In this document: positions 1 to 64,000 of the stretch, one piece after another
Layout of the letters: each line of letters opens with the position of its first letter
How positions within the stretch are numbered: the first letter of the stretch is position 1
The notes under the pieces: model-generated
What the model was told of the DNA's origin: nothing
What the model saw: the letters and a program-made list of their open reading frames with translations, nothing else
Databases searched by the model: none
Position numbers and translations under genes: made by a program
NCBI GenBank assembly: GCA_973895155.1
Contig: OZ316893.1
Coordinates: 186,001 to 250,000 of the forward strand
Length of the DNA: 64,000 nt
Source: Marsupella aquatica
Taxonomy: Eukaryota; Plantae; Marchantiophyta
Direction of reading: 5' to 3'

Positions 1-1723
1 AAAACACAAAGACACTTTCTAAGAACATAAACACAAAGAGATGTCGTTGGTTCCAGTTTATGGTTACAACGTGTACCGGCCAATCTAGGAACATTCATTT
101 CGGTTGAGTTCAATTCTCAGAGCATGCGAAGATTCTGTGCCACAGGATTGGGAAAGGCAGTTGGAGTGCAATCCGTCGAGAAAGCGGACAACAATGCGAG
201 ACCGATCGCAGGTACGTTGATGAGGTCATAATAATTCGCACCACCTCCTGTAAATCCATGGAATGGATCTGAGGAATTTTCTCAATATATTTCCTCTTTC
301 GTGCCTTGTGTAACAGGTTGATCTGAAAGACAAGTGGTGCAATTTGGAGATGAGGTCCAACAAAGTATGACAAGCTGAAGCCATCGACCCCACATACACG
401 TACATATTTTATTACACATTCAAAATGCGGTCACACAATGTATATATTCCAAAAATTCTTCCTTTCAAACCAGCTATGTATGAGCACGACCCCAGAGTAC
501 AGCGGGCTCTATTTTTGATAGATTGGTTTTGTAGTAGGTAGCATTGGCGCAATATGCGCTACACTGTAAAGCTTTAGGATTTAGGCTTTAGGGTTTAGGA
601 AAGAATGGAGGGAGTTGGCCTGTAGGGCGTGCTTTTCCCGACTATCGAGTTGGTTTTTACAATCTATGTATGACAGCGGAACTAAGCCTCTATTTTGTTC
701 AATGCAAAGCCTTCTCATTGGACGTCTTATAGCCATTCCAAACCCGATGACAAGAATACACCGGATTGGGTTCCGTTGAGTCAGCAGAGGCCGTACTAGC
801 ACTGCAACTGCTTCAGAAGGTAACTGAATTCATTCACCGATGTGGTAAGTGAAATAACTTGCGGCCAAAGTTAGCTCGAGTCTCAGCCGGTTAAGTACTG
901 TTGTGTTGTGACCAGTTTTGTGTAGTCAGATCGGCACTACAGATGGATACCAATCGAACGAACCTGAACTCACTCTGTTCCATCCACGGTCCAGAGCTAC
1001 CCTCCATTGTTTTATCGAAACTCGACACAGCAATCTAGAATTGCCCTAGCCGCTGCCATTTTACCCACACCACCAGTATATGATCCAAAAAACAAATTTT
1101 CCATACAACCCTAAACCATAAATCCTGAAAGGGATAACATAGAGCTCAAATCGGAGCTTCACCAAATTGGCCATTGAAGACCCAGTTTCAATTTGGCCAC
1201 CTCTTGAACCCTAAACGAACCATCAAAACAATGACATATATTCGTTGTCACCACACACCGTGGCAACCTTCCTTCTATTTCCCCAAGCATGATAAACAAG
1301 GGGACCTCTGTTGAATATTCAATTCGGGCTGAAGAGTCTCTTCAACCAACCAACCATAAAGTCAATGATGATAATGATACATCTCATTTTGTTTGACCGA
1401 AACCCAATTTTGGGAATGCTCGGCCCTCTCGTAAATATGAGGAACGTCACCGTAACCCGCCGAGTGTATCTAGAGGACAACGGTAATGTACACCCTAAAA
1501 TCTCACAAATAGTGTCAGATCAAAGCTTCTCTCATAAGTCTTGGAAGAAATACAAAAAAACTTAAAAGACAGATTGCTTTCAAATATGACCCTCTAATTT
1601 GCCGCACGCGATGTCCGGCTTCAGCGGAAGTCAGCCCTAAAAACGTCCGCCACCTCGAGACGAGCGATACAATAATGGGGCAAACATAGTTGGATAAAAA
1701 GTGATTCGAGCAATTCGCCAAAA

Positions 1724-3490
1724 TTGTTCCGGCACCCGAACGAACGATACAAGTTTCGGAAATTAACTGTGGTTTTGCAAAGGTGTCCTTCCGTTCATTT
1801 CATGTCGAGCAGAAAGAGGTCTCACGCAGAGACTACTCAAAACACTGCAGTAATCGATGGCTCAAAAACCATTACAATAGCGGCAGAGGCCAACATTCGG
1901 AACTCGCGAACGGACACAGCTTACATTACTCAATTTGAGAGCATCTTCCGGCATGCCAAATGCCTGGGTATGGTCCGAATGGGTTGCGATATGACCTTGG
2001 CAGAGGCTGCATATTATCATCGGAATATACAATCAGTCTATGGCGATGCGGCGTCACTATGCATCGAGTACGATAGGACACCGCTTATTAGGGTGCTCAA
2101 CCAAGAATTGGCCAACATGTTTGGGATTCCAGGTTTAGTTCCATCGCAGCTCCCGACAAGAGTGAAGTGCACACCTTACACTCCACGGCAGATTATCGGC
2201 TTTTTGAGGTCAGACCGTGACTTGAGATCCTCGATCCGTGCCGGGAAGATCCAATACGGGACGGTGACAAATCTGGAGGTCCGCAAGTATATAGAGTTTT
2301 TCACCAAATGGGTGATGATAAAATCTGGTTACCATCATGGGACCATTGACCATATCACGATCGCCGCTCGAGTGCTCGAAGGCGAGCTCCACCCGTTGCA
2401 AGTGTGGAAGGCGGAGTTGCTTCAGAAACTCGGGTCCAAATCGGTTCCGCCTTATCCCTCACTTCTTGCTTACATCATTTGTTGGGTGCTAAAGAAAAGA
2501 TTGGTGAACCCGATCAGGGATGCCACCGCCATCCCTGATGTTGCACCGCAAAATCGCCAATGGCATAGGAGTCACCGGCAAAACGTTGCTTACAGTCATG
2601 CGGTCGGGGAAAACCGGGGAACCAGTGAATCCACCTTACCACATGGGACTGCAGCTAATCCGGAACAGGAAGAAGCACGCGCTGACAGTTCAGAAGGCGA
2701 AGAAGATCGTGGAGAAGAAGCCACTCTACTGGGAGCATACATTTTGCACAACTTCAGGGTGAGCAACCACGCCTTGCAATCCTCCACGGTGGAAGGCGGT
2801 TCGGAGGACGGACGGTTGGACGTGCATGTACAGAAACTGGAATCAGTAGATGCATCTCGATTGAAAGGTTTTGAATAGAGGGTAGCCGTCACTTCGGTAA
2901 ACAAGGCAACAGAGTTTGCAGAGAGCCCCAGCCGGAACATGGGATTTCATGAGGACGCCACAGGGTCATTGCACAAATTATCCGAGGATACATTATTACA
3001 CAAGGGAACGGTACAGAGCTTGACAATCGACGGCACGGATTTGGAACAGAGGTCAGACAAACTGGGGCCGTGTGAGCCTAGAATATGTAAGCAACTAGAC
3101 GTACTGAAAGAGGAAAATGCTAGGCTCCAGCGAGAGATACAGGACGAACGGAGCCAATGCCGAAAAGTAGAAGAAGAAGTACAGGGACTGAAGAAGCAGC
3201 TCGACGCGGATTTACAACTCCTAGACGACCTCACCTGACGTTTGCAAGAGGCAGGGAATCCCAAATTTGAGGCCAAGGAGTCCTTAATCATAGAAGCTTC
3301 GAAGGAAAGGGAAAAAGCCATGGAATTTTATCTTCACGAGGCACTGCACAACATTGCTGGATTTGACTTGTCCACATTAAATCCATTTTCAAGAGCAGCT
3401 TATCGAGTAAAGATGGCCCTGTTTCAAGAAGAAACCGAAAAAGCTGCCAAGCTAATACAACATATGGGGCAGGAAAATCAACAACTTTGA
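1724..3490 (+). pseudogene. Degenerate gene with a divergent PMD/Transposase_32-like N-terminal domain, acidic linker and C-terminal coiled coil; may continue to ~4327
   Basis: ORFs 1724..2878, 2939..3238 and 3242..3490 are in one frame, separated by single TAG/TGA codons consistent with CAG/CGA C-to-T changes; 3758..3979 and 4145..4327 are in the same frame. Motifs 'LNQELANMFGIPG' and 'YPSLLAYIICW' resemble the module seen at 12.6, 28.7 and 31.4 kb; heptad-rich 'LKEENARLQREIQDERSQCRKVEEEVQGLKKQL'. Confidence 0.5.
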
Positions 3491-6094
3491 CTGGCAAATG
3501 AGACCAATCTCCGGTACCGTTTGGATCAGGTGAGACCTGTATGCATCATCAATTCAATTACCGTAAAACTGAACCTAAAAACAACCACTGTAGACATGGC
3601 GTAACTGATGTGACTTTTTCAGTTTCCGGGGCTATATTGTCCACCCACCTCCTGCAAAGCAGAGAGGGAGGGGGAATCAGCAGCGCCCACGGAAATTGGA
3701 TACACGATCATGGCATGACTTCCCTATGCGGCCGAGGTTTACATTACCAATGTTTGTATGTATGGTCAGACACAGCTTTCTTTCAGGATAAACAAAGAAA
3801 ATTCAAATCCGCTCCGAGATTCAATAGTGTGCATCCGAGTGAGTATGGACCCTCCGTTCCCAGATGCAAAACTGAGTGTCAATTGCCCTAATGATGCAGG
3901 TATTGAATCGAAACACCCACGCCGCGCCACGCCACAACTCAACACAGGTGATGACGTAGGGATGTCGTGCGACTGTTGAATATCCAAAGGAGGGGAGTAC
4001 TCATCCGCGATGATAAATAATTCAACAGCCAGGTGCTACTACTGACGATTTAGAATTGGGGATTGGGTGGTATCTTCCAATATGCCATATCAGAAGTGTC
4101 GTGAAACTAATACACAACCAAGCGGTGCTCCATAGAAAGCAGTAATGGCCTGCAATAATCGCGTTCCCGCTCGAATTGTGTTGTTTTTGAAATCCTACAA
4201 GCACGAGCAGAGGATTCAACTTCGATATAATGACCTCGTTACATTAGTTCAGAACAAAATTTATTCCTCCCTCAACATTCATTTCCAATTTGCCTTCAAT
4301 AAAGTGACCGTTACATGTCAATGCTAATTACCAGTAAGCAAATTTATAGTGAAATTCTTTTACATCGCGTCGAATTCAGAATTCTGAACCAAAGAACCAG
4401 ATATGCAATTCCACACAAACAACTCATCGGGCCTATTGCAAAATTAAAATTGGAGAATGCTAAAATTAAGTTGCGTCTTCCCCCCTGCACAGTCCAAGAA
4501 ATATTCTATCCGAATGTCTAAACCCTGAAGCCGCGCTTTTCTCCTGCTAAAGAATCGACTGACAACAAGCCCGGAGGTTTCTTACTCTACACCACCACTA
4601 ATTGGTCTCATCTCGGAATTCATGTTGGTAAATCCTAATTTAAGAGTGGGGCAGGTATGAACAGGAAAAATAACACTAGGTAACCATAGTTAGGCTAACT
4701 TTAGTAGGAGACGTGGTTAGGTTAACTAGGATGCACACTATATGCCAAGCGCGTGGTGTTTGCTTGGATAAGTGGAACTTAGGCTCATTGTTATGATGCG
4801 GCCACTTGAGAGATGAGGAGAGCTTACACTGCAGAGACTTGGTATAGCAAACTGGCATAGAGTTCAGTAAAGCTCTCTTGTGTGTTCCCATGGATGTAGC
4901 CTCGAGGAGGTGATCAAAACATGTATGTCTTGTGTCTACTACTTGCGCGTTGGATGTGTCATGTGCTTACCATTGCGATAGTCATCTATGCTCAACAGTT
5001 TTGAGAATAGTTGATTATGCTTGAATGTGTGAGTGACTTTGAGATAATGCTTATGATCTTTTTGGTGTGTATTCAAGGAATATTTTTTGACTAGGGCCTA
5101 TTTAGTGGGAGATAGACTCAAGTGAGATCTTTTTCTAAGATTTGTCATGGTAACTACGATCAAGGTAAGGTTTGTATCATTGTGCATGTTTTTTATGACT
5201 AGAATTTGTGTTGATTTGTTTAATTTACTTGAGAAGGTACTTGATATTTTGTCCATCCAATTCTTGAAATGAGCAATTTTGTGTGAGTGAGTTACTAGAC
5301 AAATGTTGGGCTTCACTAAGAAACAACCCCGCTTTCATCGAGGATTCTCTCTTTTTCCCCATTCAATTAGTGTGATTGCTAAAAATGTTCTCTTATAAAG
5401 CTAAATCAAAGCATGCAGTCTATTCTATGCTTTAAAATCTAATTTTCACACACATGATAATATTTATCATAATATTGTTTATTTTAAAACAAATGATCAA
5501 AAAGGTTTAAATATAGCATTGTACCCGGGAACCCTCACTTCTTTTCTTCCTACCCATCACGCGCGAATGTAGAAGGATTTTTTTATTGGGTTTAGTGAAA
5601 AACGGGGTGAAATACTTTTAAATTTTTGTTCTAGAACATTAGGGTTATTTTAATCCAATTTTGAGAATCATAGGGTTTAGGGTAAAAAATTAAGTTAGGG
5701 GTAAAAAATTTCCTTAAAAAGAAACTTCAATGACTTAACTTTTAGGGTGTTTATTCCCCCAAAACTTCACGCTTGATATGGGACACCCCTTGGATTGAGG
5801 CCCCCGAGAATTTACCACAACACTTGACGCTTTTTATATGAATAATCATAGATTTCTTCAATTTCAGCAATGCTCTAAGCTTGGTAGGGGTAGTTGAGTA
5901 CATCTTTTATAATTTTGTTTCATACTGATATGGTTATCTAAGCACATTACATATTTAAGAAAGTGAAATTTGCCCTTTGTTGGATTCCAAAAATTAAGAA
6001 GTTAGTTGTTTGTACCTAACCATATTCACTTAATTTCATTATCAATCGTATACTATAATTATAACTGAAGGTCCACATCACATTATTCAAGCTA

Positions 6095-7462
6095 CACTCT
6101 TTACAGTATTTAGTCTCACACGCTCTAATTACTGTGAGGTTATATTTGAGGTAAGTGACGGTAATTAGGGTGTGTGACACTAATATGGTATGACACTAAT
6201 TGTGGTTACAAGTCAAATAGTGTCACATGTACACTTAAGTTAAAAAAATAGAATAGACTATAGTCAAAATTTGCTTATAAAAAAATGAAAAATGTGCACA
6301 ATATTTGATTACACTTTACAAAATTTACTACTGAGCAAACTTCAGAAACTTATAACTCTTTCCATATACTACTGAACATTGAGCAAACTTCAGACATTTA
6401 TAACTCTTTTCACATAATACAAAATTATAGTTTGAGGTACTCAACCACATTGAGCAAGCAAGATATGTTTGATTCACTTCTATCAATTATGAATAACATA
6501 TGTTGTCTCACATACGCTACAAACTGATATCCTGTTCACTCTCTTTCAACCTGTCCCCTGTGTCTCATCCTTGCAAGACGGCGTACAACCCCAAGAGAAG
6601 TGGGTTGAGCTGGCTCTTCACCTGGTTCACCAACTTCAGGAGCCACTTCAACAGTAGCATCAATATCAAGGCCAACTCGACTCCCTTCAAAATTCGCTCG
6701 ATACTTTGCTATGATATTTTGAAGCTCAGGTGTAAGTTGATCTTCAGACCATACACCAGTGACATTTAGAGACAAACCGGTCCTTATCATTGATTTTTGT
6801 GCATAAGACATGCCATGTCTGTCAACAGAATTGTTTACCTCAGCTACATAGTCCCTTGCCAATGTCAAAAACCACTGCTTGCCTGGATTTATCAATTTCC
6901 CAGATGTGCCTCGTGTCCCAGTCCCCATCCAGTGTCCCAGCAAGCAACATCTCTGCCTTCTTCTCTTCCCACCTCTTTGTCCAGGCATCCTTAATCTTTG
7001 AAATAACAAATGAATCACAGGGTTGGCAAAGGTAAGTTGAATTTGCTGATAGATACCTGATCTCTGTCAAAATTTCTTGCAAAGCTGCAACGGTACCTGC
7101 TGTCTGGTTGTGCCCATTGTAATTGTCCATCCATTGAATCTTGACTCTCCCTCGAATATCAGGCCTGCTGACTCTCCTTTCCCTGTAATACTTTTCCAGA
7201 CAAGCAGTGTTCACGCACACAGAGATGTCATTGAAAGTCTGGATAACTTTGGAGTGAGTCTAGTTTAGGGTTACCACCAATTATATATTGTTATCTCTAA
7301 TTATCAATATTTTTAAATATATATTAATTTTTTTTTCAAAATTGAAGGTGACGGTAAATAGTGTCAGTTGGCTGAAAATCAAGGGATACCCCTAATTAGT
7401 GTGTGTGACAGTAATTGTTAGTGACACTAATTGTTTCGTGAGACTAAATACTGTAAAGAGTG
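6095..7462 (-). mobile_element. pogo/Tc1-mariner superfamily TIR transposon, internally deleted (non-autonomous)
   Basis: Perfect 25-bp terminal inverted repeats CACTCTTTACAGTATTTAGTCTCAC (6095..6119 and 7438..7462), flanked by TA on both sides (6093-94, 7463-64); subterminal GTGAC/GACACTAATTG repeats; internal DDE_1 fragment. Confidence 0.9.
6536..7220 (-). pseudogene. DDE_1 (pogo/CENP-B-like) transposase C-terminal fragment, frameshifted
   Basis: 'IQWMDNYNGHNQ...IRYLSANSTYLCQPCDSFVISKIKDAW' matches the DDE_1 'LDN..H ... LP.N.T..LQP.D...F..LK..W' pattern; continues in the 6536..7018 frame; no N-terminal HTH. Confidence 0.8.
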
Positions 7463-7526
7463 TAGTTAAGGCAATACACTTTAATATACTATTTAACACC
7501 AACTATAAGTTCAAAATTAAATAAAC

Positions 7527-7770
7527 TTACAAGTTAAGGCACTGTAGTACACACATCTGCAAGAGTCAGGCAGTGTACTGTTTGAGCCCAGTTGTAACTC
7601 TAAAATCAATATAAGATTACAAGTTAAGGCATTCTGGTACACACATCTACAAGGTTCGGTGTACTGTTTGACCCCAGTTGTAACACTCAAAAAATCTATA
7701 TCAGGTCATAAGTTATGGCAATTGGTACACACATATGCAAGGGTTTGAGTATTGTTTAGGGTATTGTAAC
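7527..7770. repeat. ~90-bp degenerate direct repeat, 2-3 copies
   Basis: TTACAAGTTAAGGCA...GTACACACATCT...GTACTGTTTGA.CCCAGTTGTAAC at 7527 and 7617; third diverged copy near 7708. Confidence 0.7.
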
Positions 7771-9779
7771 TTATACTCCAGATTTTACATTACAATAATC
7801 TAACATAATTAAATACCACTTCAAAACAATATTTTCATAACATCTTAATAATCTTTGCATCAAACCTCAATGTAAGCTTACCATGACGAAATCCGAGCTT
7901 ATTCACTCCATCTTTGACCCCTAGGTATATTTCTAATATTCTTTCCCAATTTACTTGTATGGTGCCCTTCATGAGCGTTGAGAGAACGCTTTATATGTTT
8001 CTTACCAAGCTGCTTATTTTTTAGCGGCAAATTTTGTAAATCCACTTATTTATAAAATCCACTTTATACCCAACCTGTACACAACAAGACTTTATGGATA
8101 TGGATGCTTCAATGTTGCTATTTTTTTCAAAGCCAAACTACTTAGTACTATCCAAGTTATTCTTATTCATTAGGCACCATAAAGGGCATAACCTACTTAT
8201 GTCAAATCCAAGCCTGTATAGGTTAAGTTAATAAGTTGGGTAGAGTTGTTTGCGTCAAGAAGTGCCATTACTCTTCACACGAGTCTTCACACGAGCCTTC
8301 ACACAGAAAAGCAATATAGGTGGTTGGATTCGAATGGTATGAAAGTTCTTTTTGAGTTAAGGGACCGCACGAGTATTTGCACACAAAATGAATCTGGATG
8401 GAACGATGGTTGGATTCAAAACATGTAACGGTATGAAAGTTTATTATCAGAGACTACACGAGCCTTCGCACGAGTCTTCTTCACACACAAGATGTTGATC
8501 ACTACATTCAAAATATGTAATGGCTGGATATTTATGGGGTGACATGGAATGTTCGCAGAATTTTCAGATTTACGGAAGTCTCTAACTGAAATGGGGGTGG
8601 ACAAAAAATCAGGATTGTGCAAGATTCTTTTTCTTAATATCTGTTTACTTTGACGGACAGGGTAATCGGGCTAGTTGTATCAGAGTGCCAAAAAGCACAA
8701 ACCGGGAGACTGGGTCCAACGAGCAAAGCAACCCAAATAAAGGGAAAGAAACAGAAGAGGGGAGGGCCCCAAGAAGAGCCAAAACTCCCAAGAGGCCAAA
8801 GAAGGCAAGGAGTCCCCCGTCACAACCAAGGAACCAAAATGTGCAGGTTGAAAGGATTCCCTGACATAGCATCATATTTTTATTGTTGTTAGCCTAGCCC
8901 ACTCAACTCACTGTTAGTCTTTTCCGATAGTGACATACTACAGTAGATGGCTCCAGAAATCATACTACAGCAAAAGTGAGGGCACACTCAATCTAGAGAA
9001 GAAGAGAACCAGCATTAAAGGCACTGAACGACTGTCCATTAGCGAAAATACATGAAGGAAAATCCAATTGCAAACAAAAATACATCGACCACCAGAATCC
9101 CAGGAAAGGAAACAAAATCAAAATCTACACTGAATTCAAAGGATAACAAATCACGGATGAACAAAGACTAAACGGACGAAGGTCCATCATTATTCAGAGC
9201 AAACAAGCCAACGATGCGCCAAAAATCACGTCCCGTCCACCCAAATAGCTCCTGCCATCAATCTCCTCTCCTCCATTCTGCATATGTCCGTTAAGCCTGT
9301 GACGCCACGCTAACCGTGCATATAGATCCTGAGCTCAATCCTAGCACTCATTTTCATACCAGAAACCTAGACACAAATCTGTTCCCTTTCTAATGAGAAA
9401 GAAGCCTTCGAAAGCTGCCAGTTAACACAATCCAACGCAACATGCAAACTCCATACCCGTAAGGGGGACTCCCCCACAGTGCAAAGGAGCCCTGGTACAA
9501 CCGCCAAAGGACCCATGGCTCGCTGCATAATAAACGCGGCCCAAGACCGAATGCTCTGAGAGGCAGGGCTGCTGTTCTGAGATTTCTTATTGAGCACAGA
9601 CAGTCTTCACATCTAATGCACCACCCTCTAATAAACCAAACAAACGGAATAATAGAACCATCCTCACAGCGACGAATGGTACGCTTTCCATTAATGAAAT
9701 GCTTAGTGGAATTGAGTCGATGAATGAATTGCCAAAGGAGGTGATTGATCTTTTAGGATTCCAGACGTTATTATATATC

Positions 9780-11530
9780 AAATGGATCGGATGGGATTTA
9801 CATCACATGGATGTCATAACCGCCGCCCTCAATGGGACACTAACTGACGAGATCTATATGCACCTATATTTCTTTCACTCAAATGGTGACCTTTTCATTC
9901 TTATGTTTTATGTCGATGACCTTCCGATTGATTGCTGGTAGTGATCCAGAGACTCACTTGAAAAATCCACTACAAGAATGACATGTCTTGACTACAGAAA
10001 CACGCACTGCTCCTTTTCATACGACTACATAATCATTGTCACGCAGTTGGCGAGCTTATATATATCTTCCTCACTCACACTAGACCAGACATGTCTTACG
10101 CAGTACCCATCATTGGGTACGATACACGAGCTCTCCTCAGAAACTCACTGGGATTCGGTTCAACATATTCTATGGTATCTACATGCAAACTTCCGACCAT
10201 GGCATCTCATTTCTTCGCTCTTTCAACAACCTCCCTTCAAGGACTTACCGATGCAGGCTTCCTTGGGTGCACTGAAACTCGACGCTTTCACGGTGCCTAT
10301 CTCCTCCGACTGGCGAATGGCCCTATATTTTGTACTGGTCTAGTAAATTACAATCAACTCTTTCCGATAGTACTACTGAACCTGAGTACAAAGCACTCTC
10401 GGAGGCCGCCAAAGAAGCAGTTCACATCCGTCGAATTTGCCAAAGAAGCAGTTCACATCTGTCGATTTCACATCTATCGACTTCTTGCTGAGATTGGTTC
10501 TACAACCACTCAGTCACCTATTCACTCGGATTTAGCAACACGCGTGCACCCCAACCACTGCCCGACATTCATCTTCATTGTCTAACCAGGGTTCAATCAA
10601 ATTGGCCAATCACCACTTCGACGGTAAACAAACACCACTTTATTAGGGAGTAAGAGGGGTGGAAACATCATTGTCCTACACATCAATACAAACAAAAACC
10701 CTGCCAATATCCTTACTGAGCCTCTAGATGATAATTTGAAAAACACCGATCATGCATGGGGCTTAAAAAAATCCATAGCTACTAAAACCTAGTTCAGTCC
10801 TCCTTAAGCATTACACCTTTCCTCATCAGGAAGAACTCTGCCTTTGCCAACGTCCGAAAACTCTGATGGCAATTCCCTGGATATCCGCTCACTTCATTGT
10901 TCGCCTCTGTCAAAGTCGTGTAAATTCCTGGCCTTCTTCCCACTGCAACTGCATAAAATCGACGACGGGACATTCCAGGCTCCTCCATCGCTTCACCAAA
11001 TCGCCATTGCTTCATCAGCGCTTCCATGTTTGCTTGAGGGGCACTTGGCCGCTGCACTACATCGCTCTTCGATGACAGTTGCAGTACATCGCTCATCGAT
11101 GACATCACCGGATGCAACAATTGCGGTGACCCCACCTCCGCAGCAACTTCCTCTCCCCGGATCTCTACCTTTTTTGGTCTATTCTCCTTCAGCTCGGCAC
11201 CTTGCTCCCGGATCCATTGCGCGAACCTACTGCAGCCGACAAACAGTGCACGGAGCAACTGCACCAACACTTTCACGAATCCACTTGCCAGCATCAACAA
11301 CGCTTCTTGAGTCGACATCTCCCACCTCGAACCTTCGGACAAATTTGATGTTGTGTTTGCCTTGAGGCCGAATCAAAGTAGACCGTTTGCTTCACTCACT
11401 TAGTCGAGAGGGGGTGTTGGAAATCAACTCGTAATAAGATGACTTATAACGAGGCCGGCCTCAACGGTCATCCAGTTTGACGCCTCCACTCCACTTTCTC
11501 CCCGGCCCCCACTGCTATCTGTCTGTCTGA
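9780..11530 (+). mobile_element. Ty1/copia remnant: RT and RNase H fragments, PPT and start of 3' LTR
   Basis: 'WDLHHMDVITAALNGTLTDEIYM', 'LMFYVDDL', 'LQGLTDAGF', 'STTEPEYKALSEAAKEAV'; purine tract GAGAGGGGG (11406..11414) followed directly by TGTTGG at 11415. Right boundary uncertain. Confidence 0.8.
10794..11342 (-). CDS. ORF with C-terminal Cauli_VI / RNase H1 hybrid-binding (HBD) domain, antisense inside the Copia remnant
   Basis: 'RRRFYAVAVGRRPGIYTTLTEANNEVSGYPGNCHQSFRTLAKAEFFL' fits the HBD/viroplasmin consensus FYAV..GR.PGIY..W.E...QV.GY....KSF.T..EA..FL; first ATG at ~11318. Confidence 0.75.
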   Translation of the reverse strand: MSEGSRWEMSTQEALLMLASGFVKVLVQLLRALFVGCSRFAQWIREQGAELKENRPKKVEIRGEEVAAEVGSPQLLHPVMSSMSDVLQLSSKSDVVQRPSAPQANMEALMKQWRFGEAMEEPGMSRRRFYAVAVGRRPGIYTTLTEANNEVSGYPGNCHQSFRTLAKAEFFLMRKGVMLKED

Positions 11531-12621
11531 GGTACCGTTGATGTTAGGTCTGTCTGCCCTACCGTCGATTCTCAGCTACTTGTAGGGGAGGCATGACGGA
11601 CACCTCATGTAGCAAGCACAACATCTGCTTCTACCAACAACATTGTGATGACAGGTAATGCACTGCTCGCGAGTGTCGTGCAGCATGCCCTCGCGTTGAA
11701 AGGCATTGAGATGACACACCTGAGGTGGGCATTGACTGCTTCATGTGGACATTGCACCTGGGTTCGAAGTATTCCTTGCCTTGCCTTCTGAAAGCTACTC
11801 CTACAAATGCTTCACACTGCACGTGATCAATTGTCATTACTGAGAATCAGTCATGCGGAACCCGCGACCCCCAGTGAGTGTGGTGGCTCGTACATCACAC
11901 AAGATTTTGTGACTGACGAGTTATTTTTGGGCATACGGTATTCCTTCGCAGCTGTAGTGACAAGAGCACTTTGTCATGGGACACATGTACCGTTTTTTGG
12001 TAGAGTGTAAGGAGGATGTTACTCCCAATTTTGTAAAGATGTTTGTAAATTTTGGCACTTGATGTGTTGTGTTGACTGATATTTGTAAACTTTGGTGCGA
12101 ATTTAATTTCCCTATCAAATGATGCAAAAAGCAATTAATTTCCTATTAAACGATGCAAGCAATTACCTAGCATGTTCTTGCTTGGTTAAGTTCTGTGTAT
12201 TGGATACGGCAGTGAGATGATTGACTGTACTAAGATTATTACTCGCACTCTCCATTGACTGGGAATGTGACGGATGCCACAAGTTCGCAAACGGCACTAC
12301 TTTGGTTTGTTTGCTTTCGTTCCTTGGAAAGTCTACAAAAGTTCCAACCTCGACAAAAGTCTTCAAACAAGACCGATCGAGTCTGATTGAAGTCGGCAAT
12401 TAGCTGCAACTCAGGCGACTCGGTTATCACATCTGGTTCTGCAAACTCTGCTCGTAGCAGGGTCAGAACTCGGGAGGGTTTCTGGCCTGTGATCTATGCA
12501 GAATGAAGGAGGGATTGGGATAAGCTCTTAGGGCAAAGGCATTGCTTGCTCTGTTTTGTGGACACGGAGAAGTCCAACTCAATATAGTGGAGGTCTTCCC
12601 TCGCTGCTGCGATGAGGTGTA

Positions 12622-13914
12622 TTGCTGAAATTTGACAAAGAAATAGTGCGAGCTGCATTCCATCTGCCCAATGGGCAATTTGGACATTTTCGAAATTCAT
12701 GGGCGTCCGAGCAACTGGATGCCATGATTATTGTGCCTCAGAACCACACAAACCCTTGGAGTTTGGATACCCTATCGGATGTGTTCAGGCGTTGGCAGGA
12801 GCTTGTGAAGGTTGTAAACAAGCTACTTCTTGGGAAAACAAAGCCCACCCAGGTAACCGGGAAGGACATGTGGGTGTACTGGGCTTCCTGGTGGAGTACA
12901 ATCCCGGAAGAGGTTCGGGCCCAGGATGTGGAATGTCCAACTTTCAAGCCAGACTAGGCTCATTTTGTGTGGGACTGCTTGAAGGGTGAGATAGTGGCGT
13001 TGAGGAAGCAGTTGTCAGATGATAAGCTTCCGAGAATGAAACGTTATCCCTGTTACTGTGGCACGGCTGTAACGCGATTGCTCCTTCACAGTGGGTATTC
13101 CATGAGGGATCTACTTCAAAAACCCAGGAGTGCAGACGAAAGTGAGACGCGCAGTAGGCAGAGTGCTAGTGAAGCAGAGATGCGGGGTCAGAGCGTCAGA
13201 GAAGAGTATAGTATTTTCCCAATGGACGTCTGCTTTGAACCTGTTACAGCCACACCTGGAGAGAGCTGGCATCCAGTACAGGAGGTTTGATGGGTCCTTA
13301 GGGCCACTGGGGTGCCGCGGTGATGGAGGAGTTCAGGACGCGCCCGGAGGTGCGTACGTAGGGCAAGTACACCACCATACTTCAGGGTTTAGGGTCGTTC
13401 AAATTAACTATCGAACCAACTCAATTGACCGGCCTGTTTCTTACATGCTTCTTTGCCATGCAGGTGAGTGTCATTCTGATGTCCTTGCTTTCCGGAGGTG
13501 TTGTGCTGAACATCGAATACGCCAATCATGTTTTTTTCCTGGACTCTTGGTGGAATCCAGCAATGGAAGACCAGGCCGTTGGTCGAGCACATCGAATAGG
13601 ACAGAAGAAAAAAGTGTACGTGACACGAATCGTTCTAGAGGACTCGGTCGAGGAGTCGGTTTTGGAGCTGCAGGTACGTACCGGTTTCTTAAGAAGCTTT
13701 CTTCAACAATATGTTAGCTTGTATACATAGTTTGCCGAAACCCTAAACCATTCAAACTCTCTACCTTATTGTCCCACTCTTTTGACTGCAGGATATGAAG
13801 CGTAACATGGCTCAACAGCTCTACGAAGGAGGTGGGGCCGCATTCAGACCTAGTACACAATCTGACGGCGGTGTTTCGAGAGATATTGAGTACATATTTC
13901 GCCAGTCTCGCTAA
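12622..13914 (+). pseudogene. PMD/Transposase_32-like domain fused to a RAD5/RAD16-type SNF2 helicase C-terminal domain (spliced, degenerate)
   Basis: 12622..13130 aligns by eye with 28650..29157 (RAAF.LP.G, NP.SL, LLGK.KP.Q, PD(W), YCGTA.T.LLLH.G.S). It is followed by 'KSIVFSQWTSALNLL..RRFDGSL' and 'VILMSLLSGGVVLNIEYANHVFFLDSWWNPAMEDQAVGRAHRIGQKKKVYV'. GT-AG introns at ~13350..13463 and 13674..13791; last exon 'DMKRNMAQQLY...DIEYIFRQSR*' ends at 13914. TAG at 12955 and frameshifts near 13190 and 13310. Confidence 0.85.
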
Positions 13915-15349
13915 GCACCGACGGGCTTTGGAGTTAGTTGGCCGTGCACTCGCAATATCACTTGAACTGTAAAAGCTGCTGCTTGCACAATCAGGCCACA
14001 GGTTAATCCCTGGCTGTGTTGGTCTTATCGATGGTTCTTTGCTTCCCTTACCTAAACGTCCTTTTGCCCATGGGGAATGCTACTGTGGGGAAAGAGTAGA
14101 TACTCAGTCAATGTGCAGGTGGTCTGTGATAATAGCGGCGGACAATGAAATGAAATGTTTGCCTTTCCCATTTTCAAGGAATGCCTGGCTTAAGGAAATG
14201 ACCTCTTTGGAAGTTCTGCACAGATGTAAACAGTAAAATCTGGTGGGTGACACCGGGTACCAGGCTTTACCTCATGTAGTTTGTGCATTCAAGAGAGCAG
14301 ACATGGTACATGACAAAGAGGATTTCAGCACTTGGTGTGGCAGAGTGCCGTGGTACATGACAAAGAGGATTCCTCCCCTGAATTCATCTGTCCACGGTTA
14401 GATTAGATATTCAGCGACTGGAGACATCCAGACAATTGACAATTCGGAAGAAGTAAGATGTGCTTAGACATCCTTGCCTCTCTACTCTCGCACTTTGACA
14501 CGGAAACTTAGGACTGCTTTGATGCAGATGTTCCGAGAGGGAAGATTGAATTTGAGACGCCCTAGCAGTAGTAGAGCCAAGGCTAGAAAGAGCTACGGTG
14601 GCATTTTTAGATTGCAGTAAGGAGAGGAGTAAGAGGACGGCCCCCTTCTGTTTTGGCTTCTTTCGGGTGGTTCTGTTCCAGTGTGCTATAAAGCCCATTT
14701 CAATTAATCTAAAAAAAATTCAATTAATTGAAAATAATACCTCATGGCCTTTTGGTATACATGCCCCCATTTGCTTGTAGACGGGCTACCGTAGTATCCT
14801 TGAATTCTGCCTTGTTGGGAGTCTGTTTCCACGCTTTGCTGTCCGTATACTGCGCGACTCTCGTGTAGAGCCTTAAATAAATCTTTAGTGTGAAAGCGAT
14901 ATGAAAACATAATTTTACAATGAAGCCGGAACACGGCACGTGATTGGACACGGATGACTTGTTCCCGGTGCACACTTGGCCACGCGTTTGGACTAACACA
15001 ATATAGACGCATCCGTTCCCAACTTCTATGACCTCTGTGTCCTCTGTATCCTGTATACACTCTGTACCCTCGGATTTCAACTGCAAAACCCAGGTTTTCT
15101 TATGATGCAAGTTTGGCTATTCGGTTAAATCAGCTAATTCCTACATGGAAGCTGCCCCCCTGTCTCGGTGGCAAACCCAGAGCTGAGTTGCTTGCTACCC
15201 CGCTTTGAACCCTGTGGTTCTGATTCTTCTACGTGGTAGCTGAAGGAAGGCAAATACGATACTTCTACACGGTGGTCCACAGAACAAATCCAAGCCACAC
15301 AATGTACTATGATTCCCAAAACTCGAACTGTCGAAGTCTACATCAATAT

Positions 15350-18300
15350 TCAGACAATCGATTTCCTAAATAGGCTCACAACAATTCTTCTCCTAGCAGA
15401 ATCCATGTCCTGAGCCGTGAAATCAAAAACCATGTCTAAACTACGGTACTCAGCAAATTTCATGACAAATACGCCACAGTTGTAGCTGTCGGTTTGGCGA
15501 GGAATGTCCTTGCGTGCGTGCCTGGGCCACTCACGAGCCCAAAGGTGCTTCTGATTTTTGGTTCTCAATTTGTCGTCCATGTATTTCGCCAGGTTTTTCA
15601 GAACATCCGGCTCTTCACCATGAAGGGAATCCAGATACTCTAGGCATTTCTCGTTCTTGTCAATGACGACCCACGCCCAATGGCTTCCGCCATCAATGTG
15701 AATAGGGACAAAAATACGATCACAATCAAGCAAGAAATACGTCAATTTCGAGGTCCATGACTCCACCGCCGCATAATTATAACCATTCTTTGTGAGTACC
15801 AAGTAGAACCAGGTATCAAAGAAATGGCACTTGAAGACTCTCATCCGTGATCTGTCTTCCATCGCTTTGATGAGACCGAAATACGCGTTCATAACCTCGG
15901 AAGTTATCCATTCTCCTGGAGAGAGGCATCTCATTTCTTTCCGGGTTATGACGCAACCATTAGCGGTGCTGACTAAAACTGCGTCTTGATCCAAGTCAGG
16001 GCTCAGGCAGAAGTCTATGACGCCGTGGTCGTCCACCTGGTCCGGTGGAGGGTTTTCTTTTGGTGACTCATTGACAGTAGTAATGGATTTAGTTTTTTGG
16101 ACCCGGGCGCCTCTTTGAATCGCATGCTCGACGATAGTGCTATCTGATACTCCTCCTGGATGATGAACATGAGCCGCGACGACGGACTTTTCACCCCGAA
16201 CTGGGGTGCTATTATTATTATCATTGGAAAGATGATAACGCGGACGATCGATATCGCGGACGATCGATACTTGCGAGTCTCTTAACAAGGACTGTCCGGA
16301 TAATAGCCCCGCCGGCACTACTGCCCCGTCAAACGACTGAGGCACGTGGTGGTCATGACCGGCTTGCACCGCACACGAGAGCGAAGGCAGAACAGCTGTG
16401 TCTCCTTGGAGACCCTTGTCCACAGCGCTGTCCATTCGCATACTCGCAGGATAGTGACCACTGGCTGCCCTGGCATTCAAATCTTGTGTGGAGCAGCCCG
16501 GTGGTCTCCACAATGACTTTGCGAAGCTCGACACCTTGTCCAGAGACTTCATGTTCTTGGCATACGCTGTGAGGTCCATGACGTCCTCCCTGGCGGAGCA
16601 GAATGAGAAGCACTCGCGTTCCAAGAGTAGTGCATGCTTCAGAACCTGCCCCCTTGTAAAGAAATCGAGCACTATTTCCTCTTTTTTCGAGAAAACTTCT
16701 ATTATAGCTCGGATTATTCGCCCGGGCTTGATATTGGTAGTGAAGGAGCGGCCGCTGGGCGATCTGAATGGAACCCGATTTTCCAGCCTAACTTTCATCG
16801 CCGCTTGTTTGATGCTAGCCATCTCCCCATTGGGACGGTCCGTCGATTGTTCCTTGCTTGCCTTCCGGAGCTCCACTCGGTCTCCGTCTTCGAAGCTGAA
16901 ATGGCCGCTGAAATTCTTGAAATGCGCTTCCCAATCCGGTTCCCTGTCTTGGGAAACGCCGAGAAAAATCACAGTTTCCACCACACCTCTCATGTGCTGC
17001 CGCGGGAGAAGCTCAAAGGCATTCTTGAAATAGGTGCCATATTCAAGATGGGCATTATAGTTATCCGGGAGACATCGCGCCGCCTCAATGATCCATGCTA
17101 GAAGTATTCCCGGATGCACAAAAAAGGCGAGGGTCAGTGACTCGTTGGCCGGAACATTGACGACAATTTTCAGAAAATTCAATATTTCTGATTGTGTCCA
17201 CGTATTGCCCCTGGTGTGTGTCAAGTCCACGATCGCAAGAGATGCCACAATACTCTCACTACAGCTAGAGCAATCGAACGGTGGCTCGGCCGAAGCGAGA
17301 AAATTTCCAGTGTAGAAAATTTTGTAGGGATCCATCCTCGACCGAATATGTCCGCCAAACTTCTTCAGATACAGATTTCGTAGCCTATTTTTCAAAGCCT
17401 CCGGCATGTCGGCCCTCTCGGACACCTTCACCAGGCTCTTGAAATATCCGGCATCGACCAATGCGCAACAGCGATCGAGTTCGTCATTCGTAAAATCAAA
17501 CGTCCGAACGACGTCCGCCCAGAGAGCACCGGCTGAAAACAATTGGTCATAGTTTGCGCGATAGAATCGCAGGATTGCGCCTTTCAGTTTGTCCGTATAC
17601 TTTGCCTTTGCTGCCAGGTCGGACATGGTCGGCAGATCAGTTAAAGCGTGTTTCTTTCTAATCAACAGCACATCACCCGAAAGGACTTTCATTAAGATGT
17701 CGGTGATGTCGGATTCCTGCGCACCCTCAAACACTCGGAACGTACTTCCGGTTAACCTCTTTGCTTCCTTTGGTTTGTAGGTAACCTCTCCAATGTTGTC
17801 GGGCAAATGTCCTTTCAACCAACTGTTGCAAACCGCTCTCCACAGTTTGTACAGGTCTTCCGAGGCGAACAGGATCTAGTTATACTCGCTGATGGTACTC
17901 ACCTGCAGCATGAGTTTTGCAAGCGCCTCGTACTCCTGATCATTATCAATCATAAATATGTGAATCGAAGAATTACACACGCTGCGTACACTACATACCC
18001 TGCATACCCATTCAATAAAACACTTAAAAATGTAGTCATGATTTTCTGCCCACCCATCATATACATAAACACAAATCCTCCATATACTACCTGGAATTCG
18101 GTGGACTTCCGCCCAGAAGGAAGTGGACGAGCTGGACGACCCATTTCGCTGTACTGCAACCGGGCGTGCTCCACCTGATCGATGAATGGAGATGAAAACC
18201 TGTGTGCTTCGGCTTGCATGTTGTTTGCATGGGAAATCTCCACCAGAACTTGGGCAGGGATCGAACCCTTCAGGATTCGAGCCCGTCGATATTTCAGTAA

Positions 18301-20043
18301 CTTGGCTGTTTGCATCAACGCCGGTTGGGTTTGCGCACTCCTAATTATCCTCTTTGCAGCCATTGCCAAGTGTTGTCCACTGATTGCGAAATATTTTAAT
18401 TCGGACAACTTGTCGGAATCAGAATCGGAAACAGATAGGTCGATGAGTTTGTAAGCCCCGTCGATGCCAATGCTGTAGGCAACCAGATCTGCAGGTAGTG
18501 GCTCCTGACCAGCGTTGGTAATCATGAGTTCGACGAGGCGATTGACATGATTGTCATTCAGTAAACGCTCGTTCATCTTGGCTGGCGGAGTGTGGATATT
18601 GTCCACTGGAACCGCGCAAAGCGTAGATAGTCCAAAGGAATACCAACACTCGTACAACTGCAAAGTCCTCTCTACATTTTCGAGATGAGAACGATCGACC
18701 AACAATGTCGAACTATCATCCACATTCAGCTCGACGGTGTTGATCGACACCCTTTTCTTCTTCGAGACCCTGCTCGTGTGCCCTTCCTCTGTCTTTGTTT
18801 TCGCTCCACATGCTTGTTCAATGTTCTCCCCTTTGCTTCTTTTCCCCGTTTTTTCTGCCATCGCCTGAGGTTTCTGTTTTCCCGATGCCTCCCCTTTTTG
18901 TGCTTCCTTTCCTTCTTCCCTGGCTGCTGCTGCTCTCTCTCTCGTGACGACCTTTCTTTCGGCTGCTTTCCTAGACGTCTCATTCTCCGGCCCGGTCTTC
19001 GTTTGGGGTTCCTTGTCTTCGCTCCTTTCAACTTGCTGCCTCCCTCGCGTGCTTGGCACCGTCAACTGTTTATCGTCCCTATTTCTCTTTTTGCGATTTA
19101 TGAACTGATCCGGCCGTAATACCACTTCAAGCATTTCCTCCGGCACACTGCATGTACCTTCCACAACCTCATTACCCTCGAATCTGCCTGAATGAGATGG
19201 ATGACAAGGTTCCAGCTTCCTCGTTTCTGGCCCTGATTCAGACAAACGTCCAGCTTGACGAAGAACTGGATGCTTACGGATCCAAGTTTTTACAGAATCG
19301 CGACTAAATTCGTTTGTGAAAATTACAGCTTTGTCGATAGTTATCCTCTCGCGAAGCTCATCGTCACCTATGGTACGCGCCATGATGTGTGCCACCTCTC
19401 TGGTTCGGGACAGGAAAAGTCCATGCCTGTGATTCAATAAGAAGTTTACCCTTCCAAGCCCGTACAGTATATCATCACAACATATGTCACGATCCTCATC
19501 CATGAACGACTCACAAGTGGGATCAAAGAATCCGTGCGATGTGATGTTCATCCGGACATCGTACGGTTCGAGGCAATGTGCACAGCAGAATCTTCCAGCA
19601 AGTGCGACAAATTGCTTGAAACTCAAACCTTCAAGATCCTCCACCGTTATGATGAGCTGCCTCTCTCCCGGCCGCCACTTAGGATTGGCAGTTACACAGC
19701 AGTCCGCGATAGCACCAAAAGTGACCCAGCATTTCTGCTCCTTCTCGGTTGCTATGCCTCGAAGGACACACCGCCACACGCCCGTCACTTGCATCAATTC
19801 AAAAGACCATGATGGAACCGATTCAGAGATACGAGCATATCCCTTCACTTTAGGTGTCTGTAGCGCCAGATGGCTCAAATCGTAGAGAAGCGGTTCAACT
19901 CCTACGATCGAGCAAGAAGCGAAGTATTTAGATTTTAGCACCACAAGAACACGGACGAAGGTGTTTTGACACGGCAAGCCATCTAGAAAAATTGACGACT
20001 CTAAAGGATAGCAGAGATGCAAACAAACCCAAAAATGAGCCAT
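15350..20043 (-). pseudogene. Multidomain gene: ParB/DGQH-like domain, beta-class N6/N4 DNA methyltransferase-like domain and Ulp1 (peptidase C48) SUMO protease; one in-frame stop
   Basis: Exon 20043..18091 contains 'VPVDNIHTP..NERLLNDNHVNRLVELM...YFAISGQH'. A putative phase-0 intron 18090..17936 (CAG|GTAG...ATCAG|GAG) joins it in frame to the 822-aa ORF through one TAG (17876..17878). The MTase-like motifs are 'SLAIVDLTH' then 'KPGRIIRAIIEVFSKKEEIVLDFFTRGQVLKHALLLER'. Ulp1: 'WITSEVMNAY', 'PIHIDGGSHW', 'YLDSL', 'PRQTDSYNCGVFV'. Ulp1 call is strong; ParB and MTase calls are moderate. Confidence 0.7.
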
Positions 20044-23000
20044 TTCAAACCCTAAATCCTAAAGCCATTCCCATTGCCGACGATCGCCACAATGGAATAC
20101 AGTGTGCAAATATGACATAGACAACCCTAATGGGTGAGAGCTGCCTCCGCGGGCCGGAAGAAAGGCTGACAACCCTAAAACATCGCGCGTTGTATATCAT
20201 CTCATTTGCATCGCCGCCCATGGTTCTCTGCAAAAGAAGTCGCATATCCTACCAGAGAGTCGCGTAGGGTAAATGACAGATGGGGGTTTAAGACCCTACC
20301 TTCCAGTTGGATGAAAGCTTCGGTTGCCAATGCCAGAGCATCCGACACCGGCAGAGTTGTCGTCATTCATTCGCGTGATCTCCCTATTCACTGGCGAGGG
20401 TGCAAAGAGAGCACAGACACGGGCGAAAGTACGCTACGGTAGGGAGCAAGCCACAGGAAATCCACCGGAGGATGCTGTTTAAGTAGTGTTGTTTCTTACT
20501 CTCGGGGTGGGCGAACCGTAAAGTGTGGCCGATGGTTAGGTCTTTCGTGCAGCAGAAGCTGGGATGCTCCTCATGACTGCTACCAGACTGGCAATCCGCA
20601 ACCCTGCAGGCTCCATCCATCTTGGATCGCCATCGTACTCTCAATGCCCTCTTAATGCCGAGCCTCGCTTCCCGTCCGCTTCACGTATGATCTCTCATGA
20701 ATGACGGCCGAGGATAAGTTACTCCTCAGGTGCCACCTCCCAATTTTCAAGATCCAAGTACCATCAGTACTGTTCAAGGCTCCTACTTACTGTCCCTGTC
20801 ACTACCTAAAGCAGCGAGCCCAAAGTAAGTACCACGAAGCGGCAAGTAACTCAGCATGAAAAGCCGAGGCACGAGCCATCAACAGGGCATCAGCCATCAT
20901 CATTAATTTCAAGGTTTAAGAGCCTGTGGGATCTGATAGTTCGCTCATGTCGTATTAAGAACCTCATGGATCTCATTGACAGCCAATCTGAAGTTGATGT
21001 GCCTTCTCCAAGTGGTCACCATTTTTTAAAACATAGAATACCTTCTTATAACGTGCTGTAAAAAAGAAGTAACCCAATAAAAAGAAAGACATAACACCAA
21101 AAGTGAACAGAACATAGCCTAAACCCTATGGGACTGTAATATGAATGATAAGCTTCCCCCCCCCCCGCCCACATATCTTACACCACTTGGGGGCCGGGGG
21201 GCGGGGGGGGAGGGGGTGGCGGGGTATAGGTTGGTGGAGCAAGCGCATTCTCTCCTCCTCATTCTTCACTGATGCTCTCATTCACTATGTTTCTTAATCG
21301 GTGGTATCTCGTTAGTGTAGCGTGTGATCGAGTGTTACACATTTGCTGCCTAGCCTGAGTTTAATTGGAGCGGGCATGAATGGCCATAAAATCATGTCCA
21401 AAATCATCGCGCATAAAATCATTTTCATTCCATCTCGACCACCCTAAAAGGTTGAAAATAGCGGGTGCAAAGAATGTAATTACTTCTCAACAGTTATAAG
21501 AAAAAATAATCCCCAATGGGATTCTAATGGGTATAATCCTTATACCGAGCTCATCTGAGACCGCAATATGTGACTCATTTTGGCTCAAGTGACTTCATTG
21601 TGACTCAACGTGACGTGAGCCGGGCTGTGACCCTTGGTGTTTCAAAAGTTGAGACCAAAAAACAAAAGTCACTATTGATACTGGACATTGCGACTTGCTT
21701 CAATGATACCCATTTGTGACTGATCTGTGACTCCATTATGGAGTCCAGCCTTGTTGATACGTGACTGCAGTGTGACTTTAATTAGTCACAGGGTAAGAAT
21801 TTAGGGAAGTTGTAACCATGACCGATCCAGTAATGGATTATAGCAATTGTGTAAGAGTTCATAAGGAGAGATAGTCAATTCAAGAGCACTCCACATTACA
21901 ATACATAGAAACCCTAAATCATCACTTTAGAAATATATAACATATTAAATACAAGAAATAAACAGAGCATGAATGACATCCACATGAAACAAAGCATGAT
22001 ATAAGGAGGTCCTACATAAAACATTCATAAGAATTCAACAGAATCACAATATTGCTGAAAGATGATGATCAATTCAATTACAATGGAACAGTTTACAATG
22101 TCGTCAACGTAATTCAGAGAAAACAGGAACTTGTAAACTGAAAATTGTTTGAAATGATTGAAAGCAAATGCATGTTACTATCAATTATCAAGCATGATAA
22201 TGCATTGCTTCTTGAATTCTAAAATCTACAAAACATGACAGTGGTGGACCTTGCCACCCAGCACCCTCACCAATCCCAGCACTCATGCCTCCACAGAATA
22301 CCTCGAGCAAGCATCCTAGGGCCCCTTGCACCACCAGCGGCCCCTCCCATACAAAGCCGCACTTGCTCTCCTACACGACCGCTACTCAACGGTCCTCACT
22401 GTCTGCACAAGCAAACAAGCACCTCAGTAAGTAACCCTTCAAGATCTAGAACTCGCCAAGTCTAGCATCCTAACTCAAGCTCAACAGAAATTGGTAAATA
22501 GGTCAGCGATAGGTCCTCCTGATGCCATAAGCGAGAACCAGAACCCACACCCACTGTTCGTCCAGAACAGCTCCTTCCTTGGGCGTAGCCAGGGTTCCCC
22601 CTCGTACCTATCCATCACCAACTGACAGCCCTGACCCCAGGACATGCTCATGGCCCAAATAGTGTACCTTGTCCTAAAGCTTGTCCTAAAAGCTTGTCTA
22701 GCAACCAACTCCCGATTCGCCTCACTAATGGCCTAGGGACCGAGTACTCTTGGAACTCAACCTCCACACCTACTTGGCCTTGCCTCCCCAACACAAGCTC
22801 CCTTGGGAGACTGAACACGGCTTGGCTGCTGTTCGGCAGGATTTGGTAAGCGGGCGAGTTAACACCAGCAAACCCCAAGAACCCATGGTGCCCCCAGACC
22901 CAGCTGAGCTCAGGAGGGCTACAGCTTTCCAACGCACCAAAGAAGTACTCCAAGAAGTTGTCATTTTGTGGTCGAGGCATTTGGTCTGCATACAATCAAG

Positions 23001-23310
23001 ATACTCAAGGCCCTAACCCTTCAATAACAAAATTTTTAATCAGAACGGAAAAAGATGTTCAATTCCTCTTTTTTTCTAAAATTCTCAAGCATTTTTTAAA
23101 CACAAATCGAGATGTTTGTTTCAGTCAGCATAGAAGGAATAGGTTGTGTGTACTTCTTACTTAGGTACGTTAGGCGCGATATTAATTAGGAACTTATTAC
23201 GTTATGGGACCCAAAAATGCCTCCAATAGTTTTTCTTCACAAGGTACTGTGCAGATCATTTGTATCGTGCCCAGATTTATATTGTGGTTTGACACACCTA
23301 GTAGCGCGCC

Positions 23311-23715
23311 GTGATGAGAATTATGCGGGTAGCTATGTGTTTCATGCCGGGTGGAGGTTGTATCACCTGCAATTCGACAACTGCATGTGGTGTTGCATCG
23401 TCTACTACCGAGGCCGAGTACACGCCTGCCTGTGAGGTAACTAAGGCACTGATCTGGCTACGGAGATTGGAGAGCCGTGGTGTTTGTATGGCAGTCAAAG
23501 TGCATTGCACTTGGCAAAGACACACCGTGTTCCACGCCAGGACAAAGCATGTTCACATTTGTTACAACTTCACTTCATCCGTGATGCGATTGACAAATTT
23601 GCGTCGACGAGGAAAACACAGAGGAGTTTAGAGCTACGGTAGCTGGTGTGTGGATATGATTAATCTTAGATATTTTACATCACTCATTGTGCAAACTGGA
23701 CTGAGAGTGGAGATG
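23311..23715 (+). mobile_element. Ty1/copia RNase H remnant
   Basis: 'GVASSTTEAEYTPACEVTKALIWLRRL...VFHARTKHVHICYNF' matches Copia RNase H motifs (S.TEAEY, FH.RTKH); purine-rich PPT-like tract at ~23699..23715. Confidence 0.75.
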
Positions 23716-25657
23716 GTTAGGATTTCAATCGACTTCCCCAATACGGAAGTTTGGACATTCATTGGAGACTAGGAAAGGATCCACTAACTTTCGACCCACT
23801 CAGCTTAGCATCCCTCGCCTGGAGGGTAGACCGAGGTTATCCATTGGATGTGTGTCGTTGGTTTAGAGACCGACCGACCAAGTGTACTCTCATCTACACA
23901 TTTATTAAACTCACATACACAAGGTGGAATCCTCAAGTTACAATCATAGATAACACACAACACAGTACGCACACAATGAACGAGGATGTCAATTGGATCC
24001 ACGATCGCTCTGTACTTGCCCGACATTCATTGTCCCCCTGTTCCACCAAAAGACCATGCTAAACATGCTACTCCTACCCAATGACGCAATTCCACTCCAG
24101 TGGCCTGAGGTAGATGATCCCACCCCGCACAATTCCCCAAACTCCACCCGCACAATTCGCACGGCCCCTAAACCCTAAATTCCCAGCCAGCTCTTCCGAC
24201 ACTCTTACCCACTCGCCGCAAGCTCCTTGGGGTTATAAATTTCTTCACCTATAACTAGCAACAACCTCCTTGGGAAGTTCTTCACCTATTTAACTAGGAA
24301 CTACTACTAAAGTCTAAAAATTGCAGAGTATTCTTTGTTACCGTCCAGTCACGCCTAATGTGCGGTATTATTACTCTGTGAGAAATTTACTCATCAAAGC
24401 GAACTAAACACTTTCACTAACGACAAGCAACGCTTATGCGATTTACCTGTTTCGGTTCTTTCTTTTATTTCTTTACTTAATTTTACATTCTTCGACTAAG
24501 TTAGTTCATTTCATGCAATGGGGAAGAAAATTCCAAGTTCACACCACAAAACACATCATGACCCTGAAGTCAATGCGCAACCCACTCAACATTAGGAAAT
24601 GATGTGAGCTTTAGGGTTTTACTTGGTCATCTCAACATTAGGAAATGATGTGAGCTTTAGGGTTTTACCTGGTCATCTGCCAAAATGCCCCCAAAACATT
24701 CGGAATCACCACTCTCCCTCGACAACATCCAGAATAGACCTTTCCGTTGATGTTGGTAAACTGTCACATTTTGCATAAGCCCATCTGGTGGGCTTGCTTC
24801 TCCTGTGAAGTCCCTATCATCGATGTATTCCTGCAATGGTCATGGAATAACAGTCAGCCTTCTTAACCGGCTCTGCTCATCTAAACTGAGTATTTGGACA
24901 AGACGCTGCGACATGGTTAGTTTACTCACTCGTTCCTCTGTTTGCGAAAAAGGTTGGACTCGAACTCGGGGAAAGTCCATCTCTGAATCTGAATCTGAAT
25001 CGGAACAGGAATCTGCGGTTGTACGACGCACGGAGGTAGCGTCAATGTCAACATGATCAAGCTATCCCCTTCATTATCAAAAGACCACAACAGTCGTTGC
25101 CTTTTTGGGGGGTCCTCCAAATTAATACGAGTCAATTGCGAGACCACAGACAGAGAACAACTTGCAGTCTCATCCCTCTGTACTCAATTTTTACATGGCA
25201 CTGTTGTCATTTCATTGTTGGAGGTTGAACCAAGTAATGGACGTCCATGAGCTTGCCTCTTTGGTTCCGCGATGAACGATATAATTGGTTCAGCGTTTGA
25301 CACCTGCTTTCTCTTCAAATTCCTCACTGTACATTCCAACTCTTCAACCTTTGCAAGAGCTATGTGCAATTGGTCATCCTTGAATTTTAATTCTACTTTC
25401 TGAGTCGAAACTATTTGTTGCAAGTCTACTTCTCGCCCAATCTACAATGCACCTGTTCAAGCTCTGCCATTGTACGCTCTAAGTCCAATTTCAAAGACTC
25501 CACGTTAGTGCGCTGAGTATTGCGTTTGGCAGTGCACTTTGCTACCTCATTTCTCAGTTCCCCCATGCACATTTTGTTCTCCTTCAAAGCTTTGTGAGCA
25601 ACTGCGTATTCCGCCTTCAGCCTTGTCTATTCTACAAGTGCTCGTTGAAGGTCTTCC

Positions 25658-27044
25658 TGTCGTATAGTGCTAAGTATCAAAAGTGACTCTCCTCACCTAA
25701 AACCAGGGTTTCGATCCCTTTAAGAACAGATTTCAGAATGAATTGTATAACTTTTATCACTCCGAGTGATTTAGAGTCTTGAGCTCTATGTTGACTTCAC
25801 TTCTCAATAAAAAAATCGAATAAACAAACAACAAAGTAACTGAACTTCTGATTTATGAATTAGAGAAGAAATGAGTAAGGATTTAGAGACTACAAGCTAC
25901 TGCCACTCCTTCAGAAAGGATTTGGGCTCAGTATAGACATGAAATCTATCTCATAATTCATCCATCTCACTCTTCAAAACACAAAGGTTAATGATAATGG
26001 AATTCTCAATCTGATGAAGCAGAAGCTTTCTGATTGCAAATGAATGATATGATTTAAAATGCCGTCAACATGGTTTGACATCAGCGATACGCAATTCAGT
26101 CAAACTCTAAACCATATTCCAGAATCAAAGCAACAGTACTAACTACTCTGAGAATCAGAATTTACTTCTCATTTATCATTAACTATTCTTGAATTGGCTA
26201 GCGAATCCCGACTCTGCAAGCAAGCCTAGCAGTGAATTCAATACGAGTTTCAGAAATCTGCAACTGAATTCAATCACCACAGGAATCTCTTGAATTCAAT
26301 CTTAACTTCAATCAATATAGCTTTACTTCCATACAAAACACTCACAGCATGCCTTGTTACAATGGAAGGAGGAGAAAACTATTCAGAAGACTCAATTCTG
26401 AATACAGTATTAACTCTATTTCTCTCTACTTCAAATGAGCATTCTACTCTGTCTTATAAGTGCTGGAATCCTAAAATGGAGGAGGTAAGAACAGTCGTGC
26501 CTTTCCAAGCTTAAAACTAAACAAGGGAGAAGCACAGCATAAGTACTTCAACAAGGGTGGTAGAATACTACTTTACTAGTAATCTACTTCAAAAACTAAG
26601 TGTTGAGCGGACGCTGCTAGAAGCGTCGGGAGAATCTGGACGCTGCTAGAAGCGTCTTAAGTAAAACCAACGGACGCTGCTCACACTGCTCACAGCGTCA
26701 ATACTAGGGTGGACGCTGCTCACAGCGTCGTGTGTTGAAGCTGACGCTTTCCACAGCGTCGGTCGAAATCCTCATAGAGTCTTGGTGGCGGTCGGGCACT
26801 GCCAAAAGCGTCATGAGGAGGTTGGACGCTTCCGCAGCGTCTTGAGTAAAAGAAACGGGCGCTGGTCACAGCGTCGGGCAAAGTACACTAGGAATCGTCA
26901 GGAAAGCCGGAGATGTCAAATATTTCTATAAGTGTCCAGAACAAGTAAATGTTGGCCGGAAGGTGTCTAAAGTGTAAGTAAATCTTGTGATATGCTAAAA
27001 ATAAACAAGTTTCCAGAAAAAATTGCAGGGACACCCATACCACA
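25658..27044. mobile_element. Solo LTR (1387 bp) with 5-bp TSD CTTCC
   Basis: Begins TGTCGTAT (25658), ends ATACCACA (27044); CTTCC at 25653..25657 and 27045..27049; excision restores the host reading frame. Confidence 0.85.
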
Positions 27045-27239
27045 CTTCCAACTTGCTCTGTGACTCTAATCTCAACAACTGAAGTTGTGTGCTCACATCA
27101 TCTCGTTGTTTAGTGCACCCTGCAAGTTCACTTTCCAATTCTTCCATGCGCATTTGGATATCCTTCAAAGCACATTCAGCACCTAAACATGATTCCATGT
27201 GCACTGCCTGCTCTACAAGCTTTCGTTGAACATCTTCAA

Positions 27240-28560
27240 ACTTGCTTTCTGACGACAATTTCAACAACTCAAGTTCATTGATCGCGGCATCTCGTGCTGC
27301 AACACACCTTTCAAGGTCAGCACTCAATTCTGCCATGCGCGATTGGTCCTCCTTCCAACCTTGTTCAGCAGCTTGGTAATTGTCATTGCGCTTTGTCACT
27401 TGCACAAGCTTTTCTTCAAGGTCTTTCAACCTGCATTGTGACTACAATTTGAACTCTTCAAATTTGCTGGTGACCGCATCTCGTTTTGCAGTGCCCATTT
27501 GAAGTTCAGCACTCAGTTCTGCCATGCGTGATTGGTCCTCCTTCCAACCTTGTTTAGCAGCTTGGTAATTGTCATTGCGCTTTGTCACTTGCACAAGCTT
27601 TTCTTCAAGGTCTTTCAACCTGCATTGTGACTACAATTTGAACTCTTCAAATTCGCTGGTGACCGCATCTCGTTCTGCAGTGCCCATTTGAAGTTCAACA
27701 CTCAGTTCTGCCATGCGTGATTGGTCCTCCTTCCAACCTTGTTCAGCAGCTTGGTATTCGTCATTGCGCTTTGTCACCTGCACAAGCTTTTCTTCAAGGT
27801 CTTTCAACTTGCATTGTGACTGCAATTTGAACTCTTCAAATTTGCTGGCGATAGCATCTCGTCCTACAGTGCCCATTTGAAGTTCAGCACTCAGTTCTGC
27901 CATGCGCGATTGGTCCTCCTTCCAACCTTGTTCAGCAGCTTGGTATTCGTCATTGCGCATTGTCACCTGCATAAGCTTTTCTTCAAGGTCTTTCAACCTG
28001 GACTGTGACTGCAATTTGAACTCTTCAAATTTGCTAGTGACCGCATCTCGTTTTGCAGTGCCCATTTGAAGTTCAACACTCAGTTCTGCCATGCGCGATT
28101 GGTCCTCCTTCCAACCTTGTTCAGCAGCTTGGTATTCGTCATTGCGCTTTGTCACCTGCACAAGCTTTTCTTCAAGGTCTTTCAACCTGCATTGTGACTG
28201 CAATTTGAACTCTTCAAATTTGTTGGTGATCTCATCTCGTCTTGTAGTGCCCATTTGAAGTTCAACACTCAATTCTGCCATGCGTGATTGGTCCTCCTTC
28301 CAACCTTGTTCAGCAGCTTGGTATTCGTCATTGCGCATTGTCACCTGCACAAGCTTTTCTTCAAGGTCTTCTAACCTGCATTGTGACTGCAATTTGAACA
28401 CCTCAAATTCTCTGTTGACCGCATCTCGTCCTGCATTGCACATTTCTTGTTCAACACTCAAATTTGCCATGCACGATTGGTTCTCATTCCAACCTTCTCC
28501 AGCATCTTGGTATTCGTCATTCCGCGTTGTCTGTGCCGTCAACTCCCCTTCAAGGTCATC
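27240..28560 (-). repeat. 189-bp coding tandem repeat (63 aa = 9 heptads), about 7 units
   Basis: GTCTTTCAACCTGCATTGTGACT-type motif recurs at 27421, 27610, 27799, 27988, 28177 and 28366; unit 'QSQCRLKDLEEKLVQVTKRNDEYQAAEQGWKEDQSRMAELSVELQMGTAKRDAVTSKFEEFKL'. Confidence 0.95.
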
Positions 28561-30200
28561 AATCCTGCCTTCTAACTTTGATTCCGATGACTGAAGTTTA
28601 CATTTAATAGGTTGAGGTTGGGTTTCCCTTCTTGTAGTACCCTCGTTGCCAACATTTGGCCCGGATATAAGGCTTTCCCATGAAAATCCCCAATGTAGCA
28701 GCAACTGTGTAATAGCAGTCCCACAATAAGCGGGGAATGCCTTTGACTCACGAACATTCCTCATACCCTGAAGGTGTTTCTTGAATTTATTTATTTCCAA
28801 AGCCAATTCATCATAAACTAAGTCACTCCAATCTGGTAGCAATTTTGGCATAGGGCCTGCTAGTCTTTTTCCCTTCGGCAAAGTACCACACAAATACCAG
28901 TAAAAGTAACTCAATTGTTTTGCTGATAACTGTGAAGGCTTCTCCTTACCTAGCAGAATTTCCTGCACCACTCTAATTGCCCCAGACCATCTATCATACG
29001 GAGCTCTCAAAAGCTTTAAGCTATAGGGATTCCCTCTTATTCGTGGACGAACAAACAATTCATTGAATTCAGGACAGTGCATTCTCTGCCTGTACTTGGC
29101 GAATGTACCATACGGCAGCTTGAATGCCGCACGTAACACATTTTGTGTGATTTTCAATGAACGCCCTCAAAATTCACTGGATTTTGATGCATAATCAAAT
29201 CCCAACACAAACTCCTTCACCCCACATACGGCTGTTATGTTGTAATCAATCCCAAAAGTTTGTTGCAGACCAAGGTTGCAAATCATTGATGATCGAGTTT
29301 GTCACGTCGTAGGCTTCGGTTTTAACTCAGACTTCAGCTTAGACGGGCACATCCCTCGTAAATCTGAGGGTTCGGGCAGGAAGGGAAGCACGTAATGCAC
29401 CTTATTCTCGTAAACTAGCGCTAAGTGCGCATACTGCTAAATACAGACACCTCCTAGGTATGGTTTGTGTTCCGCCGCCGGAACGTACCTTAGTCGATAG
29501 CAGGATCGACCCCGGCTTAAGGGCTTCTAAGCCTTCGTGCTGTCTGCCTTCGATCCGGATTCGATGATACAGGTCCTCAACCCGTGCTCGCAACCACTTA
29601 CCCGCAGGCTGCACCCTGTGCACGTCTCGGGTAGTGCGTTCGGCCCGGCGCTGCCACCCATATACGAGAAACCCACACACATATGCGCACACATGCATAC
29701 AATCTCGATTTACACGAAGGAAAAATGATGGGAAAGGATTTTTACTACAAAGGGAACATATGCGTACACTTAGTTGACACGACAGCCCTGGAATGCACAG
29801 GTTCAAGGCCAAGGGTGCACACTACAACGGAGCCCGGCTCCGCACTCGCTCGGCAAGCTTAGTCCTACCCCCTCCCCTTGGTACTCTGTCATTCCCAGAG
29901 GTCGGGACTCCCCGCATGTCCCGCGGATGTCCGACTCTGAAACTAAAAACCCCCCCCCCGCCTCTACCGAGGGGTGCACTAAATACTAAGAGCCGAGGAA
30001 CGGGGTGTCCTCCCGCCGAAGATTCGCTGACCAAGGTCCTAACTAAGCTGACAGTCAGGCCGGAAAACGGCTGTGTCTTATTAGAAGATCCTAATCTACG
30101 CAGGCTGGACAGCAGGGCAGCGCTGCCGTACCTAAGGCAGGTGCCTGTCCCAAGAGCCTGACCAAGCCAATCCTAATCCTAATCTATTCCTACTCCGCCG

Positions 30201-32849
30201 CTAATGCCTGGCACGCTTGCCAGAGCCGCCCGAATGGGAACGGCCATCCTGCTGTCTTCGAAGCCTGTCATTGTCCGCTTTGAGGAGCTGGACCTGGTCC
30301 AACAGAGATTCGTTCTCTCGCCTCGCCGCGTCCGTCTCCTCTGCTGCCTCCTGACATGCCTCCTCCAGCTGCTGGGCGTCGCTCGCCAGTTTACTCGCCA
30401 GCTGGTCCTGCTTCTCGGCCTCGATTTGGAGCCGCGCCATCTCGGCCTGCAGTGTGGCTATCTCTGTCGCGTCCCGCTGGGCTCGCTCCTCGGCCTCCTC
30501 CAGGTCTTTCTGCCAGGTGACAGCTTGTTTCTTCAAACTGTCAATCTGGTTCCGGAGTCGTGTAATCTCGGCCTCGTTCCCAGCTTTGGCCTGTTCGGCT
30601 AGGGCGGTAAGAGCGTACGCCTTTGCTAACAACTCATCGGCGGCTGCAACCTTGGGTCGTAGTTGCAGAAGCTCAGCCTCTTGAGCCGCCACTTCGTTCT
30701 TTAGGTACACGGACTCCACCCGGTACCGCTCTATCCTCTGAAGGGCCTCCGACTGGGCCCGCCCTGCCTTTACGGCGGCAACCAACTCCTGATTGAAGAA
30801 ACAGGCTACCTTCCGAGCCATGAACTCCCCGGTATCCCGGGCAATTTGATGAGAGAAATCTCCCAGAAGCGCGTTCAGAAACGTACCCTGTACGAAGAGT
30901 TCCGGGTGGTCCAAGTTATGCCTGTCCGGATTTGGGCACGGGCAGACATCAACACGCGCAGGGGCCGGGGCAGTGACGTCCAGCCCTGGGGACATAACGT
31001 TGGAAGGGGCCGGAGTATCCTCCTGCAGTGATGTCCGGTTCTCCGGAATTGCCACCGGCGGGTCCTTGGGAGACCCGGGTTCGGGTAAGACCTCTGCCGT
31101 ACCAACTTCTGTACTTAGCCCGGCTAGTTGGGTCGCATCAACGGTTGCGACGACCGACCCCTCCGGCGCCTCCTCGGTTACGATTACAGCTATTTGTGGA
31201 GGTGGGGTGGGTGAAGCTGGCGTGTCCACTGGACTTCGGGCCTCGGGTTGGGGTCGTCTCTCCAATGCCGGAAAAACCCACCTAGCTGGGACCAGCTTTG
31301 TAACGTTGATGCGGGGAAGGGTTTGTCGATCAAACCGGGCATACCACTCAAGAATGATTTCGATGTGGCTAGCGAAATACGCCTTCCCGCCAATGTACAA
31401 CGTCTTCCTTCGCCGCTCCATCTCTTCATGGAATTTCTTAGCGAAGTACGACGCCCACTTCCTAGGTCGATAGTTCTCGACCTGGATGACCTGGGCGGCG
31501 GAGATCTCCCCCCGGGGTTCCATCAAGTGGAGAGCGTACCTCTGGAACTCCAGCCGCTCAGCTATCTTGGGCATGAGGCAGGTCCTCATCACGAACCCGT
31601 TGTCTACTGATCCCTCTGAGGGAAAACTTGAAGATTGGTACTTGGCCCCCTTGCCCCCGGGAGCCCGTGATTCGACTCGATGGTCACCTTCGGGTAACCC
31701 GAAGATCATCTTGAGCCGTTCTTCTGTGAGGGACATATTCCTTCCCCGCAGCCGAGTCTGTTGACGTACGTCGTCATAATTCTTGACGAATTCTGTCATG
31801 TCCTCCCCGTAGTACCTGCAATTATTCCAGGGGAGAGAGGCGAGGTGCTCAAATCCCTGAGTCTTCAGGTACACCGCATGCTTGGGATGGAGGATGTTGC
31901 TGTGAACGTTTTCCCCCATGCAATGCATCGTTACCTTGGCTACGGCTACCGTGGCCAACGGTAACCCGGATGCACTGGCGGATTCCTTTCTCTTCTTTCC
32001 CCGTGACTGACTCGGGGAAGGTGATACTTCCCCATCCTCCCGATCGGGCCTGGGGAGTGCCACTGCGGTTGGTAACGGGCCCGGGGCGGCCACGGTCACC
32101 ATGTTGTCTGCTGGGGCCGCTCCTGGGGTCAGAGCAGGGGTTGGGGACGGTATAGTGTCGGCCCCCCGAGCGCTTGTGCCTCTGGGCCGCCTGGTCAAGG
32201 GTGGGGTAGCCTCGTCGTCATCGCTAAGATCTACAGCGTTGATGACGGAGCGTACCTGTGCTGGCTGGGTGATAGGTGGTGGGGTTTGGCTAGGCTGCGG
32301 CTGAGGCTGAAGCTGAAGCTGAGGTTGCATGGGCACGGGTACGGGTACGGGTACGGGTACGGGTCCGGCTGAGTTGGTCATGTTGGTTGATGGCCGAGTT
32401 CCCATGAAGCTCCGTAGGTGCTGGTAGAAGTTCTCCGAAGCGAGTGCGGACGCCCTTGTCGAACGGTTGGTACTGGACTCGCCATTAATGACTGCCCAAA
32501 CCTGGGCAGGGATGTGGTCGAAGTGATGTCGCTGCAGGTCGATTGTACCCGGGATATTGAAGACCTCGTCCGGAAGCCGAAGCAATGCTTCCCAGAACCC
32601 GATATATTTGTCTCCATCAAAGAAGTACCCAGATACCTCAGCTGGTCGGTAAAGCTCGCTCTGAGACGGGTAGTCAAAGTTAAGGACGTAGTGGTGTCGT
32701 CCTGCTAGGCAGATGGCTCTCTCGTATTCGCGTTCGATCTCGTATCGGCGCGGGTTGGCGTGTTTCAATGAATCGGCCAAGTGCCTTCCGGTAGATAGGA
32801 ACTGCGTCCAGAATCGAATGGCCGAGCTGGAGAGGATCGTGTGCGACAT
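30201..32849 (-). CDS. LTR-encoded 882-aa protein: N-terminal globular module, Pro/Gln-rich linker with NLS-like RGKKRK, PMD/Transposase_32-like domain, C-terminal coiled coil
   Basis: Uninterrupted ATG-to-stop ORF wholly inside the LTR; 'GFEHLASLPW...MTEFVKNYD...LRGRNMSLTEERLKMIFGLPEG...KWASYFAKKFHEEM...AYFASHIEIIL'; heptads over the last ~180 aa; ends GKRARH. Confidence 0.85.
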   Translation of the reverse strand: MSHTILSSSAIRFWTQFLSTGRHLADSLKHANPRRYEIEREYERAICLAGRHHYVLNFDYPSQSELYRPAEVSGYFFDGDKYIGFWEALLRLPDEVFNIPGTIDLQRHHFDHIPAQVWAVINGESSTNRSTRASALASENFYQHLRSFMGTRPSTNMTNSAGPVPVPVPVPVPMQPQLQLQPQPQPSQTPPPITQPAQVRSVINAVDLSDDDEATPPLTRRPRGTSARGADTIPSPTPALTPGAAPADNMVTVAAPGPLPTAVALPRPDREDGEVSPSPSQSRGKKRKESASASGLPLATVAVAKVTMHCMGENVHSNILHPKHAVYLKTQGFEHLASLPWNNCRYYGEDMTEFVKNYDDVRQQTRLRGRNMSLTEERLKMIFGLPEGDHRVESRAPGGKGAKYQSSSFPSEGSVDNGFVMRTCLMPKIAERLEFQRYALHLMEPRGEISAAQVIQVENYRPRKWASYFAKKFHEEMERRRKTLYIGGKAYFASHIEIILEWYARFDRQTLPRINVTKLVPARWVFPALERRPQPEARSPVDTPASPTPPPQIAVIVTEEAPEGSVVATVDATQLAGLSTEVGTAEVLPEPGSPKDPPVAIPENRTSLQEDTPAPSNVMSPGLDVTAPAPARVDVCPCPNPDRHNLDHPELFVQGTFLNALLGDFSHQIARDTGEFMARKVACFFNQELVAAVKAGRAQSEALQRIERYRVESVYLKNEVAAQEAELLQLRPKVAAADELLAKAYALTALAEQAKAGNEAEITRLRNQIDSLKKQAVTWQKDLEEAEERAQRDATEIATLQAEMARLQIEAEKQDQLASKLASDAQQLEEACQEAAEETDAARRENESLLDQVQLLKADNDRLRRQQDGRSHSGGSGKRARH

Positions 32850-32950
32850 TCAGAGGAGATAGTAGTGGCGATCTAAAGAGAACGAGAGAGCTGGGGTCGA
32901 AGCTGGCGCGCGGACTGATGGACTGGTGCACTACAAAGGGTTGGCTCCCC

Positions 32951-32957
32951 TTTTATA
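32951..32957 (-). promoter_or_regulatory. TATA box of the LTR promoter (TATAAAA)
   Basis: Minus-strand GTATAAAAGGGG ~100 nt upstream of the LTR-ORF ATG; conserved in the 5' LTR (~43107..43113) and in the related fragment (~51022..51028). Confidence 0.65.
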
Positions 32958-33282
32958 CTTTGAGGGCTTGTCGATCCCCGACGTCTCCTCGACGCCCATA
33001 GGTTGAACCGCTCACGCTTGTGGTGTACCGGCCACTCCGCCGGTCTGAGTCAGCGTGCGTCAGTGGCCGCTTCCTTAAGTTCGTTATACGGACCCGAGGG
33101 AGGGGCCCCTCCATGCTCATAACCCGGGTGTGCGAATAGCGACCCGCCGCCAGCCCGAACCTGAAGTCCCCCTTATTGCCTAATGATGTCCTACCCCTAA
33201 TGATTACCTAAATACTGTCGTTATGCTAATAATAGCGGCCTAAGACCCACCTAACGCGCGTGCCGAGCGCAGTTAGACTGAA

Positions 33283-36200
33283 TCACTCATTAACCGCCGT
33301 ACCGGCGGCGTCACATAGCTCCCTGCTTAATTGTGAAGCGTCCTCGCGAACATCGCTATCGGCGTCGTCATCTTGAGGGTGGTACTTTTTTACACGATCG
33401 TAGCTGATTCGCGTGGGGAGTAAATCGCCGGCATACGTCGCAAGCTCCAAAGATCCGTTTCGGTAGATCTGATTGACAAGGAAGGGCCCCAACCACCGGG
33501 TATGCAGCTTCCCTGGAAACTGCATGTACCTACTATCGTACAGAAGGACTAGATCGCCTGCCACGACGTCGACCCTCCGTAGTCCTTTGTCGTGCTGCTT
33601 CTTTGAAGTTGCCTGTTTCTTCACGGTGTGTCGAGCTGCCAGTAGCCGTGCTTCTTCCAAGGCTTCAATCTGATAAGCTCGGTCTGACAGACTTTCAGAT
33701 TCAGGTAAGCGATCCCGAATGCTGACCCGTGGAGTGTGCACTTCAAATTCGACGGGCACCAACGAATGTTGGCCGAACACCAGAAAGTACGGGCTATGAC
33801 TCGTAGTAGTTTTGTAAGCTAGATTATACGAGTACACCGCCGCGTACAACTTATCATCCCAATCCGTTTTGTGCGCAGCTACAGTTTTGTTGAGGATCTT
33901 CCCAATGATACCATTTGCTCTCTCCGCCATCCCGTTGGCTTTAGGATGATATGGGGTAGTCTTGCGGTGCTTGACTAGGTAACGCTCCGTAAGCTGGGCT
34001 ACGGTGTCATTGAGGAAGTGGGTTCCACGGTCGCTTACCAATTCTAAGGGCGGTCCGAATCGGGTGAAAATCTGTTCGTATAAGAATCTGGCACTGGTTG
34101 CGGCGTCGTCCTTTACCGTAGCCCGCGCTTCGACCCATTTGGTGGAGTAATCAATAGCTAATAGGATGTATCTGCACCTTCGCCTTCGGGTAACGGGAGT
34201 GAACGGTCCGATATAATCAATTCCCCATTTTTCGAATGGTGCCAATGGAAGCACAGATGTGAGCGGGTGATGATGAGCCCGCCTCGGGGCCCCCGCTCGC
34301 TGACACAAGTCACAGCCCTTAATGAAGCGCTGTACATCCCGATGCAACGTAGGCCACCAATACCCCGAGTCCAAAATCTTTCGGGCTGTCGTAACTGCCG
34401 CGAAATGGCCTCCAGCTTCTTCTTCATGCAGGGCCCGTATCACGATAAGTGTCTCCTTATACTCTAAGCAGCGTCGTAACTTTCCGTTAATACCTTCCTT
34501 ATGTAGGTGACCCTGTATCATGACGTAAGGCCCGGCTTTCCGTAAAAACACAGCGGCGGCCTCCTGATTGATGCCGTCAGGGATGCGGCCCGTTAAAAGG
34601 AAGGTGATTATTGAGCCGTACCACGTTGGTGTCCCTTCCCCTACGTGGAACAACTCCTCATCCGGAAAAATATCATCAATTGGCTGATCGACTGGTACGC
34701 CGTCCAGTCGTGAAAAGAAATCGGCATTGAGGTGTACCCTTCCTGGCCGAACCCGAACTTCGTAATTAAATTCCTGGAGAAGTAGCACCCACCGGGCTAT
34801 CCGTCCTGTCACATCCGCTTTGTTGACCATGTACTTCAGGCTATCATGATCCGTGTGGAAAATGACCTTGTAGCCTAGCAGATAGTGTCGGAACTTTTTA
34901 CACGAGTAGATTATTCCCAAAGCTTCTCGATCAGTGGGGGAATAATTCTTTTCGGCTGCAAATAGTTGACGGCTAGCGAAATAGATGGGGTGATCACGTC
35001 CATCCTCATCTAGCTGACTAAGTACGGATCCGATACAGAACCCTGACACATCGACATACACGTGGAACTCCTTATTCCAGTCTGGGGTGACCATGATAGG
35101 CGCGGTGGTGAGTCGTTTACGGAGTTCCTCAAAAGCAATCCGTCTCCGGGGTGTTTCCTCGACCGCTGCGTCCTTCTTCATCATCTCAGTTAAGGGCAAC
35201 GCAATTTTAGCAAAGTCTTTAATGAACCGGCGGTAATACCCTACGCAGCCCAAGAAGGATCGTACTGCTTTTTGATCCAAGGGGAACACCACCGCCATCC
35301 AGGCCGCAACTTTCTCTTAGTCCACCTCAATGCCCCGTTTGGACACACGATGCCCGAGTAACACCCCCTCCTCTACCCCGAAGAAGCATTTGGCGGGATG
35401 TAGTTTGAGGTTAACATCTCGGCATCGTTGCAACGTTCGTCGTAGGTGTTCGGGGTGCATGGCAACGGTTCCGAAGATGGCAAAGTCATCGATAAATATC
35501 TCCAAAAATTCCCGTAGGAAATCGTGGAAGATATTCATCATAAGGCGCTGAAACATAGCCGGGGCGTTACATAGACCAAAAGGCATCCTCCGAAATGCGA
35601 ACGTTCCCCACTCCGTAGTGAACGTTGTTTTGAGTTGATCCGCGAGACGAATCCAGATTTGGTTATACCCTGAATACCCGTCAAGAAATGTATAGATTTC
35701 ATTTCGGGCCACCATATCTAGAACCATATCCGTGAATGGTAATGGGTAATGGTCTTTTCAGGTTGCGTCATTCAGCTTACGGTAGTCCTGACAGATACGA
35801 ATCTTAGGTTTTCCCTCCGTACCTCCCTTCTTCGGTACAATGACAATGGGAGAGACCCAGTCGCTGGCCATTACCGGGTAAATGATATCGGCGGCGAGGA
35901 GACGATCAATTTCCTCCTTCACTAAGATGGAGTACCTCGGATTCATGCGACGTTGTCGCTGTCGTACCGCATGGGCTCCTAGGTTCAGATCGATTGTGTG
36001 TTCTCCCAACTCGGGGGAGACGCCTGTTAAATCATGATGACTCCATGCAAACACATCTTCATATTCCTTGAGCAAATCTTGGATGGCTTTTTCAGCCTTC
36101 CCCGTCAAAGCGTGGCCCAGGTTAAAAGATTTGTCCATCCCAATAGTGTACTTCCGGTAGTGCTCCTTCCTGATGACTTCAACCTGGTTTCGCAGACTCG

Positions 36201-39200
36201 GGTCCAGGCTCGCGTCAAGCTCAGCTAACCGAACCCCTCCGTACATGGGTGGGACCGGGATCGGTCTCGGGATGGGGTTTACTTCCTCCAATTGCGGAAT
36301 GGACGGATCCCATGAGACTCGCTTTTTATGTCTCGGTCTCGAGTTTTCGGCCTCAGGCGGTTGTTGGGCTGGTTCATGGTTACAAGGCTCTGAAATGGAA
36401 GGAGTAGCCACGGCTCCCTGCTTGGCTGGAGCCGTGTCCTCCGTCTCGACGAGTTGTTCGTGCGTTTCCTCATCCCCGACAGTAGATGTACTTGGGGTGG
36501 ACTCAATGGCAGCCCTTGGGTAATTTAGGAGATGTGTTTCTCGGGTTGCTTCAACTCCGAAGACATCTTCCTCGGATAGGGACGAGATGAGTTCGATCAT
36601 ATTGAGTTCCTCTTCCTCCGAGGTCTCCGAATCATATTCCTCGGGTCCTTGTGGGGTTTCTCCCTGATAATCGTCCATTGCCCAGGATACCCGTACGGTG
36701 GGTTCCCCGAACCGTAGCTCCTTCTTTCCCCAATCCGTGACTACACGGCCACCGTACAGCCACGGCCTGCCCAGAAGAACCGGATAAGAGGAGGGACGAA
36801 CCGGCCTCATGACTAAGAAGTTGAGATAGAACTCTACCCCTCCCACCAGAGTGAGCACTCGTGTGAGCGTGCCTAATGGGAGGACCCTTGCCCCGTTTGC
36901 TAATCTGATAGCTCGGGCCGTGGGTTGATACGTGAGGTATCCTAACTTGACTGACGTTTCTTCAGTCATGATGTTGACTCCCGCTCCTCCGTCTACAAGG
37001 ACCGTCTTGATGGTACAGTTATTAATTTCGATCGAGATGTCCGGCGCTCCAAGGTCCTCGCATATCATGTTGCAGTCCGCACTCCCAACTCGGGGTAGTC
37101 TTCTCCTTCGGCGACCCATGAGCAACTCCCTCAGTTGTCGTCTGTACTGTGGGTTGTTCTGCAGCAGTTGCCCCACCGTCGTTGTAACCGGGCAACTCTT
37201 CACGTCCTCCTTAATATCATAGTCCTCCTTTGTTTCTTTCGTTGGCTGCTGCTTGGCTTCCTCTTGTTTATCTTGCTTTTCTTGCTCCTGACGCCGGGCT
37301 GTCTCGGCTGCTGCTTGGCTTCCTCTTGTTTATCTTGCTTTTCTTGCTCCTGACGCCGGGCTGTCTCGGCTGCTTTGATGTCCTTATCGATTGCCTTCTG
37401 GTATTCCCGAGCTTCGTAAGCCTCCAGCTGTTTCTTTACCAATTCTTCGATGCGGGGGAAAAATAGCTTCGGGTCGTCCCGTCGGTAGTCATCGTCCTTT
37501 TCTGGGGGTATATTTATCGCTGGCTGCACTGGAGTAGTATCTTGCTTTTTCCTCCATTTCTCCTCCGTCTTTTCTTCCTTCCGTTCGGCCCTTGTCGACA
37601 CTCGGTAGCACTCGGCCTCATCCAATGGATTAGGGTGTTCCGCCACGTCCACCAGATTCACCCACTCGGTGTTGTCATCTTGCCATTCTACAGCAATCAT
37701 TTGGACGACTGCATCGCTCGTGACTGGTCCAGCCTGGGCCGGTCTAGCCACACTCGTTCGAGCAGCGATTACCAACGGACAGTTGGCCGTGGAATGAGCC
37801 TCCGTTTTGCAAACTTGACATAGTGGGGTGCCTCGACCATCTCCCTGACGTCTTGGTTCGGTGCATTCCCTCGCAAAGTGTCCTGGCTTTTCACAGTTGT
37901 AACAAACCGGGGACCGCCAAATCCCTGGCTTAGGAGGGATGCTCGGGTTACTGATAACCTGGAAACTCCGGCCATTACTTGGGTAGGGGTACGCAATTCT
38001 ACCCGCTAAATTACGCGGACCAACCATTGAAATCTGGTACACGGAATCAGGAGGGTCCTCAAAGAAATACTCCGTGGACTCCGATTCGGGGCCCGGGTTG
38101 TCAACATCATCCAGCTCTACTTGGTGAACTCGGTTCTTCCACCTTGGGCATTCCTGCACCACATGGCCGGATTGGAAGCACTTTGAACACCACGCATGGG
38201 CTCGAATCTCAGATGGCTTCTTCTTCTCCACCGGCTTCTCCGCAAGATGTACTGACAGTGCTTTGAGTCGATCCGTGATTTCGTTCAGCTTGTCTGCTTC
38301 GGCAGCCTTTGGATCTGGTATCATTCTTCGCGCCCGGGGTTTAATCTTCCCCTCCTTCTTCACTCGTCTCTTCTTCTTTTTGCTCCGGCTTTCGCTCTCC
38401 AAGTCACTTCCTGATGAACTGGAGGTAGAGGATCCGATGCTTGAAGCTGAATCCGAACTGGATTCCGTCTCGGAGCTGGACGAGGTCGAACGATGTTTCT
38501 TCTTCTTCTTCCGTTTCTTCTTCCTCTCGTCGTCCGATTCGGAGTCACTGTCACTGAAGGTTTCGTACTTACCCTTCCTGCGGCGTGCTCGCTGGCTCCG
38601 CCGGGAGTTATAGGTGGACTCCCGGTAAGTTTCGGCGCACGCTATGGCCGCCTGCATTGAAATTGGATTATTCTGGCGTACCCAGAATTGCATATTCGTG
38701 GGCAAACCATGAAGGAACCATGTAAGCTGGAGCGCGTCTCCTGGCCTGGGCCGGATCTTGGCCGCAAGTTTCTGAAACTTCTGAATGAACTTCCGCAGGG
38801 ACTCTTTTTTTCCCATGCGAAGCTGGCCAATCTTTAATAGAGAACGTTGTTCTGATCCAATGGCACGAAACTCCTGCAGCAATGCAGCTTGGAATTGTGC
38901 CCAGGTAGTCCCGGGTGGTAACGAGTTGTACCATGGACGAGCTTCTCCCCGCATTACTCCCGGGAGGACGGTTAGCTTAATGGCGTCTTCCCCATTAGCT
39001 TTAGCAGTGGCTTCAAACTCATCCAACCATTCATCCGGATCATCCCCATGACGCCCTTTGAAAGGTCGATAATGAAATCGCGATCGTTGCGATATTTGTG
39101 GAGGCGCCTGAGCAGCGCGGGCCACCGGTGGAGCGGCTGCCATAGGTGGTGGTGGTGGTGGTGGTGGAACCGCAGCAGGGCCGGTCGAACCGGACCCCGA

Positions 39201-39338
39201 AGATCCCGGGGGTATGTTCATACGTCGGGATGATTGCGAGTCCTCCGAGCCCGACGAGTCGGAGCTTGTTGTGGTTGCACTTTCTCGTTCGCTGGTCAAT
39301 CTCCTCAAGTAAGCTGCTTGAGAACCAGTGACGGGCAT
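33283..39338 (-). pseudogene. gag-pol polyprotein (Gag with three Zn knuckles, protease, RT, RNase H, integrase), inactivated
   Basis: Knuckles CSKCFQSGHVVQEC, CYNCEKPGHFAREC and CQVCKTEAHSTANC; protease VLVDGG; RT 'QDYRKLN', 'MPFGLCNAP', 'FIDDF'; RH 'YVDVS', 'NYSPTDRE'; INT HHCC, 'WGIDYIGP', 'SDRG', 'WLGPF'. Broken by a 62-bp duplication (~37244..37367) and stops at 35758 and 35317, with pol segments all in one frame. Integrase reads into the 3' LTR. Confidence 0.95.
33316..33330 (-). other. Candidate polypurine tract (AAGCAGGGAG)
   Basis: Short purine-rich run on the minus strand immediately before the 3' LTR; imperfect. Confidence 0.45.
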
Positions 39339-39430
39339 TTACTCATATAAATGCAATGGTTAGTACTACGTCCTGATGTATCCTGCCTAGGTGAATACGC
39401 ACATGTCTCCCCTCTACGATATGTAGAGTG

Positions 39431-39449
39431 CCCCCTCCATCTAGCGCCA
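39431..39449 (-). other. Primer-binding site TGGCGCTAGATGGAGGGGG
   Basis: Begins with TGG about 12 nt inside from the 5' LTR; resembles the TGGCGCTAGA-type PBS of plant Tat/Athila-group elements. Primer tRNA not determined. Confidence 0.75.
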
Positions 39450-39461
39450 AAACAAAGGCTA

Positions 39462-42400
39462 TGTCACGTCGTAGGCTTCGGTTTTAACTCAGACTTCAGC
39501 TTAGACGGGCACATCCCTCGTAAATCTGAGGGTTCGGGCAGGAAGGGAAGCACGTAATGCACCTTATTCTCGTAAACTAGCGCTAAGTGCGCATACTGCT
39601 AAATACGGACACCTCCTAGGTATGGTTTGTGTTCCGCCGCCGGAACGTACCTTAGTCGATAGCAGGATCGACCCCGGCTTAAGGGCTTCTAAGCCTTCGT
39701 GCTGTCTGCCTTCGATCCGGATTCGATGATACAGGTCCTCAACCCGTGCTCGCAACCACTTACCCGCAGGCTGCACCCTGTGCACGTCTCGGGTAGTGCG
39801 TTCGGCCCGACGCTGCCACCCATATACGAGAAACCCACACACATATGCGCACACATGCATAAAATCTCGATTTACACGAAGGAAAAATGATGGGAAAGGA
39901 TTTTTACTACAAAGGGAACATATGCGTACACTTAGTTGACACGACAGCCCTGGAATGCACAGGTTCAAGGCCAAGGGTGCACACTACAACGGAGCCCGGC
40001 TCCGCACTCGCCCGACAAGCTTAGTCCTACCCCCTCCCCTTGGTACTCTGTCATTCCCAGAGGTCGGGACTCCTCGCATGTCCCGCGGATGTCCGACTCT
40101 GAAACTAAAACCCCCCCCCCCGCCTCTACCGAGGGGTGCACTAAATACTAAGAGCCGAGGAACGGGGTGTCCTCCCGCCGAAGATTCGCTGACCAAGGTC
40201 CTAACTAAGCTGACAGTCAGGCCGGAAAACGGCTGTGTCTTATTAGAAGATCCTAATCTACGCAGGCTGGACAGCAGGGCAGCGCTGCCGTACCTAAGGC
40301 AGGTGCCTGTCCCAAGAGCCTGACCAAGCCAATCCTAATCCTAATCTATTCCTACTCCGCCGCTAATGCCTGGCACGCTTGCCAGAGCCGCCCGAATGGG
40401 AACGGCCATCCCGCTGTCTTCGAAGCCTGTCATTGTCCGCTTTGAGGAGCTGGACCTGGTCCAGCAGAGATTCGTTCTCTCGCCTCGCCGCGTCCGTCTC
40501 CTCTGCTGCCTCCTGACATGCCTCCTCTAGCTGCTGGGCGTCGCTCGCCAGTTTACTCGCCAGCTGGTCCTGCTTCTCGGCCTCGGTTTGGAGCCGCGCC
40601 ATCTCGGCCTGCAGTGTGGCTATCTCCGTCGCGTCCCGCTGGGCTCGCTCCTCGGCCTCCTCCAGGTCTTTCTGCCAGGTGACAGCTTGTTTCTTCAAAC
40701 TGTCAATCTGGTTCCGGAGTCGTGTAATCTCGGCCTCGTTCCCAGCTTTGGCCTGTTCGGCTAGGGCGGTAAGAGCGTACGCCTTTGCTAACAACTCATC
40801 GGCGGCTGCAACCTTGGGTCGTAGTTGCAGAAGCTCAGCCTCTTGAGCCGCCACTTCGTTCTTTAGGTACACGGACTCCACCCGGTACCGCTCTATCCTC
40901 TGAAGGGCCTCCGACTGGGCCCGCCCTGCCTTTACGGCGGCAACCAACTCCTGATTGAAGAAACAGGCTACCTTCCGAGCCATGAACTCCCCGGTATCCC
41001 GGGCAATTTGATGAGAGAAATCTCCCAGAAGCCCGTTCAGAAACGTACCCTGTACGAAGAGTTCCGGGTGGTCCAAGTTGTGCCTGTCCGGATTTGGGCA
41101 CGGGCAGACATCAACACGCGCAGGGGCCGGGGCAGTGACGTCCAGCCCTGGGGACATAACGTTGGAAGGGGCCGGAGTATCCTCCTGCAGTGATGTCCGG
41201 TTCTCCGGAATTGCCACCGGCGGGTCCTTGGGAGACCCGGGTTCGGGTAAGACCTCTGCCGTACCAACTTCTGTACTTAGCCCGGCTAGTTGGGTCGCAT
41301 CAACGGTTGCGACGACCGACCCCTCCGGCGCCTCCTCGGTTACGATTACAGCTATTTGTGGAGGTGGGGTGGGTGAAGCTGGCGTGTCCACTGGACTTCG
41401 GGCCTCGGGTTGGGGTCGTCTCTCCAATGCCGGAAAAACCCACCTAGCTGGGACCAGCTTTGTAACGTTGATGCGGGGAAGGGTTTGTCGATCAAACCGG
41501 GCATACCACTCAAGAATGATTTCGATGTGGCTAGCGAAATACGCCTTCCCGCCAATGTACAGCGTCTTCCTTCGCCGCTCCATCTCTTCATGGAATTTCT
41601 TAGCGAAGTACGACGCCCACTTCCTAGGTTGATAGTTCTCGACCTGGATGACCTGGGCGGCGGAGATCTCCCCCCGGGGTTCCATCAAGTGGAGAGCGTA
41701 CCTCTGGAACTCCAGCCGCTCAGCTATCTCGGGCATGAGGCAGGTCCTCATCACGAACCCGTTGTCTACTGATCCCTCTGAGGGAAAACTTGAAGATTGG
41801 TACTTGGCCCCCTTGCCCCCGGGAGCCCGTGATTCGACTCGATGGTCACCTTCGGATAACCCAAAGATCATCTTGAGCCGTTCTTCTGTGAGGGACATAT
41901 TCCTTCCCCGCAGCCGAGTCTGTTGACGTACGTCGTCATAATTCTTGACGAATTCTGTCATGTCCTCCCCGTAGTACCTGCAATTATTCCAGGGGAGAGA
42001 GGCGAGGTGCTCAAATCCCTGAGTCTTCAGGTACACCGCATGCTTGGGATGGAGGATGTTGCTGTGAACATTTTCCCCCATGCGATGCATCGTTACCTTG
42101 GCTACGGCTACCGTGGCCAACGGTAACCCGGATGCACTGGCGGATTCCTTTCTCTTCTTTCCCCGTGACTGACTCGGGGAAGGTGATACTTCCCCATCCT
42201 CCCGATCGGGCCTGGGGAGTGCCACTGCGGTTGGTAACGGGCCCGGGGCGGCCACGGTCACCATGTTGTCTGCTGGGGCCGCTCCTGGGGTCAGAGCAGG
42301 GGTTGGGGACGGTATAGTATCGGCCCCCCGAGCGCTTGTGCCTCTGGGCCGCCTGGTCAAGGGTGGGGTAGCCTCGTCGTCATCGCTAAGATCTACAGCG

Positions 42401-43471
42401 TTGATGACGGAGCGTACCTGTGCTGGCTGGGTGATAGGTGGTGGGGTTTGGCTAGGCTGCGGCTGAGGCTGAAGCTGAAGCTGAGGTTGCATGGGCACGG
42501 GTACGGGTACGGGTACGGGTCCGGCTGAGTTGGTCATGTTGGTTGATGGCCGAGTTCCCATGAAGCTCCGTAGGTGCTGGTAGAAGTTCTCCGAAGCGAG
42601 TGCGGACGCCCTTGTCGAACGGTTGGTACTGGACTCGCCGTTAATGACTGCCCGAACCTGGGCAGGGATGTGGTCGAAGTGATGTCGCTGCAGGTCGATT
42701 GTACCCGGGATATTGAAGACCTCGTCCGGAAGCCGAAGCAATGCTTCCCAGAACCCGATATATTTGTCTCCGTCAAAGAAGTACCCAGATACCTCAGCTG
42801 GTCGGTAAAGCTCGCTCTAAGACGGGTAGTCAAAGTTAAGGACGTAGTGGTGTCGTCCTGCTAGGCAGATGGCTCTCTCGTATTCGCGTTCGATCTCGTA
42901 TCGGCGCGGGTTGGCGTGTTTCAATGAATCGGCCAAGTGCCTTCCGGTAGATAGGAACTGCGTCCAGAATCGAATGGCCGAGCTGGAGAGGATCGTGTGC
43001 GACATTCAGAGGAGATAGTAGTGGCGACCTAAAGAGAACGAGAGAGCTGGGGTCGAAGCTGGCGCGCGGACTGATGGACTGGTGCACTACAAAGGGTTGG
43101 CTCCCCTTTTATACTTTGAGGGCTTGTCGATCCCCGACGTCTCCTCGACGCCCATAGGTTGAACCGCTCACGCTTGTGGTGTACCGGCCACTCCGCCGGT
43201 CTGAGTCAGCGTGCGTCAGTGGCCGCTTCCTTAAGTTCGTTATACGGACCCGAGGGAGGGGCCCCTCCATGCTCATAACCCGGGTGTGCGAATAGCGACC
43301 CGCCGCCAGCCCGAACCTGAAGTCCCCCTTATTGCCTAATGATGTCCTACCCCTAATGATTACCTAAATACTGTCATTATGCTAATAATAGCGGCCTAAG
43401 ACCCACCTAACGCGCGTGCCGAGCGCAGTTAGACTGAATCACTCATTAACCGCCGTACCGGGGGCGTCACA
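39462..43471 (-). repeat. 5' LTR (4010 bp)
   Basis: TGTCACGTCG at 39462 ... GGCGTCACA at 43471, followed by TSD GAGTT. Confidence 0.97.
40363..43005 (-). pseudogene. 5'-LTR copy of the LTR ORF with a premature stop
   Basis: Same protein as 30201..32849 but codon 63 CAG is TAG (42817..42819); ORFs 42817..43005 and 40363..42741 are in frame. Confidence 0.9.
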
Positions 43472-44104
43472 GAGTTGGATCACCTCCCACCAAACTGCGG
43501 ATTCGTTCCGGTGTGCAAGAATGCCACAACGTTCCAGTGCCGCCTGTTTCAATTCCAACCCACAGATTATCAAAATATTCCACATATCATCACTAAACCG
43601 CAATGCAAAATTCAACTATATGCAATGATGACCAACTATTAAGTATTGTAATCCAAACCTTCCTTTTCCACCTCCTTGTAGGGCTGGACCTCGTCGTAAG
43701 GTGACTCTGCCTTGTCCTCCATGTTTTGGATCTGCTGTGCTTGAAATTCGCTTCTGTTGTATGAAAGGTAGTCCACTTAAGTAAACCCTAATCCTATCAC
43801 CAACACATTGCCGTGAGCAACTCATGAGGCTTACTCGACGGAAGGAGGGTATTGACACGCAAGGAGCCTCTCAAAACATGACAGATTCCATTTCGGCAAA
43901 GCTGCTTGTTTAGGGTATTGGATGCTGTCAATCCATGTACTTAAACTTAAACTCCTTGTTGTGAAGAAACGTTCCCTTTGTTATGAGGCGTCTTGTCCAA
44001 GTCACTGCCAACCTTTCTGGAATCCGGAGATGCGAACTGAAATGCTCCTATATTGCCAGCACCCCATAAGCACCAAAGTTGTGCACAGTTGGTGCTCGGG
44101 TAAA

Positions 44105-45880
44105 GGGCATTGTACAGTCCTTCTGCATTACCCGAGCACACTGTGGCTATGCGCTATAGAATACCCCATCCCTCGGGTCCCAACCTTCAAAATACTGTAA
44201 TTTGATACATACATACCCTTCGGTGCACATTGACATTATTTTGCATTACCCCAGCACATGTTGGCTGTGCATTTTGGAATACCCCATCCCTCGTACCACC
44301 CAACTTTCAAAATACTGTAATTTGAAACATACATGCCCATCCGAGCACATGGGCATTTGCATTACCCTAGCACATGGTGGTTGTGCGTTTTGGAATACCC
44401 CATCCCTCGTACCCCCCAACCTTCAAAATATTGTAATTTGATAATACATACCCTTCGGAGCACATTGGCACTTGCATTACCCCAGCAAATGGTGGCTGTG
44501 CATTTTGGAATACCCCATCCCTGGTATCCCCAACCTTCAATACTGTAATTAGATACATACATACCCTTTGGTGCACATTGACATTTGCATTACCCCAACA
44601 CATGGTGGCTGTGCATTTTGGAATACCCCATCCCTCGTACCTCAACCTTCAAAATACTGTAATTTGATACATACATACCCTTCAGAGCACATTGGCACTT
44701 GCATTACCCCATCACATGGTGGCTGTGCATTTTGGAATACCCAATCCCTCGTACCCCCCAACCTTCAAAATATTGTAATTTGATACATACATACCCTTTG
44801 GAACACATTGGCACTTGCATTACCCTAGCACATGGTGGTTGAATGTGCGTTTTGGAATACCCCATCCCTCGTACCCCCCAACCTTCAATACTGTAATCTG
44901 ATACATATGTACCCTTCAGTGCACATTGACATTTGCATTACCCCAGCACATGGTGACTGTGCATTTTGGAATACCCCATCCGTCATACCCCCCAACCTTC
45001 AAAATACTGTAATTTGATACATACATACCCTTTGGAGCACATTGGCACTTGCATTACCCCAGCACATGGTGGTTGTGCGTTTTGGAATACCCCATCCCTC
45101 ATACCCCCCAACCTTCAAAATACTGTAATTTGATAATACATACCCTTTGGAACACATTTGCACTTGCATTACCCCAGCACATGGTGGTTGAATGTGCGTT
45201 TTGGAATACCCCATCCCTCATACGGGTATGGCACGCGTGACAGTAAATAGGAAACAGGTTTACTAGTACCAGCAAAAAGTTACTATTACCAGGAAAAACA
45301 ACCATGTTAAAATATTTTCTAAAAAGTCACATTTTCCAAAAAAAATTAAATTGCAACGTTCTTTGGCTAGCTTTGGGCGCTAGCATTACCAGCGCCGGGC
45401 GCTGGCAAAAAAAATGAAAAATTTGAAGGGAAAAAAAAAATTTCAAAAAAAAATTTCAAAAAAATTTCAAAAAAAATTACCACTCGTTTTCCTGTTACCA
45501 GTTTCTGTTTCCTGTTACTGTTTGCTGTTTCCTGTCGTTTGTAAATACCCCCCTCATACCCCCCAACCTTCAAAATACTTTAATTTGATATATAGATACC
45601 CTTCGGAGCACATTGGCACTTGCATTACCCCAGCACATGGTGGCTGTGCGTTTTGGAATACCCCATCCATCGTACCCCCCAACCTTCAAAATACTGTAAT
45701 TTAAATATATACATACCTTTTGGAGCGCATTGGCACTTGCATTACCCCAGCACATAGTGGCTGTGCATTTTGGAATACCCCATCCGTCGTACCCCCCAAC
45801 CTTCAAAATATTGTAATTTTAAACATACATACCCATCCGAGCACATGGGCATTGGCATTACCCCAACACATGGTGGTAGT
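44105..45880. repeat. Satellite A, ~115-118-bp units, about 10 + 3 copies around a ~320-bp spacer
   Basis: Unit GCATTACCCCAGCACATGGTGGCTGTGCATTTTGGAATACCCCATCCCTCGTACCCCCCAACCTTCAAAATACTGTAATTTGATACATAC...; spacer at 45223..45545. Confidence 0.95.
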
Positions 45881-47575
45881 GCACTTGTGATGCCCGTTGA
45901 ACTCAAATTGCCATCGGAAGCTATGGACAGAATGCTTGACAGAATTCCACGATCACTTGTTATACATAGTTGATATATTCTTGTGTTCATTTTTCTTGTC
46001 CATTTGGAAATTGCACAAATTAACAAAAGTATCCATAAAGGTCTGTCATCGTAGAAAGTGATGACATCAAGTCAATTTTAAGCACTCCCTCGGAGGTGTA
46101 ATTGTTTAGCATTTGTAAATACGAGCCTACGAGCGACGAGCACATTAAGGAACCAGATTGAAGACGGGCAATAGGAATTCTAGAAGCCCAATACTTCCCG
46201 ACCATAATACCATCCCAACCATGGCGCAGAAGGGAATTTGAAGGCGGCAAGCACATTAAGGAACCAAATTGAAGGCGGACAGGAATTCTAAAAGGCCAAT
46301 GCTTCCCAACTATAATACCAGCCCAACCATGGCGTTGAAGGGAATTTGAAGAAAGTGATGACGTCAAGTCAATTTTAAGCACTCCCTCGGAGGTGTAATT
46401 GTTCAGCATTTGTAAATACCTCGCACTATATATCACGACTGTACACATTGAATTAGTTCTACTCAACCATTTCCCACGTCCAAAATTGAATGGTGACACT
46501 TTTGATACTAACGGAGTTTAAAGGTTTCAACATGAATGCTATTGCTGCAAAAATGTTTAACCGGTTATGGGAGCCTACGAGCGACGAGCACATTAAGGAA
46601 CCAGATTGAAGACGGGCAATAGGAATTCTAGAAGCCCAATACTTCTCGACCATAATACCAGCCCAACCATGGCGTAGAAGGGAATTTGAAGGCGACAAGC
46701 ACATTAAGGAACCAAATTGAAGGCGGGCAGAAATTCTAGAAGGCCAATGCTTCCCAACTATAATACCAGCCCAACCATGGCGTTGAAGGGAATTTGAAGG
46801 CGTAGAAAGTGATGACGTCAAGTCAATTTTAAGCATTCCCTCGGAGGTGTAATTGTTCAGCATTTGTAAATACCTTGCACTATATATCACGACTGTACAC
46901 ATTGAATTAGTTATAATCAGCCATTTCCCACGTCCAAAATTGAATGGTGACACTTTTGATACTAACGTAGTTTAAAGCTTTCGACATGAATGCTATTGCT
47001 GCAAAAATGTTTAACCAAAAATGTTATGGGAGTCGACTACGGTTTAACCGGAAATGTTATGGGAGCTAATCAGCCATTTCCCACATCCAAAATTGAATGG
47101 TGACACTTTTGATACTAACGGAGTTTAAAGGTTTCAACATGAATGCTATTGCTACAAAAATGTTTAACCGGAAATGTTATGGGAGCCTACGAGCGACGAG
47201 CACATTAAAGAACCAGATTGAAGATGGGCAATAGGAATTCTAGAAGACTTCCCGACCATAATACCAGCCCAACCATGGCACAGAAGGGAATTTGAAGGTG
47301 AAGAGCACATTAAGGAACCAGATTTGTCTTTAATCAATGCAAATGATCAGAACAGCCACACATTCAAGCACATAATTATATACAAGCCATCCGGATAGTG
47401 CACTTGTGATGCTCGTTGAACTCAAACTGCCATCGGAAGCTATGGACAGAAGGCTTGACAGAATTACACAATCACTTGTTATACATAGTTGATATATTCC
47501 TGAATTCATTTTTCCTGTGCACTTGGCAATTGCACAAATTAACAGAAGTATCCATGAAGGTCTGTCTTCGTAGAA
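45878..47575. repeat. Satellite B (~113-bp units) with nested larger duplications
   Basis: Unit CACATTAAGGAACCAGATTGAAG...GAATTCTAGAAGGCCAATGCTTCCC...CCCAACCATGGCG...AAGGGAATTTGAAGG; blocks ~45878..46055 and ~47396..47575, and ~46350..46560 and ~46800..47015, are duplicated. Confidence 0.9.
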
Positions 47576-47715
47576 AGAGATTTCCAGCAAAAACTTGTAA
47601 GAAAATTGCAAGACGTGAGGTGCTCAACAGTTTTTTGTGTCTTGGCCAGTCTTGGGAGGCCATAGGCATTCGTCTATTTGCAGGACGTTTGTTAGCTTTT
47701 TTGGGTTTGCATAGA

Positions 47716-48582
47716 TTACGGTACGGTGGCTACAGAGAGCAGATTGCCCGCCATCGCTCGCGGATATGAAGGAAATGCTAAGTCGAGCAGCAATTCCAAC
47801 CAGAAGAGAGAAGAGACGGGTACAAAGAAAGATAGCAGGAGAGCTAGAACTATAATCCGAGGATACATTTCTCTCGGGTTGTTCCTTAATCTTGACCAGA
47901 GAGATGCAGGTCGGTTGGATAGGTCTCGTGCTCCAGTCTCACTGATGCCGAAAACACTATCAGCGGCATCCCCTAAAAAGTACTCTACTTCTCCCTGACA
48001 TGGTCTGACCTCAGCCACATGCCGAACATGACTAGTATTAAGTTTAGGACATGCATCTTTATGATGTCCGGTTTTATAACATAAAGAGCTATCCTCGAGT
48101 ACTACCTTCTTCTTTGGCTTTACCTCTGCTATTATAGCCTTAAGCTGCTCAGTAAGAGCTACGATGTTATCTGGTGTTTTAGCTTCTAGCTTGACTTTCA
48201 ACTTCCCCCTCCTTCTACCCTTCTTTTTCCGAGATTTTTCTTCTTCAGAACTAGAAGATGACTCACTCTTGCTACTTCCACTATCCGAGCTTGAGTTATC
48301 ACTTCTTGACTTCTTAGAATGTTTCTTTCTCTTATCTTTTTTCTTATGGGGTGATCCCTCCTCCAATGAGGAACTCTCAGACTTGAGCTATTTCTTTCGG
48401 CTTGTGATGTCTGCATTAATGTATAATTGAATATCTCTAATTGCCTCGGCTAAAGTCTTTGGGTTCTCCTTCCTAATTGCAAAACTCATCTTCTGTGGCA
48501 AAGCATTCACCAACCATTGAAGTTGCATACCTTCAGATGCATTGGTCTTTGTGCCTCTTACCAGCTTTTGGAAGCGTTGCAA
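47716..48582 (-). pseudogene. Degenerate gag fragment of a relative of the 29.3-43.5 kb element
   Basis: 'QRFQKLVR...QLQWLVNALP..AIRKENPKTLAEAIRD' parallels 'QKFQKLAA...QLTWFLHGLP...VRQNNPISMQAAIAC'; the same Lys/Ser-rich tract and knuckle remnant 'CYKTGHHKDAC' follow. Confidence 0.8.
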
Positions 48583-48686
48583 GAACTTTTTGAAGGGAAA
48601 GTGCGCTGAAGGGGGAACTCGAGGATATCCGCGGAGCCCTGGAGCAGAAGGAAGCCGAGTTAGGAAAATCCTATCAGGCGATCATT

Positions 48687-49508
48687 GTGCTACGGCAGGA
48701 GCTCGCATCCATGATGGCCAGCTTCAAGGCCGACCTCCGTGAGAAAGACGACCAGCTTGATCAGACTTATGCCAAGATGAATAAAATGGAGTCTGAAGTC
48801 GTTATGGAGCTCGACAAGGAGCTGAGAGCAACCCAGGAGGAGAGGGCTACCTTAAAGAAGGAATTGGAGGAAGCCCAGAAGGAGCGGGAGGAGGCCCGCA
48901 AGGACCTAGATGAATTGCAGGAGGAGTTGGAGGAAAGCACGCGGAAGATGGAGAACTTACAGCGGCGAGCCGACAACCAAACGGAGCGGCTGAAGAAACA
49001 GGTCGCAGTATTTAAGTGTTTGGCTTCCTCAGGTCCAACTCCAATTGGGGCAACCAAGTTTCCAGGAGTAGTACTGGCCGAAGGACAAGCCGAGACACTC
49101 GCACCGGTGCCGGAGGTAAGTGGCAAGGGGAAGGGACCAATTGCCGAACCAAAGAAGAAGAAGAAGAGGAAACCTTCTCGGTCAGGGAGTAATACGGCTC
49201 CTCAAGCCATCGTGACCAAGGAGGTAAACCCAGCACCAACCTCAGGCAGGGTCACGGCAGAGGATCCAACTGCCCTAGAAGGCGGGGATGGCAAAGCCGA
49301 GGCCAGGATACTCGGTGATGAAGCCAGGGTACCGGATCCACCACTAGAACATGTCGGGGAGGCCGTGGCCGATGCTGAGGCCAAAGCCAAGGGTGGACCC
49401 AGTCAGGCCGATGGAGAGTTGACTCGGTCCGGAGCAGGTAATCTGTTAGAGGACGGACCTACGGTAGTGGCTGCGGAGGAAGTGTTGGGGGCGTCCATTG
49501 AGGACTAG
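48687..49508 (+). CDS. Coiled-coil ORF fragment with a basic NLS-like run (retrotransposon accessory ORF-like), 5' truncated
   Basis: 273-aa ORF; heptads 'LDKELRATQEERATLKKELEEAQKEREEARKDLDELQEEL'; PKKKKKRK; lies between the gag remnant and the LTR fragment, on the opposite strand. Confidence 0.5.
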   Translation: MLRQELASMMASFKADLREKDDQLDQTYAKMNKMESEVVMELDKELRATQEERATLKKELEEAQKEREEARKDLDELQEELEESTRKMENLQRRADNQTERLKKQVAVFKCLASSGPTPIGATKFPGVVLAEGQAETLAPVPEVSGKGKGPIAEPKKKKKRKPSRSGSNTAPQAIVTKEVNPAPTSGRVTAEDPTALEGGDGKAEARILGDEARVPDPPLEHVGEAVADAEAKAKGGPSQADGELTRSGAGNLLEDGPTVVAAEEVLGASIED

Positions 49509-50418
49509 ACACCACTACCATGACGGTGGTGGAGGGCCGCTCCTTTTAAGGAGGGCAGACGTGGAGGGAGGAGGCGTGAGTGGACAGGCGGGCTCAGATC
49601 TCCAAGTTTAGAATTAGGATCATGACCAAGGGGCGGCCCTGACACTTAGCTTAGTGGGATTGCGGATCCACTGGTAAGAGCAACACTTGTGCTCCTGCCT
49701 CGCTGTACATAGGTAGATTACAGTTAGGTAGATTACAGTAGGGTAGATTAAGCTTACGCTGCAAGGAATTAGGCAGATCCACTACCAGGATAAGTACCTG
49801 GGCAGCAGGGAGTTCAGGGCCTTCTTCCTTAGCAAGTTTTTAGTGCACCAGCAGGGCTGGGATCAAGTAGTTAAAGAAGCTCTTGGTTAGTTATACTGTG
49901 ACCCTTGTGTATATTCATGTTTCCTCATACCTAAGAGATGAATAGAGTTGGCCTCACGGCTTAGTTCGCAGATCTTGTATATGAGAAGTACTATTTGTAT
50001 GGCAAGTGCATGGTATAACTCAGTCAGAAGGAGTCATTTTGCTATTTGTGTGTCGCATTAACTTGTTAGAAGATTGCCCACATCAACCAAGAAGGGAGTA
50101 AGCAAGGTAGTAAGAGTTGGATGTGTCGAGCTGAGAGAGGTCTTAGCGGCTTACCCAAGCCAGTTGGGGATCATTCCGACGGCAGACGCCAAACATACCT
50201 AAAGGAAAACCGAGAGAGGAGGACAAGGGAAGGCCTAGAATAGGCCGACTACGTATCTCATGACCCGATGAAGGATCTGTCCAGTATATGTGAGTAAAAT
50301 GTTAATAGTAATAGTAGTAGAAGGAAGTTAGCAGCATCCCATGCCGCTAAGGCGCAAAATTGGCCTCGCCAAGAGTGAAACCTGCGGGAATCGGCTTGTG
50401 CAGAGGGGTTTCTTGGGT

Positions 50419-51367
50419 TTAGGGAGCCATGGGCCGCACCACAGGGCCTGCACTGGTGGTTGGTGGTCTGGTTCCCATGAAGTTTTGCAGGTGCTGGTAG
50501 AGGTTTTCGGAAGCAAGTGTAGACGGCCTTGTCGACCGGGTAGTGTTGAACTCGCTGTTGATGATGGCCTGGACCCGAGCGGGGATGTGGTCGAAGTGGT
50601 GCCGCTGTAAGTCGATCATGCCCGGGATAGTGAAGACCGCATTCGGAAGCCAAAGCAATGCCTCCCAAAAGCCAATGTATTTTCCCTCGTCGAAGAAGTA
50701 CCCTGATATTTCTTTGGGTCGGTAAAGCTCGCTCTGGGATGGGTAATCAAAGTTAAGGAGATAGTGGTGGCGGCCTGCTAGGCGGATGGCTCTCTCGTAC
50801 TCGCGTTCAATTTTGTATCGGTGCGGGTTGGCGTGTTTTAATGAGTCGGCCAAGTGCCCCCCGATAGACAGGAACTGCGTCCAGAATCGTATGGCCAAAC
50901 TAGAAAGGATCGTGTGCGACATTCAGAGGAGATGGAAGGCAACTAAGGATGGGCAAGAGAACTGGGGTCAAAGCTGGCGCATGGACTGAAGAACTGGTGC
51001 ACTGCAAAGGATCGGCCCCCTTTTTATACCCTGAGAGCTCGTCGGTCGCCCGACGCCTCCTCATCGCTTATAGGCCGAGCCTTTCATGCTTGCAATGTAC
51101 CAGCCACTCCGCCAGTCCAGGTCAGCGTGTGTGAGTGGCCACCTCCTGAAGTTTGTTATATGGACCCAAGGGGGGGCCCATTACACGCTCGCAACCCGGG
51201 CATGCAAATGGCGACCCGCCGCCAGCCCAAACACGAAAGCCCCTTATTGACTAATGATTTCCTACTCATAATGGCTACCTAAATACTGTCGTTACGCTAA
51301 TAATTATGGCCTAAGATACCCCTAATGCGCGTGCTAAGCGTGGTTAGGCCGAATCACTCATTACCCG
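50419..51367 (-). mobile_element. LTR fragment of a related family with a short (167-aa) version of the LTR ORF (50419..50922)
   Basis: Collinear with ~32395..33297, including the TATA box; 'MSHTILSSLAIRFWTQFLSIGGHLADSLKHANPHRYKIEREYERAIRLAGRHHY' is closely similar to the 882-aa ORF N-terminus; the terminal ~20 bp of the LTR are missing. Confidence 0.9.
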
Positions 51368-51559
51368 CGCGATGAAAGTGCAACCAGATTTCAGGAAACC
51401 AGATTTCAGGAAATTCTTAAAGGTCCACCTCAGCATTGTGGATGTGCTACGGTGATGGGGCGACGAGTTGAGTTGGCTGCAAGGGTGATGATTGAAGTTA
51501 GAAGCACTCAATGGTGGCTAGATCAGATGAAGGTAGGAAGTCCATTTTGTGAGCAAAAC

Positions 51560-52170
51560 ACCAAGGCACAATGCTTCCCGACCAAAATACCGGCCCAACC
51601 ATGGCGCATAAGGGAAACTGAAGGCAACAAGCATATTAAGGAACCAGATTGAAGGTGGGCAACAAGAATTCTAGAAAGCCAATGCTTCCCGATCAAAATA
51701 CCGGCCCAACCATGGCGCATAAGGGAAACTAAAGGCGACAAGCACATTAAGGAACCAGATTCAAGGTGGGTAACAAGAATTCTAGAAGGCCAATGCTTCC
51801 CAACCAAAATATCGGCCCAACCATGGCGCATAAGGGAAATTGAAGGCCATGAGCACATTAAGAAACCAGATTGAAGGCAGGCCAGGAATTCTAGAAGGCC
51901 AATGCTTCCCGACCAAAATACCAGCCCAACCATAGTGCAAAAGTGAATTTGAAGGCAACGAGCACAGTAAGGAACCAGATTAAAGGTGGGCGCCAAGAAT
52001 TCTAGAAGGCCAATGCTTTTCGACCAAGCTTTGTTTCCTTTGTATCACATTTCCCATGTACCTAATTGAATGGTGACACTTTTGATGCTAACGGAGTCCA
52101 AGGGTTTCAACATTGAATGCTATAGCTGCAAAAGAGTTTAATTGGAAATGTTATGGGAGTGCAAGATTGC
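51560..52170. repeat. Satellite B, second block (about 4 units plus associated flank)
   Basis: Same unit as 46120..47330; also TTGAATGGTGACACTTTTGAT.CTAACGGAGT shared with ~46485 and ~47092. Confidence 0.9.
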
Positions 52171-54899
52171 AAGTTCAGAGTCACCATCAATGCTAGTGGT
52201 GTATGAATATTTAAAAAATAATATTATGGGAGCCTACGATAACCACCCATAAGTCACCCTCATCAATACTAGCGGAGTTTAAAGGTTTTAAAAATAATAT
52301 TGTGGGAGTCCAAATGCTGCAACATGGAGACCGTGCATCGCATGTAGGAGACCGTGCATCGTGCTCCCTAAATACCTTGAAATGGCCTGAAGACCGGCCT
52401 CATTGCACGCACAGAAGATATGTACATGATAATATATATAGTGGGTCGTCTCCTTGATTTAGTCGCGTTTTTGTTGTATCTGATTGGCATGTACGTTCCG
52501 TTTGTGAGTACCTTATAGTGAGAATCCTCCTTGTCATCAAGTAAAGTCAAGAGGAGACCGATCCACACGGGTCAATGTTGTAACGTGCAAGGAAACAGTA
52601 AAAAAATTCCTCGCACGGTGTCATGAGGTTTCCATCCTAAAGGAGGAATCCTCATGTTTTGTGAAGGAAGTTGAAACCAATTTTTGCTTCTAACTTGGGC
52701 AAGTTGACTTGACTTGAGCTAACTTGACCAATGTGAAGGAGGAAGTAGAGTTATGAGGGTCAAGGTAGGGATGAGGTCGAGCCTACCCACCCTTGTTACT
52801 ATTGTGGGGTATGTTTTTCATTTGTGACCAGCGATTAAGTTATCATTTGACGGATTGGCGGAATGGAGGTTGCTTGCTCAACAAGCAAGGTATCTAGGGT
52901 TTTGGCGACATGGTGACCAGGTTCATTGAATACATGGAGGAGGTGACCAGGTTCAAGGCATGTAAGAGGGTTTGGTCCAAGTGCATCAGTTTTGTGAGAT
53001 ATGGGCCAGATTCCTAGTTTTGTGAAATAAGGACTAGATTCATTGAACCTACATCAACGGTGGATCTTGGTTGAGTCAATGGATGAATGGATAGGATTGA
53101 GGATGAGGACGTGCCTTAGGGTTTGGAGGAGGTCGAGGTTTTTTCGAAAGTGCGAAGCCTCATTTGGTTACAAAGTTACAAAGGATGGTATTTTGGCTCA
53201 TTTTTGACCCTTAGATCTTTTTGATGGATGATCAAGGGCTGAAAATTGTCGAGGACTTAAACCATAAGTGGAGGGCTTGTGCCTTGCCCCAGGCCTTCCC
53301 ACGAGAGTACTAAAGAGGAGAGTTCGAAGGGTGGGCTCTCTCTCACACCGTGATGCTGCTAAAGTGCTGCCGCTTTTGGCAGTTTTTGAGTCTTTGAGTA
53401 AGTTTTGAATAGGTAGGAGCGAACCTCTTGAGGGGAGCTCGAGCATGAGGCATGAGTGAAGGGGGAGCCCTCCTCCTTGGCCATGGCCTTAGGATTTTGA
53501 GGGTAGGAGATGTAGAGACAATTTTGTGAAGAGATAGATGGAGTAGAAGCTTTGAATGTGAAGAGATTGAGTTTTGTGACGGTTTTTCTAAGGATTTGGA
53601 GAGAGGTTTCGAATGTAGGAGAGGCTGACTCGAAGCCTTAGGAAGGAGGTAGGATGTGAGTAGGAAGTATAAGGAGCTTGCATGAGAGATTGCCCACAAG
53701 AAGGCATACTCGAATGTAGGTTTGTTGCTTCAAGTTTTGAGGAGAATGGACTTGTAGGAGATTTTCGAAAGCTTAGAGGAGATGAGACCTAATCTTGTTG
53801 AAGCTTGGGAGTCTTGCATTAGAGATGGCTCACTAAGAAGGCCTACTCTCTTGTAAACTCCTTGACTTGAAGCTTCGAAAGTAGATTTGGTTGAAAGAAG
53901 GAAGTATGAGAGAAGGAGACTAGGGTTTTGAAGCTTGGATAGGCTATGGAGGGATTTTGAATGCTTGGTTGATGATTAGACTTGGTGATGATTCATTTTT
54001 GCTAGGAGGGTCTTGCTTGTGACCCATGTTTTTACTTGGAGGCCATGATGCTACATGTGCCTTCTTGCTATGCATTTAGAGGAGAGGTATCCTCGTTTTT
54101 GAGATGTGTGTTGATGCCTTGCTTTGGCTATGAGTGATGGAATGGTTAGAATGAATGTCTTCATGCCATTTTCGAATGTTGTTGTGAGCTTGAAGGTGTT
54201 TTTGAAAGTAGATGGGTTGAATGAAGGTACTTTCGAAAGTAGTTATTATGCATGAGGGAAGTTGCAAGAGTAAAGAGTGAAGGCATTTTCGATTGATGGA
54301 ATGGGTTGTTTGTGGATTATACTTGGTGGTTCTACTAGAGGAAGGGACTAAGGTCAATTCCATGTTTGTTAAGGAGTTTGTTGACCAACCCTAGGTCACT
54401 TTTCGAAAGTAGTTTCCCATGTTTTGAAAGTTGGATGTTTGAATGGTGCATAGAGATGCCTTGCATACCTTTGGATGTCCCACTTGTCTTAGCCACAACC
54501 AAGAGTGACCCTTAACTTGACCACATTGATGTATGCTTGAACTTGTGTACCTTAGAGGGTTGCAAGGGATTGTGTGCAATCAAGTGTTGGAAAAGGAATG
54601 GTGACCAATTGAATGTTGGGCTTAGACTTGTGAGGATTACATTGGGAAGCTTGAACTAGTTATTTTGATTGTGATTGGATATGAGTATGTAAATGGCTTG
54701 AGTTTCGAAAGCATGCTTGCTTGCTTGTGATGATGTGGATGAAAGGTTAGGGTAGATACTTTGTCTTGTTTGCAACCGTTTCCTATCTCAAGCAGCCATA
54801 CACCCTGCGTGTCCCTTGAGGCCCTTTCCCACCTCTTTGCTTATCCTCAGGACAACGGGAACATTTTCTCCTTGATATACGCAAAATCTGGCATGGTTA

Positions 54900-56094
54900 T
54901 CACCTTGCTAGCATTTGTGATTCTATTGCGATGCGCATTACTTTGCAAAGGCGGGATTTTTTTTTGATTTCCTTTGTTGTTTGCGACGCTTTCAAGTTTG
55001 CAAAAGGTGTAGGTAGTGTTGTAGTGGTGGACAATGTTTTCTCAATCTGCTCTTCATCTCCCACTGGTTGTCCGCAAATGGCCAATTGTGCAACAATTCT
55101 GAATAGTTCGCTGTTGTAATCGGCAATAGTTTTTATGGTCTTGAACTCTAAGATTAACCCAATCATGCCTTGCTGCAGGTAGAAACATTGTGCGCCTGTG
55201 GTCAAATCTAGAGTGTAGGTCATCCTAGAGGATGCGGGGAATATATTCATTCATGCACTGGCGTTTTAGGGAGTCTACAAGGTGATGTCTAATTAGAATT
55301 AAGGCTTTAGCCTTCTGCTGCAAAGTCGGATCGGCATCTGTTAGAATGATGTCTTGCAGATCTTTAGAGGCAAGGTGTGCTTTGATATCTAGAGACCAAG
55401 ATAGATAGTTGGATCCGTCTATATTCAACGCTTGGAAGTAGAGTTTTTTGATAGTATTTGTGGTCATTGTGGGTGTCCAAAGAGTGAGGGGAATTTGTGA
55501 TTCTCAATTGAATGATCATTGTATGAGATACGGTAAAATGGGAAAGTCACTTATCTTTTGTAATTTGCGCCTGCACCTTTCTTCCCTTGTCCCAGAGTTA
55601 TTATTGGGTAGACATTTCTCGCTCAGCTGTTTGTAGTAGCATTCAACGCTGTCCGGATTTGAGGATTGGCTGCTTTGGATGTGCTCGGGGAGACTGGTAA
55701 GGCAAGATATTCGATTGTATCCTTGAATAAAGTTATGGAGATTGGTGAAATTGGTTGGCAATATCATTAGGCGATGAATGTTTGGTGGGATGGAATCGCC
55801 TATGTGGGAAATAAACTGATTTGCAATCCAAATCCCATGCCAATTTTTGACAGAAATTTACAGAGATCTGTGTATAATTTCGCAAGGAGACCCCTCCACA
55901 TATAATCTCACTTCTAAAGGAAAAAATTGAATGTGGATCATGCTGATAACGTGTTGAGTACTACATAGAATAGTCTTCTCATTGATGTAGGGAAACATAT
56001 ATACATAGAGGTAGTTACTCAGGTGGTTGTAGTAACTACCTTAGGTTAGTAGTTACACCATGATTTGGAGTAGACTTAACCTTAGGTTACAACA
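54900..56094 (-). mobile_element. Bianca-type Ty1/copia remnant: 143-bp 5' LTR (55952..56094), PBS, truncated gag
   Basis: LTR TGTTG...CAACA; minus-strand CGTTATCAGCA (55941..55951), the internal tRNA-Met-type PBS typical of Bianca; gag 'KLYFQALNIDGSNYLSWSLD...KAKALILIRHHL' and 'FKTI..YNSELFRIVAQLAICG....EEQIEKTLST'. Confidence 0.85.
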
Positions 56095-57526
56095 GCTTTT
56101 AAATATGTGGAGGAGGTCCACATTTGCAATGAAAATTATTCAGACAGAGGTCAAAGATTAATCGGATATTGGTCATCCTGACTTATTTCCTGACCAATCA
56201 GGTCCGCCTCGCTAGCCATTTCCAGTGTCACTAGCAAAATGTCCTGTTTTCTCCTTGAATTGACAGCCGAGGATTGAAGGCAACAACTGCCAGATTGGCA
56301 TTCCAGTGTCAAGAACATTAAATTTAGTGGTTGATTGCTGCCTGACTGTTTTTGGATTAATTCAAAGGAAGAATGGTGTCTTTCCACCAGACGTCTTCAA
56401 CATCTCACCCAAGCAAATTCAAGCCAAAAAGAAGAGATAACAGATTTAGCGCAGCTACTATGGTAACAGCAGGAGTTTTTATGATAGCAAGGTGTTCTCC
56501 TTCATTTGAATACCTACCTAATGCTCTGATTGTTATTACTTCTCTCTCAAGACCTTCTACACATGAATCTATTTTCTTGAAGTAGGCATGAGCCCAGCAG
56601 AAGCAACAGACGCATGCTACTCCACTATTCCTTGCAGAACTATGCTCCTTCTACGTTCACGCGCACGGTCTATGAGCTTTCGGATTCAATCATGCCGTCA
56701 ACGTACCAAAGTTCTACTGCAAATACAGTCCACTTTCCTGCCTTGTCCGATAATCCTTCACGATAGTACTGTACAGCGCATCATTCCATTCTCGCGTCAT
56801 TTGAGAATTATTCCCTTACGCCTTCCCTAACCCCAGAGTAGCTAACAAGCTTTCGAGCACGTTTCACGATCGTATCTTGCGAATCTGAGAAGCTCAGACA
56901 GTTGAGATGCAGATGGAACTCCATATCGATTTGGTCGAATCCAGACTGTCAACTCCCTTTGAAGCAGAAGAACATGGCCACTTCACTAGAATTGAATTAT
57001 CTAATCTTCGACATGGATGTATTTGAAGATCTGAATACATCCATCAGTCTCGGCCAAAGGCTTCCTGCAAGTCGATGAACTCGAAGACTCATTGCTTGAA
57101 GCTTTCTGCTGGTGGAGGTCGCCATCCGCGCATTTGATCTTTATGCCCTTGATTTTCGTCTCCTGTCACCAATGTGAGTTCCCTTCCAGTACCATGTTCA
57201 CAGCAAGGCAGCTACTGTAAGCAAACTCTTCTTTTGATCTAAGGACAATACTCAACTAAGACATCAAAAGAGGTTTCTACATATCAAGCCAACAGCTTGA
57301 TTTCACGCACCTATAATTTCGACACTCAAAACGAGACTTGCGTGACATTTAACTTACATGAAATGGTCTTTCAGCCAGAAGAGGGCTAGGTACAACCCCC
57401 AATTGCAGAATCTCAAAATTAATGTTACAGAATTGCGACACCCAAAACCTGATTGTATCTGCGCTGCCAATGACTACTGATTTGAAGTCACTTTCCAGCC
57501 AGCCCAACACAGCTTTCAATCTGGGT

Positions 57527-60500
57527 TCACCAGTAATCACCACAAGAACACATTCCATCTTTAAAATGGTGGAACCGATTTGCATCCCTTGCAATAATCT
57601 CGCGTCCGGTCACCTTAGAGATATACTTGGTTGCTGAGTGGCAATCTGAACACACCCGAAGGTTCTTACTTACACGAATAGGTTCTCCCCAAGGTAGGTG
57701 CATAAGTCCGTAAGCAATAGCCAACTTCTCACTATGAGAGCAAAGGGCTAGCTCTTTATCCTTTTCATTGATATCATGCAATACAAGCTGGGTATCCGGA
57801 ATGTAGCCTTCCGCCTTCAGTTTTTCACTCAATTTATTCAGCTCAGTATAGATCGCCTCCGCTTCTGGGTGAGATGTATCCCCCGCCACAAATTCATGAA
57901 TCTTGTTATGAACTTCGATCCAGCTACGTCCTGGCTCCTTCCGAACACCTCTCTCTTGCATCATAGTGCGCACAGATGACACCTTCTCCCACTTCCCAGC
58001 TGCAGCATAGATATTGGAGAGCAGCACATATGTAGAGGCCTTACCGGGTTCCAACTTGAAAAGCTCGTTAGCGGCCAGTTCACCCAGCTCCACGTTACCG
58101 TAAGTTCTACAAGCCCCAAGCAAGGCTGTCCAAGTTACATCATCTGGTTCGATCGGCATCTCACTGATCAACTGCTTTGCTTCTTCCACGTGTCCCGCCC
58201 GCCCAAGAATATCCACCATGACGGTATAGTGAAAAACAGTACGCTCGATACCATAATCTTGCGTCATAGCAGAAAAGATTCTACGGCCATCATCAACAAG
58301 GCCTCCATGAGAACAGGCTGACAATACCGCTGTGAATGACGTCTCGGTGGGCTTCACATGGTCTGCATTCATTTGTCTGAAAAGTTCCAGGGCTTCCTGC
58401 CCATATCCGTGTTGTGCAAGTCCACCGATCATTATGTTCCAAGTGACTACATCGCGTTTCTCCATTCTGTTAAAAACAAGTCGGGCGTCAGCTATACTGC
58501 CACTCTCTGCATACATGTGAACGAGTGCACTACCCACACGCAAATCCGACTCCAGTCCGGCTTTGCTAGCGTGGCCATGAACCTCCTTCACCCACTCCAA
58601 AGCCCCCGCACTTGCAGATGCATTCAGAATACTCGCATAAGTGACTGCATCTGGTTCAAAGCCTTCCCGTCTCATTTGGAGAAACAACCGATATGCTTCA
58701 TGCCCAGATCCATGTTGTGCAAGCCCTCCTATCATTACATTCCATGCGATTACATTGCGTTTCTCCATTCTGTTAAAAACAAGTCGGGCGTCAGCTATAC
58801 TGCCACTCTCTGCATACATGTGAACGAGAGCACTACCCACACGCAAATCCGACTCCAGTCCGGCTTTGCTAGCGTGGCCATGAACCTCCTTCACCCACTC
58901 CAAAGCCCCCGCACTTGCAGATGCATTCAGAATACTCGCATAAGTGAATGCATCTGGTTCAAAGCCTTCCAGTCTCATTTGGAGAAACAACCGATATGCT
59001 TCATGCCCAGATCCATGTTCTGCAAGCCCTCCTATCATTACATTCCATAAGATTACATCGCGTTTCTCCATTCTGTTAAAAACAAGTCGGGCGTCAGCTA
59101 TACTGCCACTCTCTGCATACATGTGAACGAGTACGCTACCCACACGCAAATCCGACTCCAGTCCGGCCTTGCTAGCGTGGCCATGAACCTCCTTCACCCA
59201 CTCCAAAGCCCCCGCACTTGCAGATGCATTCAGAATACTCGCATAAGTGAATGCATCTGGTTCAAAGCCTTCCCGTCTCATTTGGAGAAACAACCGATAT
59301 GCTTCATGCCCAGATCCATGTTGTGCAAGCCCTCCTATCATTACAGTCCATGTGATTACATCGCGTTTCTCCATTCTGTCAAAGACCAGTCGGGCATCAT
59401 CTATACTGCCAATCTTCGCATACATGTGAACGAGTGCACTACCCACACGCAAATCCGACTCCAGTCCGGCTTTGCTAGCGTGGCCATGAACCTCCTTCAC
59501 CCACTCTAAGGCCCCCGCACTTGCAGATGCATTCAGAATACTCGCATAAGTGAATGCATCTGGTTCAAAGCCTTCCCGTCTCATTTGGAGAAACAACCGA
59601 TACGCTTCATGCCCAGATCCATCTTGTGCAAGCCCTCCTATCATTACATTCCATGTGATTACATCGCGTTTCTCCATTCTGTTAAAAACAAGTCGAGCGC
59701 CAGCTATACTGCCACTCTCTGCATACATGTGAACGAGTGCACTACCCACACGCAAATCCGACTCCAGTCCGGCTTTGCTAGCGTGGCCATGAACCTCCTT
59801 CACCCACTCCAAAGCCCCCGCACTTGCAGATGCATTCAGAATACTCGCATAAGTGAATGCATCTGGTTCAAAGCCTTCCCGTCTCATTTGGAGAAACAAC
59901 CGATATGCTTCATGCCCAGATCCATGTTGTGCAAGCCCTCCTATCATTACAGTCCATGTGATTACATCGCGTTTCTCCATTCTGTTAAAAACAAGTCGGG
60001 CGTCAGCTATACTGCCACTCTCTGCATACATGTGAACGAGAGCATTACCCACACGCAAATCCGACTCCAGTCCGGCTTTGCTAGCGTGGCCATGAACCTC
60101 CTTCACCCACTCCAAAGACCCCGCACTTGCAGACGCATTCAGGATGCTCACATAAGTGACTGCGTTTGGTTCGAAGCCTTCCCGTCGCATCTGGAGAAAC
60201 AATCGATAAGCTTCATGCCCACTTCCGTGTTGTGCAAGTCCACCGATCATTACAGTCCATGTGACTACATCGCGTTTCTCCATTCTCTCAAAAACAAGTC
60301 GGGCGTCATCTATACTGCCACCCTTTGCATACATGTGGACCAGTGCAGTGCCCACACGCAAGTCTGACTCCAGTCCCACTTTGCTAGCATGTCCATGAAC
60401 CTCCCTCACCCACTCCAAAGACCCCGCACATGCAGACGCATTCAGGATGCTCACATAAGTGACTGCGTTTGGTTCGAAGCCTTCCCGTCGCATCTGGAGA

Positions 60501-61603
60501 AACAATTGATAAGCTTCATGCCCACTTCTGTGTTGTGCAAGTCCACCGATCATTACATTCCATGTGACTACATCGCGTTTCTCCATTCTGTCAAAAACCA
60601 GTCGGGCGTCACCTATCCTGCCAGTCTCTGCATACATGTGAACCAGCGCAGAGCCCACACGCAAATCTGACTCCAGTCCCGCTTTCCTAGCGTGGCCATG
60701 AACGTCCTTCACCCATGCCAAACCCCCATCACATGCGGATGCATTCAGGATGCTCGTATAGGTGAATGCATTTGGTTCGAAGCCATCCCGTCTCATTTGG
60801 AGGAATAGTCGATATGCTTCCACACCATCACCACGTTCTGCACATGCTCCAATCATAACATTCCATGTAATGACATTTCGATTAGTCAACTTTTCAAAAA
60901 CTTTCCTTGCCTCGGTGATGCACCCACATTTAGCGTACATCAGTACGAGAGCAGACCCTACACGCACGTCCGATTCAAAGCCGGCATGTCGAATACCCTG
61001 ATGAATTTCTTTTCCCCAATTGAGAGCTAATGGGCTTGAACATGCATTCAGGATGCTCAGATACGTGATCTCATTCGGCTTCACACCTTCTTGGCGCATT
61101 AGATTGAAAATTTCGAGTGCAGATTCAGCATGATCACTCCTAGCGTATCCCGCAATCATGCTGGTCCAAGTAATAACACTCTTCTTCTGAATTTGATCAA
61201 AAACTCTACGTGCATCCGATAAACCTCCGCATTTGATATACACATTCAAAAGCGTGATTGCCACATATGGATTTTCGTGAATTCCACTTTCGATGATGCA
61301 ATCGTGAATTTGCTTGGCTCCTGAAAGGTCTTTCTGTTGCAAGCACATTTGCAGAACTTTAACATAAGTGTACGAGTCTATAGCAATGCCTCGCTGTAGA
61401 CGATCTTTCAACATAGCAATTGTTTGACCCGTGGTACCAGGATGCATATGCCTACTGCCAATCCCTTTTGCAGTGACTTGAGACCGATCTCTCGTGCAAT
61501 AACTAACATTAGATGGAAATCTGCAGTGAGTAACCAAATTCGCCCTTGCCTTAACCCACGCTGGGGTTGACCATCCATCCACCCAAAGTGCTAGTCTTGT
61601 CAA
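57527..61603 (-). CDS. PLS-class pentatricopeptide repeat protein with E1-E2-DYW deaminase domain (organellar C-to-U RNA editing factor)
   Basis: Uninterrupted 1358-codon ORF; P-L-S triplets; 'KEPGRSWIEV' PG box, 'HSEKLA', 'KNLRVCSDCH', terminal 'CSCGDYW*'. True start uncertain: first ATG at 61447, or an upstream exon. Confidence 0.97.
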   Translation of the reverse strand: MTRLALWVDGWSTPAWVKARANLVTHCRFPSNVSYCTRDRSQVTAKGIGSRHMHPGTTGQTIAMLKDRLQRGIAIDSYTYVKVLQMCLQQKDLSGAKQIHDCIIESGIHENPYVAITLLNVYIKCGGLSDARRVFDQIQKKSVITWTSMIAGYARSDHAESALEIFNLMRQEGVKPNEITYLSILNACSSPLALNWGKEIHQGIRHAGFESDVRVGSALVLMYAKCGCITEARKVFEKLTNRNVITWNVMIGACAERGDGVEAYRLFLQMRRDGFEPNAFTYTSILNASACDGGLAWVKDVHGHARKAGLESDLRVGSALVHMYAETGRIGDARLVFDRMEKRDVVTWNVMIGGLAQHRSGHEAYQLFLQMRREGFEPNAVTYVSILNASACAGSLEWVREVHGHASKVGLESDLRVGTALVHMYAKGGSIDDARLVFERMEKRDVVTWTVMIGGLAQHGSGHEAYRLFLQMRREGFEPNAVTYVSILNASASAGSLEWVKEVHGHASKAGLESDLRVGNALVHMYAESGSIADARLVFNRMEKRDVITWTVMIGGLAQHGSGHEAYRLFLQMRREGFEPDAFTYASILNASASAGALEWVKEVHGHASKAGLESDLRVGSALVHMYAESGSIAGARLVFNRMEKRDVITWNVMIGGLAQDGSGHEAYRLFLQMRREGFEPDAFTYASILNASASAGALEWVKEVHGHASKAGLESDLRVGSALVHMYAKIGSIDDARLVFDRMEKRDVITWTVMIGGLAQHGSGHEAYRLFLQMRREGFEPDAFTYASILNASASAGALEWVKEVHGHASKAGLESDLRVGSVLVHMYAESGSIADARLVFNRMEKRDVILWNVMIGGLAEHGSGHEAYRLFLQMRLEGFEPDAFTYASILNASASAGALEWVKEVHGHASKAGLESDLRVGSALVHMYAESGSIADARLVFNRMEKRNVIAWNVMIGGLAQHGSGHEAYRLFLQMRREGFEPDAVTYASILNASASAGALEWVKEVHGHASKAGLESDLRVGSALVHMYAESGSIADARLVFNRMEKRDVVTWNIMIGGLAQHGYGQEALELFRQMNADHVKPTETSFTAVLSACSHGGLVDDGRRIFSAMTQDYGIERTVFHYTVMVDILGRAGHVEEAKQLISEMPIEPDDVTWTALLGACRTYGNVELGELAANELFKLEPGKASTYVLLSNIYAAAGKWEKVSSVRTMMQERGVRKEPGRSWIEVHNKIHEFVAGDTSHPEAEAIYTELNKLSEKLKAEGYIPDTQLVLHDINEKDKELALCSHSEKLAIAYGLMHLPWGEPIRVSKNLRVCSDCHSATKYISKVTGREIIARDANRFHHFKDGMCSCGDYW
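58330..60760 (-). repeat. 303-bp tandem repeat (one PLS triplet), 8 near-identical copies
   Basis: GACTCCAGTCC recurs at 58548, 58851, 59154, 59457, 59760, 60063, 60366 and 60669. Confidence 0.95.
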
Positions 61604-64000
61604 CTTCTGATTGAACTCGGGTGCTCTGGGCTTCCTCTGTCAGCACCACAACCCACGATCAGATCTGCTACCAGGATAAAATCCAGGAGATTCCACGAGG
61701 TGCAATGAATTTGTAGTTATTTCTTGACGACTATATTTCCAGTGATCTTTCTACAATGAGTGTTCAGAAATGGATAGCAGACCGGTAAGCCTCTCGAGTT
61801 CTAGGGTGCATTCCTACCTCCGTCCAAAGATGTATTTTCTTGTCTCCCTTGCTCTGCTGTGATCTTTGGTACAGATAACTTGCAAAAGTTAAATGACTCC
61901 TTTCCAACTGAGAGTAACGGCTATCTGTCAAGAATGCAATGATCTTAGAATAGAATATTGAAATAACTGTGAAAGGCATATCCAGGTATCAACAAGCTCG
62001 TTCCTTCTCCCGTATTTCACTGTACCCACAGAAAGGACAGAGTCAAGAGCCTATCGAATTGGTACTAAAATACTTCAGCCAGAAGTCACATGTTATCCTT
62101 GGGTTGTGTACAGGACAGACTCTTAGGGCATCTTGACAGGCGTTCATTTGTAAGTTGCCTACACTGTCCTTTCTGCGCTATACACAAACCAGAATCTCAG
62201 GTTTCTGAAAAGAGACTACTTAGAAATAAAGCCTAGCCATCATCTGTAGAATCCATCGTGATTAGACACAGATGACATGAACGTGAAAGCGCTTCCCTCC
62301 CTCTCCTACAATTCAGAAATAAAGGCTATCCATCATTCTTGAACTTGGCTCTTATACAATCCGTGAAGAGACAAATACGACATGAATGTACGAGCCTCCC
62401 CTCCCTCCCCTCCCCCCCCCCCCGCCCCCCCACCCACCCTGTGCTTCTTAACACGAAAAAATAATCAAACTTGAAGTTCAACTCAGTCTTGATCACATAA
62501 GCCTCATAGCAGGAAATTCCCGCAACTATAAATGTCACACCGTGGTGCTGGAACAAGAGTTTCTGTTTAAAAGTAGGTACGCATAACGTTGAAATCGCTC
62601 TTCAGTCTCATTACCTGAAGGCCGTGTACAAGAACAATGGCGGATGCCAATACCAATCAAACCGGAAGATGAAGAATAAACTCTGCAAATCAAACGTCTT
62701 TGTTGAGAATGCATTCAAGGTCGTTTGGTCACATCAAATTCAACAAAATGACATGCATACAAAATTAATCATACCTGGCTGAGGACTGTTGCCTAAAGCG
62801 GTCCATATCCAAGAGTTCCATCGAGTCAGCTCCGTTCCCGTGCCGGGAATACGGAGCTCAATGGTACAGTTTGAGAAATACGATCTTATCTGTTTGACAA
62901 AGGTTCAAATCAGTCTAAGTAGTGCAATCTTGCAGAGCCGTCAAATTTCAAATCTCATCTTTCCTTCCCATGGACTAAGGAAAGAATATTCATTACGCGA
63001 AGGCTCTGTTGGGGAAACCTTGCCCGGGCAGAGGGATCTCAGCTCAGCGTAACAGTTGGAGGAAGCCCTAGAAGCATAGCAGTAGCGGTATCTTCTCCAG
63101 GATCAATTCCTCCTGCTGGACTCTTTTACGAATCATCCCAGCTTTGCCATCAAAACTTGAGAATCAAAACTACAAGTTTTGAGAAGAAAAAGCATGAGAA
63201 GATCTTCCATCCAAACCCCAAAGCAACCCACCGTCATACCTGCACATTGCCCTCTGAAAAACTATGGCGCGAGTGCTCTTGTTTATCGCCCACCAAGAAA
63301 GAACCCTTTCCAACTGACGTGTCCTGCATACCAAACGAAGAATTGACGACATTTCTTCAAAGAAGAACTTGTGAACAAGTGTTATGCAGACCGTGTAAAT
63401 AGCAAATTGGGCAGGCTCGACAATTCGTTCAGAACAACAAGTTGAAGCAAGTGGCAACAAAATTGATCTAGATTGTGACGGGAAATCAGGAGACGGGCAG
63501 CAGGAGACGTCATGCAAGAATTGAGCAGGACTTGAACCAGGATGGACAGTATCCCGGGCTGAGAAAGAGATTCTGTCCCGCTTCCTTGGGCGCTCAGAGG
63601 TGAGAAGTATAGTTGCCCAGGAATCTAAGGTCGAAACGCAGAAGAACATCCAGTATAGCTAGGGCCTTACTAGGAATTCTCTGCCCAAAGGACATGACGA
63701 GAGGCCGTGTAAATGTGGTAACGCGAACCTAACAGGGATCACTGGATTCGTCAGCATGTAGCTACTACGCACAGCTCGATACCAACTCCCCGAGAAGTCA
63801 CGACAAGTAATTCTTAGCAGATTGTGAATTCTACAAGGATTGTTAGCTCATTAAATTAATTGCTGAACCACCATCCAATAATACATTCTTAATCTTGGTT
63901 CCTTTTATATTTAAACCATTGCTCCCTTATCACTTAATATTGTCTTTTCCAACTTATAACTTGGTGTTAGTGGTAATTTGTACCATTGCTCCCTTATCAG

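Follow-up and report, generated by a model that had tools for sequence, protein, structure and literature searches.

The window analyzed comprises 64,000 nucleotides of contig OZ316893.1 from Marsupella aquatica (Marchantiophyta). A retrotransposon occupies positions 29300..43471 on the minus strand and is flanked by a 5-bp TSD (29295-29299 and 43472-43476). The TG...CA LTRs, the 5-bp TSD and the PR-RT-RH-INT order place it among the Ty3/gypsy elements, and the internal domains identified with Pfam follow the gypsy order of gag, protease, RT, RNase H, and integrase. The 3′ LTR (29300..33315, minus strand, 4,016 nt, TG...CA) carries an open ORF, and the 5′ LTR (39462..43471, minus strand, 4,010 nt) carries a copy of this ORF with a premature stop at codon 63. 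The two LTRs are 99.3% identical, with 29 substitutions and one 6-nt indel between them, and the element is a young insertion. Two in-frame stops interrupt the pol frame of this copy. No chromodomain was found among the best five Pfam matches listed for the integrase ORF. In its primer-binding site and at the end of its integrase, the element presumably resembles the Tat/Athila-like lineage.

In the read contigs of all four public runs, the depth of LTR bins was far above that of internal bins; for run X1 it was 17,600-51,000 in LTR bins compared to mostly 2,400-9,500 in internal bins, which hints at many solo LTRs. The observed/expected CpG was 0.87-0.96 in the element and 0.49-0.51 in the two gene modules described below, a difference that would agree with anti-silencing by the element, although youth alone can give rise to a high CpG content. 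The nearby Ulp1 gene was also found to have a high value (0.98). Another LTR fragment of this family (50428..51368, minus strand), older and 80% identical, contains codons 1-168 of the ORF. Both insertions of the family are located in or upstream of one module-bearing gene.

The ORF of the 3′ LTR encodes 882 aa (30201..32849, minus strand). Its product consists of an N-terminal domain, a Pro/Ser linker in which a basic motif lies at aa 285, a domain with a predicted VANC-type fold, a further linker, and a C-terminal coiled-coil-like region at about aa 720-870. The VANC21-like domain spans aa 310-523 (31281..31922, minus strand), has 41 relatives, and contains basic columns conserved in the family at R395, R432, R437, and R446 (69-91% K/R). 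A TATA-like box (32951..32957, minus strand) precedes the ORF start by 108 nt and is a putative promoter element. When codons 1-168 were compared to the older fragment, dN was 0.117 and dS 0.917 (165 codons), and seven of nine family variants listed within the ORF were synonymous. Judged from these substitutions, the ORF is under purifying selection.

The initial annotation described one module common to the LTR ORF and to two genes fused to SNF2, one of them being the gene into which the element inserted. All 10 motifs that it quoted were found in the window; those of the LTR ORF lie at 31793-31359 (minus strand) and again at 41955-41521 (minus strand) in the other LTR, those of the interrupted gene at 29214-28708 (minus strand), and those of the second, 12.6-kb gene at 12625-13074 (plus strand). 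The bracketed residues R and W in these motifs correspond to in-frame stop codons in the assembly.

The module of the interrupted gene (28660..29299, minus strand) contains an in-frame stop at 29167-29169, and the element is inserted at the N-terminal edge of the module. Coiled-coil-like tandem repeats of 189 nt (63 aa) with in-frame stops are located 3′ of it (27045..28577, minus strand). A SNF2 ATPase domain is represented by its first exon (24672..24839, minus strand), which lies about 3.8 kb downstream of the module with stops intervening and ends at a GT donor; this exon matches positions 1-25 of 290 in PF00176 (E 0.02) and has no PDB match at E <= 1. No SNF2 exon beyond the first was found in the interrupted gene. 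A helicase-like stretch in its 5′ flank had no database match and was rejected. The module of the 12.6-kb gene (12616..13119, plus strand) contains an in-frame stop at 12955-12957 and is followed by two exons of a RAD5-like helicase C-terminal lobe (13130..13679, plus strand), which do not share the module's reading frame and contain a further frameshift. This lobe matches PF00271 (E 1.5e-8), and its best PDB match is RAD5 (E 6e-19). The N-terminal portion of the 12.6-kb module was not detectable; its presence in another frame had been suggested by eye, and tblastn found none. Neither RING nor middle SNF2 exons were found at the two module genes, and a search for the terminal inverted repeats of a host DNA transposon gave no convincing ones. 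The proposed SNF2 fusion is thus borne out insofar as SNF2 pieces lie downstream of both modules, but these are fragments, and no intact fusion, in which both ATPase lobes would continue the module's reading frame, was found in the window.

The modules of the two genes are 35% identical over 180 aa (E 9e-37) and are by this alignment clear paralogues. In the contigs of all four public runs the stop at 29167-29169 is a sense codon, while the stop at 12955-12957 is a sense codon in two runs and a stop in one, the fourth run having no cover. Run X1 had a depth of 245 on the interrupted-gene module compared to contigs at about 25-45; a 4,665-nt contig with the helicase exons had a depth of 1,308 and a contig with part of the neighboring Ulp1/methylase gene a depth of 1,024. 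Both module genes are pseudogene copies of units that appear to be multi-copy and transposon-like. When the gene modules served as queries in word-based protein searches, no relative was found among 321 candidates of 281-895 aa, 3,874 of 332-2000 aa, and 453 of 33-331 aa, which is weak evidence of absence, and none of 114 and none of 86 pattern matches were confirmed in metagenome scans.

These data bear on an alternative which we consider improbable, namely that the module-SNF2 genes serve in host defense, as a domesticated VANC-like reader joined to an FRG1/2-like remodeller that silences transposons and forms the host-side counterpart to the LTR protein. In favor of this, the helicase piece resembles RAD5, and RNA-directed DNA methylation is described as involving FRG1 and FRG2, which are RAD5/16 paralogues (PMC6747262). 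Purifying selection among copies of the module, as suggested by 11 synonymous changes among the 16 differences listed between the interrupted module and other copies, would also agree with a host function. However, both copies are broken, the depth of the module suggests several near-identical copies, and the depths of the helicase and Ulp1/methylase contigs are more typical of transposon cargo. The view of the modules as parts of working host genes is therefore not upheld.

The fold of the LTR domain was predicted with high confidence by AlphaFold (pLDDT 90.7 for the best model and 89.6-90.7 for all five). In Foldseek the model ranked VANC21 bound to DNA first (9lnj_A, TM 0.45, E 0.9), the remaining matches listed having TM <= 0.19. 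VIA-align of the model with VANC21 gave Z 7.8 and an rmsd of 4.1 over 193 aligned residues, and a PDB-wide search gave Z 7.5 and an rmsd of 4.2 over 194 residues (model residues 1-205), values in the middling range of the structure-alignment tool's own scale. VANC21 was the sole chain at Z >= 5 among 48,161 PDB chains, the next having Z 2.7. The sequence identity to VANC21 is 8-10%. We conclude that the LTR domain has a predicted VANC21-like fold; a common fold alone shows no function.

This relationship was invisible to sequence searches. The LTR domain had no Pfam family at E <= 5, and none of the 30 scanned out of its 41 relatives had a Pfam match at E <= 0.05, DUF1985/DUF287, PF10536, Transposase_32/28, and ATHILA included. 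A viral fold library gave no match to the model at E <= 0.001, and a PDB sequence search with the LTR-family profile gave nothing relevant. The nearest clusters by language-model features were DUF1985, Transposase_32, ATHILA, and PMD for the LTR domain (0.81) and Transposase_32 for the gene module (0.86), both of which serve as leads only. VANC and MAIN/PMD are reported to be structural homologues (PMC13547354; bioRxiv 2024.09.27.615353), and the LTR domain is tied to PMD indirectly, because the published VANC-MAIN similarity (PMC13547354) links them. The initial assignment to a PMD/Transposase_32-like superfamily gains support from a model that matches VANC21 alone, while a sequence-level assignment to PF10536, Transposase_28, or Transposase_32 does not, since none of the three modules had a Pfam match. 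Our verdict, resting on the predicted structure, is that the LTR domain would add a new branch, carried in the LTR, to the known VANC/PMD/Transposase_32 superfamily.

The link between the LTR domain and the gene modules is more distant. BLAST of the LTR ORF found one 38-aa block in the interrupted module (E 1e-4) and no match to the 12.6-kb module (best E 2.2). Comparison by hhalign of the 42-sequence LTR family with the two modules gave a probability of 59%, E 9e-5, and a score of 35.3 over 145 columns, whereas 100 column shuffles reached at most 21.3 and the reversed control 16.6. The probability dropped to 4.7% without the N-terminal 44 aa, and the C-terminal halves alone scored 10-12, under shuffle maxima of about 17. 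When family members were scored individually, 16 of 42 exceeded the 99th percentile of 840 shuffles, with the best at 23.8 bits compared to a decoy maximum of 5.0, a score that would not be significant had a database of billions been searched. The top-scoring rows match the gene modules in one register, and the match spans 40-90 columns. There is statistical support for the first motif block, because profile scores beat the shuffles and fall without the N-terminal part; the W..F and "SHIEII/CGTAIT" blocks are aligned in a global alignment without support of their own. A model of the interrupted module, built from three alignment rows and lacking the N-terminal 44 aa, had a pLDDT of 51.8 and did not place VANC21 within the top 50 ranks in either search; the helix order of this low-confidence model follows that of the LTR model.

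The short helix-hairpin-helix motif could in principle be a chance or convergent match between unrelated domains. The missing BLAST match of the 12.6-kb module, the C-terminal halves being no better than shuffles, and an hhalign probability that varied between 4.7 and 59% with the input would all agree with this. We nevertheless regard it as unlikely, given scores above all shuffles in three designs, the helix order kept by the weak module model, and both groups pointing independently to Transposase_32-type clusters, as leads. As far as these alignments allow, the gene modules probably belong to the superfamily of the LTR domain as a distant sister branch. The claim of one common module consequently stands for the paralogous gene modules, and the profile comparison proposed for the LTR segment exceeded all shuffles, but this link is distant and confined to the N-terminal half. 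An identity of about 19%, with the sole shared motif being N-terminal, fits an ancient common ancestry of the two groups and leaves the suggestion that the family is recently shuttled between LTR and genes unsupported.

The explanation that we favor, at slightly less than even chances, is that an LTR-borne VANC-like accessory protein strips silencing and that the gene modules are broken SNF2 fusions of a sister branch. VANC is reported to bind short motifs and demethylate its own family (PMC5735166). Since VANC21 is the only fold match, a similar job is likely for the LTR protein, and by this analogy it is likely to be a DNA-binding anti-silencing factor; the earlier idea of a candidate anti-silencing effector gains from the same model match. 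The ORF, present in both LTRs behind a TATA-like box, would be transcribed from the LTR promoter, in which case the protein would be made by solo LTRs as well as by full elements. The protein would enter the nucleus, dimerize via the coiled coil, and bind DNA. By recognizing a short motif in the DNA of its own family it would keep host methylation off, and may thereby act in trans against silencing of that family. As for the two gene modules, they likely derive, as broken copies, from a fusion of module, coiled coil, and RAD5/16-like SNF2 remodeller borne by a large mobile unit of low copy number; in this fusion the module would direct the remodeller to DNA. The complementary SNF2 pieces downstream of both paralogous modules support such a fusion. 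The direction of the effect is not fixed by the fold, because host MAIN/MAIL proteins, which act in support of silencing or against Polycomb, belong to this superfamily too (PMC5418596; bioRxiv 2024.09.27.615353). No 6-8-mers enriched beyond shuffle maxima were found in the non-coding LTR parts of one copy (1.37 kb), an analysis which dispersed or degenerate motifs would escape, and the non-coding LTR contains no tandem array, unlike VANDAL targets.

The same fold could also serve another job, the LTR protein being an activator of its own LTR or an integration tether that leaves methylation untouched. We regard this as the less likely reading, though the more credible of the alternatives considered. 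It would agree with the ORF lying directly behind the TATA-like box, with no chromodomain among the best five Pfam matches listed for the integrase ORF, with two family insertions in or upstream of one module-bearing gene, and with the functions of extra ORFs being called unknown (PMC4408406; PMC11728184). On the other hand, the sole solved structural match is an anti-silencing factor, and for a family this abundant two nearby insertions are unsurprising.

With the anti-silencing explanation as the preferred one, a broader and rather doubtful proposal is that a retrotransposon family outside the seed plants carries VANC-type anti-silencing in its LTR, each full element and each solo LTR being a self-contained promoter-plus-protector cassette that protects the whole family in trans, with a sister branch fused to a RAD5/16-type remodeller. 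If so, the fold would be far older than the dicot VANCs, and the remodeller-fused branch would show how such readers alter chromatin; the SNF2 fusions suggest a path from DNA reader to chromatin change. The function of extra ORFs in plant gypsy elements is described as an open question (PMC4408406, PMC11728184, PMC12844716), and within the literature cited here sequence-specific anti-silencing is demonstrated for VANDAL DNA transposons only. A Pfam-invisible LTR protein with a predicted VANC21 fold allows function to be tested using a single domain and a single 4-kb target. The ORF also bears on whether the retrotransposon PMD or host MAIN came first, left open in PMC5418596, whose PMD survey covers angiosperms. 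Moss Tat-like elements appeared without extra ORFs in PMC4408406, which would be explained if such ORFs hide inside LTRs.

Among known systems, the Arabidopsis VANDAL21 Mutator-like protein VANC21 (DUF1985/DUF287; PDB 9lnj, 9lnk) is matched by the predicted fold over the whole domain (chain residues 303-585). Both are transposon-encoded accessory proteins, and VANC21 likewise has a predicted dimerizing coiled coil according to PMC13547354, where VANC is described as dicot-specific. The LTR protein differs in being encoded in a gypsy LTR rather than in a DNA transposon (Mutator-like VANDAL), in its 8-10% identity without a Pfam DUF1985 match, and in the lack of a tandem motif array in the LTR. 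The PMD-A extra ORFs of Tat/Ogre are, like the LTR ORF, gypsy accessory ORFs in which a coiled coil comes after a domain, as reported in PMC4408406 and PMC5418596, whereas the LTR ORF, compared to PMD-A/MAIN/MAIL1 (PF10536), has no PF10536 match and is in sense orientation inside the LTR. Athila ORF1/Transposase_32 (PF03078, PF20167) is also reported as an extra ORF of a gypsy element (PMC11728184) and is one of the named clusters that language-model features place nearest (0.81, 0.86), but no Pfam match was found here, and while Athila-type ORFs are described as located 5′ or 3′ of gag-pol, the LTR ORF belongs to the LTR itself and is multiplied along with it. Compared to the RAD5/16-like SNF2 remodellers (FRG1/FRG2), the helicase-C piece best matches RAD5 and the first SNF2 exon follows the paralogous module; here the remodeller is present as fragments only, preceded by the module and coiled-coil repeats.

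The element at 29300-43471 (minus strand) carries two 4-kb direct repeats, found by comparing the window with itself. These LTRs (3' LTR at 29300-33315, 5' LTR at 39462-43471) start with TG, finish with CA and are flanked on both sides by a 5-bp duplication. Gag, protease, RT, RNase H and integrase lie between them in the gypsy order, and the pol frame of this copy has two in-frame stops. The insertion is young, since the LTRs differ by just 29 substitutions and one 6-nt indel. A 62-bp tandem duplication (37244-37374) was located at the gag/pol junction. Contigs from four public runs, belonging to two studies, covered the LTR far deeper than the interior (17,600-51,000 compared to mostly 2,400-9,500 in run X1). 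As contig depth does not equal copy number, this is no more than a hint of a large family with many solo LTRs. An older remnant at 47700-51368 includes a fragment of the LTR family. It also has, on the minus strand, a piece that looks gag-like by eye and, on the plus strand, a 304-aa coiled-coil-like ORF (48594-49508).

One ORF fills most of each LTR. Its 882 codons are open in the 3' LTR (30201-32849), while the 5' LTR copy has a stop at codon 63. This LTR ORF is a real gene. The comparison with the older LTR fragment at 50428-51368 spans codons 1-168, which cover the N-terminal domain and not the module, and gave a dN of 0.117 and a dS of 0.917; seven of the nine family variants listed within the ORF (best-supported rows) were synonymous. 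A full HMMER search (E ≤ 0.001) with amino acids 310-523, the LTR domain, identified 41 relatives, one of which matched the ORF architecture across amino acids 8-436. No relevant Pfam family was found in the 30 relatives scanned. If a TATA-like box 108 nt 5' of the start represents the LTR promoter, the ORF would be the first gene of the element RNA and be kept by every solo LTR.

The LTR domain was modelled by AlphaFold2 from 34 of the 42 LTR-family sequences (pLDDT 90.7). Foldseek ranked the crystal structure of VANC21, the anti-silencing protein of Arabidopsis VANDAL21, bound to DNA first (TM 0.45, E 0.9), the other listed rows having TM ≤ 0.19, and VIA-align gave Z 7.8 (rmsd 4.1, 193 aligned). 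A separate search through 48,161 chains again gave VANC21 as its sole match above Z 5 (Z 7.5, rmsd 4.2, 194 aligned; model 1-205, chain 303-585), the next reaching 2.7. The Z score is middling, yet the match covers the whole predicted domain and lies far above background. VANC and the plant mobile domain (PMD) of MAIN/MAIL1 are reported to be structural homologues (PMC13547354; bioRxiv 2024.09.27.615353). The initial annotation had called the module PMD-like; given the match of the model to VANC21 and this reported homology, the term holds at superfamily level but not as Pfam membership.

The modules of the interrupted gene (28660-29299, minus strand) and of the 12.6-kb gene (12616-13119, plus strand) are paralogous, with 35% identity over 180 aa (E 9e-37). 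Aligned to the LTR family by hhalign they scored 35.3, whereas none of 100 shuffles exceeded 21.3. With an HMM built from both modules, 16 of 42 LTR-family members scored higher than the 99th percentile of 840 shuffles, the best rows sharing one register, and a profile of 27 longer relatives, leaving out the window LTR, scored 30.3 and 24.0 against them (shuffle maxima 17.1 and 19.5, 25 shuffles each). All three exceed what shuffling produced, which makes a chance resemblance improbable, even though the C-terminal halves scored below the shuffle maxima and BLAST found no match between the LTR ORF and the 12.6-kb module. The gene-module model was of low confidence (pLDDT 52). On these profile scores, the gene modules are probably true homologues of the LTR family, as a distant sister branch. 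No sign was seen of a recent transfer, such as the shuttling between LTR and genes proposed earlier would involve. At 1676-3238 (plus strand) a 400-aa ORF with a coiled-coil-like ORF behind it appeared by eye to be of the same module type. Its hhalign scores against the LTR family (18.8-21.9) fell within the shuffle range or at its edge, and Pfam gave no match; it is possibly a fourth, more distant member.

The genes had also been described as SNF2 fusions. SNF2/helicase pieces do lie 3' of both modules, but the copies are broken, with the helicase-C lobe in another frame. The 12.6-kb module leads directly into a RAD5-like helicase-C lobe in a different frame, and no ATPase N-lobe was found upstream. 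Behind the interrupted module come 63-aa coiled-coil-like repeats and then, 3.8 kb past the module, a first SNF2-domain exon ending at a splice donor; no later SNF2 exon was found within the window. As the two broken copies hold complementary ends, they suggest a parent gene of the form module-coiled coil-SNF2. That such fusions serve host defence seems unlikely to us. A decayed frame right behind the helicase exons (13800-14400, plus strand) matched no Pfam family; by eye we take it to resemble a PIF/Harbinger DDE transposase.

The in-frame stop of the interrupted module was read through by other copies in all four runs, and 11 of the 16 listed differences were synonymous. In three of the four runs the match of a listed contig broke off exactly at the element insertion point while the contig continued, a pattern compatible with copies lacking the element. 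Judging from contig depth, each module appears to have several copies, and a diverged family at greater depth appears to share the helicase exons and also the adjacent Ulp1/methylase gene. That large gene (15350-20058, minus strand) encodes an Ulp1 protease (Pfam PF02902, E 5e-34) with a weak N6/N4-methylase match (E 0.002-0.004), and parts of it were matched by the diverged family at a depth of about 1,024 in X1; it is likely transposon cargo. A stretch 5' in it, presumably ParB-like, gave no match. Together with a 116-bp array directly 5' of the interrupted gene, the depths mark the module genes as candidate cargo for a large DNA transposon; a search for transposon ends around them found none. 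Because LTR copies are so numerous, insertion of the element into a gene with a distant relative of its own LTR domain may be chance. Tandem arrays 5' of the interrupted gene (44124-45883, 46139-46802 and 51563-52027; units of 116-117, 108 and 111 bp) are, by analogy to VANDAL, candidate targets of the gene module. Repeats covered very deeply in all four runs were located between exons of the interrupted gene (25378-26900) and past its last exon (21266-23835).

The host is a plant. Elsewhere in the window, a 1370-aa PPR-DYW-type ORF (57527-61639, minus strand, by eye), which we presume resembles bryophyte editing factors, contains eight 303-nt repeats with 87-95% identity to the first, a recent internal expansion. 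Copia-like remnants were found at 9400-10800 (plus strand, by eye) and 54900-55900 (minus strand; DUF4219 E 6e-4, copia gag E 0.08).

VANC21 is reported to bind a nine-base motif and to demethylate its own family (PMC5735166). The leading, though tentative, reading of the LTR protein is a VANC-like reader that would shield its own family from silencing, a view drawn from the observed position, conservation and selection of the ORF and from the predicted fold; the protein would be expressed, bind DNA and protect its family. High CpG content is consistent with such protection without proving it, and a search of the element LTR turned up no motif array. A role as activator or integration tether appears rather doubtful. 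These readings and those of the gene modules address different parts and can hold together.

In a literature search, with subscription-only papers covered by citation alone, neither a VANC-fold ORF inside an LTR nor a fusion of a VANC-fold protein to SNF2 was found. VANC has been termed dicot-specific (PMC13547354), and moss Tat-like elements are apparently without extra ORFs (PMC4408406). In seed-plant gypsy elements, PMD or Transposase_32 domains are reported from extra ORFs (PMC4408406; PMC5418596; PMC11728184); in contrast to these, the predicted VANC-fold ORF described here is located inside the LTR.

Follow-up and report, generated by a model that had tools for sequence, protein, structure and literature searches.

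The window analysed here, a 64,000-nucleotide stretch of Marsupella aquatica DNA, carries on its minus strand a three-part gene, joining ParB-like, methyltransferase-like and Ulp1 parts, and this copy of it is broken. Exon 1 (18091..20043; 651 codons counted from the first ATG, the true start being uncertain) matched no family in a Pfam scan and consists of an N-terminal region of about 280 residues without assignment, a charged low-complexity linker and a predicted ParB/Srx-like (DUF3723-like) domain (18200..18690). It is separated by a phase-0 GT-AG intron of 155 nt (17936..18090) from a second exon that encodes a conserved, unnamed helical domain (17341..17935), a beta-class amino-methyltransferase-like domain lacking catalytic motif IV (16560..17340), a variable linker (15970..16500), and an Ulp1/SENP-type SUMO protease domain followed by a stop (15350..15950). 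Every motif quoted in the first-pass annotation is present on this strand: AVPVDNI (18615-18595), MNERLLNDNHVNRL (from 18576), YFAISGQH (18393-18370), SLAIVDLTH (17242-17216), KPGRIIRAIIEVFS (16729-16688), VLDFFTRGQV (16672-16643) and the Ulp1 His/Asp/Gln/Cys motifs (15703-15467).

The structure of the fusion is counted among the established points. The intron proposed earlier is supported by sequence comparison: its GC content is 35%, versus 49% in both exons, and a paralogous contig matches both of its flanks with 145 unrelated letters instead between 17940 and 18088, the exons being kept and the intron replaced. Homologues P0022, P0060 and P0005 span the exon junction in one frame, as expected from the earlier claim of a single gene across the intron, and several other homologues start exactly at this junction.

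The lesion is an in-frame TAG at 17878-17876 on the minus strand, 19 codons into exon 2, where the family residue is Trp; therefore, the methyltransferase-like and Ulp1 parts cannot be made from this copy by normal splicing. The fusion gene claimed previously is confirmed in its three-part architecture, but the TAG had been overlooked. All three contigs of run X1, including a near-identical contig (allele), read TGG at the stop position, and the column is W in 25 of the 33 homologues covering it. An assembly error was rejected, since TAG is also found in two other runs (X2 and X3). A second intron of 27 nt excising the stop (GTGAGT..TAG, 17902-17876) was likewise rejected, as the paralogues carry TGG and coding-type changes inside it. 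The frame stays open for 841 codons between this stop and the end of Ulp1.

Word-indexed homologue searches gave no match, and exact look-up of 10 start variants in the protein collection found none present. An unindexed search of 1.84 billion proteins returned 71 matches; one of them, P0025, was rejected as a repeat-protein false match, and the 70 real homologues are 19-38% identical over long stretches. No relative, and no close prokaryotic or viral one, was obtained in viral and GTDB scans, and none of the 121 and 118 pattern matches from metagenome scans was a relative. Paralogue contigs showed a depth of 1024 versus 55-70 for this locus in run X1, and of 3780 versus 165-233 in run X2, depths that hint, and only hint, that the gene is multicopy; this high-depth subfamily was seen only in two runs of one study. 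One high-depth contig, from a paralogue about 86% identical, links the Ulp1 and methyltransferase-like parts, joining 15961 to 16484 despite a diverged linker.

The surroundings of the gene are transposon-rich. A convergent, broken neighbour (12616..13800, plus strand) joins an unnamed domain, which is interrupted by an internal TAG and shows 35% identity to an ORF that ends at 29166, to C-terminal exons of a RAD5-like SNF2 helicase; its exons are matched by a 4665-bp contig with a depth of 1308 in run X1, and it may be part of the same element. Translation of 13850..14400 (plus strand) revealed a frameshifted remnant of a putative transposase with the motifs GCVGLIDGS, YSVNVQVVCD and LVGDTGY, which resemble those of a PIF/Harbinger DDE transposase; the remnant had no HMM support (DDE_Tnp_4 not matched), and in other copies it was not seen linked to the gene. 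No convincing terminal inverted repeats with a 3-bp target duplication were detected in 7.5-29.5 kb, no MULE transposase among the 94 ORFs scanned, no repeated target motif, and neither PF12520 (DUF3723) nor a captain recombinase in Pfam scans. We infer that the gene resides in a transposon. The module had been described as mobile, prokaryote-derived and coupled to deSUMOylation; the prokaryotic-type methyltransferase ancestry and the Ulp1 domain stand, and mobility is presumptive.

These observations might also be expected of a domesticated host chromatin factor family expanded by duplication, not of current cargo, in which this copy would be a pseudogene. Such a reading gains from the lack of element ends, from an intron position common to distant homologues and from purifying selection in the paralogues, counted at the level of sequence among the established points: 13 of the 17 paralogue differences listed at or around the exon junction fall at third codon positions (p 3e-4), and 12 are synonymous. 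However, mobile cargo better accounts for the many diverged subfamilies whose tails are swapped, for the broken chimeric neighbour, for the near-identical high-depth subfamily seen in a single organism and for a nonsense allele that segregates, and we consider domestication unlikely.

With regard to the methyltransferase-like part, the beta-class ancestry proposed for 16560..17330 was borne out: the family profile retrieved from the PDB only beta-class amino-methyltransferases, M.RsrI (E 4.7e-7) and M.MboIIA (E 0.042), and hhalign gave 94.8% over 62 columns. Pfam N6_N4_Mtase (PF01555) matched the window copy below cut-off (E 2e-4 to 4e-3) and 16 of the 45 homologues scanned, six of them at or above it. 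The C-terminal half, with the motif X-I-II block, resembles methyltransferases beyond chance, in an HMM test that is seed-biased and in the PDB profile test, which is not; the spacing from KP (16729) to motif I (16672-16643; motif II at 16618-16595) is 21 in the window copy and in the seven references with all motifs, among eight examined. In the N-terminal half 124 of 500 shuffles scored equally high and there was no profile signal, so the assignment of motif IV (17242-17216) rests on position and pattern, its distance to motif I being 187 (154-342 in references). For the claimed order, motif IV before KP and motif I, the profile signal covers the X-I-II block and not the motif IV half. A single-sequence AlphaFold model was too low in confidence to use (pLDDT 38), and tblastn of the whole part against phages and plasmids gave no meaningful match. 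Beta-class ancestry is, from these comparisons, counted as established.

The catalytic motif (D/N/S)PP(Y/F) is absent from the window copy and from 70/70 homologues, and neither (D/N/S)PP(Y/F/W) nor DxFxGxG occurs in any of the 70. This family-wide absence is an established point of the alignment, and because of it the domain is non-canonical across the whole family, beyond this copy alone. The motif IV column holds Asp in 33/33 rows, then F/L-S/T/A-R; motif I reads DFFSGG, one residue short (F 25/27, G 23/23); the K of KP is kept in 24/27 homologues, with R-E-C also conserved; and the motif II column (S/A/V/C/T) is never acidic in 22 rows, P0046 being excluded from motif X-II counts for its misaligned tail. 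That the Asp of motif IV and DFFSGG are so strictly conserved could mean that a different chemistry is retained, which counts against our best explanation. Unlike the family, the window copy reads DFFTRG, with an Arg found at this position in 0/23 homologues. The accessible text of PMC8885841 describes a loss of activity of rotifer N4CMT upon SPPY replacement. The domain is probably dead, that is, it would transfer no methyl group; the degeneracy noted earlier in DPPY and FxGxG is a family trait and not a copy-specific loss. Since the motif is lost family-wide, hunting for intact paralogues or for 4mC/6mA is unlikely to pay.

It could be argued that the family has stayed enzymatically active through a rewired site: the invariant Asp and DFFSGG would still bind a nucleotide cofactor, SAM or a different one, and the substrate modified would be DNA, RNA or protein, the ParB-like part being a loader or activator. 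The residues listed above (Asp, motif I F and G, KP Lys, R-E-C) are indeed kept at 19-38% identity, and the top Atlas look-alike cluster bears an automatic methyltransferase name. Against this, PP(Y/F) is missing throughout, motif I is short and motif II is non-acidic, and in N4CMT and CcrM it is the residues of these three motifs that bind cofactor and target base, according to the available part of PMC10406627; this possibility rates as quite improbable.

The ParB likeness rests on language-model look-alikes and motifs and is suggestive only. Atlas look-alikes scored 0.95 for eukaryotic clusters, in one of which 31% of members bear DUF3723, and 0.91 (ParB_N on 35%), only 2 of 500 shuffles scored as high with a purpose-built phage ParB HMM, and the domain is conserved in P0022 and P0060. 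Profile support for the ParB-like module claimed at first was not obtained: Pfam and PDB searches gave no match, and hhalign was not significant (18.9 versus a control maximum of 22.6). A single-sequence AlphaFold model of this part was too low in confidence to use (pLDDT 34) and matched nothing in Foldseek, and tblastn against phages and plasmids gave no meaningful match. Instead of the G-(H/E)-x-R nucleotide-binding box, the three members covering it show ISG(Q/A)H followed by L/S and lack the Arg that phages have in their G-H-x-R box. No parS-like palindrome array, nor any repeated palindrome or k-mer as candidate binding site, was detected in 10.5-21.3 kb. A ParB fold and DNA binding are what we infer from these likenesses. 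As to the phage-like ParB-methyltransferase architecture claimed earlier, the two parts are not joined directly as they are in phages; a conserved helical domain of about 200 residues, matched by most of the 70 homologues, intervenes here.

The claim of an intact His-Asp-Cys Ulp1 domain was verified by Pfam Peptidase_C48 (E 5.4e-34, 118 bits versus a cut-off of 20.7) and by its best PDB matches, SENP2/SENP1, with triad and oxyanion Gln aligned and intact against SENP2 (E 1.9e-30). The intact triad is, by alignment, an established point, and an active SUMO protease is predicted. None of the 70 homologues has this tail and other tails occur instead; 16 extend more than 100 residues beyond motif II. 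P0046 has an FCP1-like (CTD-phosphatase-like) domain as its tail, others an unnamed domain. The variable tail is thus counted as established from the homologues, with Ulp1 as a subfamily-specific one. That Ulp1 is a recent passenger, functionally unconnected to the ParB-like/methyltransferase-like core, would agree with its absence from the homologues and a poorly conserved linker, but the 841 open codons, the intact triad and the contig-level joining of both parts in the 86%-identical paralogue despite a drifted linker make it highly doubtful.

We lean, with moderate confidence, towards the reading that a nonsense codon has broken this copy of a multicopy plant gene. Intact versions would make one protein of about 1,500 residues, a DNA-tethered deSUMOylase and likely transposon accessory. 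The ParB-like domain and the dead bacterial-type methyltransferase would likely grip DNA and bring the SUMO protease to it, the protein probably being an accessory gene product of a DNA transposon. Its purpose might be to strip SUMO, on the chromatin of the element itself, from factors of silencing or repair, a role proposed for the VANC/KIU Ulp1 tail; in other family members the tail brought to the DNA would be a different one. Literature accessible in part reports that the SUMO protease FUG1 can promote silencing in Arabidopsis, which speaks against a silencing-escape purpose. A broader proposal, possible though we would not favour it, is a widespread undescribed plant transposon family with a chassis of prokaryote-derived ParB-like clamp and repurposed beta-class methyltransferase, interchangeable eraser tails and anti-silencing arisen independently of VANC, in which recognition of a modified base or binding of a cofactor may fall to the invariant Asp/DFFSGG pocket.

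In literature mostly outside subscription journals no published description of this architecture was found; the supplement of PMC4738411 may list the family. The VANDAL non-TIR Mutator-like elements encode VANC/KAONASHI (KIU) proteins, some with an Ulp1 tail of proposed chromatin role; in KIU its capture took place in flowering plants, as dated in the accessible part of PMC13317346. Like them, this would be a plant mobile-element accessory protein with a captured C-terminal Ulp1 in some members only; unlike them, its core is ParB-like, helical and pseudo-methyltransferase, and the MULE transposase and repeated target motif were not found. The KAONASHI parallel drawn earlier stands as a plant-element precedent, with Ulp1 here a subfamily-specific tail; on the best reading, by analogy, the protein would work like VANC/KIU while unrelated to it.

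The X-I-II block and KP-to-motif-I spacing are shared with the beta-class enzymes M.RsrI, M.MboIIA, phage ParB-methyltransferases of ParB-terminase loci and the clade 6 haptophyte proteins of Iyer et al. (accessible text of PMC4738411), as are a putative motif IV N-terminal to motif I and a predicted ParB-like domain upstream; the family differs in lacking (D/N/S)PP(Y/F), in its shortened motif I, and in its helical domain, spliceosomal intron and eukaryotic effector tail. Prokaryotic-type beta-class domains in eukaryotes are likewise described for Marchantia MpDN4MT1a/b and for rotifer N4CMT, the latter fused to a chromatin domain, in the accessible portions of 10.1101/2021.02.12.428880 and PMC8885841, but, compared by description, these are host enzymes that retain TSPPY/SPPY and are active; the tie once suggested is one of fold class and no closer. 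DUF3723 proteins are fungal Starship cargo of unknown function (available text of 10.1101/2021.12.13.472469); the N-domain is their language-model look-alike (0.95), whereas Pfam DUF3723 and a tyrosine-recombinase captain were not found and the host is a plant. DIRS1 retrotransposons also carry inactive amino-methyltransferase domains, so that a family-wide dead domain on presumably mobile DNA has a parallel, although theirs are PCIF1-related, not beta class, and lie within a retroelement polyprotein (PMC4738411, accessible part).

Few plant transposon counter-silencing proteins are known. Plant transposons have captured Ulp1 domains repeatedly, and what role these play is presented as unresolved in the accessible text of PMC13317346. 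If true, our explanation would add a second chassis with swappable tails, assembled out of bacterial parts for DNA modification and partition, as a case of convergence, and would offer a direct test of whether SUMO removal helps elements to evade silencing. A bacterial-type methyltransferase match in a plant genome need not imply 4mC or 6mA.

The fusion gene is carried on the minus strand by two open frames, at 20058-17953 and 17875-15350, with a putative 155-nt intron at 18090-17936 (GT at 18090, AG at 17936; GC content of 35% vs 49% in the exons). The intron and a premature stop were judged from contigs of four public runs of two studies, none of them on record as RNA. Run X1 yielded a contig with about 86% identity to the window (105 differences over 17162-17940 and 48 over 18088-18407), which matched both flanks and had the intron replaced by 145 unrelated letters, in support of the intron proposed in the first-pass annotation. 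The reading of a single gene across the junction also held, and an in-frame TAG had been overlooked, at 17878-17876 in exon 2 after splicing. Position 17877 belonged to a TGG codon in all three X1 contigs, one of them differing from the window at 2 of 187 letters, and both TGG and TAG forms were present in runs X2 and X3; in homologues, this column was Trp in 25 of 33 rows. Among the junction differences listed for the high-depth contig, 13 of 17 fell at third codon positions (p 3e-4) and 12 of 17 were synonymous. The family thus keeps this frame under purifying selection, and the window copy is a nonsense allele, a pseudogene.

Paralogue depth vs that of the window locus was 1024 vs 55-70 in X1 and 3780 vs 165-233 in X2; contig depth is not equal to copy number, and these values only hint at a recently amplified subfamily. 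In an X1 contig of depth 1023, position 15961 was joined to 16484, which makes the methyltransferase-like part a neighbour of Ulp1 there too. X1 and X2 contigs also linked 15955 to 20077, with sides of just 37 letters, which suggests a deletion derivative or a separate Ulp1 gene without the core.

Word-indexed searches revealed no relatives, whereas phmmer with exon-2 residues against 1.84 billion representatives retrieved 71 proteins at E<=0.001, one of them a false hit (best homologue, E 5e-52; 29-32% identity over ~440 residues). In three homologues (P0022, P0060 and P0005), the ParB-like region (whole or only its end), the exon junction and the helical domain share a single frame, which independently proves the fusion. 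Since a pattern search of GTDB and viral contigs returned no relative, the prokaryotic origin is old and is read from homology only. The family is real and conserved and, with no description of this architecture in the literature searched, apparently undescribed.

Likeness to DNA methyltransferases, previously proposed, was corroborated. M.RsrI (E 4.7e-7) and M.MboIIA (E 0.042) were the sole entries of the whole PDB retrieved by a 34-sequence family profile, which also aligned with 122 phage ParB-MTases (94.8%; score 58 vs <=17 in 40 column shuffles); N6_N4_Mtase was matched by 16 of the 45 homologues scanned. Weak tblastn matches of the window block KP...VLDFF...R-C fell in what is annotated as a DNA methylase in 8 of 10 phage records (from three independent groups; the other two unannotated) and, among the matches listed, in 9 of 20 plasmid records, of 22. 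Look-alike clusters from Atlas, a language-model source, shared no Pfam family at scores of 0.96-0.94, and an N6_N4_Mtase cluster appeared at 0.88. The N-terminal half of the domain gave no profile signal, and motif IV was therefore assigned by position and pattern.

The degenerate catalytic motifs had been rightly noted in the window copy, but they are not peculiar to it: (D/N/S)PP(Y/F/W) and DxFxGxG were absent from all 70 homologues, the motif IV Asp, kept in all 33 rows, was followed by F/L-S/T/A-R, motif I was DFFSGG and motif II non-acidic, so that the catalytic side is non-canonical throughout the family. Active Marchantia enzymes retain TSPPY, in contrast to this family; motif IV touches the target amine (PMC10406627), and rotifer N4CMT loses activity with its SPPY (PMC8885841). 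There are precedents for dead amino-methyltransferases in mobile elements and for ParB-locus-derived methyltransferases in eukaryotes (PMC4738411). Strict conservation of the non-canonical side may reflect a rewired activity; methylation by the family seems unlikely, and the domain would rather be a pseudo-enzyme.

The ParB identity of the N-domain is likely, although unproven. In favour of this earlier claim, the Atlas look-alikes at 0.95 were eukaryotic clusters, one with DUF3723, a Starship cargo of unknown function, on 31% of members; a ParB_N cluster was a look-alike at 0.91, and an HMM of phage ParB aligned with its first motif in the place expected (as high a score in 2 of 500 shuffles). 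Against it, Pfam and PDB profile searches of the domain gave no match, hhalign stayed below its own controls, and the G-x-H box lacked Arg in 3 of 3 members.

The Ulp1 domain is intact, as first annotated, with a Peptidase_C48 match of 118 bits and its His, Asp, Gln and Cys aligned with those of SENP2 (E 1.9e-30). Ulp1 was found in none of 45 homologues by Pfam and none of 70 by phmmer. Sixteen homologues extend >100 residues beyond motif II; the tail of P0046 holds a NIF/FCP1-like domain, and an unnamed tail is common to at least four. Across the family, this tail is modular. The unnamed small domain, at the C-termini of P0002, P0026, P0042 and P0051 (by eye also P0003 and P0011), has a G-P-x-K-G-like motif and a terminal EYGS(F/L), and occupies the place of Ulp1 in the window gene.

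The window is nuclear land-plant DNA, because it contains parts of LTR retroelements and an intronless PPR-E-E+-DYW gene (57530-61447, minus strand), whose eight 303-bp repeats (87-95% identity) are a recent internal expansion. The style of the PPR gene may point to a bryophyte as host. A young Gypsy-type element at 29300-43300 has two nearly identical long repeats ~10.16 kb apart, both of which contain an ORF of 800-880 codons; a further copy, the third, is diverged and lies near 50.4-51.2 kb. Convergent to the fusion gene, a broken plus-strand gene at 12.6-13.8 kb holds RAD5-like SNF2 C-terminal exons (E 2.4e-18), to which a high-depth contig of X1 also matched; the motifs beyond it, those of a putative Harbinger transposase, had no support from any HMM. 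An unnamed domain occurs twice, at 12616-13200 (plus) and 28600-29166 (minus), 35% identical, one copy running into the SNF2 exons, while a tandem array of a 189-bp coiled-coil unit follows the other. At 6092-7465, perfect 28-nt inverted repeats flank an ORF that is frameshifted and matches DDE_1 weakly (E 0.014), a small TIR transposon in decay, and a minus-strand ORF at 10797-11372 has a Cauli_VI domain (RNase H1 N-terminal; E 9e-15) at its end. The repeat at 21220-23600, immediately upstream of the fusion gene, reached very high depth in each of the four runs (when summed, up to 10^5-10^6 at 22.4-22.8 kb). Neither element termini nor a repeated binding motif were found around the gene.

From these data we infer the mobility and function of the family. 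Literature listings give SUMO a part in silencing, and one SUMO protease as promoting it. The closest fit in mode of action would be the Ulp1-bearing VANC/KIU accessory proteins of VANDAL Mutator-like elements (PMC13317346), although the fusion protein is not a member. The gene is best explained as encoding an accessory protein of a transposon, which would tether its SUMO protease to DNA.

Follow-up and report, generated by a model that had tools for sequence, protein, structure and literature searches.

The 64-kb window analysed here, that is, the whole stretch of DNA under study, carries on its minus strand a 14.2-kb Ty3/Gypsy element whose 4-kb long terminal repeat (LTR) contains a gene under purifying selection. 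In the best explanation of the locus, to which we give roughly an even chance of being right in all its parts, this is a young, non-autonomous, non-chromovirus copy, and its 882-codon LTR gene encodes a protein with a predicted PMD/VANC21 core that is likely to be a nuclear DNA-binding factor with an anti-silencing or activating role. Accessory ORFs of this fold family are known from the internal regions of plant Gypsy elements (PMC7264820; available text of PMC6317226 and PMC11963269), and the novelty lies in the LTR position. No description of an LTR-resident protein gene in a plant retrotransposon was found in the openly available texts searched; the available parts of PMC12885004, PMC7466625, PMC2829016 and PMC13195028 describe no such gene.

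Structure and surroundings of the element

Self-comparison of the window revealed two direct repeats, 99.1% identical, and the element was annotated as follows.

39462..43471, minus strand: 5' LTR, 4,010 bp, TG...CA
29300..33315, minus strand: 3' LTR, 4,016 bp
43472..43476, minus strand: target-site duplication AACTC, 5 bp, upstream copy (sequence and empty-site joint)
29295..29299, minus strand: target-site duplication AACTC, downstream copy (sequence and empty-site joint)
39432..39449, minus strand: primer-binding site, starting 12 nt past the LTR
33316..33351, minus strand: polypurine tract with a conserved upstream signature, found also before the LTR-proximal tract of the related loci L001 and L008
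37200..39338, minus strand: gag (Retrotrans_gag, zinc knuckle; Pfam)
33283..37329, minus strand: pol with protease, RT, RNase H and integrase (Pfam)

The hallmarks of Ty3/Gypsy (LTRs with TG...CA, target-site duplication, primer-binding site, polypurine tract) are present, and the domain order gag-PR-RT-RH-INT is that of the same group. On the minus strand the LTR starts with TGTGAC and ends with GTGACA; 29 substitutions and a single 6-bp indel separate the two LTRs (K2P 0.0073), and the copy is young, a point that forms part of the joint reading given above. The primer-binding site appears to resemble the 3' end of plant tRNA-Asn. Bases just outside both inner LTR ends (39450-39461; 33316-33319) are complementary, TAGC against GCTA, lengthening the terminal inverted repeat, and together with the 12-nt spacer they suggest a long overhang trimmed by integrase. 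The spacer between LTR and primer-binding site in L001 is similar to that of the window element. No Rfam match and no tRNA gene were found.

An empty site, in which position 29294 is joined to 43472, occurs in two contigs of run X2, with five ambiguous letters at the joint. It may be a paralogue, since the flank is itself repeated: the flank has a contig depth of about 700-1,550, which indicates that the insertion target is a high-copy repeat. The element entered some 130 bp upstream of an open frame that encodes coiled-coil repeats of 63 residues (189 bp), beside a 116-bp tandem array (26995-29166; 44124-45886). The sequence-only reading had proposed a Gypsy retrotransposon with 4-kb LTRs at 29300..43471, and the repeats with their TG...CA ends, the AACTC duplication and the empty-site contig bear this out.

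The RT region contains two in-frame stops, and the gag/pol junction has a frame break at a 62-bp tandem duplication; this copy is therefore non-autonomous. At one of the RT stop positions, contigs of three runs read otherwise, which makes that stop private to this copy. No Pfam match to a chromodomain follows the integrase and the pol ORF closes soon past it, which separates the element from the chromoviruses, and no pol piece has a Pfam match to the second, archaeal-type RNase H, which separates it from the Tat clade (TatI-III, Ogre, Retand). In the pol tree, loci whose pol is followed by an RNase-H-like ORF branch separately; three loci (L054, L056 and L058) have a short ORF of this kind, recognised by eye, after the integrase, as described for TatIII elements. 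The closest named pol matches come from Calypogeia fissa (56-68% local identity) and Riccia sorocarpa, angiosperm matches are about 40% identical and branch apart in trees, and no relative of pol was found in viral contigs. In L001 (813-817), L003 (1909-1913) and L004 (3141-3145) a long upstream frame is in frame with pol and separated from it by one stop codon, which may be a read-through signal.

Elsewhere in the window, 47716-49508 holds a gag-like fragment that resembles, by eye, the gag of the element (minus strand) and an antisense coiled-coil frame (plus strand), near a diverged LTR fragment. On the minus strand at 15350-20058, two adjacent long frames, one with an Ulp1 (Peptidase_C48) domain and a weak methylase-like match, are probably another transposon. 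A PPR-E-DYW gene of 1,370 codons (57527-61639) contains eight 303-bp units that are 87-95% identical, which points to recent internal expansion.

The LTR-resident gene and its protein

The ORF, its copies and the parts of its product are located as follows.

30201..32849, minus strand: intact LTR-resident ORF, 882 codons, in the 3' LTR
40363..43005, minus strand: the ORF as found in the 5' LTR, 6 bp shorter and broken by an in-frame stop at codon 63
50454..51368, minus strand: fragment of a related LTR, 80% identical, with the promoter region and the first ~165 ORF codons (sequence comparison)
32400..32849, minus strand: N-terminal domain, aa 1-150, common to the homologues P0123 and P0156; dN/dS 0.14-0.22
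31332..31937, minus strand: central domain, aa 305-506, predicted PMD/VANC21 fold
30246..30752, minus strand: C-terminal coiled-coil region, about aa 700-868, with sub-threshold coiled-coil Pfam matches only

The ORF spans LTR positions 467 to 3,115, or 66% of the LTR, and stops 901 bp short of its end; TATAAAA stands at position 359, about 100 nt before the ATG. The proportions given by the sequence-only reading (two-thirds of the LTR, a start about 100 nt past TATAAAA, an end about 900 bp before the LTR end) are thus accurate. Its statement that each LTR carries an 882-codon gene stands for the 3' LTR and fails for the 5' LTR, in which the stop leaves open stretches of 62 and 817 codons.

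At this composition, 882 stop-free codons would arise by chance with a probability of about 4e-14. Comparison with the 80%-identical fragment over 158 codons gave a dN/dS of 0.14-0.22 (bootstrap 95% range 0.08-0.32, over two kappa values), and third positions hold 55 of the 91 differences. Within the 40 best-supported of 2,578 variant rows, 15 of 19 ORF variants are synonymous, against about 32% expected, several of these variants adjoining one another and so not independent; among 12 listed indels of 78, eight fall in non-coding LTR, two form a compensating pair in the ORF and two lie outside the LTRs. Between the 5' and 3' LTRs, 10 of 19 changes in the ORF are synonymous (P 0.03-0.05), which is a weak hint only. 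With a dN/dS far below 1 and most of the listed variants synonymous, the ORF is a selected gene, and the outcome that the sequence-only reading had named as refuting, a dN/dS near 1, did not occur.

That reading had also named the alternative of short LTRs with a local duplication. In the contig bins of runs X1 and X2 the depth of the ORF is at least that of the LTR ends and about two to three times that of the internal region, summed contig depth being no measure of copy number or of the solo-LTR ratio; ORF bins as deep as the LTR ends argue against a local duplication. Runs X5 and X6 hold small or diverged parts only and were left out as evidence of range. Together with the AACTC duplication outside the 4-kb repeats and the empty site, the depth assigns the ORF to the LTR.

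In the protein, a proline-rich linker joins the N-terminal domain (1-150) to the basic central domain (305-506), and another linker leads to the predicted coiled coil. The N-terminal domain belongs to no known family, its best ESM Atlas score of 0.75 being uninformative. A word-based search with the whole protein gave no scoring match among 7,988 candidates, nor, with the alignment as query at longer lengths, any among 5,890, and in metagenome contigs none of 153 pattern matches was confirmed. An exhaustive search with the central domain yielded 42 homologues, two of which (P0123 and P0156) also have the N-terminal domain. The central domain has no match in Pfam, and none of the 25 homologues scanned (of 42) reached a cut-off; DUF1985, the family of the VANC proteins proper, likewise gave no Pfam sequence match for the LTR protein or for these 25.

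A model of the central domain built from 43 sequences reached a pLDDT of 86.8 and a pTM of 0.82; a single-sequence fold (pLDDT 30.8) was discarded. The best Foldseek match of the model was VANC21 (9LNJ; E 0.017, probability 0.98, TM 0.50, 9% identity), followed by a match at E 2.6 and probability 0.01. For VANC21, VIA-align gave Z 8.4 and rmsd 4.2 over 213 aligned residues; against 48,161 solved chains VANC21 scored Z 8.3 (rmsd 4.3, 209 aligned), the next chain Z 2.2, and five chains in all reach Z 2. No match was found among viral protein structures, and at the sequence level there was no match to VANC or to any entry in the PDB. In ESM Atlas the clusters DUF1985, ATHILA, Transposase_32 and PMD scored 0.80-0.81 (DUF1985 0.81), values that serve as leads and no more. 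The L008 homologue of the ORF hits Transposase_32 with E 2.5e-4, which falls short of the curated threshold. The structure search suggested by the sequence-only reading therefore leaves VANC21 standing alone as a match to the predicted model. We favour a predicted PMD/VANC21 fold for the central domain despite the middling Z and the 9-10% identity, because the match stands alone, covers the domain and agrees with weak independent leads.

The central region is basic (pI 9.4 for aa 305-515), and basic clusters occur at residues 285-288, 479-482 and 878-881. No transmembrane segment is present, the highest 19-residue hydropathy being 1.18. The earlier description of a protein with NLS-like motifs and no transmembrane segment is accurate, and its view of the product as nuclear-looking rather than env-like agrees with the predicted resemblance to VANC21, a nuclear DNA-binding protein.

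Position of the gene in relatives and its proposed place on the transcript

Metagenome contigs scanned for pol gave 411 confirmed stretches, of which 80 were kept; 58 extend at least 300 bp past the pol stop. Among these 58 loci, a downstream sense ORF matches the domain profile at E<=0.01 in seven and weakly in two more, and a six-frame search of the 80 loci passed below E 1e-4 in L008 and L001 only. Alignment of the window's domain with the relatives' ORFs in hhalign (probability 47%, E 2e-4) amounts to a weak link by profile; the relatives' ORFs lack the N-terminal domain.

Two arrangements were observed. L001 and L008 have the order pol, purine tract, ORF, signature with tract, and LTR; L001 is a circular contig of 10,852 bp that comprises a whole element, with the ORF between the two purine tracts and an LTR of about 990 bp. 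In the window element, L003-L006, L010 and L011, the signature and tract directly follow pol, and the ORF comes after them. The signature also comes immediately after pol in L014 and L016, where no matching ORF was recovered. In L003 and L004 the bases that follow the tract repeat, in inverted orientation, the LTR end that precedes the primer-binding site (9/9 and 10/11 bases), which places the start of the ORF inside the LTR (515 and 661 bp in); none of the relatives' contigs contains two whole LTRs. A lenient pattern detected a TATA-like site 274-459 bp into the LTR in six of seven such relatives.

We infer that the LTR gene would be the family's ordinary post-pol accessory ORF, moved across the LTR boundary. 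In the quick tree, the LTR position requires one change (support 69). The careful tree (19 rows, from 38 of the quick tree) places L008 outside an unresolved split of the window element with L014, the L001 group and the L003 group; it requires two changes, and 39% of bootstrap trees permit one. An ancestor with an internal ORF would be slightly simpler; the tree is compatible with a move in either direction.

The following putative signals were located by motif inspection alone, as were all start, poly(A) and splice sites.

32951..32957 (43107-43113 in the 5' LTR), minus strand: TATAAAA at LTR position 359, followed by a pyrimidine-rich leader
29696..29768, minus strand: TGTA/U-rich stretch, possible poly(A) region, LTR position about 3550-3620
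39758..39763 (29596-29601 in the 3' LTR), minus strand: GTAAGT splice-donor-like site in the LTR tail
39359..39365, minus strand: TACTAAC branch-point-like motif before the gag ATG

The conserved placement of the TATA box points to a short U3, with the ORF in R. The TATA box would drive an mRNA that ends about 450 bp past the stop in the TGTA/U-rich stretch, which, judging from plant poly(A) signals, we presume to be the poly(A) region. On that layout R would be very long and would include the ORF, and the 5' poly(A) site would have to be read through to make genomic RNA. There are 42 ATGs upstream of gag, so that gag-pol needs a second start or a splice.

That last problem disappears if the ORF is a U3 gene under a promoter of its own, like MMTV sag, and the promoter for genomic RNA, together with R and U5, occupies the last ~900 bp of an LTR that grew by absorbing the post-pol region. 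We take this layout seriously and place it somewhat short of even. The 901-bp tail matches in length the ~990-bp LTR of L001, an element whose ORF is internal with a purine tract on either side, and the available text of PMC2829016 reports an additional tract in Athila4 and Calypso. However, TATAAAA is absent from the tail, no DNA similarity was found between the tail and the relatives' LTRs, and the tract of the window element bears the LTR-proximal signature of L001 and L008, not the upstream one, which fits poorly with a simple switch of tract and weakens an origin by simple shift to the upstream purine tract. The question concerns architecture, and the U3 layout is compatible with an anti-silencing role of the protein.

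Proposed function and comparison with known systems

According to the available text of PMC5735166, VANC21 binds a repeated motif, causes loss of methylation and keeps VANDAL21 expressed. By analogy, the LTR protein would act in the nucleus as the element's own DNA-binding factor and keep the family expressed, and each LTR, even a solo one, would serve as an expression cassette whose product acts in trans on the copies of the family. Family-specific palindromes in the relatives are what a protein-motif system predicts. TCCGGA occurs 56 times in L003, 57 in L004, 17 in L005, 37 in L006, 21 in L010 and 32 in L011 (whole loci), about 3- to 8-fold over the trinucleotide expectation, against seven copies in the window element and 0-1 in L001 and L008; in L001 a different palindrome, GCG-N6-CGC / AGCGCT, occurs 12-14 times. 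TCCGGA is a candidate target word of those six relatives' own LTR-encoded protein. Within the window element itself, among k-mers and spaced palindromes, coding-type GAA/CCA repeats alone stay significant after correction; CGGCGG is marginal in the non-coding LTR, and the corrected values for TTAGG and ATC-N2-GAT are not significant.

The fold alone shows no function: in the available text of PMC5418596, MAIN and MAIL1 share it and yet silence transposons. The protein may thus have a PMD/VANC fold and no counter-silencing activity, serving replication (nuclear import, chromatin tethering or integration targeting, an oligomeric scaffold) or exerting a restraint like that of MAIN/MAIL1. This is the strongest competitor for function, appreciably likely if less so than the reading we prefer. 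It is consistent with the missing target-motif array in the window element, with the silencing role of host PMD proteins, and with the functions of the Ogre PMD, Athila ORF-1 and Retand TRP28 proteins being given as unknown in the available parts of PMC6317226 and PMC11963269. It sits less well with the only solved structural match being a DNA-bound anti-silencing factor, with the basic central domain and with the palindromes of the six relatives.

It is very improbable that the product is env-like, with a role at membranes or in cell-to-cell movement of the kind suggested for the post-pol sense ORFs of Athila and SIRE. The homologous ORF of L001 and L008 stands where env would, and some 25 nt upstream of the ATG is a pyrimidine tract with AG at its end, but the protein has no transmembrane segment, does not match viral protein structures, and resembles in its predicted fold a nuclear DNA-binding protein. 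The idea that there is no real gene, or none borne by the LTR (a chance frame in GC-rich DNA, or short LTRs with a local duplication or assembly artefact), could appeal to the stop in the 5' copy and to the lack of a match at E<=0.001 for the whole protein in the word-based search, and it retains practically no probability: it is ruled out by the dN/dS far below 1, by a target-site duplication outside the 4-kb repeats with an empty-site contig that skips exactly this unit, by the depth of the ORF bins in both X1 and X2, and by the 42 homologues of the central domain.

The anti-silencing reading can be carried further, to a bryophyte Gypsy lineage with an LTR-encoded, sequence-specific factor of VANC type, in which solo LTRs would reactivate the family, protein and palindrome would co-diverge, and retrotransposons of non-seed plants would have been an early reservoir of the PMD/VANC fold, before MAIN and VANC; this extended scenario is tentative, and on balance we regard it as unlikely. 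Plant Gypsy elements often carry extra ORFs, whose role is described as open (PMC7264820; available text of PMC11963269). The present case offers a specific hypothesis, a VANC-like DNA-binding factor, along with candidate target words in relatives, and it extends the predicted PMD/VANC fold to bryophyte retrotransposons. It thereby bears on whether the domain originated in retrotransposons or in hosts, a matter described as fully open in the available text of the angiosperm survey PMC5418596. The LTR position also alters the fate of the gene: LTR-LTR recombination deletes gag-pol and would spare the gene, and relatives with the ORF inside or outside the LTR provide a natural comparison.

Among known systems, VANC21 of VANDAL21, an Arabidopsis Mutator-like DNA transposon (9LNJ/9LNK), shares with the LTR protein the predicted fold over 209-213 residues and the character of a transposon-encoded accessory protein with a coiled coil; coiled coils are predicted to oligomerise both VANC and Athila domains (available text of PMC13547354). 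It differs in belonging to VANDAL/Mutator DNA transposons of dicots, VANC being dicot-specific in the same text, whereas the LTR protein comes from a Ty3/Gypsy LTR of a bryophyte, is 9-10% identical, has an extra N-terminal domain and stands in an element in which no target-motif array was found. The host PMD proteins MAIN and MAIL1 are related in fold only through the structural homology of VANC and MAIN reported in the available text of PMC13547354, and unlike the LTR protein they are host genes that silence transposons.

The extra ORFs of OTA Ty3/Gypsy elements (Ogre PMD PF10536, Athila ORF-1 PF03078, Retand TRP28 PF04195; Transposase_32 PF20167) are similar as non-chromovirus accessory ORFs with a globular domain and a coiled coil; the Atlas leads point to the ATHILA, PMD and Transposase_32 clusters, and L001 and L008 carry the ORF between pol and LTR. 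Those ORFs lie in the internal region (PMC7264820; available text of PMC6317226), whereas the gene described here lies inside the LTR and falls below every Pfam cut-off. MMTV sag is likewise a protein gene mostly within an LTR and is found mainly in solo LTRs, as far as the available text of PMC4667437 goes; it is retroviral, located in U3 and immune-acting, in contrast to a plant retrotransposon gene with a nuclear-type predicted fold. By description, Phygy (moss) and Selgy of REXdb come close as non-seed-plant non-chromoviruses with no second RNase H and a polyprotein that fills the internal region; the available text of PMC6317226 describes them as rather short, as opposed to OTA elements with extra ORFs, whereas the element reported here measures 14.2 kb and has 4-kb LTRs.
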